NCBI GenBank assembly: GCA_020341815.1
Contig: CP070837.1
Location: 1,044,575 to 1,108,574 of the forward strand
DNA length: 64,000 nucleotides
Reading direction: 5' to 3'
From: Candidatus Omnitrophota bacterium
GTDB lineage: Bacteria > Omnitrophota > Gorgyraeia > JAFGHF01
Shown: piece after piece, positions 1 to 64,000 of the stretch
Numbering within the stretch: position 1 is the stretch's first letter
How the letters are laid out: every line of letters starts with the position of its first letter
Notes under the pieces: generated by a model
What the model saw: only the letters and a program-made list of their open reading frames with translations
Databases searched by the model: none
What the model was told of the DNA's origin: nothing
Made by a program: the position numbers and the translations under genes

Positions 1-2
1 AG

Positions 3-1121
3 AAAGCTAAACAGGATTTTCTTGATCTCTTATTGGTTTTTGCCTCGGCAAAGTTTGACCAGCAAAATCTTCTTCGGGGCATCAAATCCGTCTGTCGGGA
101 TGCAACTATAGTCGGCTGTTCAACCGCCGGAGAGATAACTACCGCCGGGCCTGCAAAAAATTCCGTGGCAATAATGGGATTTAAATCCGACTCTTTAGAA
201 TTTGCCACAGGCCTGGGCTGCGGCCTTTCCGAAGATGCCCGCGGCGCAGGACAAAAATGCGCCCAGCAGGCAATTAGAACAAGGATACGCAAGAGACATG
301 CCCTTGTCATGTTACCTGACGGCCTCTCCGGAAACGGTGCCGATGTAATCAGGGGCGCGCAGGAAGTTCTGGGGACAAGCTTTCCTATCGTGGGAGGTTC
401 CGCCGGCGATGACTACCTTTTTAAAAAAACCTACCAATATTACCAGGACAAGGTGCTTAGCGATTCGGTGGTGGGAATTCTCTTCGGAGGAGAAATCTCC
501 ATAGGCATCGGTATAAGGCACGGCTGGGCCCCTATCGGCAAGGCGCATCAAGTTACTAAAAGCCGCGGCAATGTCATCGAGGGGCTCGACGGAAAAGAGG
601 CCTTGAGGATCTACCAGGATTATTTTGGAGACGAAGCTCAGCAGTTAAAAGAACTCTCCTGGGCAAAAATCGGCACAATTTATCCTCTGGGCATGTCCAT
701 ACCGGATGAAGAGGAATATCTTATCAGATATGCCTCCCGAGCCACGCCTCAAGGCGCGCTCGTCTGCGCTGCGGAAGTGCCGCAAGGCTCCCAGGTGCGT
801 TTAATGATTGCCGATAAAGACAGGGTCTTAAATGCTGCTCGGGAAGCCGCCACAAGAGCCAAAGAAGGATTAGAAGAGGCTAAAATTTCAGCAATAATTG
901 TCTTTGATTCCATAGCCCGTAAAAGGATTTTAGGAAGGGGCGCCTCGGCAGAAATCGAAGTTATTAAAAAAACTCTGGGGAAGAACATTCCTGTAATCGG
1001 ATTTTACAGCTATGGAGAGCAGGCCCCTTTGGGGGCGGAAAGATACGCAGGCATTTCCTATTTCCACAACGAAACAGTGGTAATCCTGGCTATAGCCGAA
1101 GCCGGCCAAAAAGAAAGATAA
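3..1121 (+). CDS. FIST-domain sensory protein (5' partial, reading frame open to window edge)
   Basis: The 362-aa ORF has no in-frame stop upstream back to position 3. The Gly-rich IVGGSAGDD / GIGIRHGW pattern is typical of FIST N/C domains. It lies immediately upstream of a histidine kinase. Confidence 0.55.
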   Translation, partial: KAKQDFLDLLLVFASAKFDQQNLLRGIKSVCRDATIVGCSTAGEITTAGPAKNSVAIMGFKSDSLEFATGLGCGLSEDARGAGQKCAQQAIRTRIRKRHALVMLPDGLSGNGADVIRGAQEVLGTSFPIVGGSAGDDYLFKKTYQYYQDKVLSDSVVGILFGGEISIGIGIRHGWAPIGKAHQVTKSRGNVIEGLDGKEALRIYQDYFGDEAQQLKELSWAKIGTIYPLGMSIPDEEEYLIRYASRATPQGALVCAAEVPQGSQVRLMIADKDRVLNAAREAATRAKEGLEEAKISAIIVFDSIARKRILGRGASAEIEVIKKTLGKNIPVIGFYSYGEQAPLGAERYAGISYFHNETVVILAIAEAGQKER

Positions 1122-1125
1122 GAAA

Positions 1126-2613
1126 ATGTTCGATCTAAATATAGGCGTAATGTCCGTTATCGCCAGCATCACAATCGTCAGCGCCTTTATTTATCTGGTT
1201 ATCCTTACCGAAAGACAGAGAAGAAGCAGACAAAGCCTGCAGCGCTCTTTGGATAAGCTAAAGAAGGCCTACGATGAATTAGACGAACAGGCAAAAATTA
1301 TCGTAAAGAAGGACCTGGAGCTTAATAAAACCCAGGAAGAATTGGATAAAAAACTTAACAGTCTTTATACCTTGCATAAATTAACCAAAGCCATCAGCTC
1401 CACTTTCGATACAGAAAAATTATTTTCCCAGATTAATAAATCATTTATCTCGGAATTGGGATTTGATAAGGGCTTGATTGTCCTGATAGATAAAGGCACG
1501 AAGGAGCCGTCCTTTCCTGTGGCCGTAGGTTATCCTGCCGAAAAACAGGAAGAAATTAAAAAGTTTTTAATCCGGGAAAGTGTACTGGATAAAGTTAATC
1601 AGCCTTTATTGCTCGATACCAGCCTTTCGCTCGGCGGCGCAAAAGAAGAACTGTTTCGATTGCTTGATTTATCCTCTCTTTGTCTGGTGCCGATTATATC
1701 ACAGGAAGCCAAGCTCGGCCTGCTTATGGTAGGCACAGAACTTCCTTATGTCAGGGCCACCGAAGGCGACCTGGAAATCCTATCTATCCTTGCCGGACAG
1801 ATTGCTGCCGGCGCCGAAAACGCCAAGCTTTACGAAGAGCTCTGGCTATCGCATCAACACCTGGAGCAAAGAGTAACTCAAAGAACACAGGAGTTGGCCT
1901 CGGCCAATGAGAAGCTTAAAAAGATAGATAAATTAAAGTCGGAATTTGTCTCGGCGGTCTCCCACGAATTACGCACGCCCTTGACTTCCATTAAAGGCTA
2001 TGCCGCTATCCTGATGGCGGGAAAACTGGGGGCGGTACCTCATCCGGTCAAAGAACGTCTGAATAAAATCAATAAACATTCCGACAGCCTGACCAAGCTC
2101 GTCAATGACCTTTTGGATATCTCCAGAATCGAATCGGGCAAAGTAGGAATGAGATTACAAAAACTCCACCTAAAAGATGCGCTGGATGAAGTCCTGGACA
2201 TAATGGCGCCGCAAATAAAAGATAAAAAAATTCAGCTTTCTGTGGAAGGAATCGATAAACTCCCTGCCTGTATGGGAGATAAGGTTCAACTGACGCGAGT
2301 CCTGACCAATTTATTAGGCAATGCCATTAAGTTTACTCCCGAAGAAGGAAAAATATCCATCAAAGCCAAAAGCAACAAAGACTTCCTGCAAATAGATATC
2401 CGCGACTCCGGTATCGGCATTGCCGAGAAAAACCTGGCAAATATTTTTGAAGAGTTCTATCGTGAAGACAACGCCGTTAACCAGCAGGTAAAGGGAACGG
2501 GCCTGGGACTTTCCCTGGTTAAGCGTATCATAGAGGCGCACAAGGGTAAAATCTGGGCCAGCAGCAAACCCGGCAAAGGCGCGATCTTCAGCTTCACATT
2601 ACCTAAGGCATAA
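1126..2613 (+). CDS. sensor histidine kinase (TM, coiled coil, GAF-like region, HisKA, HATPase_c)
   Basis: N-terminal hydrophobic segment. H-box SHELRTPLTSIKGYAAIL. N/G boxes LLGNAIKFT and GTGLGLSLVKRIIEAHKGKIW. Confidence 0.88.
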   Translation: MFDLNIGVMSVIASITIVSAFIYLVILTERQRRSRQSLQRSLDKLKKAYDELDEQAKIIVKKDLELNKTQEELDKKLNSLYTLHKLTKAISSTFDTEKLFSQINKSFISELGFDKGLIVLIDKGTKEPSFPVAVGYPAEKQEEIKKFLIRESVLDKVNQPLLLDTSLSLGGAKEELFRLLDLSSLCLVPIISQEAKLGLLMVGTELPYVRATEGDLEILSILAGQIAAGAENAKLYEELWLSHQHLEQRVTQRTQELASANEKLKKIDKLKSEFVSAVSHELRTPLTSIKGYAAILMAGKLGAVPHPVKERLNKINKHSDSLTKLVNDLLDISRIESGKVGMRLQKLHLKDALDEVLDIMAPQIKDKKIQLSVEGIDKLPACMGDKVQLTRVLTNLLGNAIKFTPEEGKISIKAKSNKDFLQIDIRDSGIGIAEKNLANIFEEFYREDNAVNQQVKGTGLGLSLVKRIIEAHKGKIWASSKPGKGAIFSFTLPKA

Positions 2614-2736
2614 ATAGTCGCTGGTCGCTAGTATCTAGTATCTAGTTAAAAACTTTTTTATATAATCTTTAATATTTATAAGTGTTTTTATTGTTTTTTA
2701 TTTTACTAAATACCAGATACTAGCGACTAGATACTG
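2614..2736. repeat. palindromic intergenic element, copy 1 (inverted arms of TAGTCGC/TAGTATC heptads around an AT-rich core)
   Basis: Left arm atagtcgctggtcgctagtatctagtatctagtt (2614-2647). Right arm accagatactagcgactagatactg (2712-2736) is its near reverse complement. A near-identical copy is at 14277-14389. Confidence 0.6.
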
Positions 2737-2758
2737 TTGAGAACGGAGTGAGCAACGA

Positions 2759-3688
2759 ATGGCAAAAAAACGCATATTAATAGTTGATGACGACCCGGAT
2801 ATCTTAGACGTGCTGCGTCTGGCTATTCCGGAAGAAGAATATGAAGTAGTCGAGGCGCATGATGGACAAGAGGCCCTGGATAAGGCATATGAGCGCCCCC
2901 CGGATCTAATTATTCTGGATTATATTATTCCCAAGATAGACGGCCGCAGCGTCTGCCAGAAGCTAAAAAAAGATATCCTCTTACGCCACATGCCTATTAT
3001 TATGCTGACCGGAAAGGGTGAAGTAAAAGATAAGGTCGAAGGATTAGACGCCGGAGCAGATGATTATATCGTTAAGCCTTTCGAACCGCAGGAGCTCTTA
3101 GCGCGCATCAGGATGATTCTCAGGCGCAGCCAGATAGATTTAGATGCCGCTCCCTTAACCCGCCTTCCCGGAAACGTCTCCATCTTCAATGAAATCGACA
3201 GAAGAATTAAAAACAGGGAGAAATTCGCGGTCGGCTATATCGATATGGACAAGTTCAAAATCTTTAACGATAAATACGGCTTTACCTGGGGAGACCGCAT
3301 TATCCAGGAAAGCGCCCGTGTCATCGTAAAGACAGTGGAAGAAAAAGGCGACCCCGATGATTTCGTCGGGCATATCGGCGGGGATGACTTCGTAATAGTT
3401 ACCTCTCTTGCCACTATCGAAGAAATCTGCCGGCAAATCATCAAAGAGTTTGACGAAGTGACTAAAAAGCTCTACAACCCCCAAGACCTGAAAAAAGGCC
3501 ACATCATAGGTAAAGACAGGCAGGGAAAGACCGTTAAGGTAGGGCTGATTACTATTTCCATAGGCGTAGTTACCAATGAGCACCGCAAGTTTACCCACGT
3601 AGCCCAGGTCGCAGAAATCGGCGCCGAGCTAAAAGAATATGCCAAGACAAAAAAGAAAAGCAATTATGTGAAAGACAAGCGTAAATAG
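2759..3688 (+). CDS. response regulator with REC domain and GGDEF-like domain (motif GGDDF)
   Basis: REC hallmarks ILIVDDDPDIL and DLIILDYIIPKIDG. C-terminal GGDEF-family pattern IDMDKFKIFNDKYGFTWGDRII ... GHIGGDDFVIV. Confidence 0.8.
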   Translation: MAKKRILIVDDDPDILDVLRLAIPEEEYEVVEAHDGQEALDKAYERPPDLIILDYIIPKIDGRSVCQKLKKDILLRHMPIIMLTGKGEVKDKVEGLDAGADDYIVKPFEPQELLARIRMILRRSQIDLDAAPLTRLPGNVSIFNEIDRRIKNREKFAVGYIDMDKFKIFNDKYGFTWGDRIIQESARVIVKTVEEKGDPDDFVGHIGGDDFVIVTSLATIEEICRQIIKEFDEVTKKLYNPQDLKKGHIIGKDRQGKTVKVGLITISIGVVTNEHRKFTHVAQVAEIGAELKEYAKTKKKSNYVKDKRK

Positions 3689-3719
3689 GTTTTCAAAGCA
3701 AAACATTGGAAATTAAAAA

Positions 3720-3750
3720 GAGCCCCAAAAATCTTGGGGCTCTTTTATTA
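3720..3750. terminator. bidirectional rho-independent terminator hairpin
   Basis: An 8-bp GC-rich stem gagcccca/tggggctc with a 7-nt loop. It is flanked by an A-run upstream and a T-run downstream. It sits between the plus-strand RR gene end and the 3' end of the minus-strand tRNA-Leu. Confidence 0.6.
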
Positions 3751-3754
3751 TCTG

Positions 3755-3841
3755 GTGCGCAGGGCGAGATTTGAACTCGCACAGGGTTTCCCCCACTACC
3801 CCCTCAAAGTAGCGTGTCTACCAGTTCCACCACCTGCGCAA
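3755..3841 (-). tRNA. tRNA-Leu (anticodon GAG), type II with long variable arm, CCA encoded
   Basis: Manual fold of the reverse complement. Acceptor GCGCAGG/CCTGCGC, D-arm GTG-GAACTGGTAGA-CAC, anticodon stem CTACT/GGTAG with loop TTGAGGG, T-arm GCGAG-TTCAAAT-CTCGC, discriminator A, CCA. Confidence 0.85.
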
Positions 3842-3930
3842 ATTGCCTCAAAAAACTACAGTAAATCTTTAGCCTCCTAAAACATTTGCTAAGTTGTCAA
3901 ATTTCTTTAAAGATGTTATCGCTGGTGATA

Positions 3931-5364
3931 TCATGATTTTTGTCTTTGCCTAACTTTCCATAAAAAATACAAGTCTTGGCTACGTATTGTTTCTTCTAGA
4001 TCACTTTTTGCCATTGTCCTTTTAGTGAGCTCTGCAATGATTTTGACTAGTCCAAGTGCACTGGCGGCAGCGATAAGTCCGTCCGGAAGAAGCCCAGAAT
4101 ACATGCCAAAAGATATAGCTCCGGTCCAAGCAATGATTTCTCGTCTTACGCCTTTAATCAATGAGCGTTGAGCTGATTTTATTCTAGTATCAAGTAAACT
4201 CAATTTAGGTCTGATTATATCTTGGAAAATTGCTTGAGCATCGCGTTTTGAAAAATTTTTACCACTTTTTCTGTATTCATTAATTGCCTTATTGAGAACA
4301 TTTCGAAATAAAATAAAAGATTCTTCCTCTCCAGCTCTAAGTTTAAGAATTTCTAAAGGATCAATATCCTCAATGAATGGAACTAAACAGGTCATATATT
4401 TTTGTATTATTTGATTCCGTTGTTCAATGTTTGGATCTAATGAGATTTCTCTCAAAAAATCAATATGGAGTATTCGTTCGGTAAGAAACGATGTATTAAG
4501 ACACTGTGCTGTTGCCAATTCAAAATTGATATTTTCGTAATTTTTTTTCGCTAGGTATTCTGCATATCCAATTTTTTTAAGAGCAGTTCTGGATAAATGA
4601 ATTTCTTTACCCTTTTTAATTTTGGCAATAATATGTGGTATTTTTTTTAAGGGCACTGGCATTTTTTCCGCTACATTAACTGTGGCTCCATGTTCAAGCA
4701 ATATTTCTGGTCCATGTGCATCTACAACATATAATCCTTTCTCCATTCTTACTGAAGCTTTGATTTGATTGTTGAATCGGTCGATTAGTTTTGTTAATGC
4801 TTTTTTTAATCTTCTATCATCTTTCTGTCCAAGAGAGTGTTTTGCTAAACAGTGCGTACAAAAATAGGGGGCTGTAATAGGGACAATCTTTTCTGCTTTT
4901 ATTAGAGGGCGTAGATAATTTAAAATAAGTAGGTCTTCAGCGAAATCTTTTTGAAATTTTCTTACATCAGATAAATTTTTTTTATTAGAGTGTTCAACGT
5001 GATCAGCTAAAAAATTCCGTATATAAACTTTATCGCTATAAAAAGCTGCGAATTGTGCCAATTGTTTTACGTAAGCCATCCTACAATCAAAAACAACGCA
5101 AGGCCATCGACTACCGCCGAGCGAAAATGAAGCAGAATGAGAAAACACAGATTCTTCCCTTGGCAATTTTTTGACAGAAGTAAGTTCCAATGATTGTTTA
5201 GAAAAATCGATAATATCGATTGGTGAGGCATGTTCAATCTGAAAAAGATTCAGTTTGCCATTACGCATAAATTTTGATTTATCAATCTGTTCAAATAAAA
5301 GATTTTTCATTATTTTCCTATTTACTGATATTAAGGAAAGGGTAAATTTACTGTTTGAATCCAA
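3931..5364 (-). CDS. hypothetical protein, 477 aa, AT-rich, no domain recognisable by eye
   Basis: Long uninterrupted ORF in a markedly AT-rich segment flanked by tRNA-Leu and tRNA-Gln. No motif I can assign. Confidence 0.5.
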   Translation of the reverse strand: MDSNSKFTLSLISVNRKIMKNLLFEQIDKSKFMRNGKLNLFQIEHASPIDIIDFSKQSLELTSVKKLPREESVFSHSASFSLGGSRWPCVVFDCRMAYVKQLAQFAAFYSDKVYIRNFLADHVEHSNKKNLSDVRKFQKDFAEDLLILNYLRPLIKAEKIVPITAPYFCTHCLAKHSLGQKDDRRLKKALTKLIDRFNNQIKASVRMEKGLYVVDAHGPEILLEHGATVNVAEKMPVPLKKIPHIIAKIKKGKEIHLSRTALKKIGYAEYLAKKNYENINFELATAQCLNTSFLTERILHIDFLREISLDPNIEQRNQIIQKYMTCLVPFIEDIDPLEILKLRAGEEESFILFRNVLNKAINEYRKSGKNFSKRDAQAIFQDIIRPKLSLLDTRIKSAQRSLIKGVRREIIAWTGAISFGMYSGLLPDGLIAAASALGLVKIIAELTKRTMAKSDLEETIRSQDLYFLWKVRQRQKS

Positions 5365-5409
5365 TCCCAGAACTCTTTAGCTTTCTTAATCTCCTCAAGC
5401 ATATCCGTA

Positions 5410-5483
5410 TGGCTGCCGAGCCAGGATTCGAACCTAGACTAAATGGTCCAGAGCCATTCGTGCTACCATTACACCACTCGGCA
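5410..5483 (-). tRNA. tRNA-Gln (anticodon CTG)
   Basis: Reverse complement folds with acceptor TGCCGAG/CTCGGCA, anticodon stem AATGG/CCATT with loop CTCTGGA, T-arm with TTCGAAT loop, discriminator G, CCA encoded. Confidence 0.8.
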
Positions 5484-5500
5484 ATATTTGCTTCTATATT

Positions 5501-6802
5501 TTATAACAGCTTTAGCGCCTGCGTCAATCTTGCACTAACTCTTTCCCTGCCTAAAGCTGCCATAGTCTCAAAAAGTCCCGGGCCCACTCTTTTGCCGGTA
5601 AGGGCTACCCTGACCGGGTGTATCAAATCCCCGCTTTTGATGCCCTCTTTGGCAATCAGGTCCCGGCAGCTATCCTCAACGGTCTTTATATCAAAAGAAT
5701 CTATTTTCTCTAAGACTGCGATTAGTTTGGTAAAGATATCCTTTGTGTTTTTCTTCTTCTGCAAGAATGTCTTTGCCTCAGGCGCAAACTCAATCTTATC
5801 CACAAAGAAAAAATCAGCCAACTCGGGGAAATCCGAAAGCTTCTTAACCCTTATCTTAAACAGTTCTACAATCTCGGTGAGCTTCTTTTTATCATAATCT
5901 TTATTGATATATTTTTTCTGAATCAAAAATGGCGCTATGAGCTCGGTTAATCTCTTTGTATCCAATTGCTGAATATACTGACCGTTCATCCACTCTAATT
6001 TTTCCGGATTAAATGCGGCGGCGGTCTTGAGCACTCTCTCCAGAGTAAACTCCCTGATTATCTCTTCTTTTGAGGCGATTTCCTGACGGGCGCCCAAAGA
6101 CCAGCCCAGAAGCGCCAGAAAGTTAAATAAAGCCTCCGGCAAATACCCCTGCTCGCGGTAATAAGAAACCGGCATTGCCCCTTTGCGCTTGGAAAGGCGC
6201 GAGCGGTCAGCCGCCACAATCAAAGGTATATGGGCAAAGCGCGGCAGGCTAAACCCTAAAGCCTCATAAATAGCCATCTGCTTAGGCGTATTGGAAATAT
6301 GGTCTTCGCCGCGGATGATGTGGGTAATTTTCATATCGTGGTCGTCAATTACGCAGGCAAAATTATAGGTCGGTGTGCCGTCGGATTTCATCAATACCTG
6401 ATCCTTAAAAGAACCGGCGGCAAACTCAATCGGGCCGCGGATTATATCGTCAAACCTGAAAGGCTTCTGGGGAACGCGTAAAATAATCGCCGTTCCTTCA
6501 GAATAGGCCTTTTTCTCATCCAGGAGTTTCTGGGCATATTTTTTATAAATAGGAAAACGTTGGCTTTGAAAATGAGGCCCCTCATCCCAATGCAAGCCCA
6601 GCCATTTAAGGTCTTCTAAAATCTGATCCAGATAAACCTTCTCCGAGCGGGCCTTATCGGTGTCCTCGATCCTCAAGACAAAGACTCCCTTGTTGTGGCG
6701 GGTGAACAGCCAGTTAAATAAAGCGGTCCTTACTCCCCCGATATGCAAATATCCCGTCGGGCTGGGCGCAAAGCGCGCTCTTACTATTTCTTTATCGGCC
6801 AT
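5501..6802 (-). CDS. gltX: glutamyl-tRNA synthetase
   Basis: N-terminus RFAPSPTGYLHIGGVRTALFNW (HIGH motif) and overall class I GluRS pattern. Lies 18 nt upstream of tRNA-Gln. Confidence 0.85.
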   Translation of the reverse strand: MADKEIVRARFAPSPTGYLHIGGVRTALFNWLFTRHNKGVFVLRIEDTDKARSEKVYLDQILEDLKWLGLHWDEGPHFQSQRFPIYKKYAQKLLDEKKAYSEGTAIILRVPQKPFRFDDIIRGPIEFAAGSFKDQVLMKSDGTPTYNFACVIDDHDMKITHIIRGEDHISNTPKQMAIYEALGFSLPRFAHIPLIVAADRSRLSKRKGAMPVSYYREQGYLPEALFNFLALLGWSLGARQEIASKEEIIREFTLERVLKTAAAFNPEKLEWMNGQYIQQLDTKRLTELIAPFLIQKKYINKDYDKKKLTEIVELFKIRVKKLSDFPELADFFFVDKIEFAPEAKTFLQKKKNTKDIFTKLIAVLEKIDSFDIKTVEDSCRDLIAKEGIKSGDLIHPVRVALTGKRVGPGLFETMAALGRERVSARLTQALKLL

Positions 6803-7328
6803 GCCTGGTGCCTTCCTCCAATGCCTTTTGATTAATTTCTATCAGATGCTGCTTATCCTTGGGAGCAATCTGGCGAAAAACCGACAAGACGCTCTCGAGT
6901 TTTAAAATATTTTTATTCTTCAAATAGGCCCCCAAAGCTACCATATTAGCCACGCGCACATCACCCAAGGAAGTGGCAATCTCGGTAAAAGAGATATTGC
7001 GCACATCTATTTTATCGGGCAAGGAGCCTGTCTTAATCAGGCTTGAATTCACCAAGGCCAGGCCCCCTTTTTTCACTCTTTCTTTAAACCTATCCCAGGA
7101 AGGCTGGTTAAAGACGAAAAGTGTATCCGTTTTATCTACATAAGGAGAGGCGATTTCTTCATCGGAGATAACCACCATACAATAGGCGCATCCGCCGCGC
7201 ATGGCCGCCCCATAAGAAGGCATCCAGGTCGTCTTTTTATTTTCCTCTAGCGCCGCCTGGGCCAGCACCTTACCCAGAAGCATTATCCCCTGTCCGCCGA
7301 AGCCGGCGCAGATAATCTCTTCTCTCAC
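6792..7328 (-). CDS. 2-oxoacid:ferredoxin oxidoreductase gamma subunit
   Basis: MREEIICAGFGGQGIMLLGKVLA ... typical POR/KOR gamma N-terminus. Last gene of the por delta-alpha-beta-gamma series. Confidence 0.8.
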   Translation of the reverse strand: MREEIICAGFGGQGIMLLGKVLAQAALEENKKTTWMPSYGAAMRGGCAYCMVVISDEEIASPYVDKTDTLFVFNQPSWDRFKERVKKGGLALVNSSLIKTGSLPDKIDVRNISFTEIATSLGDVRVANMVALGAYLKNKNILKLESVLSVFRQIAPKDKQHLIEINQKALEEGTRHGR

Positions 7329-7435
7329 CCCGCTCTTCCCTTTCTTCCTAACGCCAAGGCTTTATCCCCATCCTTTTCTTCTACCACCTTCGCCCATATC
7401 TCTTATACAAAGCATAGTATTTGGAAGGGCGGGGC

Positions 7436-7609
7436 TCATTTTAATGAAAAGGGTTTATTCACGCCCAACATTTTTTTCCATATTTTATAAGCTTTTTTAT
7501 TAAAAGTATACTTTAAGTGGAAATTGACAAATTTCAAATAATCATCCATTGATAGCCATTTTGCATCAGGAATACCTTTTTTAATAATGGGTAAATTTAA
7601 TTTTTTCAT
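7436..7609 (-). CDS. small ORF (57 aa), possible partner of the adjacent nucleotidyltransferase
   Basis: Manually translated as MKKLNLPIIKKGIPDAKWLSMDDYLKFVNFHLKYTFNKKAYKIWKKMLGVNKPFSLK. Below the ORF-track cutoff. Lies in a stop-codon-rich AT-rich spacer. Weakly similar to the 61-aa ORF at 51826-52011. Confidence 0.3.
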   Translation of the reverse strand: MKKLNLPIIKKGIPDAKWLSMDDYLKFVNFHLKYTFNKKAYKIWKKMLGVNKPFSLK

Positions 7610-7619
7610 TCTGCAATCT

Positions 7620-8150
7620 TTATATGCTTTCTAATATCTCGTTGTAGATTTCTTTTGTTCCATATTTTAGACAAAGTTTCTGGAATTTTTTGCTTTTGAA
7701 ATCTACCTCATTAATTCTGATTAAATTAATGATATCCGGCAAATCTTTAATATTACGGACCTTAGGATTATATTTAATTGAATGGAGCTTGAGCGCAATT
7801 AAATTGTATAATGAAGGGACTGTGAACTTTTGTCCCGCTATATTAATTTCTTTTCCATCTTTAATGATCTCGAGTAAAGTTTCTTTGTCCACAAACATAA
7901 AATCTATATCCCATAGATTATATTTGCTACTTTTAAGCCGAGTAAATACTTTCTGGGTATAGTCTTGTTTATAGCCTGCCTCCTTCAATAAGCCCGCTAT
8001 TTTTTCAAAATCCTCTTTAGTAATCAAAAAATCAACGTCTGCAGTCTGCCGCGTGTATTTATAATAATTAACGGCAAATCCGCCAACTAAAATACAAGAG
8101 ACGCCTGCTTTTTTAGATATAGCTGAAATGAGATGAAAAACTGTAGTCAT
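7620..8150 (-). CDS. minimal nucleotidyltransferase-fold protein (DUF6036/AbiEii-like), AT-rich insert in the por operon
   Basis: N-terminal ILVGGFAVNYY ... ADVDFLI matches the hG[GS]...D.D NTase signature. Paralogous to ORF 51971-52417. Its start codon overlaps the porB stop (ATGA). Confidence 0.6.
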   Translation of the reverse strand: MTTVFHLISAISKKAGVSCILVGGFAVNYYKYTRQTADVDFLITKEDFEKIAGLLKEAGYKQDYTQKVFTRLKSSKYNLWDIDFMFVDKETLLEIIKDGKEINIAGQKFTVPSLYNLIALKLHSIKYNPKVRNIKDLPDIINLIRINEVDFKSKKFQKLCLKYGTKEIYNEILESI

Positions 8151-8875
8151 TTAAACTTCCCCAAAGGAAATGTCTTGGTCATCTCACTCCCCACCCATTG
8201 CCAGGCACCCTGAGGCGTCTTTTTCCAGCAGACAGGACAGGGAGAGAGTATCTCTACAAGCGAAAAACCTTTATTCTCAAGCTGATTTATAAAGGCCTCT
8301 TTCAGGGCCTTTTTGGTCTTGATTACCCCGCCTACAGAATCCAGGGCCACCCGCTCCAGGGACCTTACAGCCGGCAGAACAGCTAACAACTCACAAATCT
8401 TTAAAGGGTATCCCTCAAGGGCGGGATTTCGCCCCAGAGGAGTGGTAGTGGTCTTCTGCTTCAATAAGCTTGTCGGGGCCATCTGCCCACCGGTCATTCC
8501 GTAAATCGCGTTATTGATAAAAGCCACGCTTAAGTTTTCTCCGCGATTAGCCGCATGGATTGTCTCGGCAGTGCCGATAGCCGCTAAATCCCCGTCGCCC
8601 TGATAGGTAAAGACAAACCTATTCGGCTGCGTGCGCTTAATGCCCGTAGCCACTGCCAGGGCGCGGCCGTGAGCAGCCTCACAGCAGTCAAAGTTCCAGT
8701 AATCATAGGCCACTACCGCACAACCCACGGGACAGACGGCAATAGTCTTTTCCCTGATTCCCAGCTCATCAATCAGCTCACAAATCAGCCGATGTACTAT
8801 GCCGTGTCCGCAGCCTGCGCAATAATGCGTATCTACATCTCGCAATGATTCAGGACGGGTAAATATCTTTTCCAA
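8147..8875 (-). CDS. 2-oxoacid:ferredoxin oxidoreductase beta subunit (TPP-binding)
   Basis: CAGCGHG ... GDGD TPP-binding pattern typical of POR/KOR beta. Confidence 0.85.
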   Translation of the reverse strand: MEKIFTRPESLRDVDTHYCAGCGHGIVHRLICELIDELGIREKTIAVCPVGCAVVAYDYWNFDCCEAAHGRALAVATGIKRTQPNRFVFTYQGDGDLAAIGTAETIHAANRGENLSVAFINNAIYGMTGGQMAPTSLLKQKTTTTPLGRNPALEGYPLKICELLAVLPAVRSLERVALDSVGGVIKTKKALKEAFINQLENKGFSLVEILSPCPVCWKKTPQGAWQWVGSEMTKTFPLGKFK

Positions 8876-8878
8876 GAA

Positions 8879-9928
8879 TTATATCCTTTCCAAAATCTCT
8901 TCTTCCGTGGGGATGCCTCCGCCTGCGCGGCCATAAAAATCAATCCTAGCACGCCCATTAACCGCTAAGCGCACATCCTCAACCATCTGCCCGTAGGACA
9001 TCTCGGTAACAAAAAATCTTAATTTTTTCTTTTTCTTCTTAAGTAAATCCTCAAATATGCCGACGGGGAAAGGCCAGAGACTGATGGGCCGCAAAAGGCC
9101 GGCCTTCTTACCCTTCTTACGCAGACTCTGGACCGCACTGCGGGCAATACGTGCTGTGCTTCCATAAGCTACCAAAATTATCTCACTATCCTCTAAATGC
9201 ATTCCTTCGAAGCGCTGCTCTTTCTGGGTAATCTGCGCATATTGCTTCTGGAGAACCTTATTGAATTTCTCCAGGTCCCCTTCCTGCATATAAAATGACT
9301 TTACTATATTAGGAGCCTTCCCTTTACAACCCGTCAGCGCCCAGGGTTTCTTAACCTGTTTTTTACCGGATGCACTGGAAGTAATTGTAATAGGCTCCAT
9401 CATCTGCCCCAGCATCCCATCACCCAATATTATTGCGGGCGTGCGGTATTTATCGGCGAGGTCAAAGCCTAAAAATACGAGGTTGTATGCCTCCTGAACC
9501 GAAGAAGGGGCAAGCACAATACAATGATAGTCCCCATGGCCGCCTCCTTTGGTGGCCTGAAAATAATCCGACTGAGCGGGAGCGATATTACCTAAGCCCG
9601 GTCCCCCGCGCATAATGTTTACAATCAGGCACGGCAGGCGCGCCCCGGCCAGATAAGAAATCCCCTCCTGTTTAAGGCTGATTCCCGGGCCTGAAGAAGA
9701 GGTCATTGCCCGCCGGCCGCTGGCCGCAGCTCCCATTACCATGCTAATAGCGGCCAGTTCGCTTTCTGCCTGCACAAATACACGATTTGCCCGGGGCATG
9801 TTTTCAGCCATATAAGCGGTAAGCTCATTTTGGGGCGTAATCGGATAACCGGCGTAAAAATCGCATCCGGCGCGAATTGCTCCTTCAGCAATGGCTTCAT
9901 TTCCGCTTATCAGTATCTTCTCACGCAT
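8879..9928 (-). CDS. 2-oxoacid:ferredoxin oxidoreductase alpha subunit
   Basis: ISGNEAIAEGAIRAGCDFYAGYPITP N-terminus typical of POR/KOR alpha. Confidence 0.85.
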   Translation of the reverse strand: MREKILISGNEAIAEGAIRAGCDFYAGYPITPQNELTAYMAENMPRANRVFVQAESELAAISMVMGAAASGRRAMTSSSGPGISLKQEGISYLAGARLPCLIVNIMRGGPGLGNIAPAQSDYFQATKGGGHGDYHCIVLAPSSVQEAYNLVFLGFDLADKYRTPAIILGDGMLGQMMEPITITSSASGKKQVKKPWALTGCKGKAPNIVKSFYMQEGDLEKFNKVLQKQYAQITQKEQRFEGMHLEDSEIILVAYGSTARIARSAVQSLRKKGKKAGLLRPISLWPFPVGIFEDLLKKKKKKLRFFVTEMSYGQMVEDVRLAVNGRARIDFYGRAGGGIPTEEEILERI

Positions 9929-9930
9929 AC

Positions 9931-10131
9931 TTACTTATACACCTCGATACAACAATCCGGGCATATCCGGGCGCAAAGCGCACAGGCAGAACAGTCTCCC
10001 TCGGTAAAACAGACAAAGCGCACCCCGCGCTTATTTAAAGATTTACTTAAGGTAATCAGCTTTTTGGGACAACTATCTATGCAAAGACAACAACCCTTGC
10101 ATTTTTCTTTTTTTATTTTTATCTTACCCAT
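9931..10131 (-). CDS. 4Fe-4S ferredoxin-type delta subunit of 2-oxoacid:ferredoxin oxidoreductase
   Basis: Two CxxCxxCxxxCP cluster motifs in 66 aa. Immediately upstream of the alpha subunit. Confidence 0.75.
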   Translation of the reverse strand: MGKIKIKKEKCKGCCLCIDSCPKKLITLSKSLNKRGVRFVCFTEGDCSACALCARICPDCCIEVYK

Positions 10132-12019
10132 TTATCATTTTCTCGTGTTGCGCCGACAGGCCTATTTCTGCATTAAGCACGCTATTAACTATACCCTCGG
10201 CGCTCAATCCATGCTTTTCCAGAAGAAATTCCCGTTTTGCGTGGGGAATAAAGACAGAAGGAAGAGCAATCCTTATTACGCGCACCTTTTCAAGGCCTTC
10301 TCTTTCCAGAAACTCCAACACCGCCGAGCCAAACCCGCCTTCTGCGACCCCTTCCTCTACCGTAACTATCGTCTCAACTTCAATGCAGAGCCTCTTGAAC
10401 AATAACCCATCAAGCGGTTTTACAAAACGGGCATTGATTACGGTGCAATCTATGCCCTGTGAGCTTAATATCCGCGCTGCCTCCAGGGCAGGATAAACCA
10501 TGCTCCCCAAGGCCACAATCGCCAGGTCTTTACCTCGTCTCAAAACTTCAGCCTTGCCGCATTGAATCTCGGAAGGCTTATAGTCTTCAGAAAACAATTC
10601 ACCTCTTTGAGGGACTTCTCCTTTTGGATATCTGATAGCTAAAGGCCTTGACTGGCCAGAGGCAAACTCCAGCATCTTCTCTAATTCTTCTCCGTCTTTA
10701 GGAGCCAAAAGCGTTAAATTGGGAATATGCCTGAGATATGCCACATCAAAAATACCCTGATGGGTAGCGCCGTCCTCTCCGACGATACCTGCGCGGTCAA
10801 GACATAAGACTACGGGTAAGCTCTGCAGACAGACATCGTGGATAAGCTGGTCGTAAGAACGCTGTAAAAAAGTAGAATAAATAGCCACAAAGGGCCTTAA
10901 GCCTCTCCGGGCTAGCCCGGCGGCAAAACCTACGGCGTGGGCCTCGGCCATTCCCACATCATAAAACCTTTTAGGAAAACTCTGAGCAAACTTATCTAAT
11001 CCCGTGCCTTCGGCCATAGCCGCAGTAATGCCTGCAATCTTTTCGTCCTTTTGGGCCAGAGAAATTAATTTTTCGCTGAAGACTTGAGTAAAAGTTTTAT
11101 TCGTAACTTTATTGTCTCCACCGTTGGCGCTTATCCCGTGAAATTTCTCGGGGATTCGCTCAGCCTGAGAATATCCTTTGCCTTTTACGGTAACCGCATG
11201 GATAAGCACCGGTTCTTTCAACTTAAGCACATTTCTTAAAGTGCGCACCACTTCTTTAACATTATGCCCGTCGATGGGGCCGAAATAACGAAAGCCCAAT
11301 TCTTCAAAGATTATTCCCGGCACTAAAAGATTTTTTAAGCTTTCCTCTAAGCGCTTAGCAGCAGAAAACAGTTTATTCCCCAGGCGGGGAACCCTCTTCA
11401 CCAGATTTTCTATATCCTGCCTTATGCGGTTGTATATCGGCATGGTAAGTATGCGGTTAAGATAGCGGCTGAGCGCCCCCACGCTTTTGGAAATAGCCAT
11501 CTTATTATCATTGAGCACGACTACCAAATCTTTATGCAGCTGTCCGGCATGATTAAGGGCCTCAAAGGCCATTCCTCCGCCTAAGGCGGCATCGCCGATT
11601 ACCGCTACAACCTTAGAGTTTTTCTCTGTATCGGCACAGGCAAGCCCCAGGGCCGTAGAAATAGAAGTGGAGCCATGGCCAGTCGTAAACGTATCATAGA
11701 CGCTCTCCTCTTTATTGGGAAAACCGCTTATCCCCTGCCACTGCCTGAGCGTCTTTAGTCTCTCTCTGCGCCCGGTTAAAATTTTATGGGCATAGGCCTG
11801 ATGCCCCACGTCCCAGACTATTTTGTCTTTCGGGGTATCAAGGCAATAGTGCAAGGCAATAGCCAGTTCCACCGCTCCCAGGCTGGACGCCAGATGCCCG
11901 CCGGTCACAGAGACGGTTGCGATAATCTCCCGGCGAATCTCCTGGGCAAGAAGTGAAAGCTCTTTTAGGGCGAGCTTTTTTAAATCAGCGGGATTACTGA
12001 TTTGTTCTAATAAGCTCAT
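10124..12019 (-). CDS. dxs: 1-deoxy-D-xylulose-5-phosphate synthase
   Basis: ELSLLAQEIR ... GGHLASSLGAVEL ... GDGA TPP motif. Transketolase-like layout of ~630 aa. Confidence 0.9.
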   Translation of the reverse strand: MSLLEQISNPADLKKLALKELSLLAQEIRREIIATVSVTGGHLASSLGAVELAIALHYCLDTPKDKIVWDVGHQAYAHKILTGRRERLKTLRQWQGISGFPNKEESVYDTFTTGHGSTSISTALGLACADTEKNSKVVAVIGDAALGGGMAFEALNHAGQLHKDLVVVLNDNKMAISKSVGALSRYLNRILTMPIYNRIRQDIENLVKRVPRLGNKLFSAAKRLEESLKNLLVPGIIFEELGFRYFGPIDGHNVKEVVRTLRNVLKLKEPVLIHAVTVKGKGYSQAERIPEKFHGISANGGDNKVTNKTFTQVFSEKLISLAQKDEKIAGITAAMAEGTGLDKFAQSFPKRFYDVGMAEAHAVGFAAGLARRGLRPFVAIYSTFLQRSYDQLIHDVCLQSLPVVLCLDRAGIVGEDGATHQGIFDVAYLRHIPNLTLLAPKDGEELEKMLEFASGQSRPLAIRYPKGEVPQRGELFSEDYKPSEIQCGKAEVLRRGKDLAIVALGSMVYPALEAARILSSQGIDCTVINARFVKPLDGLLFKRLCIEVETIVTVEEGVAEGGFGSAVLEFLEREGLEKVRVIRIALPSVFIPHAKREFLLEKHGLSAEGIVNSVLNAEIGLSAQHEKMING

Positions 12020-12249
12020 TGTTCCTCGGCATTGTCGGTGAAGGGCTCAACCTCCCAGCCCTCATCCTTTTTGGTCAGGACCTGTATTTTCTTCTGGGCT
12101 GCCTGCAGGCTCTTATGGCAAAAGCGGGAAAGCTTTACGCCCTCTTCATATCGCTTCAATGAATCCTCTAAAGAGAGCTTACCCGACTCCAATTCCTCAA
12201 CTATTTTTTCCAACCTTTTTAAAGCCTCTTCGAATTTCATCTCCGTCAT
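12016..12249 (-). CDS. xseB: exodeoxyribonuclease VII small subunit
   Basis: 77-aa coiled-coil protein FEEALKRLEKIVEELESG. Coupled upstream of dxs and downstream of xseA. Confidence 0.8.
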   Translation of the reverse strand: MTEMKFEEALKRLEKIVEELESGKLSLEDSLKRYEEGVKLSRFCHKSLQAAQKKIQVLTKKDEGWEVEPFTDNAEEQ

Positions 12250-13472
12250 TGCCTATCATCTCCTTCGATTTTCTCTACCTTGCTGATAAATGAACCACAG
12301 GCTAACTTTGTCTCCAGTCTTTCCCCAATTTTTAGCGTCTTTACTTCTGTAACTGAATGCCTTTGAGGCAGCTTAAGTGTTATGCTGTAGCCGCGGGATA
12401 GAATATTTAGAGGGCTTAAGGCATGGAGCTTGCCGATTAAGACATTATATCTTTCCTGATAGATCTCGGCTAAGTGGGAGGCCTTAAGATCCAGAATTGA
12501 AACTAATTCATCTATGCGCAATTTGTATTGCCGGATTAAGTCGGTTGGTTCTTTAAAGACATACCGTCCTCGGAAAACCCTTAATTTTTCCTGAAGCAAT
12601 TCTATCTTGTTGCAAACGGCAATCTTTGCCCGGGAATAAAAATTATCTATCCTATCCAGAAGCTCCTGTTTGCGAGCAATAACCTGCTCGGCCGCCGCCG
12701 AGGGCGTGGGCGCACGCAGGTCAGCCACAAAATCCGATATAGTATAATCTATCTCATGCCCCACCGCGGAAATCACCGGTATCGCCGAACGAAATATCGC
12801 TCGAGCTACCGCCTCCTCATTAAACGCCCAGAGGTCTTCTAAGCTTCCGCCTCCGCGGGTAACAATCAAAACATCAACTGCGCCAAAACTGTTAAACTCA
12901 TCGATGGCCCGGGCAATCTCAAGCCCTGAGCCCTCTCCCTGCACTTTTACCGGATTTATAATTATGGAAAGATTGGCAAATCTTCTCCTTAAGACCTGCA
13001 GGATATCGCGAATAGCTGCGCCTCGAGGCGAGGTGACAATACCAATGCGCTGCGGAAGAAAAGGAAGAGGCTTTTTATGTTCTTCCTCAAAAAGGCCCTC
13101 GGCCAAAAGCCGCTCTTTAAGCTGCTGAAAGGCCAGCTGAAGCGCCCCCAGACCCTTTGGCTCGATAACGTCGGGATAAAACTGATATCTGCCGTCGCGC
13201 TCAAAGACCGAAATTCTTCCCCTGCACGTTACCTGCAGGCCGGTCTTTAGCTTAAACTTAAGAGCCTTTGCCATATTGGCAAAGATTACGCATTTTAATT
13301 GCGCCTTTTCGTCTTTAAGGGTAAAAAATACTGTCCCGGTGGAAATAGGGCTAACCCCGGAAATTTCGCCCTCTATCCAGACCTGCTGAAAGCCTTCCTC
13401 CAGCAATATCTTTACTCTGCGCGTCAACTCCGTAACTGTATAAATACGTCTTTTGGTATCTGCCTGCTTCAT
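12246..13472 (-). CDS. xseA: exodeoxyribonuclease VII large subunit
   Basis: N-terminal OB-fold region and overall XseA pattern (YTVTELTRRVKILLE ...). 4-nt overlap with xseB. Confidence 0.85.
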   Translation of the reverse strand: MKQADTKRRIYTVTELTRRVKILLEEGFQQVWIEGEISGVSPISTGTVFFTLKDEKAQLKCVIFANMAKALKFKLKTGLQVTCRGRISVFERDGRYQFYPDVIEPKGLGALQLAFQQLKERLLAEGLFEEEHKKPLPFLPQRIGIVTSPRGAAIRDILQVLRRRFANLSIIINPVKVQGEGSGLEIARAIDEFNSFGAVDVLIVTRGGGSLEDLWAFNEEAVARAIFRSAIPVISAVGHEIDYTISDFVADLRAPTPSAAAEQVIARKQELLDRIDNFYSRAKIAVCNKIELLQEKLRVFRGRYVFKEPTDLIRQYKLRIDELVSILDLKASHLAEIYQERYNVLIGKLHALSPLNILSRGYSITLKLPQRHSVTEVKTLKIGERLETKLACGSFISKVEKIEGDDRQ

Positions 13473-13482
13473 CTTTAATATC

Positions 13483-14265
13483 TTATTTTACTTTTTCCTG
13501 TATTCTCTCGATAGAGACGGCCTTGCCTGTTTTCTCATCTATATCCAGCACCACCCCGTGCAACTGTACATTTTCGCTAGCCATCTCAAAACGCACGGGC
13601 ATCTGGGTAACAAAACGGGCCAAAATCTGCTCAACTTTCCTGCCGATTACAGAGTCATAAGGCCCGGTCATCCCTAAATCTGTAATGTATGCGCTGCCGC
13701 GGGGGAGGATTTTCTCGTCCGCAGTCTGCACATGGGTGTGCGTGCCTAAAACCGCACTCACCATCCCGTCGAGAAACCAACCCAGGGCAATCTTTTCGCT
13801 GGTGGCCTCTGCGTGCATATCCACCAGGATTACAGGTGTCTTTTCTTTGAGTTCCTTGGCGGCCTCTTTTGCCCGCTTGAAAGGACAATCCAAAGTAGAC
13901 ATAAATACCCGGCCTTCTAAGTTTATCACTCCCACTTTCTTGCCTTTTTTCGTCTCGACAATACCATAACCCCTGCCGGGAGAGCCTTTGGGATAATTTG
14001 CCGGACGCAGGAGCCTCATTTCCGAATCAAGGATTTCCAGGACTTCCTTTCTCTTCCAGATATGGTCGCCGCTGGTAAGCATATTAAGGCCATATCCGAA
14101 AAGTTCCTCGGCAATCTCCGGAGTTACCCCTGAACCCCCGGCGGCATTTTCGGCGTTAGCGATGGACAAATCAATCTTGTATTTCTTTACCAGTCCCGGA
14201 AGCAGCAGATGCACAGCCTCTCTGCCGGGCTTGCCGACTATATCTCCAATGAATAGTATTCTCAT
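13483..14265 (-). CDS. YmdB-like metallophosphoesterase (TIGR00282 family)
   Basis: MRILFIGDIVGKPGR ... GDH metallophosphoesterase motifs. A ymdB-rny pairing is conserved in many bacteria. Confidence 0.75.
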   Translation of the reverse strand: MRILFIGDIVGKPGREAVHLLLPGLVKKYKIDLSIANAENAAGGSGVTPEIAEELFGYGLNMLTSGDHIWKRKEVLEILDSEMRLLRPANYPKGSPGRGYGIVETKKGKKVGVINLEGRVFMSTLDCPFKRAKEAAKELKEKTPVILVDMHAEATSEKIALGWFLDGMVSAVLGTHTHVQTADEKILPRGSAYITDLGMTGPYDSVIGRKVEQILARFVTQMPVRFEMASENVQLHGVVLDIDEKTGKAVSIERIQEKVK

Positions 14266-14276
14266 ATAAACTCCTT

Positions 14277-14389
14277 GTATCTAGTCGCTAGTATCTTGTA
14301 TCTCGTAAAACAAAAACATAAAAAGCTTTAAAATTTAAAAATTAAGAAAGCTTTTAACTAGATACTAGATACGAGCGACAAGCGACTAT
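14277..14389. repeat. palindromic intergenic element, copy 2 (inverted relative to copy 1)
   Basis: Its right arm aactagatactagatacgagcgacaagcgactat is the reverse complement of copy 1's left arm with 2 mismatches. AT-rich core. Fills the whole ymdB-rny spacer and overlaps the rny stop codon. Confidence 0.6.
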
Positions 14390-15960
14390 TTTGCGTATTC
14401 TATCGCCCTGGTCTCGCGAATCACCATAACCTTAATCTGACCCGGATACTCCAGGCCCTCTTCAATCTTTTTTCTAATCTCACCCGCCAGAACTGCGGCT
14501 TCGGCATCGCTTATCTTATTGGGCTGGACAATGACTCTCACCTCTCTGCCTGCCTGGATAGCATAGGCCTTGCCCACACCCTTGAAGGAATCGGCGATGG
14601 ATTCGAGCTTCTCCAGACGCTTCACATAGGATTCCAATGTCTCGCGCCTTGCCCCCGGACGGGTTGCGCTTACGGCATCAGCAGCCTGAACCAATACGGC
14701 CAGGAGCGATTTTGGTTCGGTGTCCTGATGATGGGCGGCGATAGAGTTTACTACAAGGTCCGACTCTCCGTATTTTTTTGCCAGCTCCGCGCCGATTCCG
14801 GCGTGGGTGCCTTCTACCTCATGGTCTACGGCCTTACCGATGTCGTGCAGAAGCCCCACTCTGCGCGCCAGGGCAAAATCTATCTTTAATTCCGAAGCCA
14901 TCACTCCTAATATATACGCCACTTCCTTGGAATGCTGTAACACATTTTGCCCGAAACTGGTCCTGTATTTAAGCCGTCCCAGGAGCTTTATCTCCTCCGG
15001 ATGCAACCTGTGCACGCCGGCGTCAAAGGCGGCGCGCTTGCCTTCGTCTCTGATAGTCGCCTCCATCTCCTGCTTAACGCGGGTTACCACTTCTTCGATG
15101 CGCGCAGGATGGATGCGCCCGTCGGTAATTAACCGCTCCAGGGTAATTCTGGCAATCTCTCTTTTTACCAAATCAAAGCCGGAAAGCGTAACCGCCTCCG
15201 GCGTATCATCGACAATCACGTCAATGCCCGTAGCAATCTCCAAAGCGCGGATATTTCTCCCCTCGCGGCCGATAATCCTGCCTTTCATTTCGTCGCTGGG
15301 AAGGCTAACCACGCTAACCGTAGACTCTACCGTATGGTCGGCGGCACATCTTTGAATAGCTGCGCTGATTATCTCCTTGGCCTTTTTCTCGGAGGCCTCC
15401 TTTGCTTCCTCTTCTACGCGCTTAATCATGGATGCAGCCTCAAGCCTGGCCTCGCCCTCCATCCTCTCCAGAAGGATTTTCTTTGCCTGTTCCGCGGTCA
15501 GCCCGGAAACCCTTTGCAGCCTCTGCTTCTCTTCCTCGATTAGATTATTGAGCTCTGCATTCTTTCCGTCGAGCTCTTTTTCGCGATAGGTTATATTTTT
15601 CTCTCTGCCCAGGACCTGTCTTTCTTTCTTGTCCAGAATATCAACCTTGCGGTCGATATTCTCTTCCTTCTGGTGCATTCTCTTTTCTAAAGCGGCGAGC
15701 TGCTGCCTTGTCTCTTTGGTCTCTTTTTCGAATTCCGCCCGCGTCCTGTAAAGCAGGTCTTTGGCCTCTAATTTCGCCTCCCGACGGATGTTCTCGGCCT
15801 CTCTGCCTGCACCCTGAATGAGCTCCTGGGCCTTGGCCTCGGCAACCCTGACTTTTCTTTCCGCGACATACTTGCGAATAAGATACCCGATAGCAAAAAA
15901 AGTCGCAGCGCACAGGGCAATAAGAGCCACTAGCTGTATAGAATTGATTTCTGTTATCAT
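14386..15960 (-). CDS. rny: ribonuclease Y
   Basis: N-terminal TM helix, long coiled coil, KH domain ([15 protein letters not shown]), HD domain (HSKEVAYI ... LLHDIGK). Confidence 0.9.
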
Positions 15961-15977
15961 GGAAGCCTCCCCTTTAA

Positions 15978-16529
15978 CTATGCAGAGATTACTCGGGTAA
16001 CGGGGATATCGTGGGAAAGCACAGGCAAGTCCTTTAAGACTTGAAAATCAAAGGCCAGACCAATGCGCGGAATGCCCAAAGGCAGCCTGGCCAGAAATTT
16101 ATCATAATAGCCCCCGCCCCGGCCCAGACGCCTGCCTTCTTTATCAAAGGCCAAGCCCGGCACCACCACTAAATCTATAGATTTATATGGTATTGGGCGG
16201 ATGTATTTGCTTTGAGGCTGGAATATGTCATAAAGCCCCGGAGCGAGTTCCTTTTCCATATCTTCTATCAGGGAAGCTATTATTTTCTTTTCTTTCCTTA
16301 ATATCACCGGTACCGCTATCCTTTTGCCGATTTTCTGGGCCTCAAGTATCATAAAGCGTGTTTCGACTTCTTCATCCGTGGCAATGTAAAACATCACGCA
16401 TTTCGCCCGCTTAAATTCGGCAAGGTTAAAAAGTCTTTTTTTAATCAAACGACTTTTGCGTAATCGCTGCTGATTGCTTTGTTTGACTAATCTGCTTCTA
16501 ATCTCCTTTCTAAACTTCCGCTTTAGCAT
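15978..16529 (-). CDS. 5-formyltetrahydrofolate cyclo-ligase
   Basis: ~180 aa with a conserved GRGGGYYD C-terminal motif. Confidence 0.7.
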
Positions 16530-18189
16530 GTCCTTTATACTTTTTGATATCGTCCCACTGAAAAGAGCCCATTACTGCCTGGGCAACATTGGTGAGGTGA
16601 TCGCCGATTTTCTCCAGGTTGTTGATAAAATCCAGGAAGATAATTCCGGAGAGCACATAACATTTTCCCTCATTAAGCCTCTGAATGTGATTCTGCCGTA
16701 ATTCAAACTGCAGCCTGTTGATGGTTTCTTCCCGCCTCAGCGCCGATGTAGCATGACGTTCGGTATCATTTTGCAGGGCCGCCTTAACGTCGTTCATCAT
16801 CGCATCTACTTCGTTATAGACAAGATGCAACTCTTTAATTGCCTGGTCGGTAAAGGGCAATTTTTCCTCCACCGCCCTCTCGGCCAACTCCTGCAAATTC
16901 TCGGCGTGGTCGCCAATCCTTTCCACATCGTTTACGGAATGCAAAAGCACCGGCAGCTTTTCTGATTCTTTGGGAGTAAGACTGCGCTGGGAGATTTCCA
17001 CTAAATATTGAGTAATCTCCTTCTGCAGGTTATCCACGGCTTCTTCCTGGCGAGAGACACGGGATAGGAGACGCGGATTACCACCAAAGAAACCTCTCAT
17101 TGCACAGGATAGGGCGTCCTGCGCAAGCCGGGTCATTCTGACTAATTCTTTCGTTGCCTGGTCTAATGCCACAGGCGGAGTGTCCAGAAGATGCTTCTCT
17201 AAAAATTTAGGCTCTGCGGGCATCTCTTCTATTTCGCCGGGAATTACCCAGTAACAAATCTTCTCCAGCAATCCTATGAATGGCAAAAAGATCACAGCGT
17301 TGACCAATTTAAAGGATACATGGGCATTGGCAATCAGGCGCAATATATTATTCCCCGGAGTGATAAGCTCAATAAATCTGACAAACCAGCCGTTATAAAC
17401 AAAGATAAGCATATAAGCAACACCCAGAAGATTAAACAAGGTATGCGCCCAGGCTGCCCGACGGGCAGTAAGGTTAGTGCCGATACTGGCAACTTGAGCG
17501 GTTATGGTCGTGCCGATATCGGCCCCCAGGATTAAACTAACGCAAGCCGGAAAAGTCAACAGGCCATTAAAGGCCATAGCCATTACCAATCCGATAGTGG
17601 CACTGGATGATTGAATTATCGCAGTAATTATTGCCCCGGCTAAAATTCCCAATAAGGGATTTGCGCTAAAATTAATCAAGGCCTGCCTGGTAAGGGGATT
17701 GTCTTTCAGCGGACCCAAGACCTGCTTCATAATAAAAAGGCCTAAAAAAAGAAGCCCAAAGCCTAACAGCGCCTGGCCCCAAAATTTCCAGCTCCTTCTT
17801 TTAGCTAATATAAACAGGGCAAATCCCAGGCCGATTGCCGGAAGGGCATACTGGTCAATTTTAAAAGCGATAATCTGTGCGGTTATGGTTGTGCCGATAT
17901 TGGCGCCCATAATCACGCCGATAGCCTGCTTAAGAGCCAGAAGCCCGGCATTGACAAACCCTACCACCATTACGGTGGTGGCGGAGGAGCTCTGAATTAT
18001 TCCCGTAACTATCGCTCCCGTGAGCACCCCGACCAAGGCCTTATCGGTCAGGAATTTTAAAATCTGGCGCAGTTTGGTGCCGGCTAACTTCTGAAAGGCC
18101 TCAGAGAGCAATTTCATCCCGAAGAGAAATAGCCCCAATCCGCCTACTATTCCAAAAATAATCTCTTTCATAATAAAATTATTATACAA
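16510..18189 (-). CDS. Na+/phosphate cotransporter family protein with PhoU-like C-terminal domain
   Basis: Duplicated QSSSATT / QSSSATIG transporter signature. Cytoplasmic PhoU-like C-terminus. Confidence 0.8.
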   Translation of the reverse strand: MYNNFIMKEIIFGIVGGLGLFLFGMKLLSEAFQKLAGTKLRQILKFLTDKALVGVLTGAIVTGIIQSSSATTVMVVGFVNAGLLALKQAIGVIMGANIGTTITAQIIAFKIDQYALPAIGLGFALFILAKRRSWKFWGQALLGFGLLFLGLFIMKQVLGPLKDNPLTRQALINFSANPLLGILAGAIITAIIQSSSATIGLVMAMAFNGLLTFPACVSLILGADIGTTITAQVASIGTNLTARRAAWAHTLFNLLGVAYMLIFVYNGWFVRFIELITPGNNILRLIANAHVSFKLVNAVIFLPFIGLLEKICYWVIPGEIEEMPAEPKFLEKHLLDTPPVALDQATKELVRMTRLAQDALSCAMRGFFGGNPRLLSRVSRQEEAVDNLQKEITQYLVEISQRSLTPKESEKLPVLLHSVNDVERIGDHAENLQELAERAVEEKLPFTDQAIKELHLVYNEVDAMMNDVKAALQNDTERHATSALRREETINRLQFELRQNHIQRLNEGKCYVLSGIIFLDFINNLEKIGDHLTNVAQAVMGSFQWDDIKKYKGHAKAEV

Positions 18190-18211
18190 TACTTAGATAA
18201 AATAATCAAGG

Positions 18212-18415
18212 TTAGCGGCTGCTACGCATCTTAACAATCATCAGTTCTTTCTTAATCTCATCCAGCTGCTTGAACACCTCATTCTGATTAAGCAGGATTT
18301 TATCGAGCTTTTGCATAATCTTATCGGAAGTCCTTTCCTCCTCCTGACACAAGCCAAATTGCAGCCACAAGGCAAATATCAATATGACCGCTATTAAAAC
18401 AAAAACTGGCTTCAT
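18212..18415 (-). CDS. small membrane protein (likely start MKPVFVLIAVIL)
   Basis: Single TM helix followed by a charged coiled tail. No homology recognised. Confidence 0.3.
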   Translation of the reverse strand: MKPVFVLIAVILIFALWLQFGLCQEEERTSDKIMQKLDKILLNQNEVFKQLDEIKKELMIVKMRSSR

Positions 18416-18429
18416 CTTTCCCTCCTTTT

Positions 18430-19425
18430 CTATATTCTCCATTTTTCAATCAATTCCTCTGAAGCAGGATTTACTAAAATAGACTTCTCTTCCTCATAAC
18501 CCTTGCGCCAATAATCAACCTGAACCTCTTTTTCTGACTTTGCCTTGCTGTAACGCGCGATAAGCCCTGCGGCTGTTTCTATTGTCTCCTCGGTAAAAAC
18601 GCTGCTGCCTGTCCGTAAAAGCCCTATCGGCCCGGCGAAACTATGCATCTTAAGCAACGTATCCCCTTTTTCGGCCAAATCCAATAAGAGCTTATTTTCT
18701 CCTTCATTCCGGCCGATGATACATTTAACCGCATTCAAGCGGAAATGCCTGCCCACCTTAAGCAACTGGATATCGCTAAGCCCAAATTTGCCTGAGGCGA
18801 TTAAATCCTTAAACTTTCTGGAGAATTCCTTCTCGGTAAGAAGACATCCTCCGGCGGGGGCAGAGTATTCCTTTATATTTAACTCATCGGCAAGGGCCAA
18901 TTGCCCCTTGCGTGAACGGCCTGAGAAATCAAACAGCTTCTCTCTATCCACCCAGCCTTTCTCCTCGGGGAGGGTAAGCTTTAACAATTTTGCCGAAAGC
19001 GGACGCAAAAGTATCCCCTTAACACCTGCATCGCGCTCAATGATATTCAGGGAATCTTTTCTTTGTGACATCGGGCGCTGACCCAGGACTTCACCGGAGA
19101 TGAGGAAATGAAATCCTCGCTTCTGCATATAGCGCTTTGCCTCTTTCAGCATAAGTATGCGGCAGTCTATGCAGGGATTCATATTCTCTCCATAGCCATA
19201 GCGGGGCTTCTTGACCATTTCTAAATGGGCGGAGGAAATATCCAGAATATGCAATTGTATCCCCAGCGGTGCAGGCAAATGCCCTGCCCTTTTGCACTCC
19301 GACAAAAAGGCATTGGCAAAATAGACGGCCTCTACCTCTATGCCCTGATCTAAAATCACCTTTGCCGCCAGCGTGCTATCCAGACCTCCGGAGAACAATG
19401 CTAAGGCCTTAATTTTTCCAGCCAT
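18430..19425 (-). CDS. PP-loop ATP pyrophosphatase family protein, MnmA/ThiI-like tRNA thiolation enzyme
   Basis: PP-loop ALFSGGLDST. NPCIDCR resembles the MnmA NPDILCN catalytic-cysteine region. Confidence 0.5.
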   Translation of the reverse strand: MAGKIKALALFSGGLDSTLAAKVILDQGIEVEAVYFANAFLSECKRAGHLPAPLGIQLHILDISSAHLEMVKKPRYGYGENMNPCIDCRILMLKEAKRYMQKRGFHFLISGEVLGQRPMSQRKDSLNIIERDAGVKGILLRPLSAKLLKLTLPEEKGWVDREKLFDFSGRSRKGQLALADELNIKEYSAPAGGCLLTEKEFSRKFKDLIASGKFGLSDIQLLKVGRHFRLNAVKCIIGRNEGENKLLLDLAEKGDTLLKMHSFAGPIGLLRTGSSVFTEETIETAAGLIARYSKAKSEKEVQVDYWRKGYEEEKSILVNPASEELIEKWRI

Positions 19426-20768
19426 TCTTTTATCTTCCTCTCATAACCGATAGGTGTAGGGATATAGTATTTCTTCTCTGCGGGTAAGTATTCCTGGGGC
19501 ACAAAATGGTTTTTGTAATCATGGGCGTATTTGTAATCCTGGCCATGCCCCAATCGCTCTGCGCCCGGGTATGTCCCTACCCTTAAATGCTTGGGCACCT
19601 CAAGCGTCTTTTTCTGCTTCACATCGCGCAAGGCCTTTTCTATTCCCAGATAGGCGGCATTGCTTTTGGGTGCGCAGGCAATATAAACTGCGGCCTGGGC
19701 CAGGGGAATTCGCGCCTCGGGCATACCGACAAATTCAGAAATTTGTAACGCCGCATTAGCCACGACTAATGCTTGAGGGTCGGCATTACCCACGTCCTCC
19801 GCCGCGCAGATACATATCCTGCGCGCAATAAAGCGGGGGTCTTCTCCGGCATAAATCATCTTTGCCAGCCAATAAAGAGCAGCATCGGGGTCGGAGCCAC
19901 GCATACTTTTAATAAAAGCGGAAATCGTATCGTAATGGGCACTGCCTGCCTTATCATAAACAACTGCCTTCTTCTGAATAGATTCCTCGGCAACCTTTAA
20001 CGTAAAGTTTATTCTGCCCTCTTTATCGGGCTTAGTGGTAAGCGCCCCCAGCTCCAGGGCATTAAGCGCCCGGCGGGCGTCACCGTCTGAGGCCCCGGCC
20101 AGATATTTCAAGGCGGCGGCTTCCATTTTGATGGGCAATTTTCCTAAGCCCCGTTCTTTATTCTTTAAAGCGGCATTTAAAATGGCAAGGACCTCTTCCT
20201 GCTTTAAGGGGTTTAAGGAAAAGACGATGGAACGCGAAAGAAGCGCCGCTACTATAGAAAAAAACGGGTTGTGCACCGTGGCTCCGATAAGCACAACATT
20301 AGCCTCTTCCACGTCCGGCAAAACAACATCCTGCTGGGCCTTGTTAAAGCGGTGGATTTCATCGATAAAAAGCGTCGTCCTTTTCCGGAGAGTATTTTTT
20401 CGCTGTCTGGCCTGTGAAATTATCCTGCGCAGCTCATCCACATTGGAGGTGGTGGCATTTATTCTTTCGAAGTGGGAGCTGGTGGCATTGCTGACGATAT
20501 GGGCAAGGCAGGTCTTTCCTGTTCCCGGCGGGCCGTAAAGAATTAAAGAGCTGATCCTGTCTGCTGTGATTGCCCGGGTAAGAAGCTTATCCGGCCCTAA
20601 GATGTGCCTCTGCCCCACAAAGTCCTTTAGATTTTGCGGACGCATACGCACAGCCAGCGGCATAAGCTTATTATTTTTTGTCTTGTTAGGTTTCTTTTCG
20701 AACAGGTCCATTGAGCTCATAAAAAAATCCCCGCGCACGCCGTGCGAGTTTGATAATTTTGAACCCAT
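19401..20768 (-). CDS. rarA: replication-associated recombination protein A (AAA+ ATPase)
   Basis: Walker A GPPGTGKT. MgsA/RarA C-terminal pattern. The true start is probably the internal Met at about 20720 (MSSMDLFEK). Confidence 0.85.
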   Translation of the reverse strand: MGSKLSNSHGVRGDFFMSSMDLFEKKPNKTKNNKLMPLAVRMRPQNLKDFVGQRHILGPDKLLTRAITADRISSLILYGPPGTGKTCLAHIVSNATSSHFERINATTSNVDELRRIISQARQRKNTLRKRTTLFIDEIHRFNKAQQDVVLPDVEEANVVLIGATVHNPFFSIVAALLSRSIVFSLNPLKQEEVLAILNAALKNKERGLGKLPIKMEAAALKYLAGASDGDARRALNALELGALTTKPDKEGRINFTLKVAEESIQKKAVVYDKAGSAHYDTISAFIKSMRGSDPDAALYWLAKMIYAGEDPRFIARRICICAAEDVGNADPQALVVANAALQISEFVGMPEARIPLAQAAVYIACAPKSNAAYLGIEKALRDVKQKKTLEVPKHLRVGTYPGAERLGHGQDYKYAHDYKNHFVPQEYLPAEKKYYIPTPIGYERKIKEWLEKLRP

Positions 20769-20938
20769 TTTTATAGGTGGGTACCCTCACAGATACGTTA
20801 AGCCGCATCTAGATTCAGGTTCCCTATAAGATGGTGTTGGCTCAAAAGTTACCAAATCAGCACGCGCATGGCAGGGAATCTATTTAAAGTATATCATACC
20901 CCGCTGGCAAATACAAGTTGTCTTTCTGAGGCTCTCAA

Positions 20939-23047
20939 TCATCGCACCTGGCTTTTGAGTTCTTTATTTAAAGCCTGGCGGACCTCCAGATGAAGCTTAT
21001 CCACTTCCTGCGCAGTCAGAGTCCGCTCCTTGCTGCAATATTTTATAGAAAAGCTCAAGCCCCGAGAGCCTGAAGGAATCTGTTCCCCGAAATACTGGTC
21101 AAAAAGCGTAACTTTCGTTACCAGTTCCCTGCCAATGTTGTTGATTATCGAAACAATCTGTTCTGCGTTAACCTCCTGCGGTACAATTAAAGAGACATCC
21201 CTTTCTATCGAAGGAAATCTCACCAACGGCACAAATCTCTTCTCCCGGCGAATACGCGAGAGAAGCTTGCTCAATTGCAGACTGCAGACATAAACCGCAG
21301 TATTTATATCAAATCTTTCCAAAACCTCTTTCTTTACTTCTCCCAAAAAGCCGAAAGCGGAGCTCTTTTCTCCAGAAAACACAAGAGCCGATGAGCGGCC
21401 TGAAACAAAAACGGGAAAGTCTTCTTCGGCAAAACGAAAATCTTCTATGCCCAGTTTCCTCAGGAGAGTCTCTACAATGCCTTTAAGGTCGAAAAAGCAA
21501 TATTCGCCCGACTTCTTCATCCAGTTATCGTCTTTTTTACCGGCAATACCGATGCAGAGCTCGGTAGATTCAGGCCTGCCGCTTTCCTTAATATAGACAC
21601 GGCTCAACTCAAAAAGCTTTAGATTCGTATTCTTGCGGTTAATGTTGGTAACTATACTGTTTAACATCCCCACAAGCAGACTGGGGCGCAAAATCTCCTG
21701 CTCATAACTCAAAGGATTTTTTATTGTCAATGTCTCATAAGGCGCACCTAATTTCCTCAAGGCCTGACGGCTGATTAAGCTGTAAGTCATAATCTCATTA
21801 AGTCCGAGAGATGCCAGAATCTCACGCACGGCATTATAGGTCGTCTCACTGGTAAGCTCAAGGCCTCCCGCGGAAGAAAGATTCGGCGCTAATCGGGCCA
21901 GGCTCAAAGGAATATTATCATAACCATACAGGCGGGTAACCTCCTCGATTAAATCTGCCTCCCGACTGATATCATTGCGAAAACTGGGAACGGCTACCGT
22001 AATAGCTTCCTTAGACCTGCGGACAATTGCAAATTGCAGTTTGCGCAAGGCCTCTTTAATATAGGCCGGGGAAATCTCCACCCCCAAGGCCTCGGCTACT
22101 TTTGCATAACGCAGGCGGACTTTATTTATTTGGCCCGGTTTTACGGCTTTAGTTTTAGCTCGCCCCCGCGCAGCAACCGGGCGCTTATCGATAAGCTTTC
22201 CGATAAGCACTTTCCGGGACCTGCCTTTACTCGGACGGGCCAATTTTTTTATTAGTTCTATGGCCCGTAAGGCGCCTTCCGAGACACCGGCCCAATCCAC
22301 GCCTCTTTCGAAACGATAGGAAGACTGCGAGGCCAGCCCTAACTTCCGTGAAGTGTTGTGGATATTTAAGGCGTCGAAAAAGGCACTTTCCAATAGAATG
22401 CTTGTGGTGGTCTCGCTAACCTCGCTATTTTTCCCTCCCATAATCCCGGCTATGGCCCGAGGGCTTGCTTTATCCGCAATCACCAAAACGCTGCGGTCCA
22501 GATTTCTTTGCAAGCCGTCGATTGTAACTATTTGCTCGCTCTCCTCAGCAGGCCTGACAATTATCCTGCGGCCTTCCAGCTTATCCAAATCAAAGGCGTG
22601 CAAGGGCTGGCCGAATTCCAAAAGACAGAAGTTGGTAATATCTACGATATTATTTACCGCGCGGATACCCATCGCCTCAAGACGCTGAATCAACCAGGCA
22701 GGAGAAGGACGGACTTCGATATTCTTGATTACGCATCCTATATATCTTCGGCAGAGGTCCTTTTCCTGAATTTGAATGGGCACGCTCAAGACGGACCTGC
22801 CGCGGGAAGAAGTGCTTTTGGGGATTTTAAGTTTTTTGTCTGTGATTGCCGCTACCTCCCTGGCAATACCTATAATGCTTAAGCAATCCGTACGGTTAGG
22901 CGTAACCTCAATTTCCATAATTGTGTCGGCCTCATGCTTTGTCATAGAGGTTACCTCCAGTCCCGCCATGGTCAGCTTATCCGCCAGAGACTGGGGTGAA
23001 ATTCTGATATCTACATAATCTTTAAGCCAATTGAATGAAACGCGCAT
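20939..23047 (-). CDS. pheT: phenylalanine--tRNA ligase beta subunit
   Basis: MRVSFNWLKDYVDI N-terminus, B3/4 and B5 domains, ~700 aa. Confidence 0.9.
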   Translation of the reverse strand: MRVSFNWLKDYVDIRISPQSLADKLTMAGLEVTSMTKHEADTIMEIEVTPNRTDCLSIIGIAREVAAITDKKLKIPKSTSSRGRSVLSVPIQIQEKDLCRRYIGCVIKNIEVRPSPAWLIQRLEAMGIRAVNNIVDITNFCLLEFGQPLHAFDLDKLEGRRIIVRPAEESEQIVTIDGLQRNLDRSVLVIADKASPRAIAGIMGGKNSEVSETTTSILLESAFFDALNIHNTSRKLGLASQSSYRFERGVDWAGVSEGALRAIELIKKLARPSKGRSRKVLIGKLIDKRPVAARGRAKTKAVKPGQINKVRLRYAKVAEALGVEISPAYIKEALRKLQFAIVRRSKEAITVAVPSFRNDISREADLIEEVTRLYGYDNIPLSLARLAPNLSSAGGLELTSETTYNAVREILASLGLNEIMTYSLISRQALRKLGAPYETLTIKNPLSYEQEILRPSLLVGMLNSIVTNINRKNTNLKLFELSRVYIKESGRPESTELCIGIAGKKDDNWMKKSGEYCFFDLKGIVETLLRKLGIEDFRFAEEDFPVFVSGRSSALVFSGEKSSAFGFLGEVKKEVLERFDINTAVYVCSLQLSKLLSRIRREKRFVPLVRFPSIERDVSLIVPQEVNAEQIVSIINNIGRELVTKVTLFDQYFGEQIPSGSRGLSFSIKYCSKERTLTAQEVDKLHLEVRQALNKELKSQVR

Positions 23048-23063
23048 AGAAGTTCCCTTTTGG

Positions 23064-24086
23064 TTAAAACTGTTTAAGAAATCTTACGTCATTTTCAAAA
23101 AATAAACGGATATCGGTAATGCCGTATTTTAACATCGCTATTCTTTCTACGCCCATGCCAAAGGCAAAACCGCGCCAGAGCTCACTATCATATTTGACCG
23201 CGCTGAATACATTCGGGTCAACCAATCCCGCACCCAGTATCTCCAGCCACCCCTTAAACGAACAGACCCGGCAGCCGCTTCCTGCGCAGATAATGCAGGA
23301 GATATCTATCTCGGCGCTGGGTTCGGTGAAAGGGAAAAAGTGGGGCCGGAAGCGCATTTGAGTTTCCTGCCCGAACATCTCGCGCACAAAAACAGAAAGC
23401 GTCCCTTTCAAATCGGCAAAGGTTATATTTTTATCCACCGCCAGGCCTTCTATCTGGTGAAACATAAAGGAATGACTGGCATCGGTAGCATCGGGACGAA
23501 ATACCTTGCCCGGGGCAACAATCTTTAAAGGGGGCTTCTCCTTCTCCATTACCCTTATCTGTACGGGCGAGGTCTGGCTGCGCAGGAGCTTGCCGTTATC
23601 CAGATAAAAAGTATGGAATGTCTCCCGAGAGGGATGGCCTTCGGGGATATTTAAAGCCGTAAAGTTATAATAGTCTGTTTCTATTTCCGGGCCATCCACT
23701 ACCTTAAAGCCTAAATTCATAAATATCTGGCTGATTTGCCGCATTGTTTGCGTAACGGGGTGAATACTGCCTAATTCCTGATGTATGCCCGGCATGGTAA
23801 TATCAATCTTTAGCCGCTCTTTCTCTTTTTTCTTGCGCAACAAATCATGCCTGCTGCGCAATTCCTGTTCCAATTTTCTCTTTAGAAGATTTGCCGACTT
23901 TCCCGCTTCCGGCCTGTATTTTAAAGGGACCTTAGGGATGCTCTTAAGCAATTGCGTAAGCAAGCCTTTTCTCCCCAGGTACTTAGCCTTCAAGTTCTGC
24001 AGCTCTTCCTCGTTCACAATCTTTTCTATCTGGATGAGAGCTTCTTTTTCTATCTTTTCTATTTTTTTGCGCATATTTTTGTACAT
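23064..24086 (-). CDS. pheS: phenylalanine--tRNA ligase alpha subunit
   Basis: Class II aaRS motifs (FRPHFFPFTEPS, GAGLV). Upstream of pheT. Confidence 0.9.
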   Translation of the reverse strand: MYKNMRKKIEKIEKEALIQIEKIVNEEELQNLKAKYLGRKGLLTQLLKSIPKVPLKYRPEAGKSANLLKRKLEQELRSRHDLLRKKKEKERLKIDITMPGIHQELGSIHPVTQTMRQISQIFMNLGFKVVDGPEIETDYYNFTALNIPEGHPSRETFHTFYLDNGKLLRSQTSPVQIRVMEKEKPPLKIVAPGKVFRPDATDASHSFMFHQIEGLAVDKNITFADLKGTLSVFVREMFGQETQMRFRPHFFPFTEPSAEIDISCIICAGSGCRVCSFKGWLEILGAGLVDPNVFSAVKYDSELWRGFAFGMGVERIAMLKYGITDIRLFFENDVRFLKQF

Positions 24087-24088
24087 TT

Positions 24089-24580
24089 TTATCTAAACCT
24101 TCCCGTAATCAAGTGAATAATGGCCAAAGCAAAAGCTATAGCCGACAAAATTATGCTCATTTTAATCTTTTCGGCGTCCAGGGGATGCTCAACAGCTTCT
24201 CCTTCCTGAACTATGCTAATCTTCTCGGCGTGGATATCGGTATCGCCTCCGTGCTCAGGGCACCAGCGCCGAAAGGTTCCTTTCACGGAAATTATATCTC
24301 CCTTAAAAGCGTAACTGCCCTTATATTTAATTTTTTCAACCAGCTCTTTAGGGCAGATTATTCCCATGACACCGCTTTCATCGCTTACATTTATCCAGGC
24401 AAAGTCTTTACGAACCATTACATCTCCGATTACCTCTCCTTTGTAAACTATCTCTTTTCCGTCGTATTGCTGGGGGCTTTTTACAAGCTCCTCTGCGGTA
24501 ACCGCTGCAGCCTGGACATCATAAATTGACAGCTGAAAATAAACGCTAAACAATAAAATCAAAATGATAAATATTCTCAT
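24089..24580 (-). CDS. hypothetical membrane-anchored exported protein (start at MRIFIILILLF, ATGA-coupled to trkH stop)
   Basis: N-terminal signal/TM, C-terminal TM. Central beta-rich region resembling an OB-fold periplasmic domain. Confidence 0.45.
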   Translation of the reverse strand: MRIFIILILLFSVYFQLSIYDVQAAAVTAEELVKSPQQYDGKEIVYKGEVIGDVMVRKDFAWINVSDESGVMGIICPKELVEKIKYKGSYAFKGDIISVKGTFRRWCPEHGGDTDIHAEKISIVQEGEAVEHPLDAEKIKMSIILSAIAFALAIIHLITGRFR

Positions 24581-26079
24581 TTTCCTCTTACCAGAGCAAT
24601 GATTGTGCCCAAAAGAGCAAATACCGAGACGAATTCCAGTCTCCCCGCCCACATCTGAAATATATAGGTAATCTTTAAAGCCGCCGGCATCGAAGGTCGA
24701 GTAATCCCGCAGGAAAGCCCGACATTGGCCCCGGCGGAGACCGATTCAAACAGGGCCAATTTTAATGGGTAGCCTAAAGCGATGCCCGCCAATGTCCCCA
24801 AGAGATACAAAAAGATATAGGCAAGGGTAATTAAGGCAACCTGCCTGAGGAGCTTTTCCCCTAATACTATATCCTTAATGTGGTGTATTTTATCCATTAC
24901 TACGGCGCTGCGCGGAAGCATAGTCCTTTTGATATCTTCCAGTAGCGCCCTAAAAATTACCCCTATACGCAGTATCTTAATTCCTCCGGCGGTAGAGCAG
25001 GCGCCTGCGCCCATAGCCATACACAAGATAACCCCCATTAAAGACAAAGCCCGCCACTCCCCTACAAACTGCAGGGGATGGATAGTCATGTAACCGGTGC
25101 CCGTATGGGCGGAAATTACCTGATAAAATCCTTTGCGGAACAAGCTGGATACCCCCGGATAAGACCCTGCGGAGGCAAGGCCGAATGCGGTTAATCCAAA
25201 TAATAACATTATAGAAATAAAGAAACTCACCGTCTCGATATTGCGAAAAATCTCCTTCCGCTTGCCCGCCCAAAGGGCATAATGCAGGCGAAAATTGAGG
25301 CTGCCCAGAAGCATCAGGGAAATAGTAATCAGCTCAAAAGTAAAATTATGGTAATAGAGAATATTCTGCGACTGGGGCGCAAAGCCGCCGGTATCCCATG
25401 CCGCCATAGCCACCCATAGCCCGTGAAAAAAAGATTTAACCGCGGGCACGCCGGAAGAAAATGCCGTCACAGATAAGGCCAACGTCCCCACCAAAAGATA
25501 AACCAGGCTCACCAGCCAGATAAAACGGGCGGTCTGCACCACATTAGGCAGGACCTTCTCGTCCCTGGCCTCACCCACATAAACAGGAAGGGCACTGCCT
25601 GCCCCGCGCACCAGAAAGGTAATAGCAACAATCATTATCCCCTGCCCGCCGATATACATGGTCAAATGCCGCCACATATTATGGGCAAAAGAGAGGTGAT
25701 CCAAGTCCTGTACCAGAGTCAAGCCCGTGGTGGCAAATCCGCTCATGGCATCAAAACAGGCATCTAAGTATCCTCCCCAATGTCTGCTTAAGTAAAGAGG
25801 AACTGCCCCGAAGAACATCGCCAGGAGCCACGATAAAGACACTATCACCATTCCGTGTTTCCAGGTTGGCTCTTTGTGGGTAAAACAGATGAGTATCAGG
25901 ACGTAGCCTGCACTCAGGCAAAAAGAGGCGGCAATTACAAAGTCCAAGGCGGCGGCATGTTCGCCAAGACACACAGCAACCAAAAGCGGAATTAACATTA
26001 AAAGGCCCAAGCCCAAAATTACCCTGCCGCTGTATTGCCCGATAATCTTGATATCCTGAAGCTGCGGCCGCAGAATCAT
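24577..26079 (-). CDS. trkH: Trk-type K+ transporter membrane subunit
   Basis: Multiple TM segments. GGIKILRIGVIFRAL-type selectivity-filter-like repeats. The ATG at 26079 overlaps the stop of the upstream small ORF. Confidence 0.85.
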   Translation of the reverse strand: MILRPQLQDIKIIGQYSGRVILGLGLLMLIPLLVAVCLGEHAAALDFVIAASFCLSAGYVLILICFTHKEPTWKHGMVIVSLSWLLAMFFGAVPLYLSRHWGGYLDACFDAMSGFATTGLTLVQDLDHLSFAHNMWRHLTMYIGGQGIMIVAITFLVRGAGSALPVYVGEARDEKVLPNVVQTARFIWLVSLVYLLVGTLALSVTAFSSGVPAVKSFFHGLWVAMAAWDTGGFAPQSQNILYYHNFTFELITISLMLLGSLNFRLHYALWAGKRKEIFRNIETVSFFISIMLLFGLTAFGLASAGSYPGVSSLFRKGFYQVISAHTGTGYMTIHPLQFVGEWRALSLMGVILCMAMGAGACSTAGGIKILRIGVIFRALLEDIKRTMLPRSAVVMDKIHHIKDIVLGEKLLRQVALITLAYIFLYLLGTLAGIALGYPLKLALFESVSAGANVGLSCGITRPSMPAALKITYIFQMWAGRLEFVSVFALLGTIIALVRGK

Positions 26080-26204
26080 CTCCAACCCCCGCTAATAAGC
26101 CAGGATATCCCCAGGGCACAGAGCATAATAAAAACGGTCATCATAATCTCCGTACTAATACCTAAGAAAACCAGCCATATCTTGACAAAATTTTTTCCAA
26201 TCAT
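26076..26204 (-). CDS. 42-aa hydrophobic peptide between trkA and trkH
   Basis: Manually translated as MIGKNFVKIWLVFLGISTEIMMTVFIMLCALGISWLISGGWR. Its ATG overlaps the trkA stop (ATGA) and its TGA overlaps the trkH ATG (ATGA). Confidence 0.45.
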   Translation of the reverse strand: MIGKNFVKIWLVFLGISTEIMMTVFIMLCALGISWLISGGWR

Positions 26205-26872
26205 TTAGGGACCTTGCCAATTAAGACATCTAAAAGTTCCTGTTCATTTTCAATAGCGGTTAAGGCAATAATGTCGTCGTTGGCCTGTAAGAGCGTCTCG
26301 CCGTGAGGAATAATCACATCTTCCCCCCTGATGAGGGAAACCAATACCGAGGCCCGGGGAAGCTTTATCTCTCTCACCGGTTTGTTTACGCAAGGAGAAT
26401 TACTGGTTAAATCCACCCTGACCAAAGCCAGTTTTCCCCGCTTGAAAGTCATCAGGGTAACCAGGTCTTCCAGAGAGACTTCTTCTTCGATGATTTTGGC
26501 AATGATAGAGGTGGAATCCACCGCTACATCTACGCCAATCTCATTAAAGGTGTGGGCATTTTTAGGGTCATTTACCCTGGCCACTGTGCGCTTGACCTTG
26601 GAGGACTGCTTTGCCAGCTGGCAAACCATCAAATTGGCCTCATCGCTTCCGGTTACCGCAGCTACCACATCAGCGCGATTTATGCCGGCATCTTCCAGAT
26701 AACGGGAATTACAACCATCCCCGTTAATTAAGAGGACATTGCCCAGGTCTCTGGCAATCTCATCGCAGGTTGCCGCATCCTTCTCGATTAAACTGACCGT
26801 ATGATGCGCCTCGGAAAGCTCTTTAGCCAGATAAAATCCGACTTTACCTCCGCCAACTATGACAATATACAT
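26201..26872 (-). CDS. trkA: Trk K+ uptake NAD-binding subunit (TrkA-N/TrkA-C)
   Basis: Rossmann motif IVIVGGGKVG, C-terminal TrkA-C domain. Confidence 0.85.
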   Translation of the reverse strand: MYIVIVGGGKVGFYLAKELSEAHHTVSLIEKDAATCDEIARDLGNVLLINGDGCNSRYLEDAGINRADVVAAVTGSDEANLMVCQLAKQSSKVKRTVARVNDPKNAHTFNEIGVDVAVDSTSIIAKIIEEEVSLEDLVTLMTFKRGKLALVRVDLTSNSPCVNKPVREIKLPRASVLVSLIRGEDVIIPHGETLLQANDDIIALTAIENEQELLDVLIGKVPK

Positions 26873-26887
26873 TTTATCCTTCCTATC

Positions 26888-27223
26888 TTATTCATACCGC
26901 CTCAAGGCCTTTATGCCTGTTGAGGTATTTATCCTAACAGAGGAAGCCATTGAGTCTCCTGTATCTACTAAAACTATTGCGTAAGTTGCACCCCCTTTTC
27001 TTATTCTTAAAGGAGAAACCGATGTCTCTGCCAACTCACAAGCTATCTTCACTGCCTGACCTCCATAACGCACTCTCAGGCCTATATCCATAAACTCTAC
27101 GTCGAGCTCTGCCATGGCGGAACCATCGCCAGCGCCGCCTAAATAATATAACGCAAATGCCTCTTGCGCACTTACTGCCAATAGAAAGAAAAGCAGGATT
27201 AGAGTTAATTTATAACGCTTCAT
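26888..27223 (-). CDS. small secreted hypothetical protein (signal peptide MKRYKLTLILLFFLLAVSAQEAFA)
   Basis: Signal peptide plus Gly-rich mature part. Part of a cassette between the two trkA genes. Confidence 0.4.
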   Translation of the reverse strand: MKRYKLTLILLFFLLAVSAQEAFALYYLGGAGDGSAMAELDVEFMDIGLRVRYGGQAVKIACELAETSVSPLRIRKGGATYAIVLVDTGDSMASSVRINTSTGIKALRRYE

Positions 27224-27249
27224 TTTAAACAATTCCTTAATGGTAATAC

Positions 27250-28848
27250 CTATGGAGCGGTGCTGGCGCAACGGCCGCCGACCTCAAAGTTCCGAGGCGT
27301 GAAGGCGTGGGCAGCGCTGTGGCGGGCTGAAACACGGGCATACGCCGCACTACTGAGCCAATCGCCGCCGCGGAAGCCGGCACCTTGAGCATCTGTGCCT
27401 GGCCAATCAGCGTTGGTAGCAAAGCCGGTTGAACTTAAACTTCCGTCTCCGTGCGAACCAGCAAAGTCTGATACAGTTACCCCTGTTTGTGAATCCATTA
27501 CGCACACCGGGGTTTCAAATAAGTTTCCTGAGAGCTCCATTACTCCATAATATCCTGCGCCGGCTTCCTCTCTGGTGTCATCAGAATCAGTAAGGCTTCC
27601 GCATCTTAAAGGACCTTGAACCGAACCATGGTTACCATAAACGCAATTTGCTGCATTAGAAGGCACTTCGTTTGTCTGGCCGGAATTACTTATGCCTGTT
27701 GCCTGGGTAATACTGGTTGAACCCCAAGCATATTCACGGGCTACCACGGCTTGGCCGCCTCTTGCGGCTTTCTCAAATTCCAGTTCACTAAAAGGTCTTA
27801 AAGCTGCCCAGTCAGCATAAGCCGCCGTATCCCTCCAGGATAAGTAATTTGCGGCAATCTCTTCTCCGTCTGTAGATTCGTTAAAAATTCCGTCACCGTC
27901 AAGGTCGCAGCCAAAGGTGATAGGGCCTGAAGGAATAGAGGCAGGCGCTCTTATTCCATTTCTATAATAAGGGATGCCGGTATTGGGCATTACAAAGCTA
28001 CCTGCAGCTTGTGAGGCAGTGCGGCTATTCTGCTGGGTTCTGGTCAGGGTGTTTAGGAATTCTTTGTATTGACCTTGGGAAATCTCATACTTCATAATGT
28101 AAAAGGCATTATAGCCGGTAGGATAACTTGCTCCTAACTGGGTTCGCGCAGCAGGAAGATTACCGGCATAAGCCGATTCATTCACCCAGGTAATATCACC
28201 GGCAGTGCCTGTTCCATTATTGACATTGGAAATATAAGGAGCGTTAGAGGTAATTAAAGCCGGATCCCGGGGGTTTGTTGCATCAGCTGCATCAAAAAAA
28301 TGGCTGTTTGAGCTACCGGTTCTATTGGTACCATCTCCCACATAAAAATTACAGGTGGGGATATAAACCATTTCAATAGCAAAGACTTTAATTTTAACAA
28401 TATTGCTATCGGCAACGCCATCTGTTCCATAGGCCCACCTGATTTCAGCATCATTCCAGTCCACTGAACCTGAACCCGCTGCGGAGCGATAGATAAAAAC
28501 CCCTCTATATACGCCGAAAGTTGCGGCAAAATCCATTTGCGAGCCTGCGGGAGCAACATTGCCGGTATTTAAAAGACTGCAATGTCCCCAATCCGACCAA
28601 TTGCCGTCAGAATAAGCAGAATACTTAGCAAATAACCATACTGCATCCCAGTTAGCTGTGGGGCTGGGCGATCCTGTTATGCGCCAGGAATTGTCCCATG
28701 AGACATCAAATTTCATATCATAGGTATCATTGGTCGTATCCTTATCTTCCAAAGAAATATTCTCCAGAACTACATTGCTTGCAAAAGAAACTGCGGGAAT
28801 GGCTATAATAAAAATAAAAATTATTAAAAATTGCATTTTTTGTCTCAT
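27250..28848 (-). CDS. secreted formylglycine-generating-enzyme (FGE/SUMF1) domain protein
   Basis: Signal peptide. C-terminal FGE-sulfatase motifs YIMKYEISQGQYKEF, WRDTAAYADWA, RGGDWLSSAAYARVSARHS. Confidence 0.75.
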   Translation of the reverse strand: MRQKMQFLIIFIFIIAIPAVSFASNVVLENISLEDKDTTNDTYDMKFDVSWDNSWRITGSPSPTANWDAVWLFAKYSAYSDGNWSDWGHCSLLNTGNVAPAGSQMDFAATFGVYRGVFIYRSAAGSGSVDWNDAEIRWAYGTDGVADSNIVKIKVFAIEMVYIPTCNFYVGDGTNRTGSSNSHFFDAADATNPRDPALITSNAPYISNVNNGTGTAGDITWVNESAYAGNLPAARTQLGASYPTGYNAFYIMKYEISQGQYKEFLNTLTRTQQNSRTASQAAGSFVMPNTGIPYYRNGIRAPASIPSGPITFGCDLDGDGIFNESTDGEEIAANYLSWRDTAAYADWAALRPFSELEFEKAARGGQAVVAREYAWGSTSITQATGISNSGQTNEVPSNAANCVYGNHGSVQGPLRCGSLTDSDDTREEAGAGYYGVMELSGNLFETPVCVMDSQTGVTVSDFAGSHGDGSLSSTGFATNADWPGTDAQGAGFRGGDWLSSAAYARVSARHSAAHAFTPRNFEVGGRCASTAP

Positions 28849-28860
28849 GTTCTATTTCTG

Positions 28861-29268
28861 TTAAGGTCCTACATCCGTCCTGAGCCAGATTAGCCCATCG
28901 ATATCTTCAAGGTCTGCTTCATCTTCGTCTGAACCTACCAGCTGTATAACCAGACCGCCGGTTGCCTTTATAATTCCTGCCACCTCTAAGTTCGCCGTCG
29001 GCTGCAGCGTCCCGATACCTACATTACCCTCTATTACCAAATCGGCGTCTTGAGAGATTTCGTTGGGATCAAGGCTACCGCCTGCATCCCAGGGATATGT
29101 AGCGGCGTTATAATAGCCATCTCCTATGGCCATTCTTTGGGCACGCATCTGGCGATATATCCCGTATGGTGCGGGGTAATAGGTGGTCAGGGTGATTTCC
29201 TCGGCAAAGGATGCGGTGGGAAAAATAGCAGCCAAACCAATTATAAGCATTGCACTGATTTTAGGCAT
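28861..29268 (-). CDS. small secreted hypothetical protein with NVGIGT..P.A.LEVAG motif
   Basis: Signal peptide MPKISAMLIIGLAAIFPTASFA. The start overlaps the trkA-2 stop by 1 nt (TAATG). Confidence 0.45.
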   Translation of the reverse strand: MPKISAMLIIGLAAIFPTASFAEEITLTTYYPAPYGIYRQMRAQRMAIGDGYYNAATYPWDAGGSLDPNEISQDADLVIEGNVGIGTLQPTANLEVAGIIKATGGLVIQLVGSDEDEADLEDIDGLIWLRTDVGP

Positions 29269-29993
29269 TACTTTTCTCCTCGATTATTTTTTCCATTCAA
29301 GCCTAAAACTTTCCTTATTTTATTCAGGCTTTCTGTCTTTATTATGGCAATCAAGATATCTCCCTGTTCAACCTTATCTTTTAAGCGAGGGATAAAAAGC
29401 TCTTTGCTCCGGCTCTGCTCGGCATGAGTGGGGAAATTATGCGTTGGCCCGATTGCCTTCTTTTTTATAACGGCCGTTATTATCAGTTCTCCCGGTAAAT
29501 TCAATTCTTCAATTGCTTTACCTGCAATGTTGCTGCTTACCTCAATCTCTATTGCGTCAAGGCGGCTATCTTCAAGAAGAAGACTGCTGGATCTGCCCTC
29601 AAGAAGCTTATTTCTAATTACAGAGGCTAAAAGCGTAGTGCTGTTAACTACATCAATGCCCAATTCCTGATAAATATGCGTATACTGGATGTCATTAATC
29701 CTGGTGATAACCTTGGGGATATGGAAGATCTTTTTGGCTACCTGCCCGGACATAATATTGGCATTATCATTGTCGGTAACGGTGCAAAAAGCGTTGGCCT
29801 GCTCGACACCGGCTTCCTTAAGCAAATCCACATCGAAACCGTCACCCGTCAAAGTCACACCGTTAAAATCGGCTCCCAGGCGCTGAAAGGAATTTACATC
29901 CTTGTCCACAACGACCACATTATGCCCTGCGTCTGCAAGAAGCCGGGCAAGCTCGCTGCCGACCCTACCGCATCCGATAATAATGATATACAT
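29268..29993 (-). CDS. second TrkA-family NAD-binding protein
   Basis: MYIIIIGCGRVGSELA Rossmann motif plus TrkA-C-like C-terminus. Confidence 0.8.
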   Translation of the reverse strand: MYIIIIGCGRVGSELARLLADAGHNVVVVDKDVNSFQRLGADFNGVTLTGDGFDVDLLKEAGVEQANAFCTVTDNDNANIMSGQVAKKIFHIPKVITRINDIQYTHIYQELGIDVVNSTTLLASVIRNKLLEGRSSSLLLEDSRLDAIEIEVSSNIAGKAIEELNLPGELIITAVIKKKAIGPTHNFPTHAEQSRSKELFIPRLKDKVEQGDILIAIIKTESLNKIRKVLGLNGKNNRGEK

Positions 29994-29995
29994 TT

Positions 29996-30349
29996 TTATC
30001 CCTTCATTACTGTTTCAACAACGTAATCAAAGGCCGCCTTATCGTTAACCGCCAGATCGGCCAAAACCTTCCTGTTCAGATTGACTTTTGCTTTTTTCAA
30101 TCCGGCGATAAATTTATTGTAAGAAAGGCCCTTTTCTTTCAAGCGGGCATTTATCCGGGCAATCCAGAGACTGCGCATATCTCTTTTCTTGACCTTTCTA
30201 TCCCGGTAGCTGTAAGCAAGACTGCGTCTTAACGTCTCCTTGGCTGTGCGCAAAAGCTTGCTGCGTCCGCCGCGGGCGCCCTTGACCTTTTTAAAAAGTC
30301 TTTTCTTTTTCCTTCTTCTCGCTGGTGCATATTTTACTCGAACCATCAC
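29996..30349 (-). CDS. rplT: 50S ribosomal protein L20
   Basis: MVRVKYAPARRRKKKRLFK ... characteristic L20 sequence. Confidence 0.9.
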   Translation of the reverse strand: MMVRVKYAPARRRKKKRLFKKVKGARGGRSKLLRTAKETLRRSLAYSYRDRKVKKRDMRSLWIARINARLKEKGLSYNKFIAGLKKAKVNLNRKVLADLAVNDKAAFDYVVETVMKG

Positions 30350-30355
30350 TCCTCC

Positions 30356-30550
30356 TTAATATGACAATAACGCCTTGATTGCTTTTTTATCGGTTGTGGA
30401 AACTAAGCCTGCTTTCCTCAACTGCCTTTTTCTCTTCCTTGATTTTTTGGCCAATAAATGGCCGCGGCCTGCACGCTGCCTCTTGAGCTTGCCTTTTTTG
30501 GTAAGTCTGAATCTTTTGGCTAGACCTTTTTTGGTTTTAATTTTAGGCAT
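30356..30550 (-). CDS. rpmI: 50S ribosomal protein L35 (start at internal MPKIKTKKG)
   Basis: [31 protein letters not shown] matches the L35 consensus. The track ORF is extended upstream. Confidence 0.85.
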
Positions 30551-30569
30551 TGATACTCCTCTCTGATGT

Positions 30570-31076
30570 TTATTTGGGCGCAAAGACCGTATTGATAAAC
30601 CGGCCTTCGGTAATCGGACCACGCTCAACCTGGCCTACGCCGGCTATATCTTTAATAAACTTATCCACCAGGCGCCTGCCCATCTCCTGATGGGCCATTT
30701 CCCGGCCGCGGAATCTTAAAGTAACTTTAACTTTATCTCCCCGGCTCAGGAAACGCTCGGTATGCTTAAGTTTTACCTGGTAATCATGCTCCTCAATCTT
30801 TGGCCCTAATTTTATTTCCTTCACGCGTATCTTTTTCTGATGCTTTTTGGCCAGCTTTTCTTTTTTCTCCTGTTCATATTTATATTTGCTGTAATCCATA
30901 ATGCGGCAGACCGAAGGCTTGGCCTGAGGGGCAACTTCCACCAAATCCAATCCGTCTTCTTGCGCCTGCCTTAGGCCTTCTTCAACAGAAGTAACCCCCA
31001 ATTGTTCGCCGTTTTTACCGATAAGCCTAATTTTATCGGCCCTGATTCTGTTATTTGTTCTAGCATGCTTAAAAAT
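30570..31076 (-). CDS. infC: translation initiation factor IF-3, predicted AUU start codon
   Basis: Frame is open upstream of the track ORF start to a stop at 31083-31085. The N-terminus ...[24 protein letters not shown] matches IF3. The only plausible start is an ATT at 31074-31076, 9 nt after a GAGGGGGTGAAGG SD. infC is classically AUU-initiated. Confidence 0.8.
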
Positions 31077-31139
31077 GTTCCTTCACCCCCTCATACAGTT
31101 CGTAGTTATGAGTTCGTTGTTCATTGACTCTGTTTTTGC

Positions 31140-32852
31140 TTAAATTTTTTGTTCGATTTCTTTTAAAACTCTTTTCACAAACTCATCAATATCCATTATG
31201 CCCTGTTCTCCTCCGGCACGGGTCCTTACCGCCAATTTTCTCTGGGCTGCCTCCCGCTCTCCGACAATCAACATATAAGGAATCTTCTCCATTTGGGCGG
31301 TACGGATGCGCTTCTGCATCAATTCCGAGCGACTATCTAACTGCACGCGAATCTGATGGTCTTTCAAAATCTGCTCTATTTCCCGGGCAAAGCCCTCTTG
31401 CTTATCGGTAATAGGAATAATCACAGCCTGAACAGGCGCCAGCCACAGGGGCATTGCCCCGGCGTAATTCTCAATGAGCGCGCCGATAAAGCGCTCAAGG
31501 CTGCCCAGGATTACCCGGTGCAGCATCACCGGCCGGTATTCCTTGCCGTCTTTTCCTATATAATTGAGGTCGAACCTTTCCGGAAGGGCAAAATCGCACT
31601 GAATAGTTGCGCACTGCCACAGGCGCCCCAGGGCGTCTTTCAATTTTATATCTATCTTCGGGCCGTAAAAGGCGCCCTCGCCTTCATTGATATCATATTT
31701 TATTCCCTTCGCCGATAATGCCTGTTTTAAGGCATCGGTTGCTTTCTGCCAGTCGTCTTCCGTGCCGATATATTTGTGCGGACGGGTGCTTAACTCAACG
31801 GAAAACTCAGAAAACCCAAAATCCTTTAATGCCTGCTGGACGAAATCTATTACTGCGCCTATCTCTTCATTTAATTGCTCAGGCAGGCAAAAGATATGGG
31901 CATCGTCCTGCGTAAAACCTCTGGCGCGCAAGAGCCCATGCAAGACGCCGGACTTTTCATGACGGTAAACAGTGCCCAATTCAAAATATCTTATCGGTAA
32001 ATCGCGCCAACTGCGCGTTGTCGACTTATAAATCAACATATGCCCCGGGCAATTCATCGGCTTGATGGCGTATTCCTGGCCCTCTATCTTGAAGATATAC
32101 ATACTCTTTTTATAATAGGCATAATGCCCGGAGCGAACCCAGATATCGCTCTTTAGAATATGGGGGCCGATAGCCAGCTGATAACCTCTTTTCAAATGCT
32201 CTTTTTTCTCATAATCCTCAATAATTGTGCGCAGCATTGCCCCTTTGGGATGATAAAGTATAAGCCCTGGGCCAATCCCTTCAGGAAAACTAAAGAAACC
32301 CAACCTTGGCCCTAAAATCCTGTGGTCGCGCTTTTTCCCCTCTTCTTTAAGATGTAAATAGGTATCCAGTTCCTTTTTGGTAAAGAAGCAGCTGCCATAG
32401 ATGCGTTGAAGCATGGGATTATTTTCATTGCCCCGCCAATAGGCCCCGGCCACAGAAAGCAATTTGAAAAATTTAATCTCGCCGCAGGAGGCAACGTGCG
32501 GCCCGCGGCAGAGGTCAACGAACTTTCCGCTGCGATAGACCGATACTTCTTTTTCGGTGATATCCTGAATGAGCTCTAACTTAAACGGCTCACGCAGCTT
32601 CTTAAAAAGCTTGCGTGCTTCAGCTTTAGTTAAGACCTCTTTTTTAAACTTATAATCCTTATTGATAATCTGCTGCATCTTTTTTTCGATTTTACTCAAA
32701 TCTTCCGGGGTAAAAGGTTTTTCCCGGGCAAAATCATAGTAAAAGCCGTCGGCGATTGCCGGGCCAATGCCCAATTTGGTCTGGGGATAAAGCTCCTTTA
32801 CCGCCGCCGCCAATACATGGCTACAACTATGTCTTAAGGTCTCTAAATCCAT
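31140..32852 (-). CDS. thrS: threonine--tRNA ligase (no N-terminal TGS extension)
   Basis: Class II motifs, editing-domain HxxxH pattern (SCSHVLAAAV), anticodon-binding C-terminus. Upstream of infC. Confidence 0.9.
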   Translation of the reverse strand: MDLETLRHSCSHVLAAAVKELYPQTKLGIGPAIADGFYYDFAREKPFTPEDLSKIEKKMQQIINKDYKFKKEVLTKAEARKLFKKLREPFKLELIQDITEKEVSVYRSGKFVDLCRGPHVASCGEIKFFKLLSVAGAYWRGNENNPMLQRIYGSCFFTKKELDTYLHLKEEGKKRDHRILGPRLGFFSFPEGIGPGLILYHPKGAMLRTIIEDYEKKEHLKRGYQLAIGPHILKSDIWVRSGHYAYYKKSMYIFKIEGQEYAIKPMNCPGHMLIYKSTTRSWRDLPIRYFELGTVYRHEKSGVLHGLLRARGFTQDDAHIFCLPEQLNEEIGAVIDFVQQALKDFGFSEFSVELSTRPHKYIGTEDDWQKATDALKQALSAKGIKYDINEGEGAFYGPKIDIKLKDALGRLWQCATIQCDFALPERFDLNYIGKDGKEYRPVMLHRVILGSLERFIGALIENYAGAMPLWLAPVQAVIIPITDKQEGFAREIEQILKDHQIRVQLDSRSELMQKRIRTAQMEKIPYMLIVGEREAAQRKLAVRTRAGGEQGIMDIDEFVKRVLKEIEQKI

Positions 32853-32921
32853 TTTAGTTTAATGGTGGGCCGCCAACAATAATCTGGCGAGCCTCACCAG
32901 TAATTTTTCTTTGAAAATTAC

Positions 32922-32998
32922 TGGTGGGCGGTACAGGATTCGAACCTGTGACCTTTTGCATGTCAAGCAAACGCGCTAACCAACTGCGCCAACCGCCC
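32922..32998 (-). tRNA. tRNA-Val (anticodon GAC)
   Basis: Reverse complement GGGCGGTTGGCGCAGTTGGTTAGCGCGTTTGCTTGACATGCAAAAGGTCACAGGTTCGAATCCTGTACCGCCCACCA folds as a cloverleaf with loop TTGACAT. Confidence 0.85.
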
Positions 32999-33006
32999 TA
33001 TTGTTC

Positions 33007-33094
33007 TGGTGCCGAGAGTGGGAGTCGAACCCACACGGAGCTAAGCTCCAATGGATTTTAAGTCCATATCGTCTACCAGTTCCGACATCTCGGC
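33007..33094 (-). tRNA. tRNA-Leu (anticodon TAA), type II
   Basis: Acceptor GCCGAGA/TCTCGGC, anticodon stem ATGGA/TCCAT with loop CTTAAAA, long variable arm, T-arm GTGGG-TTCGACT-CCCAC, CCA encoded. Confidence 0.85.
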
Positions 33095-33096
33095 AA

Positions 33097-33771
33097 TCAA
33101 TTATTTTCACCAAAAACAGTTTTACTCTTCTGCCAACCTCTATAAGAAACGATGCATTCCTGAGCTAATTTCATTTTTCTTTTTAACCCAAGAGCATGTT
33201 TATAATAACATTTTTTCGCAATCTCTCTCGCTGCCATCTTACCATATTTTAATACCCATTTAGTTTTAGTAGTACGTTCTTTGTGAATTTTACCATGAAC
33301 TCTTAATAGTAATGTTATCGCACCATCTAACCATTTGACAAATTTTTCGGAACCAGAATAGATCCTTAAGCTCCATTGTTCTCTATTATTAGTTGGGTGT
33401 ATCCATCGACGTATAGAACCATCGCCATCGATTAAACCTCTTAAAAAATCAATAAAGTGTTGGTTGGGTACTTCTATTGCACCCAAAGTTAATGATTTAT
33501 TTTGCGTGAGCCCAATAGATAATAGAAAATCATAGAATCTAACATTCGAAAATTGAATTTGATAAGCTTGATTAATTTTATTTTTATTTTTAGTACCGAC
33601 CTTATTAATCAATCCAAGTGTATTTTTAAGTTCTTTAAGAAATATAAAATCCTTTGAAGTAATATTTATATGCCTTCCATCGCAACTTAAACTTCCATCG
33701 CTGGTAATTAACCCCACTAAATACCAAAGATTTGTTCCTTTGATTTTTAAATCTTTTCGTTTATGTGGCAT
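33097..33771 (-). CDS. free-standing double-motif LAGLIDADG homing endonuclease
   Basis: Two LAGLIDADG motifs, LVGLITSDGSL and LRGLIDGDGSI, about 100 aa apart. AT-rich. Bounded by intact tRNA genes 3 and 9 nt away. Confidence 0.8.
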   Translation of the reverse strand: MPHKRKDLKIKGTNLWYLVGLITSDGSLSCDGRHINITSKDFIFLKELKNTLGLINKVGTKNKNKINQAYQIQFSNVRFYDFLLSIGLTQNKSLTLGAIEVPNQHFIDFLRGLIDGDGSIRRWIHPTNNREQWSLRIYSGSEKFVKWLDGAITLLLRVHGKIHKERTTKTKWVLKYGKMAAREIAKKCYYKHALGLKRKMKLAQECIVSYRGWQKSKTVFGENN

Positions 33772-33780
33772 TTATCAATC

Positions 33781-33855
33781 TGGAGGCGGCTGTCGGATTC
33801 GAACCGACGAATAAGGGTTTTGCAGACCCCCGCCTTCCCACTTGGCTAAGCCGCC
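33781..33855 (-). tRNA. tRNA-Cys (anticodon GCA)
   Basis: Acceptor GGCGGCT/AGCCGCC, discriminator U, anticodon stem GGGGT/ACCCT with loop CTGCAAA, T-arm GTCGG-TTCGAAT-CCGAC. Confidence 0.8.
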
Positions 33856-34496
33856 CTTTCTATTCTCTCAAGCAAAACTCTGGAAAGATGCGTTTTGGTT
33901 TTTGCTTTTATTTCCTGCTTATATCCGTTGCTATCGGCAAGCAGAACATCGATGCCTTTTTTCCCGAAGGGAAGTTTATTTATTTTCATCTGCGTTGCCA
34001 CAATCAAATCCAGATTTTTCTCTTTTAATTTATCCTGCGCATTTTTCTGCAGGTTTTCTGTTTCCAGGGCAAAGCCGACCAGCATCTTCTTCCCTTTTTT
34101 ACCGCCGAGGCTCTTCAAGATATCGGGATTCTGCTTTAATTTCAGCTCTATTTCCTTTTTATTGCCTCTTTTGATTTTCTTCTTCGCTGTTTTCTTGACA
34201 TAGAAATCACAAACAGCCGCTGTCATTATCAGGCAATCGCACCAGCCAAATACTTTCTCAAGCTCTTTTTTCATCTGGCGCGCCGTAACTACATCTATCA
34301 AGCGCACGCCTTGCGGCCTCAATAATGAAGTCGGCCCGCTAATCAGAATGACCCGATGTCCTCTTTTTACGGCTTCTTTTGCGATTTCATAACCAAGAAA
34401 GCCCGTAGAATAATTAGAGATAAATCGCACCGGATCTATAGGCTCACGCGTCGGCCCGGCAGTTATCAGGATATTGAGCCTTTTTTTTAGCTTCAC
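33846..34496 (-). CDS. coaB: phosphopantothenate--cysteine ligase (stand-alone CoaB domain)
   Basis: ILITAGPTREPIDPVRFISNYSTG motif of Dfp C-terminal (CoaB) domains. The last 3 codons overlap the tRNA-Cys 5' end. Confidence 0.8.
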   Translation of the reverse strand: MKLKKRLNILITAGPTREPIDPVRFISNYSTGFLGYEIAKEAVKRGHRVILISGPTSLLRPQGVRLIDVVTARQMKKELEKVFGWCDCLIMTAAVCDFYVKKTAKKKIKRGNKKEIELKLKQNPDILKSLGGKKGKKMLVGFALETENLQKNAQDKLKEKNLDLIVATQMKINKLPFGKKGIDVLLADSNGYKQEIKAKTKTHLSRVLLERIERAA

Positions 34497-35035
34497 TTTA
34501 AGTTCTTTATCGCTTCTTTGACTATCTCAGCTACATCGGCAAGATGCCCCATTCCCCTGCCGCCGCAAACTAAATGCCCCACTTTAGGACCGACAAAACG
34601 ATAGCCCAGCTTCTTCAAGCGAGCGATATTCTCCGATGTTATTTTATGCTTGAACATCTTCTCGTTCATCGCACAAGCGATTACTACCGGCGCGCGCGTA
34701 GAAAGCGCAAGGCATGTTAATGCATCATCCGCAATGCCGCAGGCAAGCTTTGCCACTACATTCGCCGTGGCCGGGGCAATCAACACCAAGTCCGCCTTTT
34801 CCGCCAGAGAGATATGCGCCGGGCTCGCGTGCTCTGCGGGCGTAAATAAATCGCAGATTACCTTATTTGCACTTAAGGCCTGAAGCGCAAGAGGCGTAAT
34901 AAACTCCTGAGCCTCTTTTGTCATTACTACGGTGACATTGATATGGCGCTTCCTTAAGCCATTGATTATCTCGCAAGCCTTATAGGCGGCAATACTGCCG
35001 GTTACTCCTAATATCACTTCTTTCTGTCTGGGCAT
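34493..35035 (-). CDS. coaC: phosphopantothenoylcysteine decarboxylase (stand-alone CoaC flavoprotein)
   Basis: ILGVTGSIAAYKA flavoprotein motif. 4-nt overlap with coaB. Confidence 0.8.
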   Translation of the reverse strand: MPRQKEVILGVTGSIAAYKACEIINGLRKRHINVTVVMTKEAQEFITPLALQALSANKVICDLFTPAEHASPAHISLAEKADLVLIAPATANVVAKLACGIADDALTCLALSTRAPVVIACAMNEKMFKHKITSENIARLKKLGYRFVGPKVGHLVCGGRGMGHLADVAEIVKEAIKNLK

Positions 35036-35037
35036 TT

Positions 35038-35235
35038 TTATTTCTTCGCCGTCTCAAGCTTAACCTTGCCTTCAGCAATTTCTTTTAAGGCAACGCTGGA
35101 AATCTTCTCGCTATCGGATTCCACCAATTTAGGGGCGCCGGCATTAAGCTGTGCGGCGCGCCTGGAAGCTAAGGCCACCAATTTATAGATACTATTTGTC
35201 TTGCTTAATAAATCCTGAACCGGAACATAGGACAT
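35038..35235 (-). CDS. rpoZ: DNA-directed RNA polymerase subunit omega
   Basis: 65 aa. KLVALASRRAAQL motif. Position after gmk. Confidence 0.8.
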   Translation of the reverse strand: MSYVPVQDLLSKTNSIYKLVALASRRAAQLNAGAPKLVESDSEKISSVALKEIAEGKVKLETAKK

Positions 35236-35237
35236 TT

Positions 35238-35819
35238 TTATTTCTTCTTCCTTTCTTGCCGAATAATCTCTTTTAGTTGTTTAAGGGCTCTGGCGATTTC
35301 ATCATTCAAAACCGCGTAGTTGTATTTCCTTACAAAACGCATCTCGTGCCTGGCAAATTTCAGACGTCGGGCGATCTCTGCCTTGCTTTCCGTTGATCTT
35401 CGCCTGAGGCGTCCCTCCAATACCTTAAAAGAAGGCGGAAGGATAAAGATAAGCACAGCATCGCGCTTTTTGCGCTTAATCTTCATCGCCCCCTGCACAT
35501 CGATATTTAAAAGAACATCGTCTCCGCGCCCGGTGTGCTTCTCTATAAAATCACAGGGTGTGCCGTAGTAATTATTCAACACTCTGGCCCACTCCAGAAA
35601 CTCCTGCCTGTTTCTCCTCTTTATAAATTCTCTCGGAGAAACAAAAAAGTAATCCCTGCCTTCACGCTCTTTACCCCGGCGCCTGCGCGTAGTTACAGAA
35701 ATCGAACGCACCAGTTTTCTTTTGCCTCGCAGGCTGCGGATAAGCTCACGGCAAAGAGTAGTTTTACCTGAACCGGAAGGCGCAGATACTACAAAAAGCT
35801 TACCCCTTTTTTTGCCCAT
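35238..35819 (-). CDS. gmk: guanylate kinase
   Basis: P-loop SAPSGSGKTTL and GMP-binding region. Confidence 0.9.
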   Translation of the reverse strand: MGKKRGKLFVVSAPSGSGKTTLCRELIRSLRGKRKLVRSISVTTRRRRGKEREGRDYFFVSPREFIKRRNRQEFLEWARVLNNYYGTPCDFIEKHTGRGDDVLLNIDVQGAMKIKRKKRDAVLIFILPPSFKVLEGRLRRRSTESKAEIARRLKFARHEMRFVRKYNYAVLNDEIARALKQLKEIIRQERKKK

Positions 35820-35828
35820 GCTAATTAA

Positions 35829-36068
35829 TTAGCCCGCTTCTTCAATACGCTGGGTGAGGGTCTGCGGCTGAATAGCCGAAAGAAATACATGCCCGCTATC
35901 GGTAACCACTATTGCCCTTGTGCGACGGCCGTTGGTTACATCTATGAGCCTGTGATTTTTCCGTGCTTCCTCTCTCAGCCGCTTCATCGGAGCAGCCGTT
36001 GCATTGGCAACCGCCACTATGCGATGAGCCGCCACTCCATTATCAAACCCCAAACTAATTACTTTCAT
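35829..36068 (-). CDS. DUF370 (RemA/YlzA-like) protein
   Basis: 79 aa. Conserved position between yicC and gmk, as in the Bacillus yloC-ylzA-gmk arrangement. Confidence 0.7.
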   Translation of the reverse strand: MKVISLGFDNGVAAHRIVAVANATAAPMKRLREEARKNHRLIDVTNGRRTRAIVVTDSGHVFLSAIQPQTLTQRIEEAG

Positions 36069-36943
36069 TCTACGTTCTGCAATTGTTCGCGCATCTTTTC
36101 AATCTGGCTTTTAATCTTGATTACCCATCGCGAGATACGAAAATCGCTGGCCTTGGCACCGATAGTATTGGCCTCGCGAAATAACTCCTGGGCAATGAAG
36201 TCCAGTTCCTTGCCTGCCTCTTTTTGATTGCGCAGGGCCGTACGAAATGCCTTAAGGTGACTCTTAATACGTGTAACCTCTTCGCTGACATCGCTATTAC
36301 GCACAAATAAGGCCACCTCTTCTGCCACTCTGTCGTGATTGGGTTTTTTTATTCCGGAAAAGCTCCTTAATTTCCGGAAAAGCTCTTTTCTATATTTTTC
36401 GATTGCCTTAGGCAATTGGCTCTCAATATTTCCCAGATAATACCGAATTCGTCTGAGCCTTTTCAATAAATCACGTAATAGTCTTTTTCCTTCGGCCTGG
36501 CGCATCTGATCTAATTTATACAAGGCGCGCTCTATTGCCTTTTTAAGAAAAGGCCAAAGCTGGGCTGTTTTTTCTTTCTTCTGCTCATAAGTAATCACTT
36601 CCGGCAAAGAGATGATTTGACTTAACCCCAAATCATCTTTTAATTTCAATTCCCTTTTTAATTTCAAAAGCTCGTGATGATATCTCCTGGCTAAATGCAA
36701 ATCCAGCGAAAATAGGCTTTGCGCCTTTTCCTTGCTTTCCCATGTCACAAATAGATTGATTCTGCCTCTTCTGATTTTCTTTTTGACATAATCCCGCACT
36801 TTGTCATCAAAAATCGAAAGATGGTTAGGCAGGCGGCTGACAATATCGAAATATTTATGGTTTAAACTGCGCATCTCCACTGTAATTGTGCCCACCCGGC
36901 TCACCAGTCGCCCCTTGCCGTAACCGGTCATACTCTTTATCAT
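36065..36943 (-). CDS. yicC: YicC family stress-induced protein
   Basis: MIKSMTGYGKG N-terminus and ~290 aa length typical of YicC/YloC. Confidence 0.8.
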   Translation of the reverse strand: MIKSMTGYGKGRLVSRVGTITVEMRSLNHKYFDIVSRLPNHLSIFDDKVRDYVKKKIRRGRINLFVTWESKEKAQSLFSLDLHLARRYHHELLKLKRELKLKDDLGLSQIISLPEVITYEQKKEKTAQLWPFLKKAIERALYKLDQMRQAEGKRLLRDLLKRLRRIRYYLGNIESQLPKAIEKYRKELFRKLRSFSGIKKPNHDRVAEEVALFVRNSDVSEEVTRIKSHLKAFRTALRNQKEAGKELDFIAQELFREANTIGAKASDFRISRWVIKIKSQIEKMREQLQNVE

Positions 36944-36960
36944 AAAGAATTCTCTCTTTC

Positions 36961-37464
36961 TTATGTCCAGACCTTTTGCTTGGTCTTATTTACCTCAATA
37001 GTCTTGGTTGGATACAAATCGACAATGATTTCCTCAGGCTTAAACCAGAGCTTGATCTCTCTTTCGGCCTCCCCTTTATCCCGTGAGGTATGGATTACGT
37101 TTTCGTAAACCCCCTTAGTGGTAATCCGCCCGTAGGCCCCGCGTATGGAAACCGGATCGGCCTCTTCGGGATTGGTCAGGCCTGCCAATTGGCGCACTTT
37201 ATTAATAGCGTCTTCCCCCCAATACACCATAGCCATTACCTTGCGCCTTTGATGCAATTCCCCGCGAATATATCTAATCAATTCTTCAAAAAACGGTTTG
37301 TCTTTCATGTGGCTATAGTGCTCCTGGGCTAACTCACGGGTCACCCGGGTTATCTTGGCCGCAACAATTTCCAGCTTGGTTTCCGAAAGCCGGGTCAAAA
37401 TGTTGCCCGTAAGCGACTTTTTCAGGCCATCCGGTTTAATCAATACTAATGTCTGCTCTACCAT
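36961..37464 (-). CDS. ndk: nucleoside diphosphate kinase
   Basis: ERTLVLIKPDG-like N-terminus and NxxHGSD-like active-site region (NVIHTS). Confidence 0.8.
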   Translation of the reverse strand: MVEQTLVLIKPDGLKKSLTGNILTRLSETKLEIVAAKITRVTRELAQEHYSHMKDKPFFEELIRYIRGELHQRRKVMAMVYWGEDAINKVRQLAGLTNPEEADPVSIRGAYGRITTKGVYENVIHTSRDKGEAEREIKLWFKPEEIIVDLYPTKTIEVNKTKQKVWT

Positions 37465-37559
37465 TTTATCCTTCTTTCATAAAAATTTGACTTCGTATGC
37501 TTTCCCTAACTTATTGATTTTAAAATGTTAACACTGTAAAGAAATGTTTACTAAAGAAA

Positions 37560-38402
37560 TTATTTAACTCTTTTTAAAAGTTTTGTTAACCTTTCCATAT
37601 CATTTGACGAATAATATTCCAATATTATCTTACCTCTTTTGCGTCCGGCCACAATTTTAACCTTTGTTCCTAAGGTTCTCTGCAATTCTTCTTCCAAGGC
37701 AACTATATGAGGATTGCGGGTGAGCTGTTTTTTGTGTCCTGTGCCGCCTACCTTTTTCGTTACCAGATTCTCCAATTCACGCACAGACAGCTGCTGCGTA
37801 ACCGTACGCCTAAATACCCGATCTTGTTCGGGAAGGCTTTTGAGGCCTAAGATCGTGCGGGCATGCCCCATGGAAATCGTTCCCTTGCGTAAAGCAAGTT
37901 TTATCTCTTCTGGCAACTTCAATAAACGCAATGTGTTAGAGATGGAGCTGGGATTCTTGCCCACCAGTTGAGCAATCTTTTCCTGAGTAAAACCAAACTT
38001 TAAAATAAGCTGTTCATAGGCCTGGGCCTCTTCCAGAGGATTCAATTCCTCTCTCTGGATATTTTCAATAAGGGCTAATTGCAGGGCCTCGGCATCTTCC
38101 GCATCTCTAATTACAACGGGCAGTTGCGCAAAACCTAATTCTTTTGCCGCGCGCATTCTTCTTTCACCGGCAATCAATTCATAACCATCCCCCTTAGGGC
38201 GCACTACCACAGGCTGGATTACTCCTTTTTCCTTAATAGAAGCCATGAGCTCCTGCGCCTTTTGAGGATTTCTCTCCTGACGGGGCTGAAAAGGACTAAA
38301 ACTAATCTTATTGATATCTACAGTAACTACATTAGCGCCGGGTTTAACCGGTTTTTCTGGCATTAAGGCGCTCAAGCCCCTGCCTAATACTTTCTTCTGC
38401 AT
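37560..38402 (-). CDS. parB: chromosome partitioning protein ParB
   Basis: LGRGLSAL N-terminal motif. ParB box IQPVVVRP ... GERRMRAAKELG. HTH. Confidence 0.85.
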   Translation of the reverse strand: MQKKVLGRGLSALMPEKPVKPGANVVTVDINKISFSPFQPRQERNPQKAQELMASIKEKGVIQPVVVRPKGDGYELIAGERRMRAAKELGFAQLPVVIRDAEDAEALQLALIENIQREELNPLEEAQAYEQLILKFGFTQEKIAQLVGKNPSSISNTLRLLKLPEEIKLALRKGTISMGHARTILGLKSLPEQDRVFRRTVTQQLSVRELENLVTKKVGGTGHKKQLTRNPHIVALEEELQRTLGTKVKIVAGRKRGKIILEYYSSNDMERLTKLLKRVK

Positions 38403-39168
38403 TTATAGCCTCCTTACCCAGTATTTCCTGGCAAAGCTCTAAATATTTCTGCGCCCCAGGGGAGTTACGATCGTATAAAGCAATGGGTTTACCGAACCCG
38501 GGCGCCTCACTTAAGCGAATATTGCGCGGGATTATTGTATCATAAACCTTGTGCTTGAAGTAGGTTCTGGCCTCAACTATTACTTCATTGGTAAGATTGG
38601 TGCGATAATCAGCCATGGTCAAAAGCACACCCTCAATCTCTAACTCAGGATTTAGATTGTCCTTTACCAGGCTCATAGTATGCGCCAGCTGGCCTAACCC
38701 TTCCAAGGCAAAATATTCACATTGGATAGGAATAATTATGGAGTCGGAAGCAGTAAGGGCATTAATGGTAAGCAAGCCTAAGGAGGGCGGGCAATCAATA
38801 ATTATACAATCGAACTCGTCTTTGACTACCTCCAACGCCCTTTTTAAGCGATACTCCCGGCTCATTACCCCTACAAGCTCTACTTCTGCGCCTGTAAGAT
38901 TGATATTTGAAGGAGCCAAAAAAAGACTGCCGATTGCTGTAGGCAAAATAACTTCGGCGATGCTTGCCTGCTCCAGCATAACATTATATATGCTGGATGC
39001 AATGCCCTGTTTATCTACGCCTACGCCGCTGGTGGCATTACCTTGAGGGTCGATGTCTACTAACAAGACTCTCTTGCCGGCCAAAGCCAAGTAGGCACAA
39101 ATATTAATAGCAGAGGTGGTCTTGCCTGTCCCGCCTTTTTGATTGCATACAGCAATTATTCTACCCAT
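38344..39168 (-). CDS. parA: chromosome partitioning ATPase ParA/Soj
   Basis: Deviant Walker A CNQKGGTGKTT. 59-nt overlap with the annotated parB start. Confidence 0.85.
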   Translation of the reverse strand: MGRIIAVCNQKGGTGKTTSAINICAYLALAGKRVLLVDIDPQGNATSGVGVDKQGIASSIYNVMLEQASIAEVILPTAIGSLFLAPSNINLTGAEVELVGVMSREYRLKRALEVVKDEFDCIIIDCPPSLGLLTINALTASDSIIIPIQCEYFALEGLGQLAHTMSLVKDNLNPELEIEGVLLTMADYRTNLTNEVIVEARTYFKHKVYDTIIPRNIRLSEAPGFGKPIALYDRNSPGAQKYLELCQEILGKEAINAEESIRQGLERLNARKTG

Positions 39169-39190
39169 GTTTCCACGTGAAATGTTTGAG

Positions 39191-39364
39191 TTACTTTAAA
39201 GTAACCTTTACCCGGGCCTGCTTTGCGCCCTTCATGCCAAAAAGCCCTTTGTTTTCCTCGGAAAGGACTTCAATCTTAACCTGGCTTCTGGAAACTCCTA
39301 ATTTTTTCAAGGCAATCTTAATTGCCTCCTGGGGTGTTCGTCCTTCTACCTCAATACTCTTCAT
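39191..39364 (-). CDS. 57-aa Jag_N-like small ORF between yidC and parA
   Basis: Manually translated as MKSIEVEGRTPQEAIKIALKKLGVSRSQVKIEVLSEENKGLFGMKGAKQARVKVTLK. Resembles the N-terminal domain of Jag/KhpB, which normally follows yidC. Below the track cutoff. Confidence 0.4.
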   Translation of the reverse strand: MKSIEVEGRTPQEAIKIALKKLGVSRSQVKIEVLSEENKGLFGMKGAKQARVKVTLK

Positions 39365-39368
39365 ATCG

Positions 39369-41129
39369 TTATATACTAACCGCTTTCTGTTTTTTTCTGA
39401 TTAAAAGCTGCTGTAAGGCCGTAGCCACATTAAAAGTAAACCAATAAAGCACTACGCCCGAAGGAAGACTGGCAAAGATCCAGGTCAAGAATACAGGCAT
39501 CAAGTAGGCCATCATCTTTGCCTGCTCCTGCTGGGCGCCGCCCGCAGTGCCCATGCCTGTAAGCTTCTGCTGCACAAACATACTTATCCCCATAAGGATA
39601 GGTAAGACATAATAAGGGTCCTTTGCAGAAAGGTCCGTTATCCAGCCTATAAAGGGCGCGCCACGTAACTCTATGCTATTATACAAGATACCGTAAAGGG
39701 CAAAGAAAACCGGCATCTGCAGTAAGAGGGGTAAACAACCGCTCTGGCAGCTACTTAATGGATTTACACCCCTTCTGCGATAAAGACCCATAATCTCCTT
39801 ATTCAGTTTTTGGGGATTGTCTTTAAATTTCTCGCGCAGTTCATCCATCTCCGGCTGGATAGATTTCATCTGTTGCTGCATCTTCTGCATTGATTCAAAA
39901 CTGTGGTGGGTAAGGGGATAGAAGAGTATCTTGGTAACCAAACATAATAGAATAATCCCCCAGCCAAAGTTATTTGTCCAGCCGGAAAAGAAAAGCAGGA
40001 TGCGATACATAAACCGGGCAATAGTGCCAAAAAAGCCATAATCTATTGATTTCTCAAGGCTTACGCCAATTTCTTTCAGCCGTTCTCTCTTTTTAGGCCC
40101 CAGATAAAGCCTGAAATTATACGGCTCGCCTGGATCTTTCCCGGACACAGCCAGAGCTGCTTTTTGCTCGCCGGCCTTATTTTTTTCTACTATTACTGCA
40201 TCCGCCGGCTGCAAGGGGATAAGGGCAGTCAAAAAATATTTATTCTCTAAACCGGCCCAGAGTATCTCTCCTTTTTGCCTATGTTCCCGACGGACAAAAA
40301 GATTATTTTCGCTGCGCGAATATTTTTCCGTCTGGGTCCAGGCCTGGCGGCCATTATAAAAACAGCTTACCGGCCCCTGATATCCGTACATCCTGCCTCG
40401 CTGCAGACGGGGCATACCTACATCCGGACCGCAGGATAAAAGAAAATCCGCCTTTTTCCAGCCGCGGAGTGAAATATCTAACCCTATGCTATAATTAGAG
40501 TTGGAGAAGCTGTAAACCTTCTTTATCTTTCGTCCCCGAGAATCGGTATATATAAACTCCAATTGGCCGCTGGGATTGTCGTTACTCAACCTCAAGCCCT
40601 CTTCAGGGCAGCGATATAAAGCGCTATTCAACTCGGAACTCGCCTCTTCGTCGTCCGGAAAGATTATTGCCGGGCTGAAATCGCCGTCAAGCGTAGATGG
40701 CAGAGAGACTAACTGGGCCATCTGCGGCTTTTGTTCTAAGCGCTTAAGCAAGAGCTCTAATTTATTCCTTTCGCGCTGGGAAATCCGTCCTGCGCTAAGC
40801 TGTTTCCGGACAGTCCTGATATCTATTTTTTCCTCGGGATATCGCTTGAGCTCACAGCTCTTAATCCTTGCGCCGCTTTCGGTTATGACTAATCTTACCA
40901 GGTCTGTCTCTACCACGAAATCTCTGGCCGAGCTTATTATCCCGGGGCTGACAGCGCTTTCCGGCATCCGGCCTGAAGGCTGCGCAGGGCGATAAGGTGC
41001 AATGGTCTCTTTTGTTTGCCCGGGAACAACCTCCTGCTCTGCAGGGGGATATTTCCGAGCCATCATATAGTTGTAACTCATTATTACCAATAATGATAGG
41101 AATAAAGCAAGCGCAGTCCTTTTGCCCAT
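39369..41129 (-). CDS. yidC: membrane protein insertase YidC
   Basis: Large periplasmic domain plus conserved C-terminal 5-TM core (GWGIIL ... NPL ... P). Confidence 0.9.
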   Translation of the reverse strand: MGKRTALALFLSLLVIMSYNYMMARKYPPAEQEVVPGQTKETIAPYRPAQPSGRMPESAVSPGIISSARDFVVETDLVRLVITESGARIKSCELKRYPEEKIDIRTVRKQLSAGRISQRERNKLELLLKRLEQKPQMAQLVSLPSTLDGDFSPAIIFPDDEEASSELNSALYRCPEEGLRLSNDNPSGQLEFIYTDSRGRKIKKVYSFSNSNYSIGLDISLRGWKKADFLLSCGPDVGMPRLQRGRMYGYQGPVSCFYNGRQAWTQTEKYSRSENNLFVRREHRQKGEILWAGLENKYFLTALIPLQPADAVIVEKNKAGEQKAALAVSGKDPGEPYNFRLYLGPKKRERLKEIGVSLEKSIDYGFFGTIARFMYRILLFFSGWTNNFGWGIILLCLVTKILFYPLTHHSFESMQKMQQQMKSIQPEMDELREKFKDNPQKLNKEIMGLYRRRGVNPLSSCQSGCLPLLLQMPVFFALYGILYNSIELRGAPFIGWITDLSAKDPYYVLPILMGISMFVQQKLTGMGTAGGAQQEQAKMMAYLMPVFLTWIFASLPSGVVLYWFTFNVATALQQLLIRKKQKAVSI

Positions 41130-41286
41130 AAATTACATCTCCTCAATAAACACTGGACTTATAGAGCACAAAGTGCGAGATAAGTCCATCTTCTTTAGTT
41201 GTTCCTCGTAGTTTGTGTGAATTAATCCCGAAGCTTAAGGGGAAATTGTCGAAGAGAATTTCCCCTTGTTTAAGCAAGGGATAAGC

Positions 41287-41529
41287 TCATGCTTCATTTA
41301 CCGGATCAAAAAAGCCCCTCCGGCTAAATGGATGGCAACGCAACAGGCGCCCCAGAGACATCCTCAAACCCCGCCACAAGCCTTTTTTTTCCACAGCCTC
41401 CCGGGCATAAGCAGAACAGCTGGGATAGAATCTACATCTTGGTAACATCAAGCAAGATATAGAGTTACGATAAAAATCGATGGCAGAGATAACAGCCTTC
41501 TTAAGCACCTTTTGAATTATGCCTGGCAT
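41287..41529 (-). CDS. yidD: membrane protein insertion efficiency factor YidD
   Basis: Conserved FYPSCSAYA motif. 80 aa. Confidence 0.8.
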   Translation of the reverse strand: MPGIIQKVLKKAVISAIDFYRNSISCLMLPRCRFYPSCSAYAREAVEKKGLWRGLRMSLGRLLRCHPFSRRGFFDPVNEA

Positions 41530-41987
41530 TTTAATAATTTTGCTTTCTGCGCAAGAGAGAGAAGCTCCGCGGTTATTTCTCCAAAACCCGTAGTCTTTTT
41601 AATATTACGGGCTACTATTACTATATCATAACCCTGCAAAAAGCGCATTTTGTTCAGACGATAAGCCTCCCGCAGGCGCCGCTGGATATAATGTCGTCGG
41701 ACGCTTAACCTGAACCTCTTTTTAGTGACCGATAAGCCCATCCGGCTAAGCTTCAGCTTATTGGGCATAAAGAATAAAGTCAAAAGGGGCCCACTTTGTC
41801 TGCGGCCCCGCATATAGACTTCTCTAAACTGACGGTTGCGCCGGAGCTTCTGTTGTTTGCTCTGGTCTGGCTTCACCCCGCTCTTCTTTTCATCCCTTAG
41901 CTCATAAGCACTTTTTTGCAGAGTAGAACTGCCACGAAGCCTCTCTGTGCCATTTGCCTTAGGGGTTTTAGGAAGGGCGGGGTTCAT
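41517..41987 (-). CDS. rnpA: ribonuclease P protein component
   Basis: Basic protein with [10 protein letters not shown] ... LTLFF region matching RnpA. ATG overlaps the rpmH stop (ATGA). Confidence 0.75.
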
Positions 41988-42121
41988 GGAGTAAGCGTCT
42001 TTTTGCCTTTTCGGCGCCGGCGGGCAATAACAGCCCTGCCGGAAGCCCCTGACATCCGTCGGCGAAATCCATGTTTCCTTTTTTTCTTAAGATTGGTCTT
42101 TACCCTAAGCGTCTTCTTCAT
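41984..42121 (-). CDS. rpmH: 50S ribosomal protein L34 (45 aa, absent from ORF track)
   Basis: Manually translated as [45 protein letters not shown], matching the L34 consensus. Canonical position upstream of rnpA, adjacent to the origin. Confidence 0.85.
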
Positions 42122-42230
42122 ATTTATTAGAGGCAATTATAACATAAAGATTTTTTAAGTCAAGTAAAATCTGCCCAAAGGGTAAAAAATATCCGGCTCC
42201 TTATTTCTTGTGAATTTTTAAAAAAATCTC

Positions 42231-42259
42231 TTGCCAAGGCCTCAAGGCTCTGCTATAAT
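42231..42259 (+). promoter_or_regulatory. sigma70-type dnaA promoter (TTGCCA-17-TATAAT) followed by a DnaA box
   Basis: -35 TTGCCA at 42231-42236, 17-bp spacer, -10 TATAAT at 42254-42259. DnaA box tgtggataa at 42286-42294, within a near-palindrome ttatcctgtggataa. Confidence 0.55.
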
Positions 42260-42316
42260 TACAAAACTGAACACAGTTTTATCCTGTGGATAACTTGTGA
42301 ATAAACAGGGGAGAGG

Positions 42317-43690
42317 ATGGAAGGCTTAGCAGAACAGCTTTGGAGGCAAATCCTGGACACAGCCAAGGAAACTTTAGGCGAACAAAGCTTCGAGACCTGG
42401 TTTCGCCCTATAAGAGTGCAGGATTTCTCAGAGAATACACTGACCCTGGAGCTGCCAAATAAGTTTTTCCAGACCTGGATAAAAGAGCACTATCTGGGAT
42501 TGATTAAACAGGCCTTAAGCTCCGCTATTCAGAAAGATGATGTAGAGGTGCAGCTGGTGTTGACGCAGGCAGAACCGCTTTCTTCGCCGGAGAAAAAAGA
42601 AGAGCCCAAACCAAGGCGGTGGTTTTTTCGCAAACCTCCTCAGCCGCAACAAGAGACTCAATCCGCTGATTCCTTCAAGGTAGATGCCCGCTACAGCTTT
42701 GAGAATTTTGTGGTAGGCCCGAGTAACCGATTTGCCCACGCCGCCTCTATGGCGGTGGGAGAGTCTCCGGCCCGCTCTTACAATCCCTTGTTTATCTACG
42801 GAGGGGTGGGGTTAGGAAAAACACACCTGATGCAGGCCATCGGCGGGCACATCCTGAAAAACAACCCCCGGCTTAAAGTAACTTATATCTCCAGCGAAAA
42901 GTTTACCAATCAACTAATCAGCGCTATTCAGCACCGCACCACTACGAACTTCAGGGAAAAATACCGCCATGTGGATATCCTGTTAATCGACGATATCCAT
43001 TTTATCGGCGGCAAAGAGGCCACCCAGGAAGAGTTTTTCCATACTTTCAATGCTCTTTACGACGCCCATAAACAGATTGTCCTTTCCAGCGACCGGCCCC
43101 CGAAAGATATCCCCACCTTGGAAGAAAGGCTGGTTTCCCGTTTTGAATGGGGCCTGGTTACCGACATCCAGCCTCCGGATTTAGAAACCCGCATCGCCAT
43201 CCTGAAGAAAAAACTCGAACAGAATAAAATCGATGTGCCCGACGATGTTATCTTTTTCATCGCCGACAAAGTCCGGCTGAATATCCGTGAGCTGGAAGGG
43301 GCGCTGATTCGGGTGGTGGCCTACTCCTCTTTAACCAATGAAAAAATTACCCTGGATTTGGCCCGCTCCGTCTTAAAAGACATGCTGCTGGAAGACAAAA
43401 AACTCTCTGTTGAAGCTATTCAGAAAAAAGTGGCTGCCCATTTCGATATCCGTATCCTGGATTTAAAAGCGAAAAAGAGAAATCGGGCGGTAGTTTACCC
43501 CCGTCAGATTGCCATGTATCTCACCCGTACTCTTACTGATTTTTCCTTACCGGAAATAGGCGAATATTTCGGGGGCAGAGACCATACTACAGTCCTCTAT
43601 GCTTACGACAAGATCCAGAGGGATTCAAAAAAGGACTCGAACTTACAAGACCTGCTTGACAGATTGGTAATGGATATAAGAAGTGATTAA
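42317..43690 (+). CDS. dnaA: chromosomal replication initiator DnaA
   Basis: AAA+ Walker A GGVGLGKTHL. Box VII and the C-terminal DNA-binding signature (YPRQIAMYL ... GGRDHTTV). Confidence 0.95.
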   Translation: MEGLAEQLWRQILDTAKETLGEQSFETWFRPIRVQDFSENTLTLELPNKFFQTWIKEHYLGLIKQALSSAIQKDDVEVQLVLTQAEPLSSPEKKEEPKPRRWFFRKPPQPQQETQSADSFKVDARYSFENFVVGPSNRFAHAASMAVGESPARSYNPLFIYGGVGLGKTHLMQAIGGHILKNNPRLKVTYISSEKFTNQLISAIQHRTTTNFREKYRHVDILLIDDIHFIGGKEATQEEFFHTFNALYDAHKQIVLSSDRPPKDIPTLEERLVSRFEWGLVTDIQPPDLETRIAILKKKLEQNKIDVPDDVIFFIADKVRLNIRELEGALIRVVAYSSLTNEKITLDLARSVLKDMLLEDKKLSVEAIQKKVAAHFDIRILDLKAKKRNRAVVYPRQIAMYLTRTLTDFSLPEIGEYFGGRDHTTVLYAYDKIQRDSKKDSNLQDLLDRLVMDIRSD

Positions 43691-43720
43691 GCCATCCGTG
43701 ACTTAGTCCCGAGACGAGTC

Positions 43721-43812
43721 TGTGGATAAGATGTGGATAGAATACCAGACTTATCCACAAGGTTTTAAGTTTGTTATTCTTTACATTTATTGAAGTAACG
43801 AAGTTATCCACA
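43721..43812. promoter_or_regulatory. DnaA-box cluster (oriC segment) between dnaA and dnaN
   Basis: tgtggataa (43721-29), tgtggatag (43733-41), ttatccaca (43751-59), ttatccaca (43804-12). AT-rich stretch between them. Confidence 0.7.
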
Positions 43813-43881
43813 GTTTCCTCAAGACTTACTATTACGACTACTTATTTTTCTATCTAAAAGAGAATATAAGGAGAACAAAAA

Positions 43882-44975
43882 ATGAAAATAAAAACATCTA
43901 AAGAATCTTTATTAAAAGCGGTTCAGACGCTCCAAAGTGTTATTTCCACAAAAAGCACTCTCCCTGTTCTCTCTAATTTTCTCTTAGAGGCCCAGAAGGA
44001 TAAAATTCTTATGGCTGCCACAGACCTGGACGTAGGCATTTCGCTTGATTTTTCTCCCATAGAAATAAATGAGGAAGGCAGTATTACTGTTCCGGCCAAG
44101 AAATTTCTGGATATTATTAAGGATTTACCCGCAGGGGATATAACTGTAACCGTGAGGAAGAATAATTCTATTTCCATTGAATCGCAAAAATGCTTCTTCA
44201 GGTTGATGGGCCTGCCTAAAGACGAGTTTCCTAAATTGCCGAAACTTCACGAAAAAGAAAGTATCAGTCTGGATCAGCGATTGTTGAAGAATATGCTTAA
44301 CCTTACCTCTTTTGCGGTTTCTCGCGATGAGACCAGATACATACTGACCGGCGTCCTTTTTTTGGTTGAAGGTAAAAGAGTAAGATTTGTAGCTACCGAC
44401 GGAAGAAGATTGGCTTTAATCGAAAAAGAAATGAACGAGGCCCAGCGCTTTAAGAAAGAAGTTATCGTTCCTATTAAGGCGATTCAGGAATTAACGCGCA
44501 ACTTAAAAGACGAGGGCGTGGTAAAAATAGTTTTCGGAGAAAATCAGATTTCTTTTCAATTCGATAATATAACGCTTATTTCCCGTCTTATCGAGGGGCA
44601 ATTTCCTAACTATGAACAGGTAATCCCCAAAGGAGGCAAGGATAAGGTTGTTATTGACCGGGAGAGATTTCTCTGGGCCGCAAAAAGGGTTGCTATTTTA
44701 ACTTCTGCCGATTCACAGTCGATAAAATTAGATTTATTTAAGGATAAATTAATCTTTTCTAAAAACAGTCCGGATATGGGTGAAGCCCGGGAAGAAATAG
44801 ATATCGAGCATAGGGGGGGAGAGTTTTCCGTAGGTTTTAACCCGCAATATTTAATCGATGCCTTAAAGACGCTTAAGGATCAGGATATCAGTTTGGAATT
44901 GACGGGTTCGGAAAGCCCGGGTATAATCAGGGCCCAGGGCAGTTATGTTTATATAGTTTTACCGATGCAACTAGC

Positions 44976-44979
<4 letters not shown>
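43882..44979 (+). CDS. dnaN: DNA polymerase III beta sliding clamp
   Basis: Three-domain ~365 aa protein. The N-terminus MKIKTSKESLLKAVQTLQSVI is typical of DnaN. Confidence 0.9.
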
Positions 44980-49387
<4,408 letters not shown>

Positions 49388-49389
49388 CT

Positions 49390-51822
49390 ATGTATACAAA
49401 AGGCGAAAAGATAGTACCCGTTTATATCGAAAATGAAATGAAGGATTCCTATGTTTCCTATGCCATGAGCGTAATCGTGGGACGGGCGCTTCCCGATGTG
49501 CGCGACGGCCTCAAGCCCGTGCACCGACGGATTCTTTATGCGATGAAAGAGCTGCACCTGGAGCACAGCAAGCCTTATAAGAAATGCGCGCGTATAGTTG
49601 GAGACACCCTTGGCCGTTTTCACCCGCATGGTGACACGGCGGTATTTGATGCCCTGGTGCGTATGGTTCAGGATTTTTCCTTAAGGTATCCTTTAGTTGA
49701 CGGTCAGGGGAATTTTGGCTCAATCGACGGGGATGCTGCGGCGGCTATGCGTTATGTTGAAGCACGCTTAAGCTCGATTACCGATTGGATGCTTAAAGAC
49801 CTGGAAAAAGAAACCGTCAACTTTGTGCCCAATTTCGACGAATCTATGACCGAGCCCTCGGTCCTGCCGGCGGTTTTGCCAAATCTTCTGGTAAACGGCT
49901 CAAGCGGCATAGCCGTGGGTATGGCTACCAATATCCCGCCGCATAATCTGGGTGAGATAATTGAGGGAGTTAAGCTGGTTATCGATGAGCCCGATTGCGA
50001 GATAAAAGAATTGATGCGCCTGATTAAAGGCCCGGACTTTCCCACCGGCGGATTTATCTGCGGGCGGGAAGGGATAAAGCATGCCTACACCTCAGGGCGC
50101 GGGCGGCTTAAGGTGCGCGCCAAGGCCAATATCGAACAGCAGAAAAGCGGCAAAGAGGCCATTGTAATTTCCGAGATACCCTACCAGGTAAATAAAACAA
50201 ACGTAATCAACTCTATCGCCAAGCTGGTGCAGGACAGAAAGATAGACGGCATCAGCGACTTAAGAGACGAGTCAGATAAAGACGGAATGCGTATTGTGGT
50301 AGAGCTGCGCCGGGGGGCAATAGCCCAGGTGGTGCTTAATCATTTATTTAAGCAGACCCAGATGGAAGAGACCTTTGGCGTAATTCTGCTTGCCCTGGTG
50401 GACAACCAGCCGCGCATTCTCAACCTGAAGCAACTGCTTGAGCTTTATATCGAGCATCGCAAAGAGATAATTATCCGCCGCACCACCTTTGACCTGCGCC
50501 GGGCGGAGGAACGGGCGCATATCTTAGAGGGTTTGAAGATTGCCCTTTCGCATCTGGATAAAGTTATTAAAACTATTAGAGAGTCCAAGACGCCCCAGAT
50601 TGCCAAAGAGCAATTGATGAAGAAGTTTTCTTTAAGTGAAAGACAGGCCCAGGCGATTCTGGAGATGCAGCTTCAGAGGCTGACCGCTCTTGAGCGCGAT
50701 AAAATCGACCAGGAATATCTGGAGCTGATTAAAAAGATTGAGCAGCTCAAAAGCATCTTGGCCAGCGAAAAAAAGGTCTTGGGGATTATCAAGGATGAGC
50801 TGGATGAGCTGAAGAAGAAATTCGGCGACGACAGAAGAACGCAGGTTGTGGGCGAGGCCGAGGATCTGGAAATAGAAGACTTGATTGCCGAGGAAGATGT
50901 TATTATTACCATTACTCATTCCGGCTATATAAAGCGCCTTCCGGTAAGCGCATACAAGCGGCAGCGCCGGGGCGGAAGAGGCGTAACCGCAATGGGGACG
51001 AAAGAGGAGGATTTTGCCGAGCATCTTTTCCTTGCCTCAACGCATGAATATATTCTTTTCTTCACTAATAAAGGAAAAGTCTATTGGCTAAAAGTGCATG
51101 AGATTCCTCAAGGAGGACGCCTTTCCAAGGGTAAGGCAATCGTCAATCTTCTGCAGGTGGAGTCGGGTGAGAAAATCTCCGCGCACGTCCCGGTAAAAGA
51201 GTTCGACCCCAAGAAATACCTTGTTTTGGTTACCAAACAGGGTTTGATTAAAAAGACCTGCCTGGATGCCTTCAGTAATCCGCGCCGCGCGGGTATCGTA
51301 GCTATTTCCCTTGAGTCCGGAGATGAATTGATTGCAGCCACCCTTACCGACGGAAAACACGAAGTCTTTCTGGCCAGCCGCCAGGGCAAGGCCCTGCGCT
51401 TTAAGGAAAGCGATGTGCGCGATATGGGTAGAACTGCCAAGGGCGTGCGGGCAATAAAATTGCGCAAGAACGATGAGGTAATCGGGATGGAAATCGTCAG
51501 GCCCGAGGCCACGCTGCTTACGGTAACCTCAGGCGGTTTTGGCAAGAGGACCCCGTTTAAGGACTACAGGCTGCAGTCCCGCGCCGGACAAGGAGTTATC
51601 AATATTAAAGTGACCAGTAAAAATGGCGAGGTCGTCGGCCTCAAATCCGTTAACGATAAAGATGAAGTAATGATTATCACTCAAAACGGGATGGTAGTGC
51701 GCTGTCCCGTCAAGGATATTCGCACCGTGGGCAGAAATACTCAAGGCGTGCGGATAATCCGCCTGGGGCAAAAAGATAAGGTTTCATCGATTGCCTCGGT
51801 AGTAAAGAAGGAAGAAGAATAG
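49390..51822 (+). CDS. gyrA: DNA gyrase subunit A
   Basis: Catalytic-Tyr region [12 protein letters not shown]-terminal beta-pinwheel repeats. 810 aa. Confidence 0.95.
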
Positions 51823-51825
51823 ATT

Positions 51826-52011
51826 ATGAAAGGAATTCTCAAATTAAACAAACACAATAAAGATAAAGAAATAGACTTTGAATTAAATTATCTTAAGTCA
51901 TTATCCTTTCAGCAGAGGCTGCAAATGTGTTTGCAAAAGTCTAAAGAAATGAAGGAGCTTTTAAAGAAAAGTGGGCACAGAAAGACTTTTGAAATTATTA
52001 AAAGGACATAA
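51826..52011 (+). CDS. small ORF (61 aa), putative partner of the downstream nucleotidyltransferase
   Basis: AT-rich. Overlaps the NTase start by 41 nt in another frame. Weak similarity to the 57-aa ORF at 7436-7609 (shared ...D/N-YLK-x-h-x-F segment). Confidence 0.3.
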   Translation: MKGILKLNKHNKDKEIDFELNYLKSLSFQQRLQMCLQKSKEMKELLKKSGHRKTFEIIKRT

Positions 52012-52417
52012 GGTAGATTTCGTAATTATCGGCGCTACCGCCTTTCCTCTCTACGGCTATGCGCGTGCTACATTGGATATAGATATTTTTATTCGCCCCG
52101 AGGAAAATAATGCCAAAAAGACCTGGCGGGCTTTAAGGAAATTCGGGTATGATTTAAGCGATGTAACTATAGAAGATTTAATGAGTAAAAAATTATTAAT
52201 TCGTCAATACAACGTAGAAACAGACATTCACCCTTTTGTAAAAGGCATCACTTTTAAAAGGGTATGGAAGAACAAACTGCGGGCAAAATTTGGCCATACC
52301 TTTGTATATTTCGCTGCGCTTGAGGATTTGATCAAGATGAAGAAGGCTGCGGCGCGGCCTCAGGATTTAGAAGATCTTAAATATTTAAACAGATTAGCCA
52401 AAAAACATAAAAGCTAA
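51971..52417 (+). CDS. minimal nucleotidyltransferase-fold protein, paralogue of ORF 7620-8150
   Basis: VDFVIIGATAFPLYGYARATLDIDIFI NTase signature. AT-rich. Ends 1 nt before tRNA-Glu. Confidence 0.6.
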   Translation: MGTERLLKLLKGHKVDFVIIGATAFPLYGYARATLDIDIFIRPEENNAKKTWRALRKFGYDLSDVTIEDLMSKKLLIRQYNVETDIHPFVKGITFKRVWKNKLRAKFGHTFVYFAALEDLIKMKKAAARPQDLEDLKYLNRLAKKHKS

Positions 52418-52418
52418 C

Positions 52419-52496
52419 GACCCCATCGTCTAGCCCGGCCTAGGACAAGAGCTTTTCAAGCTCTCGACACCGGTTCGAATCCGGTTGGGGTCGCCA
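52419..52496 (+). tRNA. tRNA-Glu (anticodon TTC)
   Basis: Acceptor GACCCCA/TGGGGTC, D-arm GTCT-AGCCCGGCCTA-GGAC, anticodon stem AGAGC/GCTCT with loop TTTTCAA, T-arm ACCGG-TTCGAAT-CCGGT, discriminator G, CCA. Confidence 0.85.
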
Positions 52497-52545
52497 TCAA
52501 TTCGGACACTCTTGTAACTTAAACAGTTATAAGAGGTTAAATAAA
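52482..52545. repeat. left direct repeat (putative attL) spanning the tRNA-Glu 3' end plus 49 bp
   Basis: 64 bp. Matches 63801-63865 with ~5 mismatches and 1 indel: cggttg(c)gggtcgccatc[a/g]attc[g/a]gacactcttgtaactta..cagttataagaggttaaataaa. Confidence 0.7.
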
Positions 52546-52710
52546 GTAAGGGGAGTTGAAGTACTTCAAAAAAGGAGTATTTTGGCTTCCTTTTTTATTT
52601 TATCTCAAAAGCATAGTTCAATTTTTGAATTCAGCTTTAAGCAAAGCATAATTCAAAATTTGAACTCTCATATATTAAATAAATAGATACTTAAATAGAA
52701 GACTTAAACT

Positions 52711-53190
52711 ATGAGAACCATTTACCCATTTGGCTGGATAGACAGAGACCTTAAAGAATTAGGATTTTTAAAGGAAATGTCTCCTACAGCGGCAAAGCTT
52801 TATATTCTTTATATCCTGGCCGGTGGCGCAAATGGCAGAAGCTGTTACAGCGCTAAGGCCTTAAACGAAGCAACCGGCCTGGCAAACGCCACAATATGCA
52901 AAGCAAGACAGGAGCTTCAAGATATGGGTCTTATTGCAGTAGAGAAGGAAATGATACCGGGTCGCAAGAACAAGAAGCCAAAGATATGGGTAGAGCTCCA
53001 GGATCTTCCGGTTGACAGGATGGAGGTTAAACAACGCAGAAACACCGCCCATAAAGAACTTACCACTAAGAGAATCAGGAAAAGGAGATCGGAATTCATT
53101 GAACAGCCGAGACTTCTTTGTGAAAGGCCATATATGGCTCCAGATTGGCTGAAACAAGGTGTAAAACGAGCAAGGAGGCCTTATGTTTAG
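52711..53190 (+). CDS. winged-helix DNA-binding protein (regulator or replication-initiator-like)
   Basis: Predicted HTH around SAKALNEATGLANATICKARQELQDMGLI. Basic C-terminal tail. Preceded by paired inverted-repeat sites. Confidence 0.5.
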   Translation: MRTIYPFGWIDRDLKELGFLKEMSPTAAKLYILYILAGGANGRSCYSAKALNEATGLANATICKARQELQDMGLIAVEKEMIPGRKNKKPKIWVELQDLPVDRMEVKQRRNTAHKELTTKRIRKRRSEFIEQPRLLCERPYMAPDWLKQGVKRARRPYV

Positions 53191-53407
53191 CCTGCGCCGC
53201 TGGCTCAAATATACCCTAAATCCCCCAGAATATATTTGGATAAAGGCCATTTTGCTCAAAGAAACCCGCAAAGCCATCTTAATTGAGTTCGATGGCAAGC
53301 AAATCTGGCTCCCGAAGGTCTGGATTTTACGTATCAAACGAATTCAATGCAACCCTACCATAAGCATCAAAATATCCCAGTATCACTGGGCCAAGAAGCT
53401 CGGGTAA
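53183..53407 (+). CDS. hypothetical small protein (74 aa)
   Basis: Overlaps the previous gene by 8 nt. No recognised motif. Confidence 0.35.
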   Translation: MFSLRRWLKYTLNPPEYIWIKAILLKETRKAILIEFDGKQIWLPKVWILRIKRIQCNPTISIKISQYHWAKKLG

Positions 53408-53541
53408 TTTCTGTATTCAGCCTCGTTTTTTTCATGTATTCCCCTTTACAACCCTCTCAAAAGCATTTATAATAGTAAGCCAACTAGACGCTAAATGCTA
53501 GCAAAAGGGCTTATTTTACCGGTCCAAGAAGTATTTAATAC

Positions 53542-53571
53542 TTGAAAACAGAGCTTTTTCAGGAGTATAAT
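53542..53571 (+). promoter_or_regulatory. sigma70-type promoter for the methyltransferase operon, with a 15-bp palindrome over the -35 box
   Basis: TTGAAA (53542-47), 17-bp spacer, TATAAT (53566-71). Palindrome aagtatttaatactt at 53529-53543. Confidence 0.5.
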
Positions 53572-53610
53572 ATATAGCTGTCGAATGTCTATATAAAGCT
53601 GGAGAAATGT

Positions 53611-54669
53611 ATGCCTTGCAATTTTAGCGTTATTGATTTATTTTCTGGATGTGGCGGACTGTCGTACGGCTTTGTTAGGTCGGGGTATAATGTCTTGCTG
53701 GGTATAGATAATGATCCGGTAGCCCTCAAAACTTTCAAGCTCAACCATTCCGGATCGGATACTATAATAGCTGATATTGCAGGCATTTCCGGACAGGATA
53801 TCCTGAAAGCTGTGGGCAGAAGACAAATAGACGTTGTTATAGGCGGACCGCCATGTCAGGGATTTTCGCTTTCTGGCCCCAGAAAATTTAGTGATCCCAG
53901 AAACAAATTATACCTTTCTTTTATAAGGCTGGTTAAAGAACTGAAGCCTAGGGCATTTCTGATTGAGAATGTTCCCGGCATTATGAGTCTCTACAAAGGA
54001 CAGATAAAAGACGAAATTATTGGCAGATTTTCGAAAATGGGTTATAAAGTGAGTTGCAGTAAGCTGAATTCGGCAGACTACGGCGTTCCCCAACTGAGAA
54101 ACAGGGTTTTTTTTGTGGGAATATATAAGGCGAAAGAGTACTTTAAGTTCCCCCCTCCAGTGTTAAATAAAGAATGTTATATTGTTGCCGAAGAAGCCAT
54201 CGGCGATCTGCCAGGTTTGGAGGATCGTATCGGCACAGATCCAGCCCCTTATCCCGGAAACGGCGAACTCACGAGATATCAGAAATATATGAGGCAAGGT
54301 TCTCAGTATATACATAATCATATCGGAACGCGCCATGCCGAAATGACAAAGCGCGTTATATCTCTCGTTCCGGAAGGATGTAATTATAAAAGTCTGCCGC
54401 CGGAATATGCCAATACCAGAAATTTTCATGTTGCATGGACAAGGTTCCACAGCAAAAAGCCGGCACCGACCGTTGACACTGGCCATAGACACCACTTCCA
54501 TTATTTATATGACAGGGTTCCTACTGTCAGAGAATGCGCAAGGCTGCAATCTTTTCCGGACATTTTTATTTTCATCGGAAATAAATCACAACAATATTCC
54601 CAGGCAGGAAATGCAGTTCCTCCATTCACGGCACAAGCTATTGCGGAAGAAATGAGGCATTATTTATGA
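53611..54669 (+). CDS. DNA (cytosine-5)-methyltransferase, copy 1
   Basis: Motif I DLFSGCGGLSYGF, motif IV GGPPCQGFS, motif VI ENVPG, motif VIII QLRNRVFFVG, motif X GNAVPPF. Confidence 0.9.
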   Translation: MPCNFSVIDLFSGCGGLSYGFVRSGYNVLLGIDNDPVALKTFKLNHSGSDTIIADIAGISGQDILKAVGRRQIDVVIGGPPCQGFSLSGPRKFSDPRNKLYLSFIRLVKELKPRAFLIENVPGIMSLYKGQIKDEIIGRFSKMGYKVSCSKLNSADYGVPQLRNRVFFVGIYKAKEYFKFPPPVLNKECYIVAEEAIGDLPGLEDRIGTDPAPYPGNGELTRYQKYMRQGSQYIHNHIGTRHAEMTKRVISLVPEGCNYKSLPPEYANTRNFHVAWTRFHSKKPAPTVDTGHRHHFHYLYDRVPTVRECARLQSFPDIFIFIGNKSQQYSQAGNAVPPFTAQAIAEEMRHYL

Positions 54670-56081
54670 GATACCAGATACCAGAAGAATATTATTGTAG
54701 GTTGCACCACATACGTCCGAGGTTTAAAAATAATATAGAAAATGTTCTTATTTATATGGCTACCGAGATATCTAAAATTCGAAGAAAGAGCAAAAGAGAA
54801 TTCGATAAAGAAGTTAATAAAGCAATTAAAAAATTCCCAGGGAATGCAACGAAAAAGATTAAGACAATCAACAATTGGCGCACAGAAATCTCCTCTCTGT
54901 TTGGTTTTATCCGCACCAGCAGATCAAAAGATAAGTCGTGGCCAGCACTGAGGGCGACAGAGCTGGCGGATAAACAGGATTTGGTGCATTCGTTCAAGCT
55001 TTTTCTGTACCATTTTCAGTATCCCGGAGGACATCTCAAGCCTCACGAAAATGCTGAAGTTATCAGGCAAGGTATCAAATTCAGACCGGCACCTTTTATT
55101 TTGAAATTACTGCATAGCGCTGAAAAAAATGAAAAGACCAGGAAAGGTATCACCAAGCCCGAGCTGACCCACTGTGTTTTCAATGACCTGAGAGTCACGC
55201 GTGACGGGGAAGGTCCGGAATCCGTATGGGAGCGCATTAAAGAAAACAGGAAGAAAAAGGTTCAATATGACTGCAGGGGGGATGTTATACGTTATGCCGG
55301 AGATATTCTCGACTATATGGTAACGGCTAACTTACTTACTCCCCACGGGCAGAAATATTTTATAAATACCCTGGAGAAAAACGCGGTGCAGAAATTTATG
55401 GAGTCAAAAGATTGGTTTAGCAAGTATGACCGTTATATAGATAAAAGAAATGTTACCTTAGCGCAGATAAATAGTCTTCAGGAAGCATGGTTTGAATATG
55501 TAAATATGCCCAGGGAAGAGATATTCGAAACGGATGCTTTGGCTTTTATCGCCAGAGACGAGACAGAATATGCGAAGTTGCGAAAACAGATCGTAAGCAG
55601 TTTTATGGAAAAGCTCGAAGAGCCTAGTGAAATTGGCACGAAGGAAATAGGGGATGTGGGCGAAAATCTTGTGCACGGGCACGAATGTATGAGGATTAAA
55701 TTGCGCGAGCGTACAGACTTAATACATCTTATTCGGTGCATACCGGATCATCTCGCTGCCGGTTACGATATCAGATCTGTCGAGGCAGATGCTACATACA
55801 GATATATAGAGGTTAAAACTACCATAAGCAACAGCGAAATTGATTTTACCAGAATTCATCTGACGCCTGTGGAATGGACTGCGGCAGACACTCTTAAAAG
55901 CAGATACTTTGTCTACAGACTGCTCTTAAGCAAGAGGTCAAGAAAATTATTTCTGCTTCGCGATCCGGTGGGCCAGTACAAACAAGAAAAACTATCAATG
56001 ACGCCGCGCAACGGGGCAGATATTGTTTTCAGCCCTGCAAGATGCGGTGAATATACGGAGCTTCTGGAGTGGAGAGATTAA
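54666..56081 (+). CDS. protein with C-terminal DUF3883 (restriction-endonuclease-like fold) domain and uncharacterised N-terminal region
   Basis: C-terminal GENLVHGHE ... GYDIRSVEADATYRYIEVKTT ... IHLTPVEWTAA ... YFVYRLL matches the DUF3883 pattern. ATGA-coupled to the upstream MTase and overlaps the downstream MTase. Confidence 0.6.
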   Translation: MRYQIPEEYYCRLHHIRPRFKNNIENVLIYMATEISKIRRKSKREFDKEVNKAIKKFPGNATKKIKTINNWRTEISSLFGFIRTSRSKDKSWPALRATELADKQDLVHSFKLFLYHFQYPGGHLKPHENAEVIRQGIKFRPAPFILKLLHSAEKNEKTRKGITKPELTHCVFNDLRVTRDGEGPESVWERIKENRKKKVQYDCRGDVIRYAGDILDYMVTANLLTPHGQKYFINTLEKNAVQKFMESKDWFSKYDRYIDKRNVTLAQINSLQEAWFEYVNMPREEIFETDALAFIARDETEYAKLRKQIVSSFMEKLEEPSEIGTKEIGDVGENLVHGHECMRIKLRERTDLIHLIRCIPDHLAAGYDIRSVEADATYRYIEVKTTISNSEIDFTRIHLTPVEWTAADTLKSRYFVYRLLLSKRSRKLFLLRDPVGQYKQEKLSMTPRNGADIVFSPARCGEYTELLEWRD

Positions 56082-57484
56082 GAATAGCTTCGCTTTTCTG
56101 TGGTTGCGGCGGCACGGACGCGGGAATGCTCGGGGGGTTTACTTTCCTCGGCAGTAAATATGAAAAGCATCCTGTACAAATCGTTTACGCGAACGACATA
56201 GATGCCTCCGCAGCCAGAATATACGATGCAAATTTTAAACACAAATGCCTGGTGAAAGATATCCGGAAGATAAAAGCAGCAGAAATACCGGATCATGACA
56301 TATTGGCCGGCGGATTTCCCTGCCAGTCGTTTTCCATAGTTGCGCAGAATCCGCCTCGTCTGGGATATAGAGATGAAAACGGCCGGTTATTCTTTGAAAT
56401 GTGTAGGATTTTGCGTAATAAAAAACCGTTAGCCTTTGTTGCCGAAAACGTCAAAGGTATTTTATCGGCAAACAATAAACATGCTTTTCCTCTTATAATA
56501 AAAGAGTTTGAAAAATGTGGATACATAGTTTCCTGGTGTCTCCTGAACGCGGCTAATTATGGCATTCCGCAGCGAAGGGAACGTGTTTTTATTGTCGGAA
56601 TAAGAAAAAATATAGGCAGGAAGTTTTATCCTCCGGATTCTACCCACAGGCCGGAAAGCGATCTCTTGGCCGAAAGAAAATGGGTATCATTAAAAAGAGT
56701 TGTCTTTCCGCATGCCAAGGTGCCGAAGAAATATTTTTTTTCCGACAGGGCGCATAAGGGTCTTCATAATTCCAATCCCGCAATGAATAAAGGCCGGGCG
56801 CAGGATCCCGAGAAAGTTTGTAATACTGTGGGAGCGCACCTTGCTAAAGTCAGCCTTAACAGCACGGATCCCGTTTTAAAGATAAATGGTCGTTTCAGGC
56901 GCTTCGCGCCCAGAGAAGTGGCCAGAATTCAGTCTTTCCCTGATACTTTCAGGCTGCCGGGACCGGACACGGCTAAATACAAGGCTCTGGGGAACGCAAT
57001 TCCGCCGGTGTTGATGTGGCATATGACAGAAAGACTGCTCGAGATATTGGTTAAAGGTCCGGCCGAAGATGCAAGGACCGGCCGGGAAAAAAGAAGCTAT
57101 AATATGGCGCGAATTTGTTCAAAAAACACATTAATAGAACGTATTCTTGATGAAGCATTAAAGTCCTTAGGCTTGGAATATAAAAGAAATGTCAAAGGGC
57201 TTCCCGGAAAACCAGATATAGTTTTTGAGAAAAATCGTCTGGCGGTTTTCTGTGACAGCACGTTTTGGCACGGCAGACATTATCCCGAATGCGTAGAACG
57301 GATTAACACAAATAAAAGTTTCTGGAAAAACAAGATATTGAGAAACATGGAACGAGATAAAAAGACAACCAAAGAATTAAGATATCTAGGCTGGAAAGTG
57401 CTTCGTTTTTGGGATACCGATATAGAGAACAGAATGCAAGCCGTGATAGGAAAAATAGAAAAAATATTGGGTGCCCAGAAATGA
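56069..57484 (+). CDS. DNA (cytosine-5)-methyltransferase, copy 2, fused to a C-terminal Vsr-like very-short-patch-repair endonuclease domain
   Basis: MTase motifs FCGCGGTDAGM, GGFPCQSFS, ENVKG, QRRERVFIVG, GNAIPPV. C-terminal ~130 aa PDIVFEKNRLAVFCDSTFWHGRHYPE ... FW.NK ... RD ... LGWKVLRFWDTD matches the Vsr signature. Confidence 0.8.
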   Translation: MERLRIASLFCGCGGTDAGMLGGFTFLGSKYEKHPVQIVYANDIDASAARIYDANFKHKCLVKDIRKIKAAEIPDHDILAGGFPCQSFSIVAQNPPRLGYRDENGRLFFEMCRILRNKKPLAFVAENVKGILSANNKHAFPLIIKEFEKCGYIVSWCLLNAANYGIPQRRERVFIVGIRKNIGRKFYPPDSTHRPESDLLAERKWVSLKRVVFPHAKVPKKYFFSDRAHKGLHNSNPAMNKGRAQDPEKVCNTVGAHLAKVSLNSTDPVLKINGRFRRFAPREVARIQSFPDTFRLPGPDTAKYKALGNAIPPVLMWHMTERLLEILVKGPAEDARTGREKRSYNMARICSKNTLIERILDEALKSLGLEYKRNVKGLPGKPDIVFEKNRLAVFCDSTFWHGRHYPECVERINTNKSFWKNKILRNMERDKKTTKELRYLGWKVLRFWDTDIENRMQAVIGKIEKILGAQK

Positions 57485-57999
57485 TATATGAAAGCCGCAC
57501 ACTAGGAGAGTCGCCATTTGATTTTGATATTAGCTGGCCCTTTCCGGAAGGACAGAGAAAGTTGCTTGAAGCAGCCGTAACTAAAATAAAAATAGAATCA
57601 GCATCCCAAATTGATAAATTTGAAGAATCTTTCAATGAGGAGATTGCGCAGCATGGTTATATGTGGGACAAGAAAGATAAAAGCACATGTTCTCTCTGGC
57701 GGCCCGATTTCAGAATGTCTGTTGATTTCTATAACGCAAAGGAAAAAATTGCAGTTGAAATTGAAAAGACAGAGGTTAAAAGAATTATCCACGACGTATT
57801 AAAGCTAGTGAACGGCTCCTTAACCTTTGTGCCCAAAGTGAGATATGGAGTAATTATTCATCCGCACACATATAAACGCACATCAGGTAAAGAGAGTGTA
57901 TTTGCATCACGGGTTGTAAGCGAAGTTTCCTTCTATTTCAGGCGTTTGATCGGAAACACCTTATTAAATGATGTTCTTTTTATAGTTTATAATTTTTGA
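57481..57999 (+). CDS. hypothetical protein (172 aa), candidate PD-(D/E)xK nuclease
   Basis: Likely start MIYESRTLGE is ATGA-coupled to the MTase-Vsr stop. RPDFRMSVDF ... IAVEIEKTEVK is weakly PD-ExK-like. Confidence 0.4.
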   Translation: MIYESRTLGESPFDFDISWPFPEGQRKLLEAAVTKIKIESASQIDKFEESFNEEIAQHGYMWDKKDKSTCSLWRPDFRMSVDFYNAKEKIAVEIEKTEVKRIIHDVLKLVNGSLTFVPKVRYGVIIHPHTYKRTSGKESVFASRVVSEVSFYFRRLIGNTLLNDVLFIVYNF

Positions 58000-58148
58000 G
58001 CTGGTTTAAGGTTTTTCTTCGTCGGTAGAGTTTTCATGTTTCTTTGACTCGAATTCCCCGATAGAAAAGTGTTATGTTCCCAGAATTGCTGCACTTTATC
58101 TAGACGGCAAGAGGAAAACTTGGTTGTATAGGAATAAAGGCAAATATC

Positions 58149-58436
58149 TTGATTGGACGCGATTTTGGAATAACTTCTCGTTTTTTAATTAGAGGATTGA
58201 ATATAAAGAAGCTCCTGGCTCTGGCAATTCTAATCTGCCTAATATCCCTAACTGTTTTTGGCCAAGAAAAGAATTACCAAATGAAAACAGGCATATTAAA
58301 GACTTATGGAGAACCATTTTGGAAAGGCGAAGGCAAGCAGCGAGAAGTTTGGTATTACCCACGCCAAAGAATGTTTATTTATTTTGAAGGAGATAGAGCT
58401 ATTGAGATTGATGTAATTGCAGGGGAGAAGACATAA
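58149..58436 (+). CDS. small exported or lipoprotein-like hypothetical protein
   Basis: Hydrophobic N-terminus LLALAILICLISLTVFG. 95 aa. Confidence 0.4.
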   Translation: MIGRDFGITSRFLIRGLNIKKLLALAILICLISLTVFGQEKNYQMKTGILKTYGEPFWKGEGKQREVWYYPRQRMFIYFEGDRAIEIDVIAGEKT

Positions 58437-58439
58437 CGA

Positions 58440-59099
58440 ATGGAAATAATAAAACAAACATATTGTGCGGTTTTAAATAGCTTAAACCAAAATGCTAAAG
58501 ATAACTTTGATTATTTTTGTTCTGAAATTCAAAGAGTTGCAAACGAATATGGGATAGCGAATAAAGTCACTAAACTTGAACTTATCTGCAAAGGGAACCT
58601 TTATCGAAATATAGCAATAAGCTCCGGAAGAGTAAATATAAAAAATAATAATGATAAAACCTACAACTTCTGGGCTTCCTGTTCATTGTTTGTTACTAGG
58701 AAAGAAAGAATTACTGCAATAGTGCAACATGAATTGATGCATATTAAAGATATGGAGGATAAAGAATTTAAATTTGATAAAGAACTGTGGGACGGGTTGC
58801 TTGAAGACAAAATAATAGCCACATCGATTAGGCATATTTGGGACATCTATATAGATTCACGGATTGCGAGAACGAGTAAAATTGGTATTTCTAAACAAGA
58901 TAGGCTCGATGGGATCCTGCGTCTCGCTTTAAATAAGAATTTTCAATTAAGACATTGCATTTGGGAAATTGAAGATGATTTTGATTATCTTTGGAATATT
59001 GAGAAAATAGATTTTCCGACTATCATTGATAAAGCTAAAGAATTAAAAGAGAAAGTAGCGAATAAAGGTATGGCCCACCCGTCCGAAGAAACTTTATGA
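58440..59099 (+). CDS. HExxH-motif putative metallopeptidase
   Basis: HELMH motif (IVQHELMHIKD). 219 aa. AT-rich. Confidence 0.45.
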   Translation: MEIIKQTYCAVLNSLNQNAKDNFDYFCSEIQRVANEYGIANKVTKLELICKGNLYRNIAISSGRVNIKNNNDKTYNFWASCSLFVTRKERITAIVQHELMHIKDMEDKEFKFDKELWDGLLEDKIIATSIRHIWDIYIDSRIARTSKIGISKQDRLDGILRLALNKNFQLRHCIWEIEDDFDYLWNIEKIDFPTIIDKAKELKEKVANKGMAHPSEETL

Positions 59100-59328
59100 A
59101 ACTCAACGCTAAAGTAAAGATCTGGATGATCTTAGCCCCTTTGTGATAATGGCGACAATAGCCACAAAGGCTTTTTGCTATCCAGCAGAGGTTGAGGATA
59201 TGAGCGGAGAAAAATGCGTAGGATAATCTTTCGCCATAGTGGCCAAAAAATGCTATCCCTATGCAAAGGGGATAATGGATAAATAGCAGTTATTCTCATT
59301 TTTATAAAGTTTATGGAGTAAAAGGAAG

Positions 59329-59889
59329 ATGATTGACAGAAGTTTTGTTGATTATTGGAGCGAAAGATACGATAAGAATGCTCTGAAGAGAGATAAAAAG
59401 CTAGAGAAGAGAATTAGAGGAAAACTAAAGAAACTTTTTCCCGATGGGAAGGTAAAATACATTTTGAAAGACACGTTATTCGACATCGTTAACTGGAAAG
59501 CTCCGAGAAAGAAAAAATTAGCCAAAGATAATAAAAAAGAATATGTCTTTGAATTAACCAAGGCAAATTTTAAGGGGCATAGAGAACAGCTAAAGATAGA
59601 GGGACTAACATTACTGAAGGGTGTTGAGTATCGGGTTGCGAGTGCAATTCTTCATTTCTGTTTTCCCAAAAAATATACCGTAATGGACTATCGGACTTGG
59701 GAGTGTTTACAGAAAGAAAAAGAACTTCCTAAGGATTGCAACATTAAAGATGATTTTGAGCATTGGCAGAAATATTTAAAAATCTGTAGAAAAATAGCCA
59801 AAAGATGTAATGTCCCATTAAGAAAACTTGATAAGGCACTCTGGCAATACCATAAGGAATTGGAATGTAAAAAGAAGCTCAGGAAATGA
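59329..59889 (+). CDS. hypothetical protein (186 aa, Lys-rich)
   Basis: ORF with a plausible SD (aaaaggaag 8 nt before the ATG). No recognised domain. Confidence 0.4.
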   Translation: MIDRSFVDYWSERYDKNALKRDKKLEKRIRGKLKKLFPDGKVKYILKDTLFDIVNWKAPRKKKLAKDNKKEYVFELTKANFKGHREQLKIEGLTLLKGVEYRVASAILHFCFPKKYTVMDYRTWECLQKEKELPKDCNIKDDFEHWQKYLKICRKIAKRCNVPLRKLDKALWQYHKELECKKKLRK

Positions 59890-59963
59890 TAGCAGGGAGA
59901 AAAAATAAATCCGCCCCCCTGCTTTTTACTATTTCTATAACTTATTGAAGATAGTCCATACTA

Positions 59964-61130
59964 TCATTCTGGCCAAGCACTTAATTTCTGGTTGCCATGG
60001 AAAGAAAATAACTGAACATGACCACAATAGCCGCAGGTAAAGATTTTCATTGAATGAGTTCCAACGTATTTGAAGCCAAACTGCATCATGTCATTTGGGT
60101 CGCGATCAGCAATTAGTTTGTATTTACCAATCCCGCAAACTCTACATAATCGTTCAATATCGGGATCAAGCCGATCAGCACCCTCATCAATAATAGATAA
60201 GGTATTATCCACTTCTGCGAGAAGTTCGGAGGCATCCCTAAGGCAGTTTTTTTCATCTTCTACTATACATTTTTTAAGAAGTGAATTAGCCAATCGCATT
60301 AAACGACTGCTTGGGAACTTCTTTTCTAGATTAAAGTCCGGTCTATCAAAATACCAGAGAGGAAGAATAGGTGTGTCTGAAACCATTGCCCATAAGACCT
60401 TCCCCAAACAAAATACATCAAATGATGGTTTTACATCTTCTATCCGCATCCCTATTGCCCAACCGGGCATCCAATCCCGACTTCCTACATTCTCCCAGGT
60501 GCCAGAGATTCTGGTATGTCTTTGGTCTGTAAAGAATATCAGCCCAAAATCTCCAAGAATTAAATTATCGCTGGAATCAAGAAAAATATTTTGAGGCTTA
60601 ATATCTCTATGTACATTATTTTTTTCATGTAATTTGGCAATACCTTCCACAAGTGGCCTAAATGCTCTAAGGGCTTTAGCAAAATCACCGGTAAATTTAT
60701 TTAAATGTTTAGCCATCGTTTCTTTTGGGTAAAATTGAGACACAAACCATTTTGAATCTGGATCAGCATCTATAATTTTTAAAAGATTGGGATGTGAAAT
60801 GTTAGACATCGCTTTAATTTCACGCTCAATTCTTTTTTCGGCTAATCCGGCATTTCTTGCGTCTTGGGGACTATGCAATACTTTTAAAGCGCCGTGGTTT
60901 GAAGGATCTTCCATTTTAACAAGATGGACTATAGCATCCTTGAATAATTCAAATTGATTCTTCTTGATATCTTCTATTGCAACCACAGGCCCCATATATT
61001 TAACTGCTTTTTCAATGTTTGTCCGAATTTTGGTTATATTAAATTTATCGTTATCAATAACGCGATAAACCTTTCCTTGCCCGCCCTCTCCTTTATGCTC
61101 AATAATACGCCATCGGTTTGAATATTCCAT
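59964..61130 (-). CDS. eukaryotic-like Ser/Thr protein kinase with C-terminal zinc-ribbon
   Basis: Gly loop GEGGQGKVYRV, catalytic loop HRDIKPQNIFLD, DFG, C-terminal CRVCG ... CGYCGH. Confidence 0.85.
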   Translation of the reverse strand: MEYSNRWRIIEHKGEGGQGKVYRVIDNDKFNITKIRTNIEKAVKYMGPVVAIEDIKKNQFELFKDAIVHLVKMEDPSNHGALKVLHSPQDARNAGLAEKRIEREIKAMSNISHPNLLKIIDADPDSKWFVSQFYPKETMAKHLNKFTGDFAKALRAFRPLVEGIAKLHEKNNVHRDIKPQNIFLDSSDNLILGDFGLIFFTDQRHTRISGTWENVGSRDWMPGWAIGMRIEDVKPSFDVFCLGKVLWAMVSDTPILPLWYFDRPDFNLEKKFPSSRLMRLANSLLKKCIVEDEKNCLRDASELLAEVDNTLSIIDEGADRLDPDIERLCRVCGIGKYKLIADRDPNDMMQFGFKYVGTHSMKIFTCGYCGHVQLFSFHGNQKLSAWPE

Positions 61131-61282
61131 TTAAGACCTCCTGCTTTAGGTTTCTAGGCTTCTTCTGCCTTTCTTGAGGTTTGAGAAGCAGTTATTTTAC
61201 AACTTCCGTTACTAATTATAATCCTTAAAACAATGGATCTCAAGCAAAATCTGCCCAGAGAGAAAATTTTTTAAAATTTCTC

Positions 61283-61311
61283 TTGACAGATGCCCAAGCA
61301 TATGCTATTAT
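61283..61311 (+). promoter_or_regulatory. sigma70 promoter (TTGACA-17-TATTAT) with a palindromic operator in the spacer, driving a leaderless HTH gene
   Basis: -35 TTGACA at 61283-88, spacer gatgcccaagcatatgc, -10 TATTAT at 61306-11. The ATG at 61319 is ~7 nt downstream of the -10. The ORF-track start at 61283 is the TTG of the -35 box. Confidence 0.55.
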
Positions 61312-61318
61312 TAAAACG

Positions 61319-61498
61319 ATGACAGAAAAGGAGATTCTTGCAAAGATAGAAGATTACATGAGGAAGAATAATCTCCGGCAGTACGAATTGGCAAAAAAGT
61401 TAGGCGTTCCAGAGTCGACACTTAATAGGTGGCTTAAAGAGAAAACAAATATCTCAAATGCCTACCTGGCCATTTTAAAAAGAGAAGGGATTATTTAA
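61319..61498 (+). CDS. small HTH (XRE/cI-like) transcriptional regulator, probably leaderless
   Basis: HTH LRQYELAKKLGVPESTLNRWL. Start revised from the track's TTG to the ATG at 61319. Confidence 0.6.
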   Translation: MTEKEILAKIEDYMRKNNLRQYELAKKLGVPESTLNRWLKEKTNISNAYLAILKREGII

Positions 61499-61631
61499 AA
61501 AATTTTTAAGGAAAATATTAGCATATGCCAAAGCAAGCGTTAATAGAAAAGAGAGCAAAGCAAGGCAAAGAAATTTTTTTGCCCAATAAATTAGCATATG
61601 CCAAAGCAAATAAAGGAAAGGAGAGAGAGCT

Positions 61632-61838
61632 ATGTCAGAGCTGGCAAGGAAGATAGGGGATAATATCCGCCATTATCGCACGGAGAAGAAGCTGACGCAG
61701 GCGCAACTGGCCAAGAAGGCCAAGTTGAGCCGCGGTTATATCTGCAGAATTGAGCATGGCAGGGTTAATATGTATTTAACGACTCTTTTTGAACTTGCCA
61801 AGGTCCTTGGGGTTAGCTGCCGGGATCTGGTTAAATAA
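61632..61838 (+). CDS. XRE-family HTH transcriptional regulator
   Basis: LTQAQLAKKAKLSRGYICRIEHG HTH. Strong SD aggaaaggagag. Two copies of attagcatatgccaaagcaa upstream. Confidence 0.8.
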   Translation: MSELARKIGDNIRHYRTEKKLTQAQLAKKAKLSRGYICRIEHGRVNMYLTTLFELAKVLGVSCRDLVK

Positions 61839-61853
61839 AAAGGAGAGCCTGAT

Positions 61854-61988
61854 ATGGAGAGCAAAGAGAAGCCGGTCGCGGGAGAAAGGATTAATCAGTT
61901 TATTATCGAGTGCTTATTTAATAAGTACTTCGAGGAGCAGAAGGATAAAGAAGTAGTCGTCAAGAAGGAAGAAGTCGCAGCCCAATGA
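61854..61988 (+). CDS. 44-aa acidic small ORF translationally coupled to the serine recombinase (possible recombination directionality factor)
   Basis: Manually translated as MESKEKPVAGERINQFIIECLFNKYFEEQKDKEVVVKKEEVAAQ. SD aaaggagag. TGA overlaps the recombinase ATG (ATGA). Confidence 0.35.
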   Translation: MESKEKPVAGERINQFIIECLFNKYFEEQKDKEVVVKKEEVAAQ

Positions 61989-63622
61989 AACAGGCAATTG
62001 CCTATTTAAGAAAATCAACAGACTTACAAGAAGCCTCTTTGGAGCAGCAGAGGGAGAAAATCCTCCTGTTTGCAGAAGAGCATTCTATTAAAGTGATTGA
62101 GTTCTTTGCCGAGGAGGCCTGCGGCGAGAATGTCGAAGGCCGGCCGCAATTCCGCAGGATGATAGATTGCTGTAAAGGACAGGATAACTTTCAATACGTG
62201 TTTGTATATGATATCTCCCGATGGGGCAGATTTGAGAATCCGAAGGAAGCTGTATATTGGGAAGTAGAAATAGAGAAGGCAGGCAAAAAGCTTGTTTTTG
62301 TTTCGGAAGGTTTTAAGGAAGACAATATAGGCACCTCAATTACAAATTTTGTAAAGAGCGCAGAGGCCTCAGAATATCTAAAGAATATCCGGCGGCAGAC
62401 GACAAGGGGCATGATTTACAACGCAAAGCAGGGCTTTTGGATGGGCGGCAGGCCTCCTTATGGATATGACCGGGCTATTGTTGAAAACGGAAAGATAATC
62501 GGGGTTTTGCCGCAAGGGAAGCAGAAGGGCATAAAAGATCAGAAAATAAAGCTTGTTATAAATAAGCAGCAGGCCAAGGTGATAAGGATAATATATATCA
62601 TGTTTGCGAAGCAAGGCCTGTCGGTGCGCTCTATAGCTACTTACTTAAATCAAAGCCGATATTCTCCTCCAAGGGGCCGGATGTGGACAAAATCAGCCCT
62701 CTGGCGGATGTTACATAATGAGGTTTATATCGGGATGTTAGTGTATAACCGGGAAAATAAACACAAGAGGCACGGCAGACATAAATATAACCCTAAAGAC
62801 AAATGGATAATTGTAGAGAATGCCCACCAGCCGATAATTCCTCTGGAGCTTTGGGAAATGGCCCAGGCAAGGACAAATCAGGCCTTTGCAGGCGGAAGGT
62901 TTGTGTCCAGAGGAAACAGGCCGCGGAGCAATTATCTTTTATCAGGACTTATAAAATGCGGGAAATGCGGCTCTAACTTTCATGGCAGCCGCTATCATAG
63001 AAAACATTCCATAACCAGAGTATATTGCTGCGGCGGTTATAATATGTATGGTAACAATGTCTGCGCCAGATGGGAAGTGAATGCCGGTGAGCTCGAAGAC
63101 TTTGTCTTAAAATATATACAGGGCAAAATAGATAATCCTATATGGCGCAAGGAGTTAAGACAGGAACTCTTGAAGATGGTTAAAATTGCAGAAGGCAAAT
63201 CAGGCGGCAGGCTGCACGAGCTTGACAAAGAAATCAAAGAAGTGTCTCTAAAGATAGAGAACTGGAAAAGAGCCATTGAAAAAGGCGTAGAATTGGATAA
63301 TGCCGTCAGTATTATCAATAAATATGTATTTCAGAGGCAGCAATTATATCAGGAAAAGGGCAGGCTGTCGGCAAAAGTGCATAACGGCAGCGCCGATAAG
63401 GCCGTAGAGAAGATGCTGTCTTATCTGGACGACTTCAAAGACATATTGAGCTATGGCGAGCCGGAAAGGAAAAAGGACTTTATCAGGCTGTTTGTTAAGG
63501 GTGTTATGATGAATCCTGAGACGAGAGAAGCCAAAATAACCCTTTACAGGCGGCCGAAATCTGGTATAATATTAGGACCTGAAAAGTGCGAGTTGACAGA
63601 AGAAATAGTCTATCAGAATTGA
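61985..63622 (+). CDS. large serine recombinase (integrase)
   Basis: N-terminal resolvase catalytic domain AIAYLRKSTDLQ (Ser nucleophile). Recombinase domain. C-terminal zinc-ribbon CGKCG ... CCGG ... C and coiled coil. Confidence 0.85.
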   Translation: MKQAIAYLRKSTDLQEASLEQQREKILLFAEEHSIKVIEFFAEEACGENVEGRPQFRRMIDCCKGQDNFQYVFVYDISRWGRFENPKEAVYWEVEIEKAGKKLVFVSEGFKEDNIGTSITNFVKSAEASEYLKNIRRQTTRGMIYNAKQGFWMGGRPPYGYDRAIVENGKIIGVLPQGKQKGIKDQKIKLVINKQQAKVIRIIYIMFAKQGLSVRSIATYLNQSRYSPPRGRMWTKSALWRMLHNEVYIGMLVYNRENKHKRHGRHKYNPKDKWIIVENAHQPIIPLELWEMAQARTNQAFAGGRFVSRGNRPRSNYLLSGLIKCGKCGSNFHGSRYHRKHSITRVYCCGGYNMYGNNVCARWEVNAGELEDFVLKYIQGKIDNPIWRKELRQELLKMVKIAEGKSGGRLHELDKEIKEVSLKIENWKRAIEKGVELDNAVSIINKYVFQRQQLYQEKGRLSAKVHNGSADKAVEKMLSYLDDFKDILSYGEPERKKDFIRLFVKGVMMNPETREAKITLYRRPKSGIILGPEKCELTEEIVYQN

Positions 63623-63756
63623 AAGAGACCCCTTGGGGTCGCCAGATTATATACTTCTTTAGTTCCCAACCGGAACAAAAGAGGGGTTTGGGGAGAAAAA
63701 AGTGTTTTTTCTCCCCAAGGGCAACTTCTTCTTTGCGTAAGGAAAGAAAAATATTA

Positions 63757-63790
63757 AAAAGAAAACCATCAGGGTTTTCTTTTTAAGGAG
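63757..63790 (+). terminator. rho-independent terminator after the recombinase region
   Basis: gaaaacc-atca-gggttttc hairpin followed by ttttt. Preceded by a 12-bp-stem hairpin ggggagaaaaaa/ttttttctcccc at about 63698-63724. Confidence 0.5.
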
Positions 63791-63800
63791 CGAAGCGACC

Positions 63801-63865
63801 CGGTTGCGGGTCGCCATCGATTCAGACACTCTTGTAACTTACGCAGTTATAAGAGGTTAAATAAA
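63801..63865. repeat. right direct repeat (putative attR) containing a degenerate tRNA-Glu 3'-end remnant
   Basis: Matches 52482-52545. The upstream gcgacccggttgcgggtcgcca looks like a deletion derivative of the tRNA T-arm/acceptor end. Confidence 0.7.
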
Positions 63866-63897
63866 TTGTTTCTAGCCTAGAAAGAGGAGGGCGGACG

Positions 63898-64000
63898 TGG
63901 ATAAAAGTCGATTAGCAGTTTTTATTGATTATGAGAATATTTACATAGGCATGAAGAAACAATTTTCAGCAATTCCGAATCCGGATAAAATAGTAGCTCT
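63898..64000 (+). CDS. NYN/LabA-like domain protein (3' partial, continues beyond the window)
   Basis: Begins VDKSRLAVFIDYENIYIGMKK, a typical NYN-domain N-terminus, after an SD agaggagg. Confidence 0.5.

Follow-up and report, generated by a model that had tools for sequence, protein, structure and literature searches.

A free-standing LAGLIDADG homing endonuclease gene, probably spread by intronless homing, at the tRNA-Cys/tRNA-Leu(UAA) junction of Omnitrophota

Introduction

Introns and inteins are the usual, though not the obligatory, home of LAGLIDADG endonucleases, and to our knowledge the bacterial enzymes have nearly always been described in one or the other. Intronless homing by free-standing endonucleases is established (PMC3984707), and the closest functional analogue of the locus described here is SegB of phage T4, which lies in a tRNA cluster, recognises the tRNA T-psi-C motif and co-converts the adjoining tRNA genes (PMC2330249). 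Like the gene considered below, SegB stands free among tRNA genes and is lacking at the corresponding place in relatives, and it carries tRNA genes along, for which possible parallels in the present family are a block of open reading frame (ORF) plus tRNA-Leu in one pair of genomes (L027 and L028) and the mosaic tRNA alleles of others. SegB is, however, a GIY-YIG enzyme of a phage genome that spreads by co-infection, whereas our ORF encodes a LAGLIDADG protein on bacterial chromosomes, and its family, unlike SegB, keeps to one fixed Cys|Leu(UAA) junction in several phyla. The resemblance to T4 tRNA-region endonucleases that an initial annotation of this DNA had drawn thus holds as an analogy and fails as homology, SegB being GIY-YIG (PMC2330249).

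The closest structural relatives are I-Tsp061I and I-DmoI (PDB 2DCH and 2VS7), which are likewise monomeric enzymes, about 200 aa in length, whose two LAGLIDADG motifs both end in an acidic residue; they are encoded in archaeal rRNA introns, whereas the ORF stands free between tRNA genes, and the sequence identity is just 18-19%. The LAGLIDADG enzymes of rRNA insertions in CPR bacteria (PMC11270868) share with the ORF family the superfamily, ultra-small groundwater hosts and target-specific spread into conserved RNA genes. Those enzymes lie inside 16S and 23S rRNA genes, whereas members of the ORF family lie between tRNA genes and interrupt neither; the main text of that paper does not once contain the word tRNA. 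The intergenic LAGLIDADG ORFs of fungal mitochondria (PMC6221350, PMC4019555) are also found outside introns, often near tRNA genes, and are polymorphic among relatives, but they are organellar, occupy many sites and are often degenerate, whereas the family treated here is chromosomal, bacterial and confined to a single conserved site. WhiA, finally, is a domesticated member of the fold that has lost its catalytic residues, gained a DNA-binding domain and is kept throughout its clade by vertical descent, whereas the ORF protein keeps its catalytic Asp residues and its gene is sporadic.

Our literature searches returned no description of such a tRNA-junction LAGLIDADG arrangement in bacteria, the nearest parallels being the fungal mitochondrial ones. 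The protein family itself is already known, given that NCBI labels the relatives "LAGLIDADG family homing endonuclease"; what is new is its fixed niche at a tRNA junction, its spread over several phyla and its layout, punctuated by tRNAs.

Results

The locus and its protein

The window, by which we mean the whole stretch of 64,000 nt analysed here (contig CP070837.1 of a Candidatus Omnitrophota bacterium), holds a cluster of three tRNA genes on its minus strand, with the ORF between the first two (Table 1). Genes on the same strand are gmk, rpoZ, coaC and coaB upstream and thrS and infC downstream. Read along the minus strand, tRNA-Cys ends ...CCTCCA and is followed by GATTGATAA, the ORF from its ATG start to its TGA stop (both as given in the ORF list), TT, and then GCCGAGATG..., the start of tRNA-Leu. 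The initial annotation had described an AT-rich, double-LAGLIDADG ORF of 224 aa on the strand of the tRNAs, 9 nt from tRNA-Cys and 3 nt from tRNA-Leu. ARAGORN and the sequence itself bear this out with a sole correction, the second gap being 2 nt; Pfam LAGLIDADG_3 matches the protein over two stretches (E 2.1e-9), and the GC content runs at 0.28-0.34 across the ORF (0.31 overall vs about 0.45 in the flanks).

Table 1. Features of the ORF locus, in minus-strand order
Feature	Position in window	Strand	Source and remarks
tRNA-Cys(GCA)	33781..33855	-	ARAGORN; Rfam tRNA 65.8 bits; intact, CCA encoded; upstream flank of the insertion
A/T-rich 9-nt leader GATTGATAA	33772..33780	-	Sequence; between the tRNA-Cys CCA end and the ATG
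Double-LAGLIDADG ORF, single-chain, free-standing	33097..33771	-	ORF list and Pfam; 224 aa; GC 0.31
Spacer TT, 2 nt	33095..33096	-	Sequence; from the TGA stop to the tRNA-Leu 5' end
tRNA-Leu(UAA)	33007..33094	-	ARAGORN; intact, CCA encoded; the neighbour always kept by the family
tRNA-Val(GAC)	32922..32998	-	ARAGORN; CCA encoded; third gene of the cluster
59-nt segment after tRNA-Val, not in L162	32863..32921	-	Alignment; hairpin, then GGCGGCCCACCA

The same annotation saw no room for a group I intron scaffold and took the flanking tRNAs to be intact. Rfam at permissive thresholds returns no group I or group II intron in the window, just the three tRNAs, all of which ARAGORN calls with encoded CCA ends, and neither an intron-like structure nor split tRNA halves occur there. 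The ORF thus resides in neither intron nor intein: it lies between two intact tRNA genes, and intron RNA is absent. We found no further copy of it within the window. A promoter scan gave no promoter between tRNA-Cys and the ATG; the gene is probably transcribed with the tRNAs. Inspection of the leader, together with a comparison of leaders, gave no Shine-Dalgarno-like motif. The latter we do not count as a special trait, such motifs being uncommon before the neighbouring genes too. Past tRNA-Val, the 59-nt segment contains a terminator-like hairpin (32900-32884), after which GGCGGCCCACCA resembles the tRNA-Val 3' end; the segment may be a recombination scar as well as the end of the tRNA transcription unit.

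Sequence and modelled structure predict a small, single-chain LAGLIDADG endonuclease in which the active site is intact. The AlphaFold model (pLDDT 87.4, pTM 0.87) has two half-domains, each a helix (residues 12-25 and 103-116) followed by beta hairpins, in keeping with the alpha-beta-beta-alpha-beta-beta-alpha half-domains of single-chain, two-motif enzymes, and no added helix-turn-helix or other domain is seen in the 224-aa model. The top Foldseek match in the PDB is I-Tsp061I (E 5e-12, TM 0.69/0.75), which is likewise the best match by sequence (E 5.6e-5); I-AniI, an intein endonuclease domain, WhiA, I-OnuI and I-DmoI come next, with a probability of 1.00 for I-Tsp061I, I-AniI, I-OnuI and I-DmoI, and the bI3 maturase is also among the fold matches. 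Pfam WhiA stays below threshold (19.9 vs 23.2 bits). When 26 family members are aligned, 56 columns are invariant, D25/G26 and D117/G118 among them, so that the acidic residues ending the two motifs (D25 in LITSDG and D117 in LIDGDG) are the same in 26 of 26; the window copy retains every family-invariant residue.

Empty sites in the closest relatives

The closest relative (L162; ThrS 95% identical) has no ORF, and its tRNA-Cys and tRNA-Leu genes lie 2 nt apart. The sequence there reads ...GCCGCCTCCA-AT-GCCGAGATG..., where the window has 9 nt, the ORF and 2 nt; the empty junction may also be set out as ...CGATTGCCGCCTCCA-AT-GCCGAGATGTCGGAATTGG..., and the corresponding spacer of L166 is GATTATGA. 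Because so little separates the two tRNA genes of L162, the window can be seen to hold a base-precise insertion, in which 686 nt, 675 of them the ORF, replace 2 nt. We considered and rejected a larger integrated island: the insertion comprises the ORF and 11 nt, and the flanking genes of the two genomes are collinear at 91-93% DNA identity.

The comparison of clusters in related genomes that the initial annotation had proposed thus yields same-synteny relatives without the ORF, and L162 is not alone. All four of the closest relatives sampled (L162, L163, L165 and L166; ThrS 81-95%) are empty, with Cys-Leu spacers of 2, 31, 24 and 8 nt, and the empty relatives share with the window the order gmk-rpoZ-coaC-coaB-tRNA-Cys-tRNA-Leu-tRNA-Val-thrS-infC. 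The ORF is found in none of six further relatives (ThrS 66-72%). A metagenome scan anchored on ThrS, in which the matches listed were mostly from other phyla, gave two informative contexts, again of the same synteny and without the ORF, with Cys-Leu spacers of 39 nt (L106) and of 321 nt made up of short repeats (L082); the nearest ThrS relatives of both are occupied genomes, at about 80% identity. In all, the ORF is missing from 12 of 12 Omnitrophota contexts sampled through ThrS and so independently of the ORF, and at these 12 sites no replacement gene was found. The hundreds of relatives at 60-73% identity, the shared synteny and a degree of conservation like that of ThrS had led us to suspect a phylum-wide domesticated gene, an idea dropped when none of the 12 ThrS-sampled sites proved to be occupied.

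With the four closest of the sampled relatives all empty, one gain in the lineage of the window is more parsimonious than several exact losses. The window ThrS has one relative at 95% and some 40 clusters at 76-83%, and the nearest relative of the ORF protein, its own copy apart, is 73% identical; no closer donor was found from which to date or trace the gain. Apparent ORF remnants in the empty loci turned out to be matches to tRNA-Leu itself, from query ORFs that read into the tRNA, and a weak match in the L082 spacer (E 8e-4, 28% over 57 aa) is not convincing. Since the spacers of empty sites vary so much in length (2 to 321 nt), no one 20-bp target reaching across both tRNAs could be conserved in all of them.

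One junction in several phyla

A protein search gave 691 relatives, the best 120 of which are 60-73% identical and about 219 aa long; among these 120, all the named ones are Candidatus Omnitrophota. A scan of one genome per species found a relative of the ORF in 155 species of Omnitrophota, Patescibacteria and other groups, and from these 80 loci were kept, which with the window make 81. The ORF lies immediately upstream of tRNA-Leu(UAA) in 80 of the 81, the last being cut by a contig end. ARAGORN reports this tRNA directly downstream and on the same strand in 77 of the 81 (window included), and in two more (L061 and L064) it overlooked a tRNA-Leu(UAA) that is present and split by an intron; one further locus is cut by its contig end. 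The upstream neighbour is less constant. In about 70 loci the nearest upstream tRNA is tRNA-Cys(GCA), and the link between ORF and tRNA-Leu is kept where tRNA-Val has moved upstream (L025, L027, L028, L043), where tRNA-Cys is missing (L016, L018, L037), where the ORF is preceded by tRNA-Thr (L011) and where tRNA-Cys is on the opposite strand (L079). In 54 of 77 loci the ORF stop and the tRNA-Leu that follows are 0-15 nt apart, and in 21 of the 77 no stop codon precedes the tRNA at all.

Synteny of the Omnitrophota type surrounds the ORF in about 60 loci. The Patescibacteria loci (L063, L065, L069-L071, L076 and L078) share the ORF-tRNA-Leu(UAA) arrangement without the flanking genes of Omnitrophota and with their own type of tRNA-Leu; one of them, the CPR locus L078, reads Gly(GCC)-Cys-ORF-Leu(UAA). 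The annotation of E. coli K-12 has glyW-cysT-leuZ, with 12 nt from cysT to leuZ, and blastn of the window tRNA-Leu against E. coli gave no match. Cys-Leu(UAA) is an old and conserved tRNA adjacency, found from E. coli to Omnitrophota and CPR, and its conservation would explain how the element crosses phyla.

Selection and exchange

Within the family, omega for the ORF is 0.05-0.27, so that the gene is under purifying selection. The ORFs of relatives are not degenerate pseudogenes, a circumstance that the initial annotation had named as one that would speak against it: 78 of 80 copies are intact, and both Asp residues are invariant. Each of the checks named there that we ran spoke for its reading.

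The divergence of the ORF departs from that of host genes in both directions. For L030, L035 and L038, dS is 0.25-0.40 in the ORF vs 1.2-1.7 in the adjacent thrS; for L027/L028 and L005/L035, the ORF is saturated vs a thrS dS of 0.9-1.2. Being both too similar and too different relative to host genes, the ORF does not fit strict vertical descent. L027 and L028 are the clearest pair, with ThrS 91% and the ORF 58% identical; at the DNA level the flanks agree at 80-90% and tRNA-Val at 100%, and the block of ORF plus tRNA-Leu at about 55-60%, with sharp edges. The nearest neighbours by ORF and by ThrS are concordant in just 7 of 46 genomes. On these comparisons the history of the ORF is decoupled from that of the adjacent host genes, and the gene is exchanged horizontally.

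Exchange is not the whole of this history. The divergence of the ORF correlates with that of ThrS (Mantel r = 0.55; 0 of 2000 permutations), and its GC content rises and falls with that of the host (r = 0.85) while staying below that of the flanks in 80 of 81 loci, from which it follows that much of its inheritance is vertical and long-term. Identities to the window copy (57-68%) resemble those of ThrS and exceed those of Gmk, CoaC and RpoZ.

The neighbouring tRNA genes have changed as well. Between the window and L162, tRNA-Cys is 85% and tRNA-Val 85.5% identical, vs 91-93% for the flanking genes, and all five base pairs of the tRNA-Val anticodon stem differ; more generally, tRNA alleles are mosaic among close relatives. 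The idea that ORF and tRNA-Leu always move as one cassette holds for L027/L028 but not across the family: once ThrS is taken into account, ORF and tRNA-Leu divergence have an overall partial correlation of 0.08, and some pairs of loci diverge in the ORF alone, others in tRNA-Leu alone.

Scars at occupied and empty sites

Fragments of tRNA lie upstream of the ATG in at least 12 occupied loci. In L002, L006, L011, L034 and L043, the start codon is adjoined or overlapped by the initial 15-21 nt of a tRNA-Leu; L008, L047 and L080 have 3' fragments of tRNA-Cys, with 6-10 nt between their ends and the ATG. In L073 and L080 the fragments start at the tRNA-Cys anticodon. An empty site (L168) has a duplicated tRNA-Cys 3' half, which here, too, starts near the anticodon. 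One ORF copy is frameshifted (L074). Degenerate copies number 1-2 of 80, fewer than a simple cycle of gain, decay and loss predicts, although the search required intact motifs and was thereby biased against finding them. Read together, the tRNA fragments, the 59-nt segment, the frameshift and the mosaic tRNAs suggest repeated breakage at this site, and the tight spacing to tRNA-Leu and the scars lead us to infer a putative target in the 5' region of tRNA-Leu or the 3' half of tRNA-Cys.

Discussion

A proposed homing cycle

We consider it likely that the ORF is a free-standing LAGLIDADG homing endonuclease gene, lodged at the tRNA-Cys(GCA)/tRNA-Leu(UAA) junction and spreading by intronless homing. 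Having no promoter of its own, it would be transcribed as part of the tRNA operon. Processing of the tRNAs, by RNase P at the 5' end of tRNA-Leu and by trimming at the 3' end of tRNA-Cys, would free an mRNA whose leader and trailer measure 9 and 2 nt, and expression is probably kept low in this way. The monomeric enzyme would recognise an asymmetric site of about 20 bp in alleles that lack the ORF, made of, or adjoining, conserved tRNA-Cys 3' or tRNA-Leu 5' sequences, and would make a double-strand break there. Repair of this break from an ORF-bearing allele, acquired by some form of DNA uptake, would use the tRNA genes as homology arms, such that the ORF is copied in and neighbouring tRNA genes are often co-converted. 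In the window, tRNA-Cys is likely to be the left and tRNA-Leu the right homology arm, or either may be part of the target. Since the insertion lies between intact tRNA genes, its cost to the host should be low, much as for an intron. Ongoing horizontal exchange at a fixed site fits the combination of selection with invariant Asp residues, dS discordance in both directions, and scars with a frameshift.

A large and well-conserved family of free-standing LAGLIDADG genes uses a tRNA-tRNA junction as a safe harbour, a rare context for such enzymes. With alleles of a single site in occupied, empty, scarred and frameshifted form, uncultivated, ultra-small bacteria offer a natural data set on the homing cycle. 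The expression layout is unusual as well, with a protein gene punctuated by tRNAs and about one quarter of the members without a stop before the downstream tRNA. The family may also be of practical value, as it supplies some 150 natural versions of a compact meganuclease scaffold (220 aa) whose targets are related.

Alternative explanations

Several features of the family are those that a domesticated LAGLIDADG host gene would show: strong purifying selection with 56 invariant columns, ThrS-like identity to the window copy that is higher than for Gmk, CoaC and RpoZ, GC that follows the host, few pseudogene copies, tightly constrained spacing to tRNA-Leu, and WhiA and the bI3 maturase among the fold matches. 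Such a gene would serve the cell in some function linked to the tRNA operon, for example in regulation, in the maturation of tRNA-Leu or in recombination specific to the locus, in a co-option like that of WhiA. We think this quite improbable, as the ORF is missing from 12 of 12 independent contexts, the four closest relatives included, with no gene in its place; as both catalytic Asp residues are invariant, unlike in WhiA, while an extra helix-turn-helix is lacking and Pfam WhiA falls below threshold; and as dS is discordant with host genes both ways. That the window copy is instead a stranded relic of a homing endonuclease gene, inactive and too young to have decayed, seems to us just as improbable. 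The best sampled donor candidate is indeed just 73% identical and the 9-nt leader is without a Shine-Dalgarno motif, but the latter is no peculiarity where neighbouring housekeeping genes also seldom have one, and the window copy keeps every family-invariant residue in a family whose omega of 0.05-0.27 implies that function is selected.

The ORF might otherwise be tied to a group I intron of tRNA-Leu(UAA), either left over from an intron-encoded gene or acting in collaborative homing with the intron insertion site as its target. In favour of this are L061 and L064, in which the tRNA-Leu(UAA) right downstream of the ORF bears such an intron, and documented cases in which a free-standing endonuclease and an ORF-less intron home together (PMC3984707, PMC6083498). 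In both loci, however, the ORF ends upstream of the tRNA-Leu 5' exon and outside the intron, so the presence of these introns is no ground for calling the window ORF intron-encoded. tRNA-Leu is uninterrupted in the window and in 77 of 81 loci, with no intron RNA, and of the 686 inserted bases the ORF takes 675. Were the insertion site the target, moreover, the intronless tRNA-Leu next to the ORF would be cut by its own enzyme. We therefore regard this explanation of the ORF as highly improbable, and return to intronless homing at the junction as our preferred account.

That account has a bolder version, in which the true target lies inside the essential tRNA-Leu(UAA) gene or inside tRNA-Cys, not in the spacer, and the family drives repeated replacement of these two tRNA genes within and between phyla. 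We hold this to be unlikely. A target within a tRNA gene would explain why close relatives have tRNA-Leu acceptors of two very different types, why 5' pieces of tRNA-Leu are joined to the start codon, and why there are tRNA-Cys fragments that start at the anticodon. In its strongest form, suggested by L061 and L064 with their ORFs just upstream of intron-bearing tRNA-Leu(UAA) genes, this version would make the family the missing partner for the mobility, through collaborative homing, of the ancient ORF-less tRNA-Leu(UAA) group I intron. These two loci offer a lead on whether free-standing endonucleases and ORF-less introns meet at tRNA-Leu(UAA).

Intron-bearing tRNA-Leu genes were seen beside the ORF in just 2 of the 81 loci, the window copy being intronless. 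Both belong to distant relatives, whose tRNA-Leu(UAA) is split in the anticodon loop by a group I intron, 232 or 269 nt long; Rfam scores the two introns at 65.3 and 76.9 bits, above its gathering score of 50.

Junctions between the ORF and the tRNA genes

The insertion in the window is bounded on either side by GATT, reading CCA-GATT-GATAAATG...AATAATT-GATT-GCCG (33772-33780 and 33095-33099), where the empty site of L166, a close relative lacking the ORF, reads CCA-GATTATGA-GCCG (2628-2635). This 4-nt repeat could be the trace of a 4-nt overhang, or else could have arisen by chance. Fragments of the neighboring tRNA genes persist as scars in the upstream spacers of several loci occupied by a family member (L002, L006, L011, L034, L043, L008, L047, L080, L073 and L075), and one such scar lies in an ORF-less site (see the table). 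These scars are of two types, the one consisting of 15-21 nt of the tRNA-Leu 5' end, joined to the ORF start codon or shortly upstream of it, and the other of tRNA-Cys 3' portions present in duplicate, with the anticodon as the starting point in several.

At the opposite end of the ORF, the reading frame continues into the tRNA-Leu gene without a prior stop codon in about one quarter of family members, and in L029, L050, L075 and L076 the TAA anticodon of the tRNA itself serves as the ORF stop codon. RNase P processing would be expected to generate stop-less mRNAs from ORFs that read into tRNA-Leu in this way.

Features of the occupied and ORF-less loci
Feature	Locus	Coordinates	Details
tRNA-fragment scar in empty (ORF-less) site	L168	3741-3806	
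274-aa family member, protein P0114	L049	5001-5825	~50-aa internal insertion; additional Pfam match PF09062
Intron-split tRNA-Leu(UAA)	L061	5636-5960	intron 232 nt, anticodon loop; Rfam RF00028, 65.3 bits
Intron-split tRNA-Leu(UAA)	L064	1080-1437	intron 269 nt, anticodon loop; Rfam RF00028, 76.9 bits
Extra genes between tRNA cluster and thrS	L166	2917-3999	
Extra genes between tRNA cluster and thrS	L167	2917-3999	
Extra genes between tRNA cluster and thrS	L082	1449-2525	
Extra genes between tRNA cluster and thrS	L169	2763-3989	
Short palindromic repeat units in spacers flanking tRNA-Leu	L082	819-1139 and 1223-1330	
ORF without stop before tRNA-Leu	L006, L007, L026, L029, L031, L036, L040, L042, L047, L050, L053, L055, L066, L067, L070, L073, L075, L076, L077, L079		

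Introns and acceptor types of tRNA-Leu(UAA)

In two occupied loci, a group I intron interrupts the tRNA-Leu(UAA) gene immediately 3' of the LAGLIDADG ORF, which lies outside the intron. Such an arrangement could represent a free-standing endonuclease adjoining an ORF-less intron. The tRNA-Leu(UAA) genes themselves fall into two strongly dissimilar acceptor types, GCCGrGG... and GGGCrrG..., that switch between close relatives (L027 vs L028, L162 vs L163, L082 vs L106); for the first pair, tRNA-Leu identity is 60% at a ThrS identity of 91%. This variation is unlinked to the presence or absence of the ORF.

Variable DNA around the cluster

Between tRNA-Val and thrS, the window carries 59 nt (32863-32921) that are missing in L162, the relative with 95% ThrS identity. 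Within this segment, GGCGGCCCACCA comes after a terminator-like hairpin and looks like the 3' end of a different tRNA-Val allele. The tRNA-to-thrS region is likewise variable because some relatives harbor extra genes there: three loci have one for a T2SSE-type ATPase, and one locus has a serpin gene. The palindromic units, which fill these spacers in L082, an ORF-less locus, on both sides of tRNA-Leu, are exemplified by TTTTGCGACAAGCAAAATTTTATTGGCACTCAAGCGAGCG and AATTCGCTGACACTAAGTAGCGGGCGAATTAACAAG and resemble miniature repeat elements.

On the other side of the cluster, coaC (Flavoprotein) and coaB (DFP) are separate, overlapping genes in the window (33846-35035), a coaBC split common to this genome and its relatives L162-L173; coaC alone was detected beside tRNA-Cys in many occupied loci.

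Follow-up and report, generated by a model that had tools for sequence, protein, structure and literature searches.

Between gyrA and a tRNA-Glu gene of a Candidatus Omnitrophota genome lies an inserted cassette of two genes, which overlap out of frame and probably constitute a toxin-antitoxin module similar to MenAT1 of Mycobacterium tuberculosis. The downstream gene, encoding a minimal nucleotidyltransferase (NTase), would specify the toxin, and the upstream gene an antitoxin of a new family. Judged from sequence comparisons, structure models and analogy to solved systems, the probability of this interpretation is estimated at roughly 0.55. All coordinates refer to the window, the whole stretch of 64,000 nucleotides that was analysed (contig CP070837.1, positions 1,044,575 to 1,108,574).

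An inserted cassette between gyrA and tRNA-Glu

The open reading frames called on the window start with ATG for the 61-residue protein and with GTG for the NTase, the latter lying in the +1 frame relative to the former (Table 1). In the annotation of the source genome, a metagenome-assembled genome, they are already listed as separate genes. The cassette starts 3 nt past the gyrA stop codon and ends 1 nt short of tRNA-Glu. Its GC content is 0.354, compared to 0.499 for gyrA and 0.448 for the window. Thus, the initial annotation was correct in describing an AT-rich module between these two genes, in recognizing an NTase, and in noting that the small ORF overlaps its start. Neither flanking repeats nor a recombinase gene were noted in the cassette sequence read (51823..52418), and among RNA elements searched at 51500-53000 the tRNA alone passed. 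A sigma-70-like promoter was not detected on the + strand upstream of the small ORF, the overall scan counts being those expected from shuffled sequences; therefore, the cassette is probably co-transcribed with gyrA.

Table 1. Features of the cassette and its flanks in the window
Feature	Position	Strand	Evidence or remark
gyrA, 810 aa, upstream neighbour	49390..51822	+	context outside the cassette
Shine-Dalgarno-like purine-rich stretch	51807..51819	+	within the last gyrA codons, ahead of the small ORF
Inserted cassette, 596 bp	51823..52418	+	relatives L019 and L020 without module; junction sequences
Small ORF, 61 aa, proposed antitoxin/partner	51826..52011	+	ORF, homologues, codon pattern, AF2 model
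Dual-coding overlap, 41 nt	51971..52011	+	overlap lengths across loci, synonymous differences
Minimal NTase, 148 aa, DUF6036/DUF2204, proposed toxin	51971..52417	+	Pfam, homologues, AF2 model
tRNA-Glu (UUC; ttc), downstream neighbour	52419..52496	+	context only

Relatives of gyrA were found with its C-terminal 199 residues. In the two closest ones (L019 and L020), gyrA, tRNA-Glu(ttc) and glmS follow each other in this order without the module, and the spacer between the gyrA stop codon and the tRNA gene is 4 nt and 94 nt, respectively. Since the site is empty in both relatives, the cassette represents an insertion. Loci with closely related NTases, 18 in total with the window locus and 17 others, are distributed over at least five phyla. 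Their hosts include Omnitrophota, Sedimentisphaerales, Pirellulales, Ignavibacteria, Cloacimonadota and others, and the gene neighbours are unrelated. The GC content of the module is below that of its flanks in 11 of 12 loci. One copy (L108) sits among IS elements and another (L109) adjoins an RHH-PIN (VapBC-like) pair. The mobility proposed before is therefore supported, in the sense of accessory, mobile-type DNA, by the empty sites in relatives and by the unrelated neighbourhoods elsewhere.

The argument that mobility follows from a tRNA integration hotspot did not hold. An integrase island of 11.3 kb (52488-63865) is present on the 3' side of tRNA-Glu, bounded by 58-nt direct repeats at 52488-52545 and 63808-63865 and containing an integrase gene (61985-63622), but the module ends at 52417, 5' of the tRNA gene and outside of this island. 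The possibility that it is cargo of a tRNA-targeted integrative island was consequently rejected, because it is not located between the att direct repeats with the integrase. A conserved tie to tRNA genes was likewise dismissed. Within the fetched flanks of the 17 other loci, tRNA genes were found in two, namely L014, 170 nt ahead of the small ORF, and L007, at about 2.5 kb, so that only the window and L014 have one within about 200 nt of the module. Carriage by phages was not detected by tblastn against 50,697 phage records or by a pattern scan of IMG/VR, and a BFVD fold search yielded weak, uncharacterised matches.

Two genes sharing a dual-coding overlap

In all 18 loci, the small ORF is located upstream of the NTase gene and overlaps its start. 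The two genes always use different frames, and they share 41 nt in 13 loci and 47 nt in the remaining five. In the window, it encodes the C-terminal tail of the small protein (SGHRKTFEIIKRT) and, in the +1 frame, the N-terminal helix of the NTase (MGTERLLKLLKGHK). Synonymous differences in the NTase gene amount to 0.273 within the overlap and 0.539 elsewhere, and none of 110 other windows was as low. The corresponding values for the small ORF are 0.256 in the tail and 0.545 in the body. In either frame, the overlap has half the synonymous variation, which identifies it as coding sequence for both proteins and not as a sequencing frameshift.

The initial annotation had raised the question whether the region is a single frameshifted gene. 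Such a gene, either broken by a frameshift error in sequencing or translated with a programmed +1 frameshift, would specify a fusion of ~196 aa. Out-of-frame ORFs, an A-rich sequence directly ahead of the NTase start (AAAGAAAA or GGAAAAAA) and the existence of a few fused database proteins (P0278, P0237) fit this explanation. However, all 18 independent assemblies show the identical split, with a separate start codon for the NTase (ATG in 11, GTG in seven), and selection acts on both frames. The 120 best NTase homologues are only 142-171 aa long, and most of the 150 listed small-ORF matches stop at or near the C-terminus of the protein (profile position 60-61). The Pfam model begins at NTase residue 12, so no N-terminal domain is missing. 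Furthermore, a conserved slippery sequence is absent from the 44 nt in which the shift would have to occur, and the few fused proteins seem to be degenerate, with additional frameshifts or deletions. A single gene is therefore extremely improbable.

Translation signals were compared by the predicted energy of the duplex with the anti-Shine-Dalgarno sequence. For the small ORF of the window it is -5.7 kcal/mol, and the means over the 18 loci are -4.8 for small-ORF starts versus -3.4 for NTase starts. The idea that the NTase gene has no Shine-Dalgarno sequence was dropped: a GGAG-containing stretch is present within 18 nt before the NTase start in six of the 17 other loci, in five of them 5 nt from the start, and the average is merely weaker than that of the small ORF.

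The overlap may have consequences beyond compaction. In MenT1, residues A3, V4 and L8 of the N-terminal helix contribute to hydrophobic pockets binding the antitoxin. As the same nucleotides encode the tail of the small protein and the N-terminal helix of the NTase, the overlap could hard-wire co-evolution of the two. It could also fix a low toxin-to-antitoxin ratio if ribosomes terminate 41 nt past the toxin start and then reinitiate. That the 41-47-nt overlap is a functional device serving co-evolving interaction surfaces, a low toxin:antitoxin ratio, or both, is an unlikely proposal, put forward tentatively by analogy.

The 61-residue protein

According to its AF2 model (pLDDT 85), the small protein consists of two helices, residues 12-25 and 28-49, with extended N- and C-terminal tails. 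It is net basic; the median net charge is +4 in its family and +10 for the NTase. A word search detected four homologues, a profile search 267 cluster representatives. The mean pairwise differences at the three codon positions (0.35/0.18/0.54) show the pattern of coding sequence and, together with the position upstream of the NTase gene in every locus, sequence comparison identifies the small ORF as a true gene. Whether small ORFs are conserved at homologous loci had been regarded as critical before, and a homologous one was indeed found at all 18.

No family could be assigned to the protein in Pfam (16 members searched), NCBIfam, PADLOC or PHROGs, and none of the 16 members matched a HEPN domain. 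Nothing was obtained among solved structures, either by sequence profile against the PDB (E up to 10) or by PDB fold search. Relatives of the small protein were thus detected neither among solved structures nor among known antitoxins, and the protein is basic rather than acidic; both features speak against an antitoxin.

Family, motifs and fold of the NTase

The 148-residue protein exceeds the Pfam gathering thresholds for DUF6036 (PF19502; 33.7 bits, cut-off 23.6) and DUF2204 (PF09970; 31.1 bits, cut-off 20.3), which substantiates its designation as an NTase. The score for AbiEii/DUF1814 (PF08843) is below threshold (13.2 bits versus 22.5, E 0.084) and covers residues 12-67 only; that for the AbiEii model of PADLOC is 13.5 bits (E 0.0079). 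Failure to reach the AbiEii/DUF1814 thresholds is a point against a toxin. More than 3500 homologues are present when clustered at 90% identity, and the best 120 show 70-81% identity. Such conservation across phyla is high for a toxin. A literature search for DUF6036, DUF2204, PF19502 and PF09970 revealed nothing relevant.

Among 37 homologues, G21-A22-T23, R32, D36, D38, E83, D85, K124, R129, D132 and D135 are invariant, and T34 is nearly so. The catalytic signature of Pol-beta NTases is thereby present as IIG21-A22-T23, D36-I-D38 and E83-T-D85, with the variation that G-A occurs where hG[GS] expects G-[GS]. Known functional residues of MenT1 are T39, D41, K137 and D152 (PMC10435456, PMC11375011). 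The stretches R32-x-T34-x-D36-x-D38 and K124...R129..D132..D135 appear to parallel them, matched by pattern and not by superposition.

The AF2 model of the NTase (pLDDT 82) shows alternating helices and strands. Its best fold matches are the solved NTases LnuA, TM1012 and MenT1, with TMq values of 0.54-0.61 and E about 0.02. MenT1 in the MenAT1 complex (8an5_B) gave a TMq of 0.61 (probability 1.0, E 0.027), and LnuA (4fo1_A) was ranked first with 0.57. As LnuA and TM1012 fit equally well, the fold match does not single out MenT1, and this inability to tell the toxin from the two other proteins counts against the toxin-antitoxin interpretation. Searching PDB sequences with the single NTase sequence gave no match; with the family profile, TM1012 was the sole NTase match, and a weak one (E 0.7).

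The rank of LnuA could indicate an antibiotic-modifying enzyme like LnuA or ANT(2''), with the upstream ORF as a leader peptide for translation attenuation. Its overlap with the start codon resembles the layout of attenuation leaders, and there is a weak match to the Pfam family Aminoglyc_resit (E 0.021). This match is below threshold, however, with 15.4 bits and a cut-off of 21, and NCBIfam, including the resistance families Lnu/ANT, did not recognize the NTase at all. Unlike short leaders, the 61-residue ORF is conserved over its full length as a folded two-helix protein, and the hosts are uncultured sediment and groundwater anaerobes. A role in resistance is considered highly improbable. 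LnuA (4FO1) and TM1012 (2EWR) belong to the same size class (156-158 aa) and reach TMq 0.54-0.57, but the cassette NTase is just 17-21% identical to them and no HMM of a resistance family passes its threshold. Neither LnuA nor TM1012 is known to depend on a small partner gene.

Comparison with known systems and with a second NTase locus

MenAT1 (Rv0078B-Rv0078A, PDB 8AN5) is the system with the most similar architecture. Its antitoxin MenA1 (68 aa), which lacks a DNA-binding domain, is made up of two helices plus a disordered tail and is encoded upstream of the NTase MenT1 (PMC10435456). In the cassette, too, a short helical protein is encoded directly upstream of a small single-domain NTase, the NTase fold is shared (TMq 0.61), and both enzymes appear, by sequence pattern, to possess the active-site Thr-x-Asp as well as downstream Lys and Asp motifs. 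Differences concern the size of the NTase (148 aa versus 184 aa in the solved MenT1 chain), its family assignment (DUF6036/DUF2204, not DUF1814/AbiEii) and the absence of MenA1, as of any other solved antitoxin chain, from the sequence (E up to 10) and fold matches of the small protein.

AbiE (AbiEi-AbiEii) and MenAT3/MenAT4 (COG5340-DUF1814) resemble the cassette in their bicistronic operons with the Pol-beta NTase downstream and, by sequence pattern, in the motif layout hG-x, S/T-x-D-h-D and K...R..D..D. A partner gene directly upstream, as in these operons, was found in 18 of 18 loci. AbiE, MenAT3 and MenAT4 have toxins of about 240-300 aa and winged-helix antitoxins of about 200-300 aa, the latter autoregulating transcription. 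In contrast, the partner in the cassette has 61 aa and does not show a recognisable DNA-binding fold, and the NTase scores below the AbiEii threshold.

Other pairs with DUF6036 NTases share the Pfam family and the tight coupling to a small gene. In Bacteriovoracaceae (L016, L017), the NTase is followed by a CopG_antitoxin protein (PF12441; 35.1 bits, cut-off 28) with a 4-nt overlap; in Endomicrobiia (L018), a 57-aa ORF is located downstream of the NTase; on Spirosoma and Fibrella plasmids, an acidic 75-aa ORF is found upstream. These partners are unrelated to the 61-residue family, their NTases are only 25-34% identical to that of the cassette, and the partner gene is either downstream with a 4-nt overlap or upstream with a gap of 12-16 nt.

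The initial annotation had regarded the module as the second copy of another one in the window, consisting of an NTase gene (7620-8150, - strand) and a 57-aa ORF (7436-7609, - strand). The two NTases are distant homologues only, with 33% identity over 46 residues (BLASTP) or 29% over 124 columns (hhalign, probability 81%, E 1.3e-5). R32-A-T34-L-D36-I-D38 and K124...R129..D132..D135 align with the same motifs of the 7620-8150 protein, but the best families of the latter are NTP_transf_5/AbiEii, and it scores as AbiEii with 32.9 bits. For the small ORFs, no match was obtained by BLASTP, the family comparison with hhalign gave a probability of 0.3%, and neither family's HMM found the other ORF in the window. 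The D/N-YLK-x-h-x-F segment, which had been taken as a link between them, comprises four identities in eight residues and was equalled in 4871 of 5000 shuffles. It is attributable to chance; moreover, its positions K24 and F29 are not conserved across the 61-residue family. By sequence, the cassette is not a duplicate of the 7436-8150 module. The 57-aa ORF is located downstream of its NTase as stated, but since the NTases are related only distantly, at the superfamily level, and the small ORFs not at all, the swapped gene order compares two different systems.

Decay of the NTase gene and polarity of the pair

In L014 and L015 the NTase gene is frameshifted or internally deleted and the small ORF is intact. 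The same pattern is seen in the cluster representatives P0205, P0210, P0183, P0289, P0278 and P0237, and the reverse, an intact NTase gene with a broken small ORF, was not found in any of the loci examined. Some of the apparent decay may be due to errors in metagenome assembly.

HEPN-MNT (HepT-MntA) systems of type VII are also compact, mobile two-gene modules with a minimal NTase (about 100-150 aa), in which a HEPN RNase is the toxin and the NTase the antitoxin. With the same polarity, the NTase of the cassette would nucleotidylate a toxic small protein. That MntA enzymes act as antitoxins is in favour of this possibility, as is the basic, helical nature of the small protein, which is reminiscent of some small toxins. 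Yet the 61-residue two-helix protein shows no HEPN match, and the aromatic residue at position 22 varies between Y, F and W in the family, so that no fixed Tyr acceptor stands out there. The loci with a disrupted NTase gene and an intact small ORF would be lethal if the small protein were toxic, and the upstream position is the usual one for antitoxins. The decay pattern suggests that the NTase is the harmful member and can be dispensed with, unlike in HEPN-MNT, and reversed polarity appears very unlikely.

The pair could also be a non-toxic two-subunit enzyme, in which a benign NTase, acting for example in RNA or tRNA 3'-end repair or in small-molecule nucleotidylation, is joined by a small basic helical specificity or RNA-binding subunit that is obligatory and not an inhibitor. 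The basic charge of both proteins, the very high conservation of the NTase across phyla, purifying selection on both proteins including the overlap, and the dissimilarity of the small protein to any known antitoxin are consistent with such an enzyme. On the other hand, the patchy, insertion-type distribution in varied neighbourhoods typifies selfish cassettes rather than housekeeping enzymes, decayed copies retain the small ORF without a functional NTase, and in a distant family member the partner is a CopG antitoxin. A benign enzyme is thus rather unlikely.

The proposed toxin-antitoxin module

A toxin-antitoxin module is favoured because pairing is obligate in the close loci with their unrelated neighbours, and because empty sites, low GC content and copies near IS elements and an RHH-PIN pair indicate accessory, mobile DNA. 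The closest solved structures include the toxin MenT1, its functional residues appear to be paralleled by NTase motifs, and the architecture corresponds to that of MenAT1 (PMC10435456). The NTase is homologous over its full length to an NTase of the AbiEii/NTP_transf_5 type. The DUF6036 NTase of Bacteriovoracaceae paired with CopG_antitoxin is 31% identical to it, which suggests partner swapping. Finally, decay affects the NTase gene and spares the small ORF.

From these considerations we infer toxicity, neutralisation, substrate and translational coupling. The cassette would be a self-contained accessory unit of two genes. Like MenT and AbiEii, the minimal Pol-beta-fold NTase could be a toxin that arrests growth, and its most plausible activity would be the addition of nucleotides to the 3' ends of RNA or tRNA. 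The 61-residue protein would bind and neutralise it, as MenA1 does with MenT1, by blocking the active site and possibly also by inducing auto-phosphorylation of the conserved Thr in T34-x-D36, which precedes the first catalytic Asp by two residues. The out-of-frame overlap of 41-47 nt may tie translation of the NTase to that of the small ORF and thereby keep the neutraliser in excess.

Implications

NTases of the DUF6036 and DUF2204 families are abundant in uncultured anaerobic bacteria, as reflected by the number of clusters related to the 148-residue protein. The analysis shows that one large clade of them is always paired, via a dual-coding overlap, with a previously unnamed family of 61-residue proteins (267 representative clusters), and that the two genes behave as a cassette that can be inserted as a unit. 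As it stands, the cassette remains one more putative toxin-antitoxin module, but its small size makes it accessible to direct biochemical and structural studies. If it comprises a MenT1-like toxin and a new antitoxin family, NTase toxins extend beyond DUF1814. Should the overlap in addition be a functional device, the clade would constitute a new, very widespread class of minimal NTase toxins with more than 3500 sequence clusters, in which the antitoxins form a new fold family and translation is controlled in an unusual way.

Cassette layout and setting

The window lies on a 1.55-Mb contig of a Candidatus Omnitrophota MAG and contains, between gyrA and tRNA-Glu(UUC), a cassette of a small ORF and an ORF for a nucleotidyltransferase (NTase). 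In the NCBI record they are already annotated as two genes, named 'hypothetical protein JSV30_05870' and 'nucleotidyltransferase'. The 148-aa protein exceeds the Pfam thresholds for DUF6036 and DUF2204 and remains below those for AbiEii, NTP_transf_5 and Aminoglyc_resit. From these matches and the ORF layout, the coordinates and NTase identity in the initial annotation are correct.

Coordinates of the cassette, its surroundings and compared loci (positions in the window or in the fetched locus, L handles)
Feature	Locus	Position	Strand	Remarks
gyrA	window	end 51822		upstream neighbour of cassette
Small ORF	window	51826-52011		61 aa
NTase ORF	window	51971-52417		148 aa; GTG start; +1 frame, 41-nt overlap with small ORF
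tRNA-Glu(UUC)	window	start 52419		downstream neighbour of cassette
Integrated element	window	52488-63865		about 11.3 kb; 3' of tRNA-Glu; bounded by direct repeat
Replication-initiator-like HTH protein	window	52711-53190		island
Dcm-type C5 methyltransferase	window	53611-54669		island
471-aa ORF	window	54666-56081		island; no assigned function
Second 471-aa ORF	window	56069-57484		island; C5-methyltransferase-like by eye
Kinase-like ORF	window	59964-61130	-	island
Large serine integrase	window	61985-63622		island; PHROG 95, E 8e-96
Other NTase module	window	7436-8150	-	176-aa NTP_transf_5/AbiEii-type NTase + 57-aa ORF
Degenerate cassette	L014	2977-3430		NTase frameshift; small ORF intact
Degenerate cassette	L015	3001-3283		NTase internal deletion; small ORF intact
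Bacteriovoracaceae pair	L016	2753-3471		downstream CopG_antitoxin protein
Bacteriovoracaceae pair	L017	176-876		downstream CopG_antitoxin protein
Endomicrobiia pair	L018	2953-3635		downstream 57-aa ORF
Spirosoma and Fibrella plasmids	L100, L101	1245-3393		75-aa acidic ORF upstream of DUF6036 fusion protein (about 635 aa)
Sigma-70-like promoter	L109	about 3800-3855		TTGACA ... TATGAT, by eye
Sigma-70-like promoter	L110	about 3800-3855		TTGACC ... TATATT, by eye

In sequence printouts of stand-alone cassettes, sigma-70-like promoters were seen by eye immediately 5' of the small ORF. The window copy abuts gyrA and has no such promoter at this position. A single nucleotide separates the NTase stop codon from the tRNA-Glu start (52415-52419), and the + strand between 51300 and 52419 showed no promoter-like site for the tRNA. 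If cassette and tRNA share a transcript, the upstream mRNA left after RNase P cleavage would have its 3' end essentially at the stop codon.

Two genes with a dual-coding overlap

A word-based search detected only four small-ORF homologues (60-61 aa, 59-70% identity); each of the three that were looked up precedes a DUF6036 NTase and again overlaps it by 41 nt, and the neighbouring genes differ between their contigs. With a full HMMER profile search, 267 representative clusters were retrieved (E ≤ 0.001), and most of the 150 matches listed ended at or near the protein C-terminus. NTase loci were also fetched independently from Sedimentisphaerales, Pirellulales, Ignavibacteria, Cloacimonadota, Omnitrophota and others, together with three long contigs. 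An upstream ORF of 59-64 aa is present in all 18 close NTase loci, overlapping the NTase by 41 nt in 13 and by 47 nt in five, and every NTase has its own start codon (ATG in 11, GTG in seven). The conservation of the small ORF at homologous loci, on which the initial annotation had hinged, is therefore evident. In its non-overlapping part, pairwise differences of 0.35/0.18/0.54 at codon positions 1/2/3 show a coding pattern.

The suggestion that both ORFs form a single gene, either disrupted by a frameshift or read by a programmed one, is rejected with hardly any doubt. The split with individual NTase starts recurs in 18/18 loci. The best 120 NTase homologues comprise 142-171 aa and the Pfam match starts near residue 12, so that the NTase lacks no N-terminal domain. 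Both frames show about half as many synonymous-codon differences within the overlap as outside it: 0.273 vs 0.539 in the NTase frame, a value as low being found in none of 110 windows elsewhere, and 0.256 vs 0.545 in the small-ORF frame; the segment is therefore truly dual-coding. It contains no conserved slippery site, and the few fused proteins in the databases carry further frameshifts or deletions.

Predicted structures and motifs

The AF2 model of the NTase (pLDDT 82) has alternating helices and strands and is matched best in fold by NTases. Among solved structures, LnuA (TMq 0.57), TM1012 (0.54-0.57) and the toxin MenT1, from the MenAT1 complex (0.61), come closest, each at a probability of about 1.0 with an E of about 0.02-0.04. 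Invariant in the family are G21-A22-T23, R32, D36, D38, E83, D85, K124, R129, D132 and D135, and T34 is nearly so. The resulting order, R-x-T-x-D-h-D followed by K...R..D..D, appears to be that of MenT/AbiEii; key residues of MenT1 are T39, which is auto-phosphorylated, D41, K137 and D152 (PMC10435456, PMC11375011). The small protein (pLDDT 85) is predicted to have helices at residues 12-25 and 28-49, flanked by extended tails; it is acidic in its N-terminal half and basic in its C-terminal half, and no relative was found among known families or solved structures. An LnuA-like resistance enzyme preceded by a leader peptide is highly improbable, since resistance models gave no matches and the upstream ORF specifies a conserved protein predicted to be folded.

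A putative toxin-antitoxin module

Taken together, the analyses suggest, with a probability of about 0.55, a MenAT1-type toxin-antitoxin module. The minimal NTase would be the toxin and the small helical protein encoded upstream its neutraliser. NTase translation may be subordinate to that of the small ORF, as suggested by the long overlap and the stronger average Shine-Dalgarno sequence before the small ORF (mean energy -4.8 vs -3.4 kcal/mol).

Beyond architecture, fold and motifs, partner swapping and the direction of decay favour this reading, with the NTase as toxin; a benign two-subunit enzyme is considered unlikely. In Bacteriovoracaceae, a DUF6036 NTase of 31% identity is linked through a 4-nt gene overlap to a protein passing the CopG_antitoxin threshold, and the family therefore exchanges partners in the manner of toxins. 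Decayed cassettes have lost the NTase and kept the small ORF, and the reverse was never seen; cluster representatives P0205, P0210, P0183, P0289, P0278 and P0237 from the profile search are NTase deletion or frameshift derivatives. Some degenerate copies could be assembly errors. In some, the intact small ORF continues in frame into an NTase remnant. The opposite polarity, as in HEPN-MNT systems, is improbable, because a HEPN domain is absent and the direction of decay speaks against it.

Relation to the NTase module at 7436-8150

The cassette had been regarded as a second copy of this module with swapped gene order, but the loci are two different NTase-plus-partner systems. The NTase at 7620-8150, best described as NTP_transf_5/AbiEii, is homologous to the 148-aa family in hhalign (124 columns, 29% identity, probability 81%, E 1.3e-5), and BLASTP gave 33% identity over 46 residues. 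The 57-aa ORF (7436-7609) is a conserved gene with 56 homologues, which follows a 179-aa NTase and overlaps it by 4 nt in three loci (L102-L104) and is found alone behind a glutaminyl/glutamyl-tRNA synthetase gene in three others (L105-L107). It has no relation to the 61-aa family: hhalign probability was 0.3%, cross-HMM searches were negative, and the proposed shared 'YLK' segment was matched in 97% of shuffles. The module lies between ORFs 8147-8875 and 6792-7328, by eye candidate 2-oxoacid:ferredoxin oxidoreductase subunit genes, and its NTase start overlaps the upstream stop by 4 nt.

Insertion and mobility

The two closest relatives by the GyrA C-terminal region, L019 and L020 (79% and 65% identity), have the order gyrA, tRNA-Glu(UUC), glmS, with 4 nt (L019 1175-1182) and 94 nt between gyrA stop and tRNA. 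In the window, the 596-bp cassette exactly fills this spacer, from 3 nt past the gyrA stop to 1 nt before the tRNA. Its GC content is 0.354 vs 0.499 for gyrA; in 11 of 12 other loci, too, the cassette has a lower GC content than its flanks. At the junctions, neither flanking repeats nor a recombinase gene were noted. One cassette is located among DDE transposase genes (L108), another beside an RHH-PIN pair (L109); phage collections searched contained none, and plasmids carry relatives at about 30% identity.

Mobility, as initially proposed, is thus supported by AT-richness and by insertion where relatives have no cassette, but not by the tRNA hotspot. Adjacency to a tRNA is not conserved in the other loci compared, and tRNA-Glu is the integration site of a different element on its other side, delimited by two copies of a 58-nt direct repeat (93% identical, 52488-52545 and 63808-63865), the left one taking in the final 9 nt of the tRNA. 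This island is missing in L019 and L020, as glmS directly follows the tRNA there.

Classification

Distant DUF6036 NTases with other partners were seen in five loci (L016, L017, L018, L100, L101). A literature search on DUF6036 and DUF2204 found no publication. The NTase scores too low to count as DUF1814/AbiEii, and its partner belongs to an unnamed family; the cassette is therefore classed as a putative NTase toxin-antitoxin module, outside MenAT and AbiE, and is not categorically new. Its most unusual feature is the conserved dual-coding overlap of 41-47 nt, which encodes the tail of the small protein and the N-terminal helix of the NTase; in MenT1, residues of the N-terminal helix contribute to the antitoxin-binding pockets.

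Follow-up and report, generated by a model that had tools for sequence, protein, structure and literature searches.

An 11,148-bp segment of a Candidatus Omnitrophota genome is very probably an integrative island of an Omnitrophota family that was inserted into the 3′ end of a tRNA-Glu gene, most likely by its own large serine recombinase (LSR). The segment lies in the 64,000-nucleotide stretch of DNA that we analyzed (the window; GCA_020341815.1 CP070837.1:1044575-1108574) and is referred to here as island 1. Exact absence from a close relative and an intact tRNA gene with a displaced 3′ fragment identify it as an integrative island.

Results

A close relative carries the empty site

The inserted DNA occupies positions 52487-63634 (plus strand) and is missing in the closely related genome L017. 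The L017 sequence tracks the window to 52496 and picks up again at 63633, with an overlap of exactly TTGGGGTCGCCA, and these two points are the insertion boundaries. At the empty site in L017 the order is gyrA, tRNA-Glu, 172 bp, nagA and glmS. By sequence, L017 is a close relative (GyrA is 99% identical) but not the same strain as the window genome, because the flanking DNA is only 93-97% identical. In three more distant relatives (L018, L019 and L020), the site is also empty, with nagA directly after tRNA-Glu.

A first-pass annotation of this DNA had proposed a horizontally acquired, AT-rich island at the tRNA-Glu 3′ end. The close relative without it and the precise junctions bear this out, and the compositional difference is real, if modest (40.3% GC in the island vs 45.8% in the window to its left). 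The same annotation had asked whether the region might be ancestral rather than inserted, and the comparison with relatives favors insertion, L017 being without the island. A region that was ancestral and then deleted from L017 and the other relatives is an extremely improbable alternative. Two genomes alone would fit either order of events, but tRNA-Glu adjoins nagA in four independent relatives with 85-99% GyrA identity, and the breakpoints fall exactly on the recombinase att core. Deletion also fits poorly with the lower GC of the segment, with its restriction-modification and defense cargo, and with the occurrence of the same backbone carrying other cargo elsewhere.

The target is the 3′ end of tRNA-Glu

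The integration target is tRNA-Glu(UUC) at 52419-52496 (plus strand), which ARAGORN predicts to be intact with its CCA included and which is identical to the empty-site tRNA of L017 (82 nt, 100% identity). The island boundaries share a 12-bp direct repeat, TTGGGGTCGCCA, at 52485-52496 and 63633-63644. The sequence GGGTCGCCA is found at three places in the window, starting at 52488, 63636 and 63808, of which the first-pass annotation had overlooked the middle one. This middle copy belongs to GACCCC-TT-GGGGTCGCCA, which begins 10 nt past the LSR stop codon, and it is this copy near the LSR, not the one at 63808, that is the right junction of island 1.

A junction table across related islands defined both attachment sites, all parts of which are given on the plus strand. 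The left site, attL (52455-52514), consists of a B arm made of the tRNA variable region and T-arm (52455-52484), a TT that is the proposed crossover (52485-52486) and an island-borne P′ half-site, GGGGTCGCCATCAATTCGGACAC... (52487-52514). The right site, attR (63604-63660), consists of a P arm (63604-63632) that comprises the final LSR codons, ..TATCAGAATTGA, plus AAGAGACCCC, followed by TT (63633-63634) and a native B′ arm, GGGGTCGCCA-GATTATATAC.., to the right of the TT. From there the sequence continues as the native DNA downstream of tRNA-Glu that is known from L017: L017 8954-9139 matches window 63633-63818 at 96.8%, and 63645-63816 (plus strand) is the ancestral 172 bp of chromosomal DNA downstream of the tRNA.

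The P′ arm, TCRATTCNGACAC, recurs 3′ of tRNA-Glu or a tRNA remnant at the left ends of the islands in L002, L006, L015 and L016, and likewise after tRNA-Glu in L012, where the contig stops. Just beyond the P′ half-site is a conserved hairpin, CTCTTGTAACTT..AGTTATAAGAG (52508-52537, plus strand), to which RNAalifold assigned 11 pairs across seven island left ends. The changes among these seven ends are one-sided (G-U compatible) only, and RNAalifold found no compensatory pairs in them.

It could be argued that the 49-nt sequence after the CCA (TCRATTCNGACAC plus the hairpin) is native to tRNA-Glu of this clade and was copied by the islands. The attB and attP sites would then be alike over about 60 bp on one side, which would make all junctions look the same. 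The motif does also occur after the LSR-side junction in L004 and L011/L013, and its position after tRNA-Glu at the contig end of L012 is compatible with such an empty site. We consider this explanation improbable, since none of the four empty sites (L017, L018, L019 and L020) has the motif after tRNA-Glu. In addition, island backbone genes follow every tRNA-adjacent motif with readable downstream DNA, and beyond the junction farthest from the tRNA come unrelated DNA and core genes in L001, L002 and L022.

The long repeat is the left ends of two insertions

The first-pass annotation had noted a direct repeat of the tRNA-Glu 3′ end about 11.3 kb away at about 92% identity. The repeat exists: 52488-52545 and 63808-63865 are 93% identical over 58 nt without gaps, and the match grows 7 nt leftward (52481-52487 = 63800-63806) if an extra C at 63807 is allowed, for a total of some 65 nt at about 92%. 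A search with a 32-nt pattern from this repeat gave exactly two matches in the window and none in 100 shuffles.

The repeat was interpreted as the attL and attR of a single 11.4-kb island (52482-63865) whose serine integrase unusually makes long repeats. That it is real, is 92-93% identical and encloses the LSR and cargo speaks for this interpretation, which is nevertheless very improbable. The 172 bp at 63645-63816 directly follow tRNA-Glu in L017, and since they are native there, the 64-bp repeats are not the attL and attR of the island. Moreover, 10 nt past the LSR stop codon there is a nearer junction with its P arm, and this junction is conserved in the family. The true junctions have only 12 bp in common, and the claim of an atypically long repeat for a serine integrase therefore falls.

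What lies at the right copy is a second insertion. The native 172 bp end in a pseudo-tRNA end, J3 (GCGACCCGG-TT-GCGGGTCGCCA; 63792-63816, plus strand), which is also present in L017. In the window, J3 is followed by the left end of a second insertion (63817-64000, plus strand), which leaves the window. This element starts with a P′-type arm, TCGATTCAGACAC, that aligns with island left ends, followed by a hairpin like that of island 1 and an ORF from a GTG at 63897 that continues beyond the window. In L017, unrelated sequence (TCTAAAAAC.., a terminator) and nagA follow J3 instead of the P′-type arm. The right 64-bp copy is native J3 plus the arm from the left end of a second element; arms of this kind come after tRNA-Glu or a remnant of it at the left ends of related islands in at least five other contigs. 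The 64-bp repeat exists because two neighboring insertions, 172 bp apart, have closely similar left ends, and the integrase is therefore not behaving oddly. The ORF called NYN in the first-pass annotation belongs to this second insertion, and the empty junction is not tRNA-Glu/NYN, as had been expected, but tRNA-Glu, 172 bp and nagA. The extra C (63807) lies to the right of the TT at J3 in both the window and the empty genome, and a simple TT crossover does not explain it at the second insertion.

A single LSR and a symmetric attP

Adjacent to the right junction is a gene for a 545-aa LSR (61985-63622, plus strand), as the first-pass annotation had recognized. The ORF has all three LSR domains, Resolvase, Recombinase and Zn_ribbon_recom (PF00239, E = 7e-20; PF07508, E = 4.6e-26; PF13408, E = 1e-12), and matches the integrase PHROG_95 (E = 8e-96). 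Among solved structures, SPbeta SprA/YokA is the closest to it (E = 5e-16). Across 21 homologues, the motif YLRKS(11)T and D76-S78-R79-W80-G81-R82 are invariant or near-invariant, with Y7-L8-R9-K10-S11, D76, S78, R79 and R82 invariant or at least 90% conserved, and the zinc-ribbon cysteines C325, C328, C349 and C360 are invariant. No second recombinase turned up when the island ORFs were scanned against Pfam and PHROG. Tyrosine-family integrases are the usual enzymes of genomic islands in tRNA genes; Pfam gave no match to the Phage_integrase (tyrosine) domain among the island ORFs.

When attP was rebuilt from the two island-borne arms, its 20-bp arms paired at 16 of 20 positions as an inverted repeat about the TT. 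None of 200,000 random 20-mer pairs from the island reached this value, and between the tRNA B arm and the P arm only 7 of 20 positions match. The rebuilt attP arms of L002 match at 15 of 20 (counted by hand). In form, the rebuilt site is typical of serine integrases.

These features suggest the following mechanism. In the circular form, attP would read ..TCAGAATTGAAAGAGACCCC-TT-GGGGTCGCCATCAATTCGGA..., an imperfect inverted repeat whose left arm would overlap the final codons and the stop codon of the LSR. Its partner attB would span the T-stem/acceptor-stem boundary of tRNA-Glu (..GAATCCGG-TT-GGGGTCGCCA..), and the staggered cut would most likely be made at the central TT. The one basis for this cleavage site is the symmetry of attP; by sequence comparison, the crossover is placed no finer than the 12 shared bp. 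If the crossover is TT, the last 10 nt of tRNA-Glu (52487-52496) would be island-derived: the P′ arm would give the tRNA its new last 10 nt, and the original end would be displaced to the LSR side as attR. The tRNA gene would remain intact because the island supplies these 10 nt, and the outcome would be a direct repeat of 12 bp, not 64 bp.

Backbone and cargo

The genes of the island form a conserved backbone at both ends with cargo between. At the left end is a 159-aa winged-helix protein (52711-53190, plus strand) that weakly resembles replication initiators in their N-terminus (O-like and DnaD-like; PHROGs E = 6e-6 to 4e-4), homologues of which, with 60-61% identity, hold the same position in L006, L014/L016 and L015. 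It is followed by a 74-aa protein (53183-53407, plus strand) that is kept beside attL in L002, L006, L014/L016 and L015. The 74-aa protein had no match in Pfam, PHROG or PADLOC and is a candidate accessory or directionality factor. At the right end, upstream of the LSR, is a regulatory region (61263-61838, plus strand) in which two HTH_3 genes (61283-61498 and 61632-61838; Pfam) are interleaved with three operator-like repeats that contain GCATATGC (61263-61301, 61498-61536 and 61571-61609). Such repeats and a 71-aa HTH protein also lie upstream of the LSR in L001, L002, L004, L006 and L013.

The cargo comprises a BpuJI-type restriction-modification system, a Vsr repair nuclease, a defense-like kinase and unassigned ORFs, which agrees with the defense-like cargo noted in the first-pass annotation. 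On the plus strand are an m5C DNA methyltransferase (53611-54669; PF00145, E = 6e-71), a BpuJI-like type II restriction endonuclease (54666-56081; BpuJI_N, E = 1.6e-100, and NOV_C; PADLOC REase_II, E = 3e-29) and a second m5C methyltransferase fused to a Vsr-type T:G mismatch endonuclease (56069-57484; PF00145, E = 1.3e-70; Vsr, E = 2.6e-21). Three further plus-strand ORFs (58149-58436, 58440-59099 and 59329-59889) have no assigned function: none had a Pfam or PADLOC match, and in PHROGs only the 186-aa ORF matched, to an unannotated PHROG. A possible fourth lies at 57409-57999. On the minus strand is a Ser/Thr protein kinase (59964-61130; Pkinase, E = 1.7e-27) that PADLOC relates to mad6 (E = 2.8e-29) and to the defense kinase PD-T4-6 (E = 4e-27). 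We found no capsid, terminase, portal or tail gene with Pfam (island ORFs of at least 60 aa) or with PHROGs (ORFs without an assigned function).

The island family recurs at tRNA-Glu

We found 37 LSR homologues with 50-100% identity, and all the named ones are from Omnitrophota; none was found in IMG/VR. In other Omnitrophota, LSR relatives with 50-82% identity are located next to tRNA-Glu or its remnants. The backbone genes of related islands are syntenic and the cargo varies: AlwI restriction-modification, N6/N4 methyltransferases with an AAA_15/21 ATPase, ParD/PemK with NYN, and giant ORFs. L001 also has a 1.36-kb element without an integrase.

The right junction is conserved as well. In the window, L001, L002, L004, L013 and L022, the LSR 3′ end, ATCTATCAGARTTGA, is followed after about 10 nt by a tRNA-like end; L013 keeps a remnant, TCAGAGTTGA. 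To the right of the center, the junction follows the host tRNA-Glu in the four hosts whose tRNA is known (window, GGGGTCGCCA; L002, GGGGACGCCA; L013 and the related L001, GGGGTCACCA), and the central dinucleotide tracks the host tRNA-Glu too (TT or CT). The architecture is not universal, because in L024 the recombinase lies away from the island end and short insertions lie between the LSR gene and its P arm in L013 and L021.

Discussion

Excision may have ceased, and island 1 could be a decayed, immobile remnant, its LSR once an integrase and the element now fixed in the chromosome. The attP is known only as a rebuilt sequence and the element only in integrated form; the neighborhood contains a second element, which is probably degraded, as well as scars such as J3; and the P arm is disrupted by insertions in relatives. 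We regard this as rather unlikely, however, because the LSR is encoded in full and its catalytic motifs are conserved, the two att arms are undamaged and symmetric, and, at 93-97% flank identity, one close relative has the island and another lacks it. The island may well still be mobile.

A broader reading, which we offer only tentatively, is that an active LSR family uses the T-stem/acceptor junction of tRNA-Glu as its natural attB, carries attP over its own stop codon and re-enters already occupied sites or tRNA-end pseudo-sites to build arrays. Such arrays would include integrase-less passengers, for example the 1.36-kb element of L001. If true, the strict pairing of attP with attB, which is the rule of phage serine integrases, would be relaxed, and a serine integrase would be aimed at a widely conserved target.

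Island 1 combines features of several known systems. With the serine integrases of phages and prophages (phiC31, Bxb1, A118 and SPbeta SprA), it shares the three-domain recombinase and a rebuilt attP that is an imperfect inverted repeat of about 40-56 bp with a non-palindromic central dinucleotide. Phage serine integrases use attB and attP sites that are identical over only 2-12 bp, and they make their cut at a central dinucleotide. Unlike these phage elements, island 1 has no phage structural genes and its target is a tRNA gene. Serine integrases seldom have such targets (14 of 297 predicted cases, none of them tested; PMC7192596).

In its use of a tRNA gene, island 1 resembles Islander-type islands with tyrosine integrases: insertion at the tRNA 3′ end, a gene restored by the island, a displaced tRNA fragment at the far end, an integrase gene at the island end, lower GC, defense cargo and arrays at one tRNA. 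It differs from them in having a serine enzyme, a repeat of 12 bp and a simple symmetric attP rather than a core with arm-type sites. The cargo recalls the BpuJI type IIS system in its N-terminal recognition domain (E = 1.6e-100). Here, two m5C methyltransferases and a Vsr nuclease accompany the enzyme, and, unlike in BpuJI, Vsr is fused to the second methyltransferase and the C-terminal part of the enzyme matches NOV_C/DUF3883.

A further comparison is with the Dehalococcoides ssrA islands that carry the large serine recombinase DsiB (McMurdie et al. 2011, PMC3146451). Island 1 differs from them in its phylum, Omnitrophota, in its target, a true tRNA (tRNA-Glu) rather than tmRNA/ssrA, and in its module genes, which are the winged-helix protein, the 74-aa protein and the HTH regulators and not ParB, Mom or RecF. 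In contrast to the SCC and ssrA islands (CcrAB, DsiAB), it has a single recombinase, with one Resolvase-domain ORF in 52487-63634 and no small DsiA/CcrA-like partner, and its target is neither rlmH (orfX) nor ssrA. By layout and size, island 1 and the DsiB islands are nonetheless alike (PMC3146451): both have an LSR of about 540 aa at one island end, target the T-arm/3′ region of a tRNA-like gene, carry an att repeat in or adjoining the recombinase gene, leave a short repeat of the gene 3′ end at the far boundary (20 bp in DsiB islands vs 12 bp here), and form tandem or accreted arrays in which a conserved integration module is joined to variable cargo.

An empty tRNA-Glu site defines the island

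The tRNA-Glu(UUC) gene was located at 52419-52496 with ARAGORN. At its 3' end, a repeat finder returned a direct repeat of 58 nt (52488-52545 and 63808-63865; 93% identity, spacing 11,320 bp), and on reading of the sequence the match gains 7 nt leftward when a single additional C (63807) is tolerated. With this extension we reproduced the repeat of ~64 nt and ~92% identity on which the first-pass annotation had based the limits of an island. A 32-nt pattern taken from this repeat has two occurrences in the window and none in 100 shuffles. The two-copy picture was nevertheless incomplete: the tRNA end GGGTCGCCA is present in three copies, at 52488, 63636 and 63808. The middle copy, which had been missed, sits within AAGAGACCCC-TT-GGGGTCGCCA, starting 10 nt past the stop codon (63620-63622) of a large serine recombinase (LSR).

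Close relatives were located using the GyrA of the window as query, and their contigs were then retrieved. In a close relative with an empty site (L017), GyrA is 99% identical, the DNA flanks are 93-97% identical to the window, and the gene order is dnaA, dnaN, dciA, gyrB, gyrA, tRNA-Glu, 172 bp, nagA, glmS. BLAST of L017 against the window gave one match covering the tRNA (L017 8884-8965, window 52415-52496; 100%) and one on the far side of the insertion (L017 8954-9139, window 63633-63818; 96.8%). Because these two matches overlap by exactly TTGGGGTCGCCA, the inserted DNA amounts to 11,148 bp. Direct repeats of 12 bp mark its two ends (52485-52496 and 63633-63644), and on this alignment the island boundaries are corrected to 52487-63634. 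The 172 bp at 63645-63816, previously placed inside the island, proved to be native chromosome, present after tRNA-Glu in L017. The comparison with relatives thus yielded the empty tRNA-Glu site that the first-pass annotation had proposed to look for, but with nagA after the 172 bp and not an NYN gene. In three further relatives (L018-L020; GyrA 85-87% identical), tRNA-Glu likewise lies directly before nagA, and the empty state is therefore ancestral. Horizontal insertion at the 3' end of tRNA-Glu is supported by these four empty sites.

Content of the island

The description of the island as AT-rich holds in direction, but the drop in GC is modest (40.3% against 45.8% for the remainder of the window). 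Domain matches bore out the earlier calls of a large serine recombinase and defense-like cargo. The LSR (61985-63622, 545 aa) carries Resolvase, Recombinase and Zn_ribbon_recom domains, and the cargo includes (i) a BpuJI-type restriction enzyme, (ii) two m5C methyltransferases, one with a Vsr fusion, and (iii) a Ser/Thr kinase matching defense-kinase models. No phage genes were found in the island with Pfam on ORFs of at least 60 aa and PHROGs on ORFs without a function.

Upstream of the LSR, two HTH genes are bracketed by three copies (61263-61301, 61498-61536 and 61571-61609) of an operator-like repeat, AAATTAGCATATGCCAAAGCA, which contains the palindrome GCATATGC. Counterparts were found at the same position in two related islands (L001 and L002). 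The repeats probably act as a regulatory switch of the integration module.

Reconstruction of the attachment sites

Joining the right-end arm of the island (P, 63604-63632) to its left-end arm (P', 52487-52514) rebuilt an attP of TCAGAATTGAAAGAGACCCC-TT-GGGGTCGCCATCAATTCGGA. Its 20-nt arms match as an inverted repeat around TT at 16/20 positions, a symmetry that none of 200,000 random 20-mer pairs drawn from the island equalled. The left arm includes the final codons and stop codon of the LSR. By comparison, the chromosomal arm in the tRNA (B) matches the P arm at just 7 of 20 positions, in line with attB differing from attP. As reconstructed, the attP has the layout usual for serine integrases.

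Sequence comparison alone narrows the crossover only to the 12 shared bp, so its placement at TT is inferred from symmetry; TT is non-palindromic and the most plausible 2-bp crossover. In the tRNA, the first T ends the T-stem and the second begins the acceptor 3' strand. A crossover there would let the P' arm supply the final 10 nt of the tRNA, CCA included. Since TT spans the T-stem/acceptor boundary, only these last 10 nt would be replaced and the tRNA gene would stay intact.

The first-pass annotation had found a long flanking repeat atypical for a serine integrase. The attB and attP of these enzymes normally share 2-12 bp, and the 12-bp core shared by the true junctions is therefore not anomalous.

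A second insertion at a pseudo-tRNA end

The native 172-bp segment terminates in a degenerate palindromic copy of the tRNA end (J3, 63792-63816), GCGACCCGG-TT-GCGGGTCGCCA, which is present in both L017 and the window and matches the degenerate tRNA 3' stem noted earlier in the right repeat copy. Beyond J3, L017 continues with TCTAAAAAC, a terminator and nagA. In the window, J3 leads into TCGATTCAGACAC, then the hairpin also present at the left end of the island, and then an ORF that runs off the window. Because the sequence after J3 differs between the two genomes, the right "repeat" consists of a native pseudo-att site plus the left arm of a second element, of the same type as the island. On this comparison the 64-bp repeat is two similar left ends rather than the attL and attR of one element. 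An extra C to the right of TT in J3, common to the empty and the occupied genome, would not be expected if the second insertion had arisen by a simple crossover at TT.

J3 forms an 8+8-bp palindrome, GCGACCCG-GTTG-CGGGTCGC (window 63792-63811; L017 9113-9132), with one extra base on either side of TT relative to the real tRNA end. Possibly J3 is a scar left by an older element, since decayed to 172 bp. A covariation check of the conserved hairpin found no compensatory pairs and thus gives no grounds for assigning it an RNA or structural role.

The 34 aa of the run-off ORF that lie within the window, labelled NYN in the first-pass annotation, gave no Pfam match. A search for the NagA of the source genome with that of L017 returned no match above 72% identity from the 1.55-Mb contig; the DNA downstream may be rearranged or hold a nagA pseudogene. 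The same contig encodes, beyond the window, a second LSR of the same family (P0006, locus tag ~JSV30_00165; 78% identical). We considered this as a tandem island just right of the window and ruled it out, since its locus tag is ~1,150 genes from those of the island (JSV30_05885-05920). Two genes from the second LSR lies a 69-aa C-terminal recombinase fragment, JSV30_00155 (the pair being proteins UCB57047.1 and UCB57049.1), which suggests another array at a different site of the source genome.

A family of islands in Omnitrophota

The LSR has 37 homologues at 50-100% identity, all named ones being from Omnitrophota assemblies; IMG/VR contained no relatives of the family. Genomic contexts were retrieved for several of the 37. 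In the junction table, the LSR 3' end ATCTATCAGARTTGA followed by ~10 nt and a tRNA-like end recurs in L001, L002, L004, L013 and L022. The sequence right of the centre (TT or CT) tracks the host tRNA-Glu where that is known, reading GGGGTCGCCA, GGGGACGCCA or GGGGTCACCA. In L002, L006, L012, L015 and L016, the left arm TCRATTCNGACAC comes after either tRNA-Glu or a remnant of a tRNA. A syntenic backbone consists of a 159-aa winged-helix protein with weak similarity to replication initiators and a 74-aa protein at the left end, and a 71-aa HTH protein, the operator-like repeats and the LSR at the right end. Cargo varies between islands and elsewhere includes (i) an AlwI restriction-modification system with a Dam-like methylase, (ii) N6/N4 methyltransferases with an AAA_15/21 ATPase, (iii) ParD/PemK with an NYN-domain gene and (iv) giant ORFs. 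We found no description of this family in the literature searched, including the most relevant Omnitrophota preprint.

One locus (L021) carries a recombinase near-identical to the second LSR of the source genome, at a junction with centre CC and with no tRNA-Glu visible in the locus; a tRNA-Ser(GGA) gene (L021 6843-6927) is cargo inside an island of the family.

The neighboring gyrase genes also vary. The window gyrB (45281-49387, 1368 aa) contains an intein with a LAGLIDADG homing-endonuclease domain at 46841-48435, and that of L017 is intein-free (836 aa); other relatives have inteins in gyrB (L018), gyrA (L002) or both (L024). Between the gyrA stop codon and tRNA-Glu, the window has a 593-bp insertion (51822-52414, 35.5% GC) with two small ORFs, one of 61 aa and one encoding a DUF6036/DUF2204 nucleotidyltransferase; in L017, which lacks it, gyrA directly adjoins the tRNA. 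L024, too, has a DUF6036 gene (19944-20516), there at the distal edge of the same hot spot and immediately ahead of glmS.

Accretion and rearranged elements

L001 contains a 1.36-kb element without an integrase (11621-13023), whose sole gene encodes an AAA_14/DUF4143 ATPase. Perfect 41-nt direct repeats composed of the LSR 3' end and the att core flank it, and from these it looks like a non-autonomous passenger using the same att system. A full LSR has a P'-type arm immediately after it in L004 and L011/L013. These arrangements suggest that arrays may be built by repeated entry at the tRNA-proximal end and passive carriage of non-autonomous elements. L011 was considered as a circular episome and rejected, being collinear with L013 and showing no sign of circularity.

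Unrelated short insertions of ~88 nt (L013 3969-4067) and ~55 nt (L021 11633-11683) occupy the same point near the recombinase 3' end, immediately ahead of the last CAG/CAA codon, where they substitute a new C-terminus for the last codons and part the gene from the att arm. The reverse complement of a motif in the L013 insert, CTCGCAATGACGGG, resembles short sequences near other junctions. L002 (1456-3865) has an intact tRNA-Glu, the DNA downstream of which looks native, and 2.3 kb further on a 56-nt pseudo-copy of the tRNA 3' part, to which the serine-integrase island is attached; between tRNA and pseudo-copy lies a 578-aa ORF without a family match. L024 was rejected as a third complete attL/attR pair and left out. 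Its recombinase (within 10001-19715) lacks the usual C-terminal att arm and lies away from the island end, with a 2128-aa ORF separating it from the next tRNA-end-like sequence; the element thus appears to have been rearranged.

Discussion

The island, its tRNA target, the serine integrase and the defense cargo are all confirmed, and the apparent anomaly is removed: the integrase leaves a short core repeat, as expected. According to a survey covering 2,168 genomes, t(m)RNA genes were the site of only 14 of 297 serine-integrase elements, compared with 44.5% for tyrosine integrases, and its authors held that experimental proof is still needed for serine integrases at such genes (PMC7192596). The present island is a clean computational case of this rare event at a true tRNA gene. 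All four sites (attL, attR, the empty attB and the symmetric rebuilt attP) can be written down, sharply enough defined for direct testing. It also belongs to a family, in which restriction-modification, toxin-antitoxin and other defense cargo is exchanged at one hot spot adjoining the gene cluster of the replication origin (dnaA-dnaN-gyrB-gyrA). Little has been described of the mobile elements in the host phylum, which is uncultivated.

The accretion arrangements in Omnitrophota appear to resemble the tandem ssrA islands of Dehalococcoides. Unlike those islands, the elements described here target a true tRNA, have only one recombinase and differ in their module genes.

Follow-up and report, generated by a model that had tools for sequence, protein, structure and literature searches.

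The locus raises the question of whether two genes for cytosine-5 (C5) DNA methyltransferases, bracketing a gene for a DUF3883 protein and followed by a gene for a small nuclease, represent an uncharacterised defence configuration or a restriction–modification (R-M) system of a known type. The genes are located in the window, i.e., the whole analysed stretch of 64,000 nucleotides. The four genes are a mobile BpuJI-type restriction–modification locus that also includes a fused Vsr domain and, as a rare addition, a second restriction-like nuclease. The locus is largely ordinary, and its fourth gene is the sole moderately novel part. Genes 1–3 (M1, R and M2::Vsr) are, with high confidence, a type IIS R-M system of the BpuJI family, to which gene 4 adds an accessory second nuclease, all of them being carried on an island at a tRNA-Glu gene. 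The features are as follows.

52419..52496, + strand: tRNA-Glu(ttc), integration target (ARAGORN; its 3' end overlaps the left direct repeat)
52488..52545, + strand: left 58-nt direct repeat, att-like (93% identical to the right copy, spacing 11,320 nt)
53542..53571, + strand: promoter-like site TTGAAA-18-TATAAT, 11 of 12 matches (consensus scan, pattern match only)
53611..54669, + strand: M1, cytosine-5 DNA methyltransferase, 352 aa (PF00145, PADLOC MTase_II, motifs)
54666..56081, + strand: R, BpuJI-family type IIS restriction endonuclease, 471 aa (BpuJI_N and PF13020)
56069..57484, + strand: M2::Vsr fusion, 471 aa, GTG start (PF00145, PF03852, TIGR00632)
57481..57999, + strand: gene 4, BglII/BamHI-fold PD-(D/E)XK nuclease, 172 aa, PF26497 (Halo_RE), JSV30_05905
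61985..63622, + strand: large serine recombinase at the right end of the island (PF00239, PF07508, PF13408)
63808..63865, + strand: right 58-nt direct repeat, att-like (repeat search)

The tight coupling of the four genes described in the initial annotation was found in full: consecutive genes share ATGA at 54666 and 57481, and the overlap at 56069 is 13 nt long. Homologues aligning from residue 1 back the start codons of gene 3 (GTG) and gene 4 (ATG). The promoter-like site precedes the start codon of M1 by about 40 nt; the region contains no more sites of this kind than expected from shuffled sequence. The operon is carried in an island of about 11.3 kb, the large serine recombinase of which is likely its integrase.

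Both methyltransferases contain motifs I, IV (PCQ), VI (ENV), VIII (QxRxR), IX and X of C5 enzymes, with a variable TRD between motifs VIII and IX, and score 211 (M1) and 257 (M2) bits against the TIGR00675 cut-off of 100.65. M1 matches PF00145 over residues 5–349 (E=5.9e-71) and PADLOC MTase_II (E=4e-114), and its translation shows the motifs FSGCGG, PPCQ, ENV, QxRxR and GNAVPP. The C5 methyltransferase part of M2 comprises residues 5–323 (nt 56081–57037; PF00145, E=1.3e-70). Orthologues of M1, with 48–61% identity, are present upstream of R in related loci, and orthologues of M2 (55–80% identity) are present downstream of R in all of them. The TRDs are alike among M1 proteins and among M2 proteins, and unlike between the two groups. 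Two different C5 methyltransferases bracket the 471-aa protein, as initially proposed. M2 is not Dcm-like, matching PRK10458 with 92 bits and only in the catalytic half.

The Vsr part of the fusion, a T:G mismatch endonuclease domain, comprises residues 338–450 (nt 57080–57418) and was identified by PF03852 (E=2.6e-21) and TIGR00632 (120.4 bits, cut-off 97.85), which bears out the M.C5::Vsr fusion named in the initial annotation. In alignment with E. coli Vsr (1cw0, E=8e-20), KPDIVF corresponds to RPDFVV, including the predicted catalytic Asp of the PD motif, and THGCFWHHHHC of the E. coli protein corresponds to CDSTFWHGRHYPEC. The first Cys position, presumably that of a Zn ligand in E. coli Vsr, is occupied by Thr, with a Cys three residues earlier. 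Vsr is an optional accessory, separate or fused, in about 22 of 81 related loci; it is mostly a separate gene, and fusion to M2 was found only in loci L001, L064, L087 and the window locus. The E. coli dcm and vsr genes overlap, and a C5 methylase is coupled to Vsr both there and in the window. Unlike the E. coli Dcm–Vsr pair and the EcoRII-type CCWGG systems, the window locus has Vsr fused in frame to M2, and M2 is not Dcm-like.

R consists of two domains. Residues 3–276 (nt 54672–55493) give a full-length BpuJI_N match and a structural match to the N-terminal recognition domain of BpuJI, with its two winged-helix subdomains. The PD-(D/E)XK nuclease domain occupies about residues 330–440 and includes the DUF3883 domain (NOV_C, PF13020, residues 363–429, E=1.4e-10) reported initially near the C-terminus. 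Its putative catalytic D...ExK residues, of the archaeal-Holliday-junction-resolvase-like (AHJR-like) type, are contained in Y367-D368 and E382-V383-K384, and all 27 homologues compared keep the YD...EVK motif unchanged. For this domain, the AF2 model is of low confidence (pLDDT 32–45 over residues 320–390) and is without a fold match; the nuclease fold assignment therefore rests on the Pfam match, the motif and the order of secondary-structure elements, not on structure.

The nearest biochemically characterised relative of R is BpuJI of Bacillus pumilus, a type IIS enzyme recognizing 5'-CCCGT (PMC1874659; PDB 2vla, 5hlt), from which the function of R is predicted. R.BpuJI was purified and crystallised, and comprises an N-terminal recognition domain and an AHJR-like C-terminal domain; bpuJIR lies between bpuJIM1 and bpuJIM2, each of which encodes an m5C methyltransferase for one strand, and both are needed (PMC1874659). 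R and BpuJI share the recognition domain and the AHJR-like PD-(D/E)XK domain, and the Y367-D368...E382-V383-K384 residues of R correspond to YD348...E367VK369, essential in BpuJI mutagenesis. The window locus likewise has its nuclease gene between two m5C methyltransferase genes, as established from gene order. The D-to-E spacing of the active site is 14 residues in R versus 19 in BpuJI. The recognition domains have only about 25% identity, therefore the recognition site of R probably differs from that of BpuJI. Unlike BpuJI, the window locus has Vsr fused to M2 and an appended fourth nuclease gene, and is located in an Omnitrophota genomic island.

In a gene-neighbourhood survey, a check suggested in the initial annotation, 78 of the 82 related loci had the order M1–R–M2, and the remaining 4 ended at contig edges. 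The same order was found on the Acinetobacter plasmid pANC7914.1. There are 2708 homologues of R at E<=1e-5, and at least 481 loci were confirmed in a metagenome scan. With these domain E-values, and the gene order kept in about 80 independent loci, the feature is far beyond chance. The asymmetric-site type II-like system first suggested by the two C5 methyltransferases is retained, as a type IIS system. The configuration is not uncharacterised, because BpuJI has the same layout; in substance it is a known R-M type, although public records name relatives of R only as 'DUF3883 / NO VEIN domain-containing protein'. The abundant family carrying this label between two dcm-like genes is accordingly the BpuJI type IIS restriction family, and thousands of such loci become annotatable as complete R-M systems.

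By homology to BpuJI, a monomer of R would bind an asymmetric site through its winged-helix domain, and binding would free the dimeric PD-(D/E)XK C-terminal domain for cleavage near the site. M1 is predicted to methylate one strand of this site and M2 the other, so that hemimethylated host DNA would be protected as well. The Vsr domain of M2 would repair the T:G mismatches arising from m5C deamination, and gene 4, translationally coupled to M2::Vsr, would act as an accessory nuclease with the BglII/BamHI fold.

The recognition sequence was searched for in k-mer composition. In the window, none of the asymmetric 5-mers is conspicuous and CCCGT shows no depletion, and a specificity for R derived from window k-mers was rejected on these grounds; the island being foreign, no k-mer adaptation is seen in the host. 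Across 56 related, non-redundant loci of the nuclease family, CCCGT is not under-represented either, and the most depleted truly asymmetric 5-mer is CCCGC/GCGGG, which occurs 19 times inside the modules where 91 are expected, and 118 times outside them where 193 are expected. The depletion stems from a gut/Clostridia clade with R proteins about 55% identical to that of the window; it is visible neither in the window, with 2 CCCGC against an expectation of about 3, nor in its closest relatives. CCCGC is the site of the type IIS enzymes FauI and SmuI (PMC4309577) and is one base off that of BpuJI. The avoidance of CCCGC is a new lead, by which this sequence is likely to be the target in the gut-bacterial clade. 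An asymmetric reading of CCWGG by R, with M1 and M2 modifying one strand each, was also considered and is unsupported, the module signal being CCCGC and CCWGG in the operon being at expectation (8 observed versus 9.3 expected). No base-contact residues of BpuJI are given in the accessible literature.

Gene 4 is a PD-(D/E)XK nuclease by fold, in agreement with its first description. It has the BamHI/BglII alpha/beta core, the four closest matches of the structure search (BglII, BstYI, BamHI and OkrAI) are all orthodox type IIP restriction endonucleases, and D82, E93, E95 and K96, the putative acidic catalytic residues and lysine, are invariant in 30 sequences. Gene 4 is under purifying selection in the window. 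It is probably a restriction endonuclease, the second of the locus and type IIP-like, and most likely an active one. Sequence searches gave no match to solved restriction endonucleases at E<=10 and none in the local copy of Pfam, NCBIfam, PADLOC or PHROG, and a literature search for Halo_RE / PF26497 found nothing relevant. Identity to the four structural neighbours is 8–15% in structural alignments, with no detectable sequence similarity, and gene 4 is 20–50 residues shorter. All four enzymes are partnered by N4-cytosine methylases and cleave NGATCN; the Halo_RE family, unlike them, pairs with C5 (Dcm-like) methylases. GATC was considered as a target from the BglII fold and the GATC depletion of the host, but was rejected as evidence: the depletion affects only the core genome and does not extend to the island or the operon. 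A phage origin was rejected too, no relative being found among viral contigs.

Normally, the partners of Halo_RE are a Dcm-like (CCWGG-type) methylase and Vsr. Cassettes of Dcm-like methyltransferase, Halo_RE and Vsr were found in loci L099/L100 and L092. The methyltransferase is Dcm-like over its full length, including the TRD (PDB 3lx6, E=2e-82; PRK10458, 333–375 bits), which is of the RTLSARYYKDGSEILI type. The cassettes of L092 and L093 contain 0 CCWGG versus about 5 expected, which suggests CCWGG as a candidate target of Halo_RE on the basis of k-mer depletion. A conserved protein of about 530 aa, encoded in L006, L092 and L093, was rejected as an obligatory partner, being absent from the window. 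No Dcm-like methyltransferase was found in the 64-kb window, and the TRDs of M1 and M2 are unrelated to that of the Dcm-like partner. Because the window lacks this methylase and the operon contains 8 CCWGG, the self-protection of gene 4 would be unexplained if it cuts CCWGG. Halo_RE appears, as a second lead, to be a BglII-fold restriction endonuclease that acts together with Vsr and m5C methylases of the Dcm-like kind, and that is sometimes carried on BpuJI-type modules without the methylase; if gene 4 is active here, the question is how a restriction nuclease stays harmless without its cognate methylase. The general picture of R-M biology is unchanged by either lead.

One answer, possible but on balance doubtful, is that gene 4 has no methylase of its own and would recognise a subset of the M1 and/or M2 sites, two unrelated nucleases sharing one methylation pattern. 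No other methyltransferase is encoded in the window, and BpuJI-like modules have acquired Halo_RE on at least two occasions without its Dcm-like methyltransferase: the order R – M2::Vsr – Halo_RE is repeated in L087, and M1–R–M2–Halo_RE–Vsr was found in L101–103, where R is only 46% identical to that of the window. Gene 4 is nearer to the copy of L093 (72%) than to that of L101 (62%), and in L093 Halo_RE likewise follows another restriction endonuclease (EcoRII-C), with a single methyltransferase. The purifying selection on gene 4 and locus L006, with CCWGG almost absent (2 observed versus 27 expected), neither methyltransferase Dcm-like and one carrying an M1-like TRD, point the same way. Against this, the sole module k-mer signal, CCCGC, belongs to the gut clade rather than to this one and cannot cover CCWGG, the TRDs of M1 and M2 are unlike the Dcm-like one, and the rest of the 1.55-Mb genome may carry a Dcm-like methyltransferase. 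With a similarly tentative standing, gene 4 may found a structurally new class of C5-methylation-sensitive restriction endonuclease, with the BglII fold, probably directed at CCWGG and repeatedly grafted without the Dcm-like methylase; two unrelated nucleases would then rely on the single M1/M2 pattern, or gene 4 would have other self-protection.

Protection would be unnecessary if gene 4 were a modification-dependent (type IV-like) or repair-associated nuclease, accumulating in neighbourhoods of defence and m5C repair, a reading considered unlikely. No methylase is near the distant relatives of Halo_RE on haloarchaeal plasmids or those in a defence island of Bacillus toyonensis (AbiV, AbiC, PIN), the latter being solitary copies with no methyltransferase within 5–6 kb; other copies adjoin Nmad3, RAMA/HNH_2 or a giant helicase, and the family recurs beside the T:G repair enzymes Vsr or HhH-GPD. 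The solitary copies, however, are the more distant relatives (28–42% identity), and the orthodox type IIP structural neighbours, the classic M-R-V cassette with its Dcm-like methyltransferase and CCWGG depletion, and the C-protein-like wHTH gene found with Halo_RE in L006, divergent from a C5 methyltransferase gene, all argue for a restriction enzyme.

It is improbable that the operon comprises two adjacent R-M pairs, M1 serving the BpuJI-like nuclease and M2::Vsr being the methylase and repair enzyme of gene 4. The M-to-R order with the ATGA overlap between M2::Vsr and gene 4 is consistent with this, as is the position of M2 immediately before Halo_RE in three lineages; in L099/L100, Halo_RE directly follows a C5 methyltransferase and adjoins Vsr. 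M2 orthologues, however, follow R in about 78 loci free of Halo_RE, therefore M2 belongs to the BpuJI-like module. Local alignments of the M2 TRD with the Dcm-like TRD score 22–60 versus 194–506 within the M2 group, the M2 C-terminus is not chimeric, and BpuJI needs both methyltransferases (PMC1874659). M2 was accordingly rejected as a cognate or chimeric methylase of gene 4, its TRD and C-terminus both being of the M2 type.

The original reading, an uncharacterised defence configuration with a nuclease that is not a canonical restriction enzyme, is very improbable: it draws on an uninformative public label ('DUF3883 domain-containing protein'), whereas R is homologous to R.BpuJI in full-length BpuJI_N match, structural match, catalytic motif and gene order, and already falls under the PADLOC model REase_II (E=3e-29).

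The fourth gene, a side detail in the initial annotation, is the only unusual part of the locus.

The core of the four-gene operon belongs to the known BpuJI family of type IIS restriction-modification systems, as a new and uncharacterised member with a Vsr fusion, and the sole moderately novel element is the appended gene 4, a predicted nuclease with a modelled BglII fold. The operon itself is real, and its ORFs were found as described in the initial annotation; neighbouring ORFs overlap by ATGA at 54666 and at 57481, and by 13 nt at 56069:

53611-54669, + strand: gene 1, C5 methyltransferase M1, 352 aa
54666-56081, + strand: gene 2, nuclease R, 471 aa
56069-57484, + strand: gene 3, M2::Vsr fusion, 471 aa, GTG start
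57481-57999, + strand: gene 4, Halo_RE nuclease, 172 aa
53542-53571: promoter-like site TTGAAA-18-TATAAT, a pattern match only

A GGAG-type ribosome-binding site precedes each of genes 1-3; the chosen starts of genes 3 and 4 are backed by homologue alignments, which begin at residue 1.

The finding turns on gene 2, since its N-terminus, called unassignable in the initial annotation, can be assigned. Residues 3-276 match Pfam BpuJI_N across the entire profile (E=1.6e-100), as well as the crystallised recognition domain of R.BpuJI (sequence E=1e-16; profile E=1.4e-22). The NOV_C/DUF3883 match covers residues 363-429 (E=1.4e-10). The C-terminal domain of BpuJI is a PD-(D/E)XK nuclease resembling archaeal Holliday junction resolvases, in which D348, E367 and K369 of the motif YD...EVK are essential (PMC1874659). 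The same catalytic motif is present in the R of the window as Y367-D368...E382-V383-K384, invariant across an alignment of 27 sequences. The AF2 model of the nuclease domain has low confidence over residues 320-390 (pLDDT 32-45); the fold assignment is therefore based on the HMM hit together with the motif and the order of secondary structure elements, alpha-beta-beta-beta-alpha-beta. BpuJI-type C-terminal domains were also found fused to HSP90-like ATPases in eukaryotes (PMC1874659), presumably the NO VEIN-type proteins behind the name DUF3883.

Gene 1 encodes a C5 methyltransferase (PF00145, E=6e-71), and gene 3 encodes a second one (E=1e-70) with a fused Vsr endonuclease (TIGR00632, 120 bits at a cut-off of 97.85; E. 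coli Vsr 1cw0, E=8e-20). In the BpuJI paper, the source of both mechanism and gene order, bpuJIM1 and bpuJIM2 flank bpuJIR and encode m5C methyltransferases, each modifying a different strand of the asymmetric site (PMC1874659). Target-recognition domains (TRDs) are conserved inside the M1 group and inside the M2 group but not across the two, as would be expected of two strand-specific enzymes. The BpuJI_N match, the YD...EVK motif and the published M1-R-M2 order thus leave no support for the earlier reading, in which the configuration was uncharacterised and its nuclease non-canonical.

The R protein has 2708 homologues at E<=1e-5; an identical protein of a Candidatus Omnitrophota MAG is annotated only as 'DUF3883 domain-containing protein'. 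Flanking genes were scored in 82 related loci by tblastn with the window proteins: in 78 of them R has M1 upstream and M2 downstream, the remaining four being cut by contig ends. A metagenome scan confirmed at least 481 loci of the module, and the trio was also found on the Acinetobacter plasmid pANC7914.1. One R homologue of 819 aa (P0052), combining PF00145, BpuJI_N and NOV_C, appears to be an M1::R fusion. About 22 of 81 loci carry a flanking Vsr gene, mostly as a separate gene after M2 and at times before M1; among the loci compared, a fusion to M2 is seen only in L001 (Omnitrophus magneticus), L064, L087 and the window. The accessory itself is common, and M.C5::Vsr is therefore one of its minor lineage variants. 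In other loci, further defence genes, encoding a third C5 methyltransferase, GmrSD_N, GIY-YIG and HATPase_c_3 proteins, are stacked downstream of M2, and this slot, past M2 (and Vsr), seems to be a place where defence genes accrete. Restriction genes occupy it in three related loci:

L024, 8968-11840
L044, 8477-11777
L048, 7532-11505

The BpuJI site CCCGT is not avoided. In a k-mer survey of 56 non-redundant loci of the R family (L007-L086), CCCGC/GCGGG, the type IIS site of FauI/SmuI (PMC4309577), was the most depleted truly asymmetric 5-mer, with 19 sites observed against 91 expected inside M1-R-M2 modules and 118 against 193 outside them. Fewer sites than expected were present in 47 of 54 loci; the ratio was 1.10 in loci lacking the module, and single-base variants showed no depletion. 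The signal derives from the gut/Clostridia clade and suggests CCCGC as the recognition sequence of that clade; expected sites are too few to tell in the window and its closest relatives.

Gene 4 has no match in local Pfam, NCBIfam, PADLOC or PHROG scans; 34 homologues carry the precomputed annotation PF26497 (Halo_RE), one of them also weakly matching BglII. The AF2 model from 30 homologues is confident (pLDDT 91.3), and residues D82, E93, E95 and K96 are invariant. Only 52 of 1.84 billion cluster representatives belong to this tiny family, and gene 4 is absent from all 82 surveyed R loci; Halo_RE is found again after M2 in the divergent branch L101-103, ordered M1-R-M2-Halo_RE-Vsr, with R only 46% identical. 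The nearest relative, at 3269-3787 of L087, likewise stands in the order R - M2::Vsr - Halo_RE, and the comparison gives dN/dS of ~0.08, 85% amino acid identity and pS of 0.52. The three upstream genes are more diverged from L087 (70-73% identity, synonymous sites saturated), a hint that gene 4, independently of its neighbours, has a more recent history or was exchanged more recently.

Elsewhere, Halo_RE lies in a compact cassette of C5 methyltransferase, Halo_RE and Vsr (L099/L100; variant in L092) or follows the series HTH, methyltransferase, 527-aa protein, HhH-GPD and EcoRII-C (L093). The methyltransferases of these cassettes form one orthologous group, Dcm-like over the full length including the TRD (PDB 3lx6, E=2e-82; PRK10458, 333-375 bits vs 46-105 for M1- and M2-type enzymes). 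CCWGG is missing from the L092 and L093 cassettes (about 5 expected) and occurs twice across L006 (27 expected). Given these cassettes and the depletion, the family appears to be a true type II restriction enzyme that works with Dcm-like methylation, its target probably being CCWGG. No Dcm-like methyltransferase was found beside gene 4 or elsewhere in the 64-kb window, the TRD of M2 is not related to that of the Dcm-like enzymes, and CCWGG occurs in the operon at the expected frequency (8 vs 9.3). The host may be protected by an unlinked methylase or by M1/M2, or gene 4 may have changed its specificity or play a non-classical role, an option kept among the candidates because solitary Halo_RE copies occur in defence islands. 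Distant relatives (about 28% identity) are lone hypothetical proteins on haloarchaeal plasmids; 49 plasmid records, mostly haloarchaeal, carry such genes, and the two records inspected (L096, L097) have no methyltransferase within 5 kb. A ~530-aa protein without a Pfam match, 28-50% identical among three loci, accompanies Halo_RE, C5 methyltransferases and T:G repair genes:

L006, 6551-8119, - strand
L092, 7444-9060
L093, 1861-3444

In L099, a 540-aa gene occupies the corresponding place.

The operon is located inside an integrative island, in which G+C falls and whose left repeat extends into the 3' end of tRNA-Glu:

52419-63865: island, ~11.3 kb, including tRNA-Glu, the 3' end of which is the target
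52488-52545 and 63808-63865: 58-nt direct repeats, 93% identical, bordering the island
52711-53190: replication-initiator-like HTH protein
61283-61838: two small HTH genes
61985-63622: large serine recombinase, at the right end

GATC is 4.3-fold depleted in the core part (window 1-52487; 49 sites against an expectation of about 210; z=-19.9 for the whole window) but not in the island (52488-63865; 29 vs 35.5) or the operon, both at expectation; therefore, the island is a recent import. GATC avoidance by the host has causes unrelated to this locus. The gene at 59964-61130 (- strand) encodes a Ser/Thr protein kinase of 388 aa whose C-terminus is Cys-rich; the PADLOC models mad6 (E=3e-29) and PD-T4-6 (E=4e-27) both match it, and it is possibly a second defence gene of the island. 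Three ORFs between operon and kinase (58149-59889; 95, 219 and 186 aa) have no Pfam, NCBIfam or PADLOC match; the 186-aa protein matches phrog_24538, of function not known (E=5e-12). Between gyrA and tRNA-Glu (51826-52417), there are two overlapping ORFs, one of 61 aa and one of 148 aa that is DUF6036/DUF2204 nucleotidyltransferase-like, and the two may be a toxin-antitoxin-like pair.
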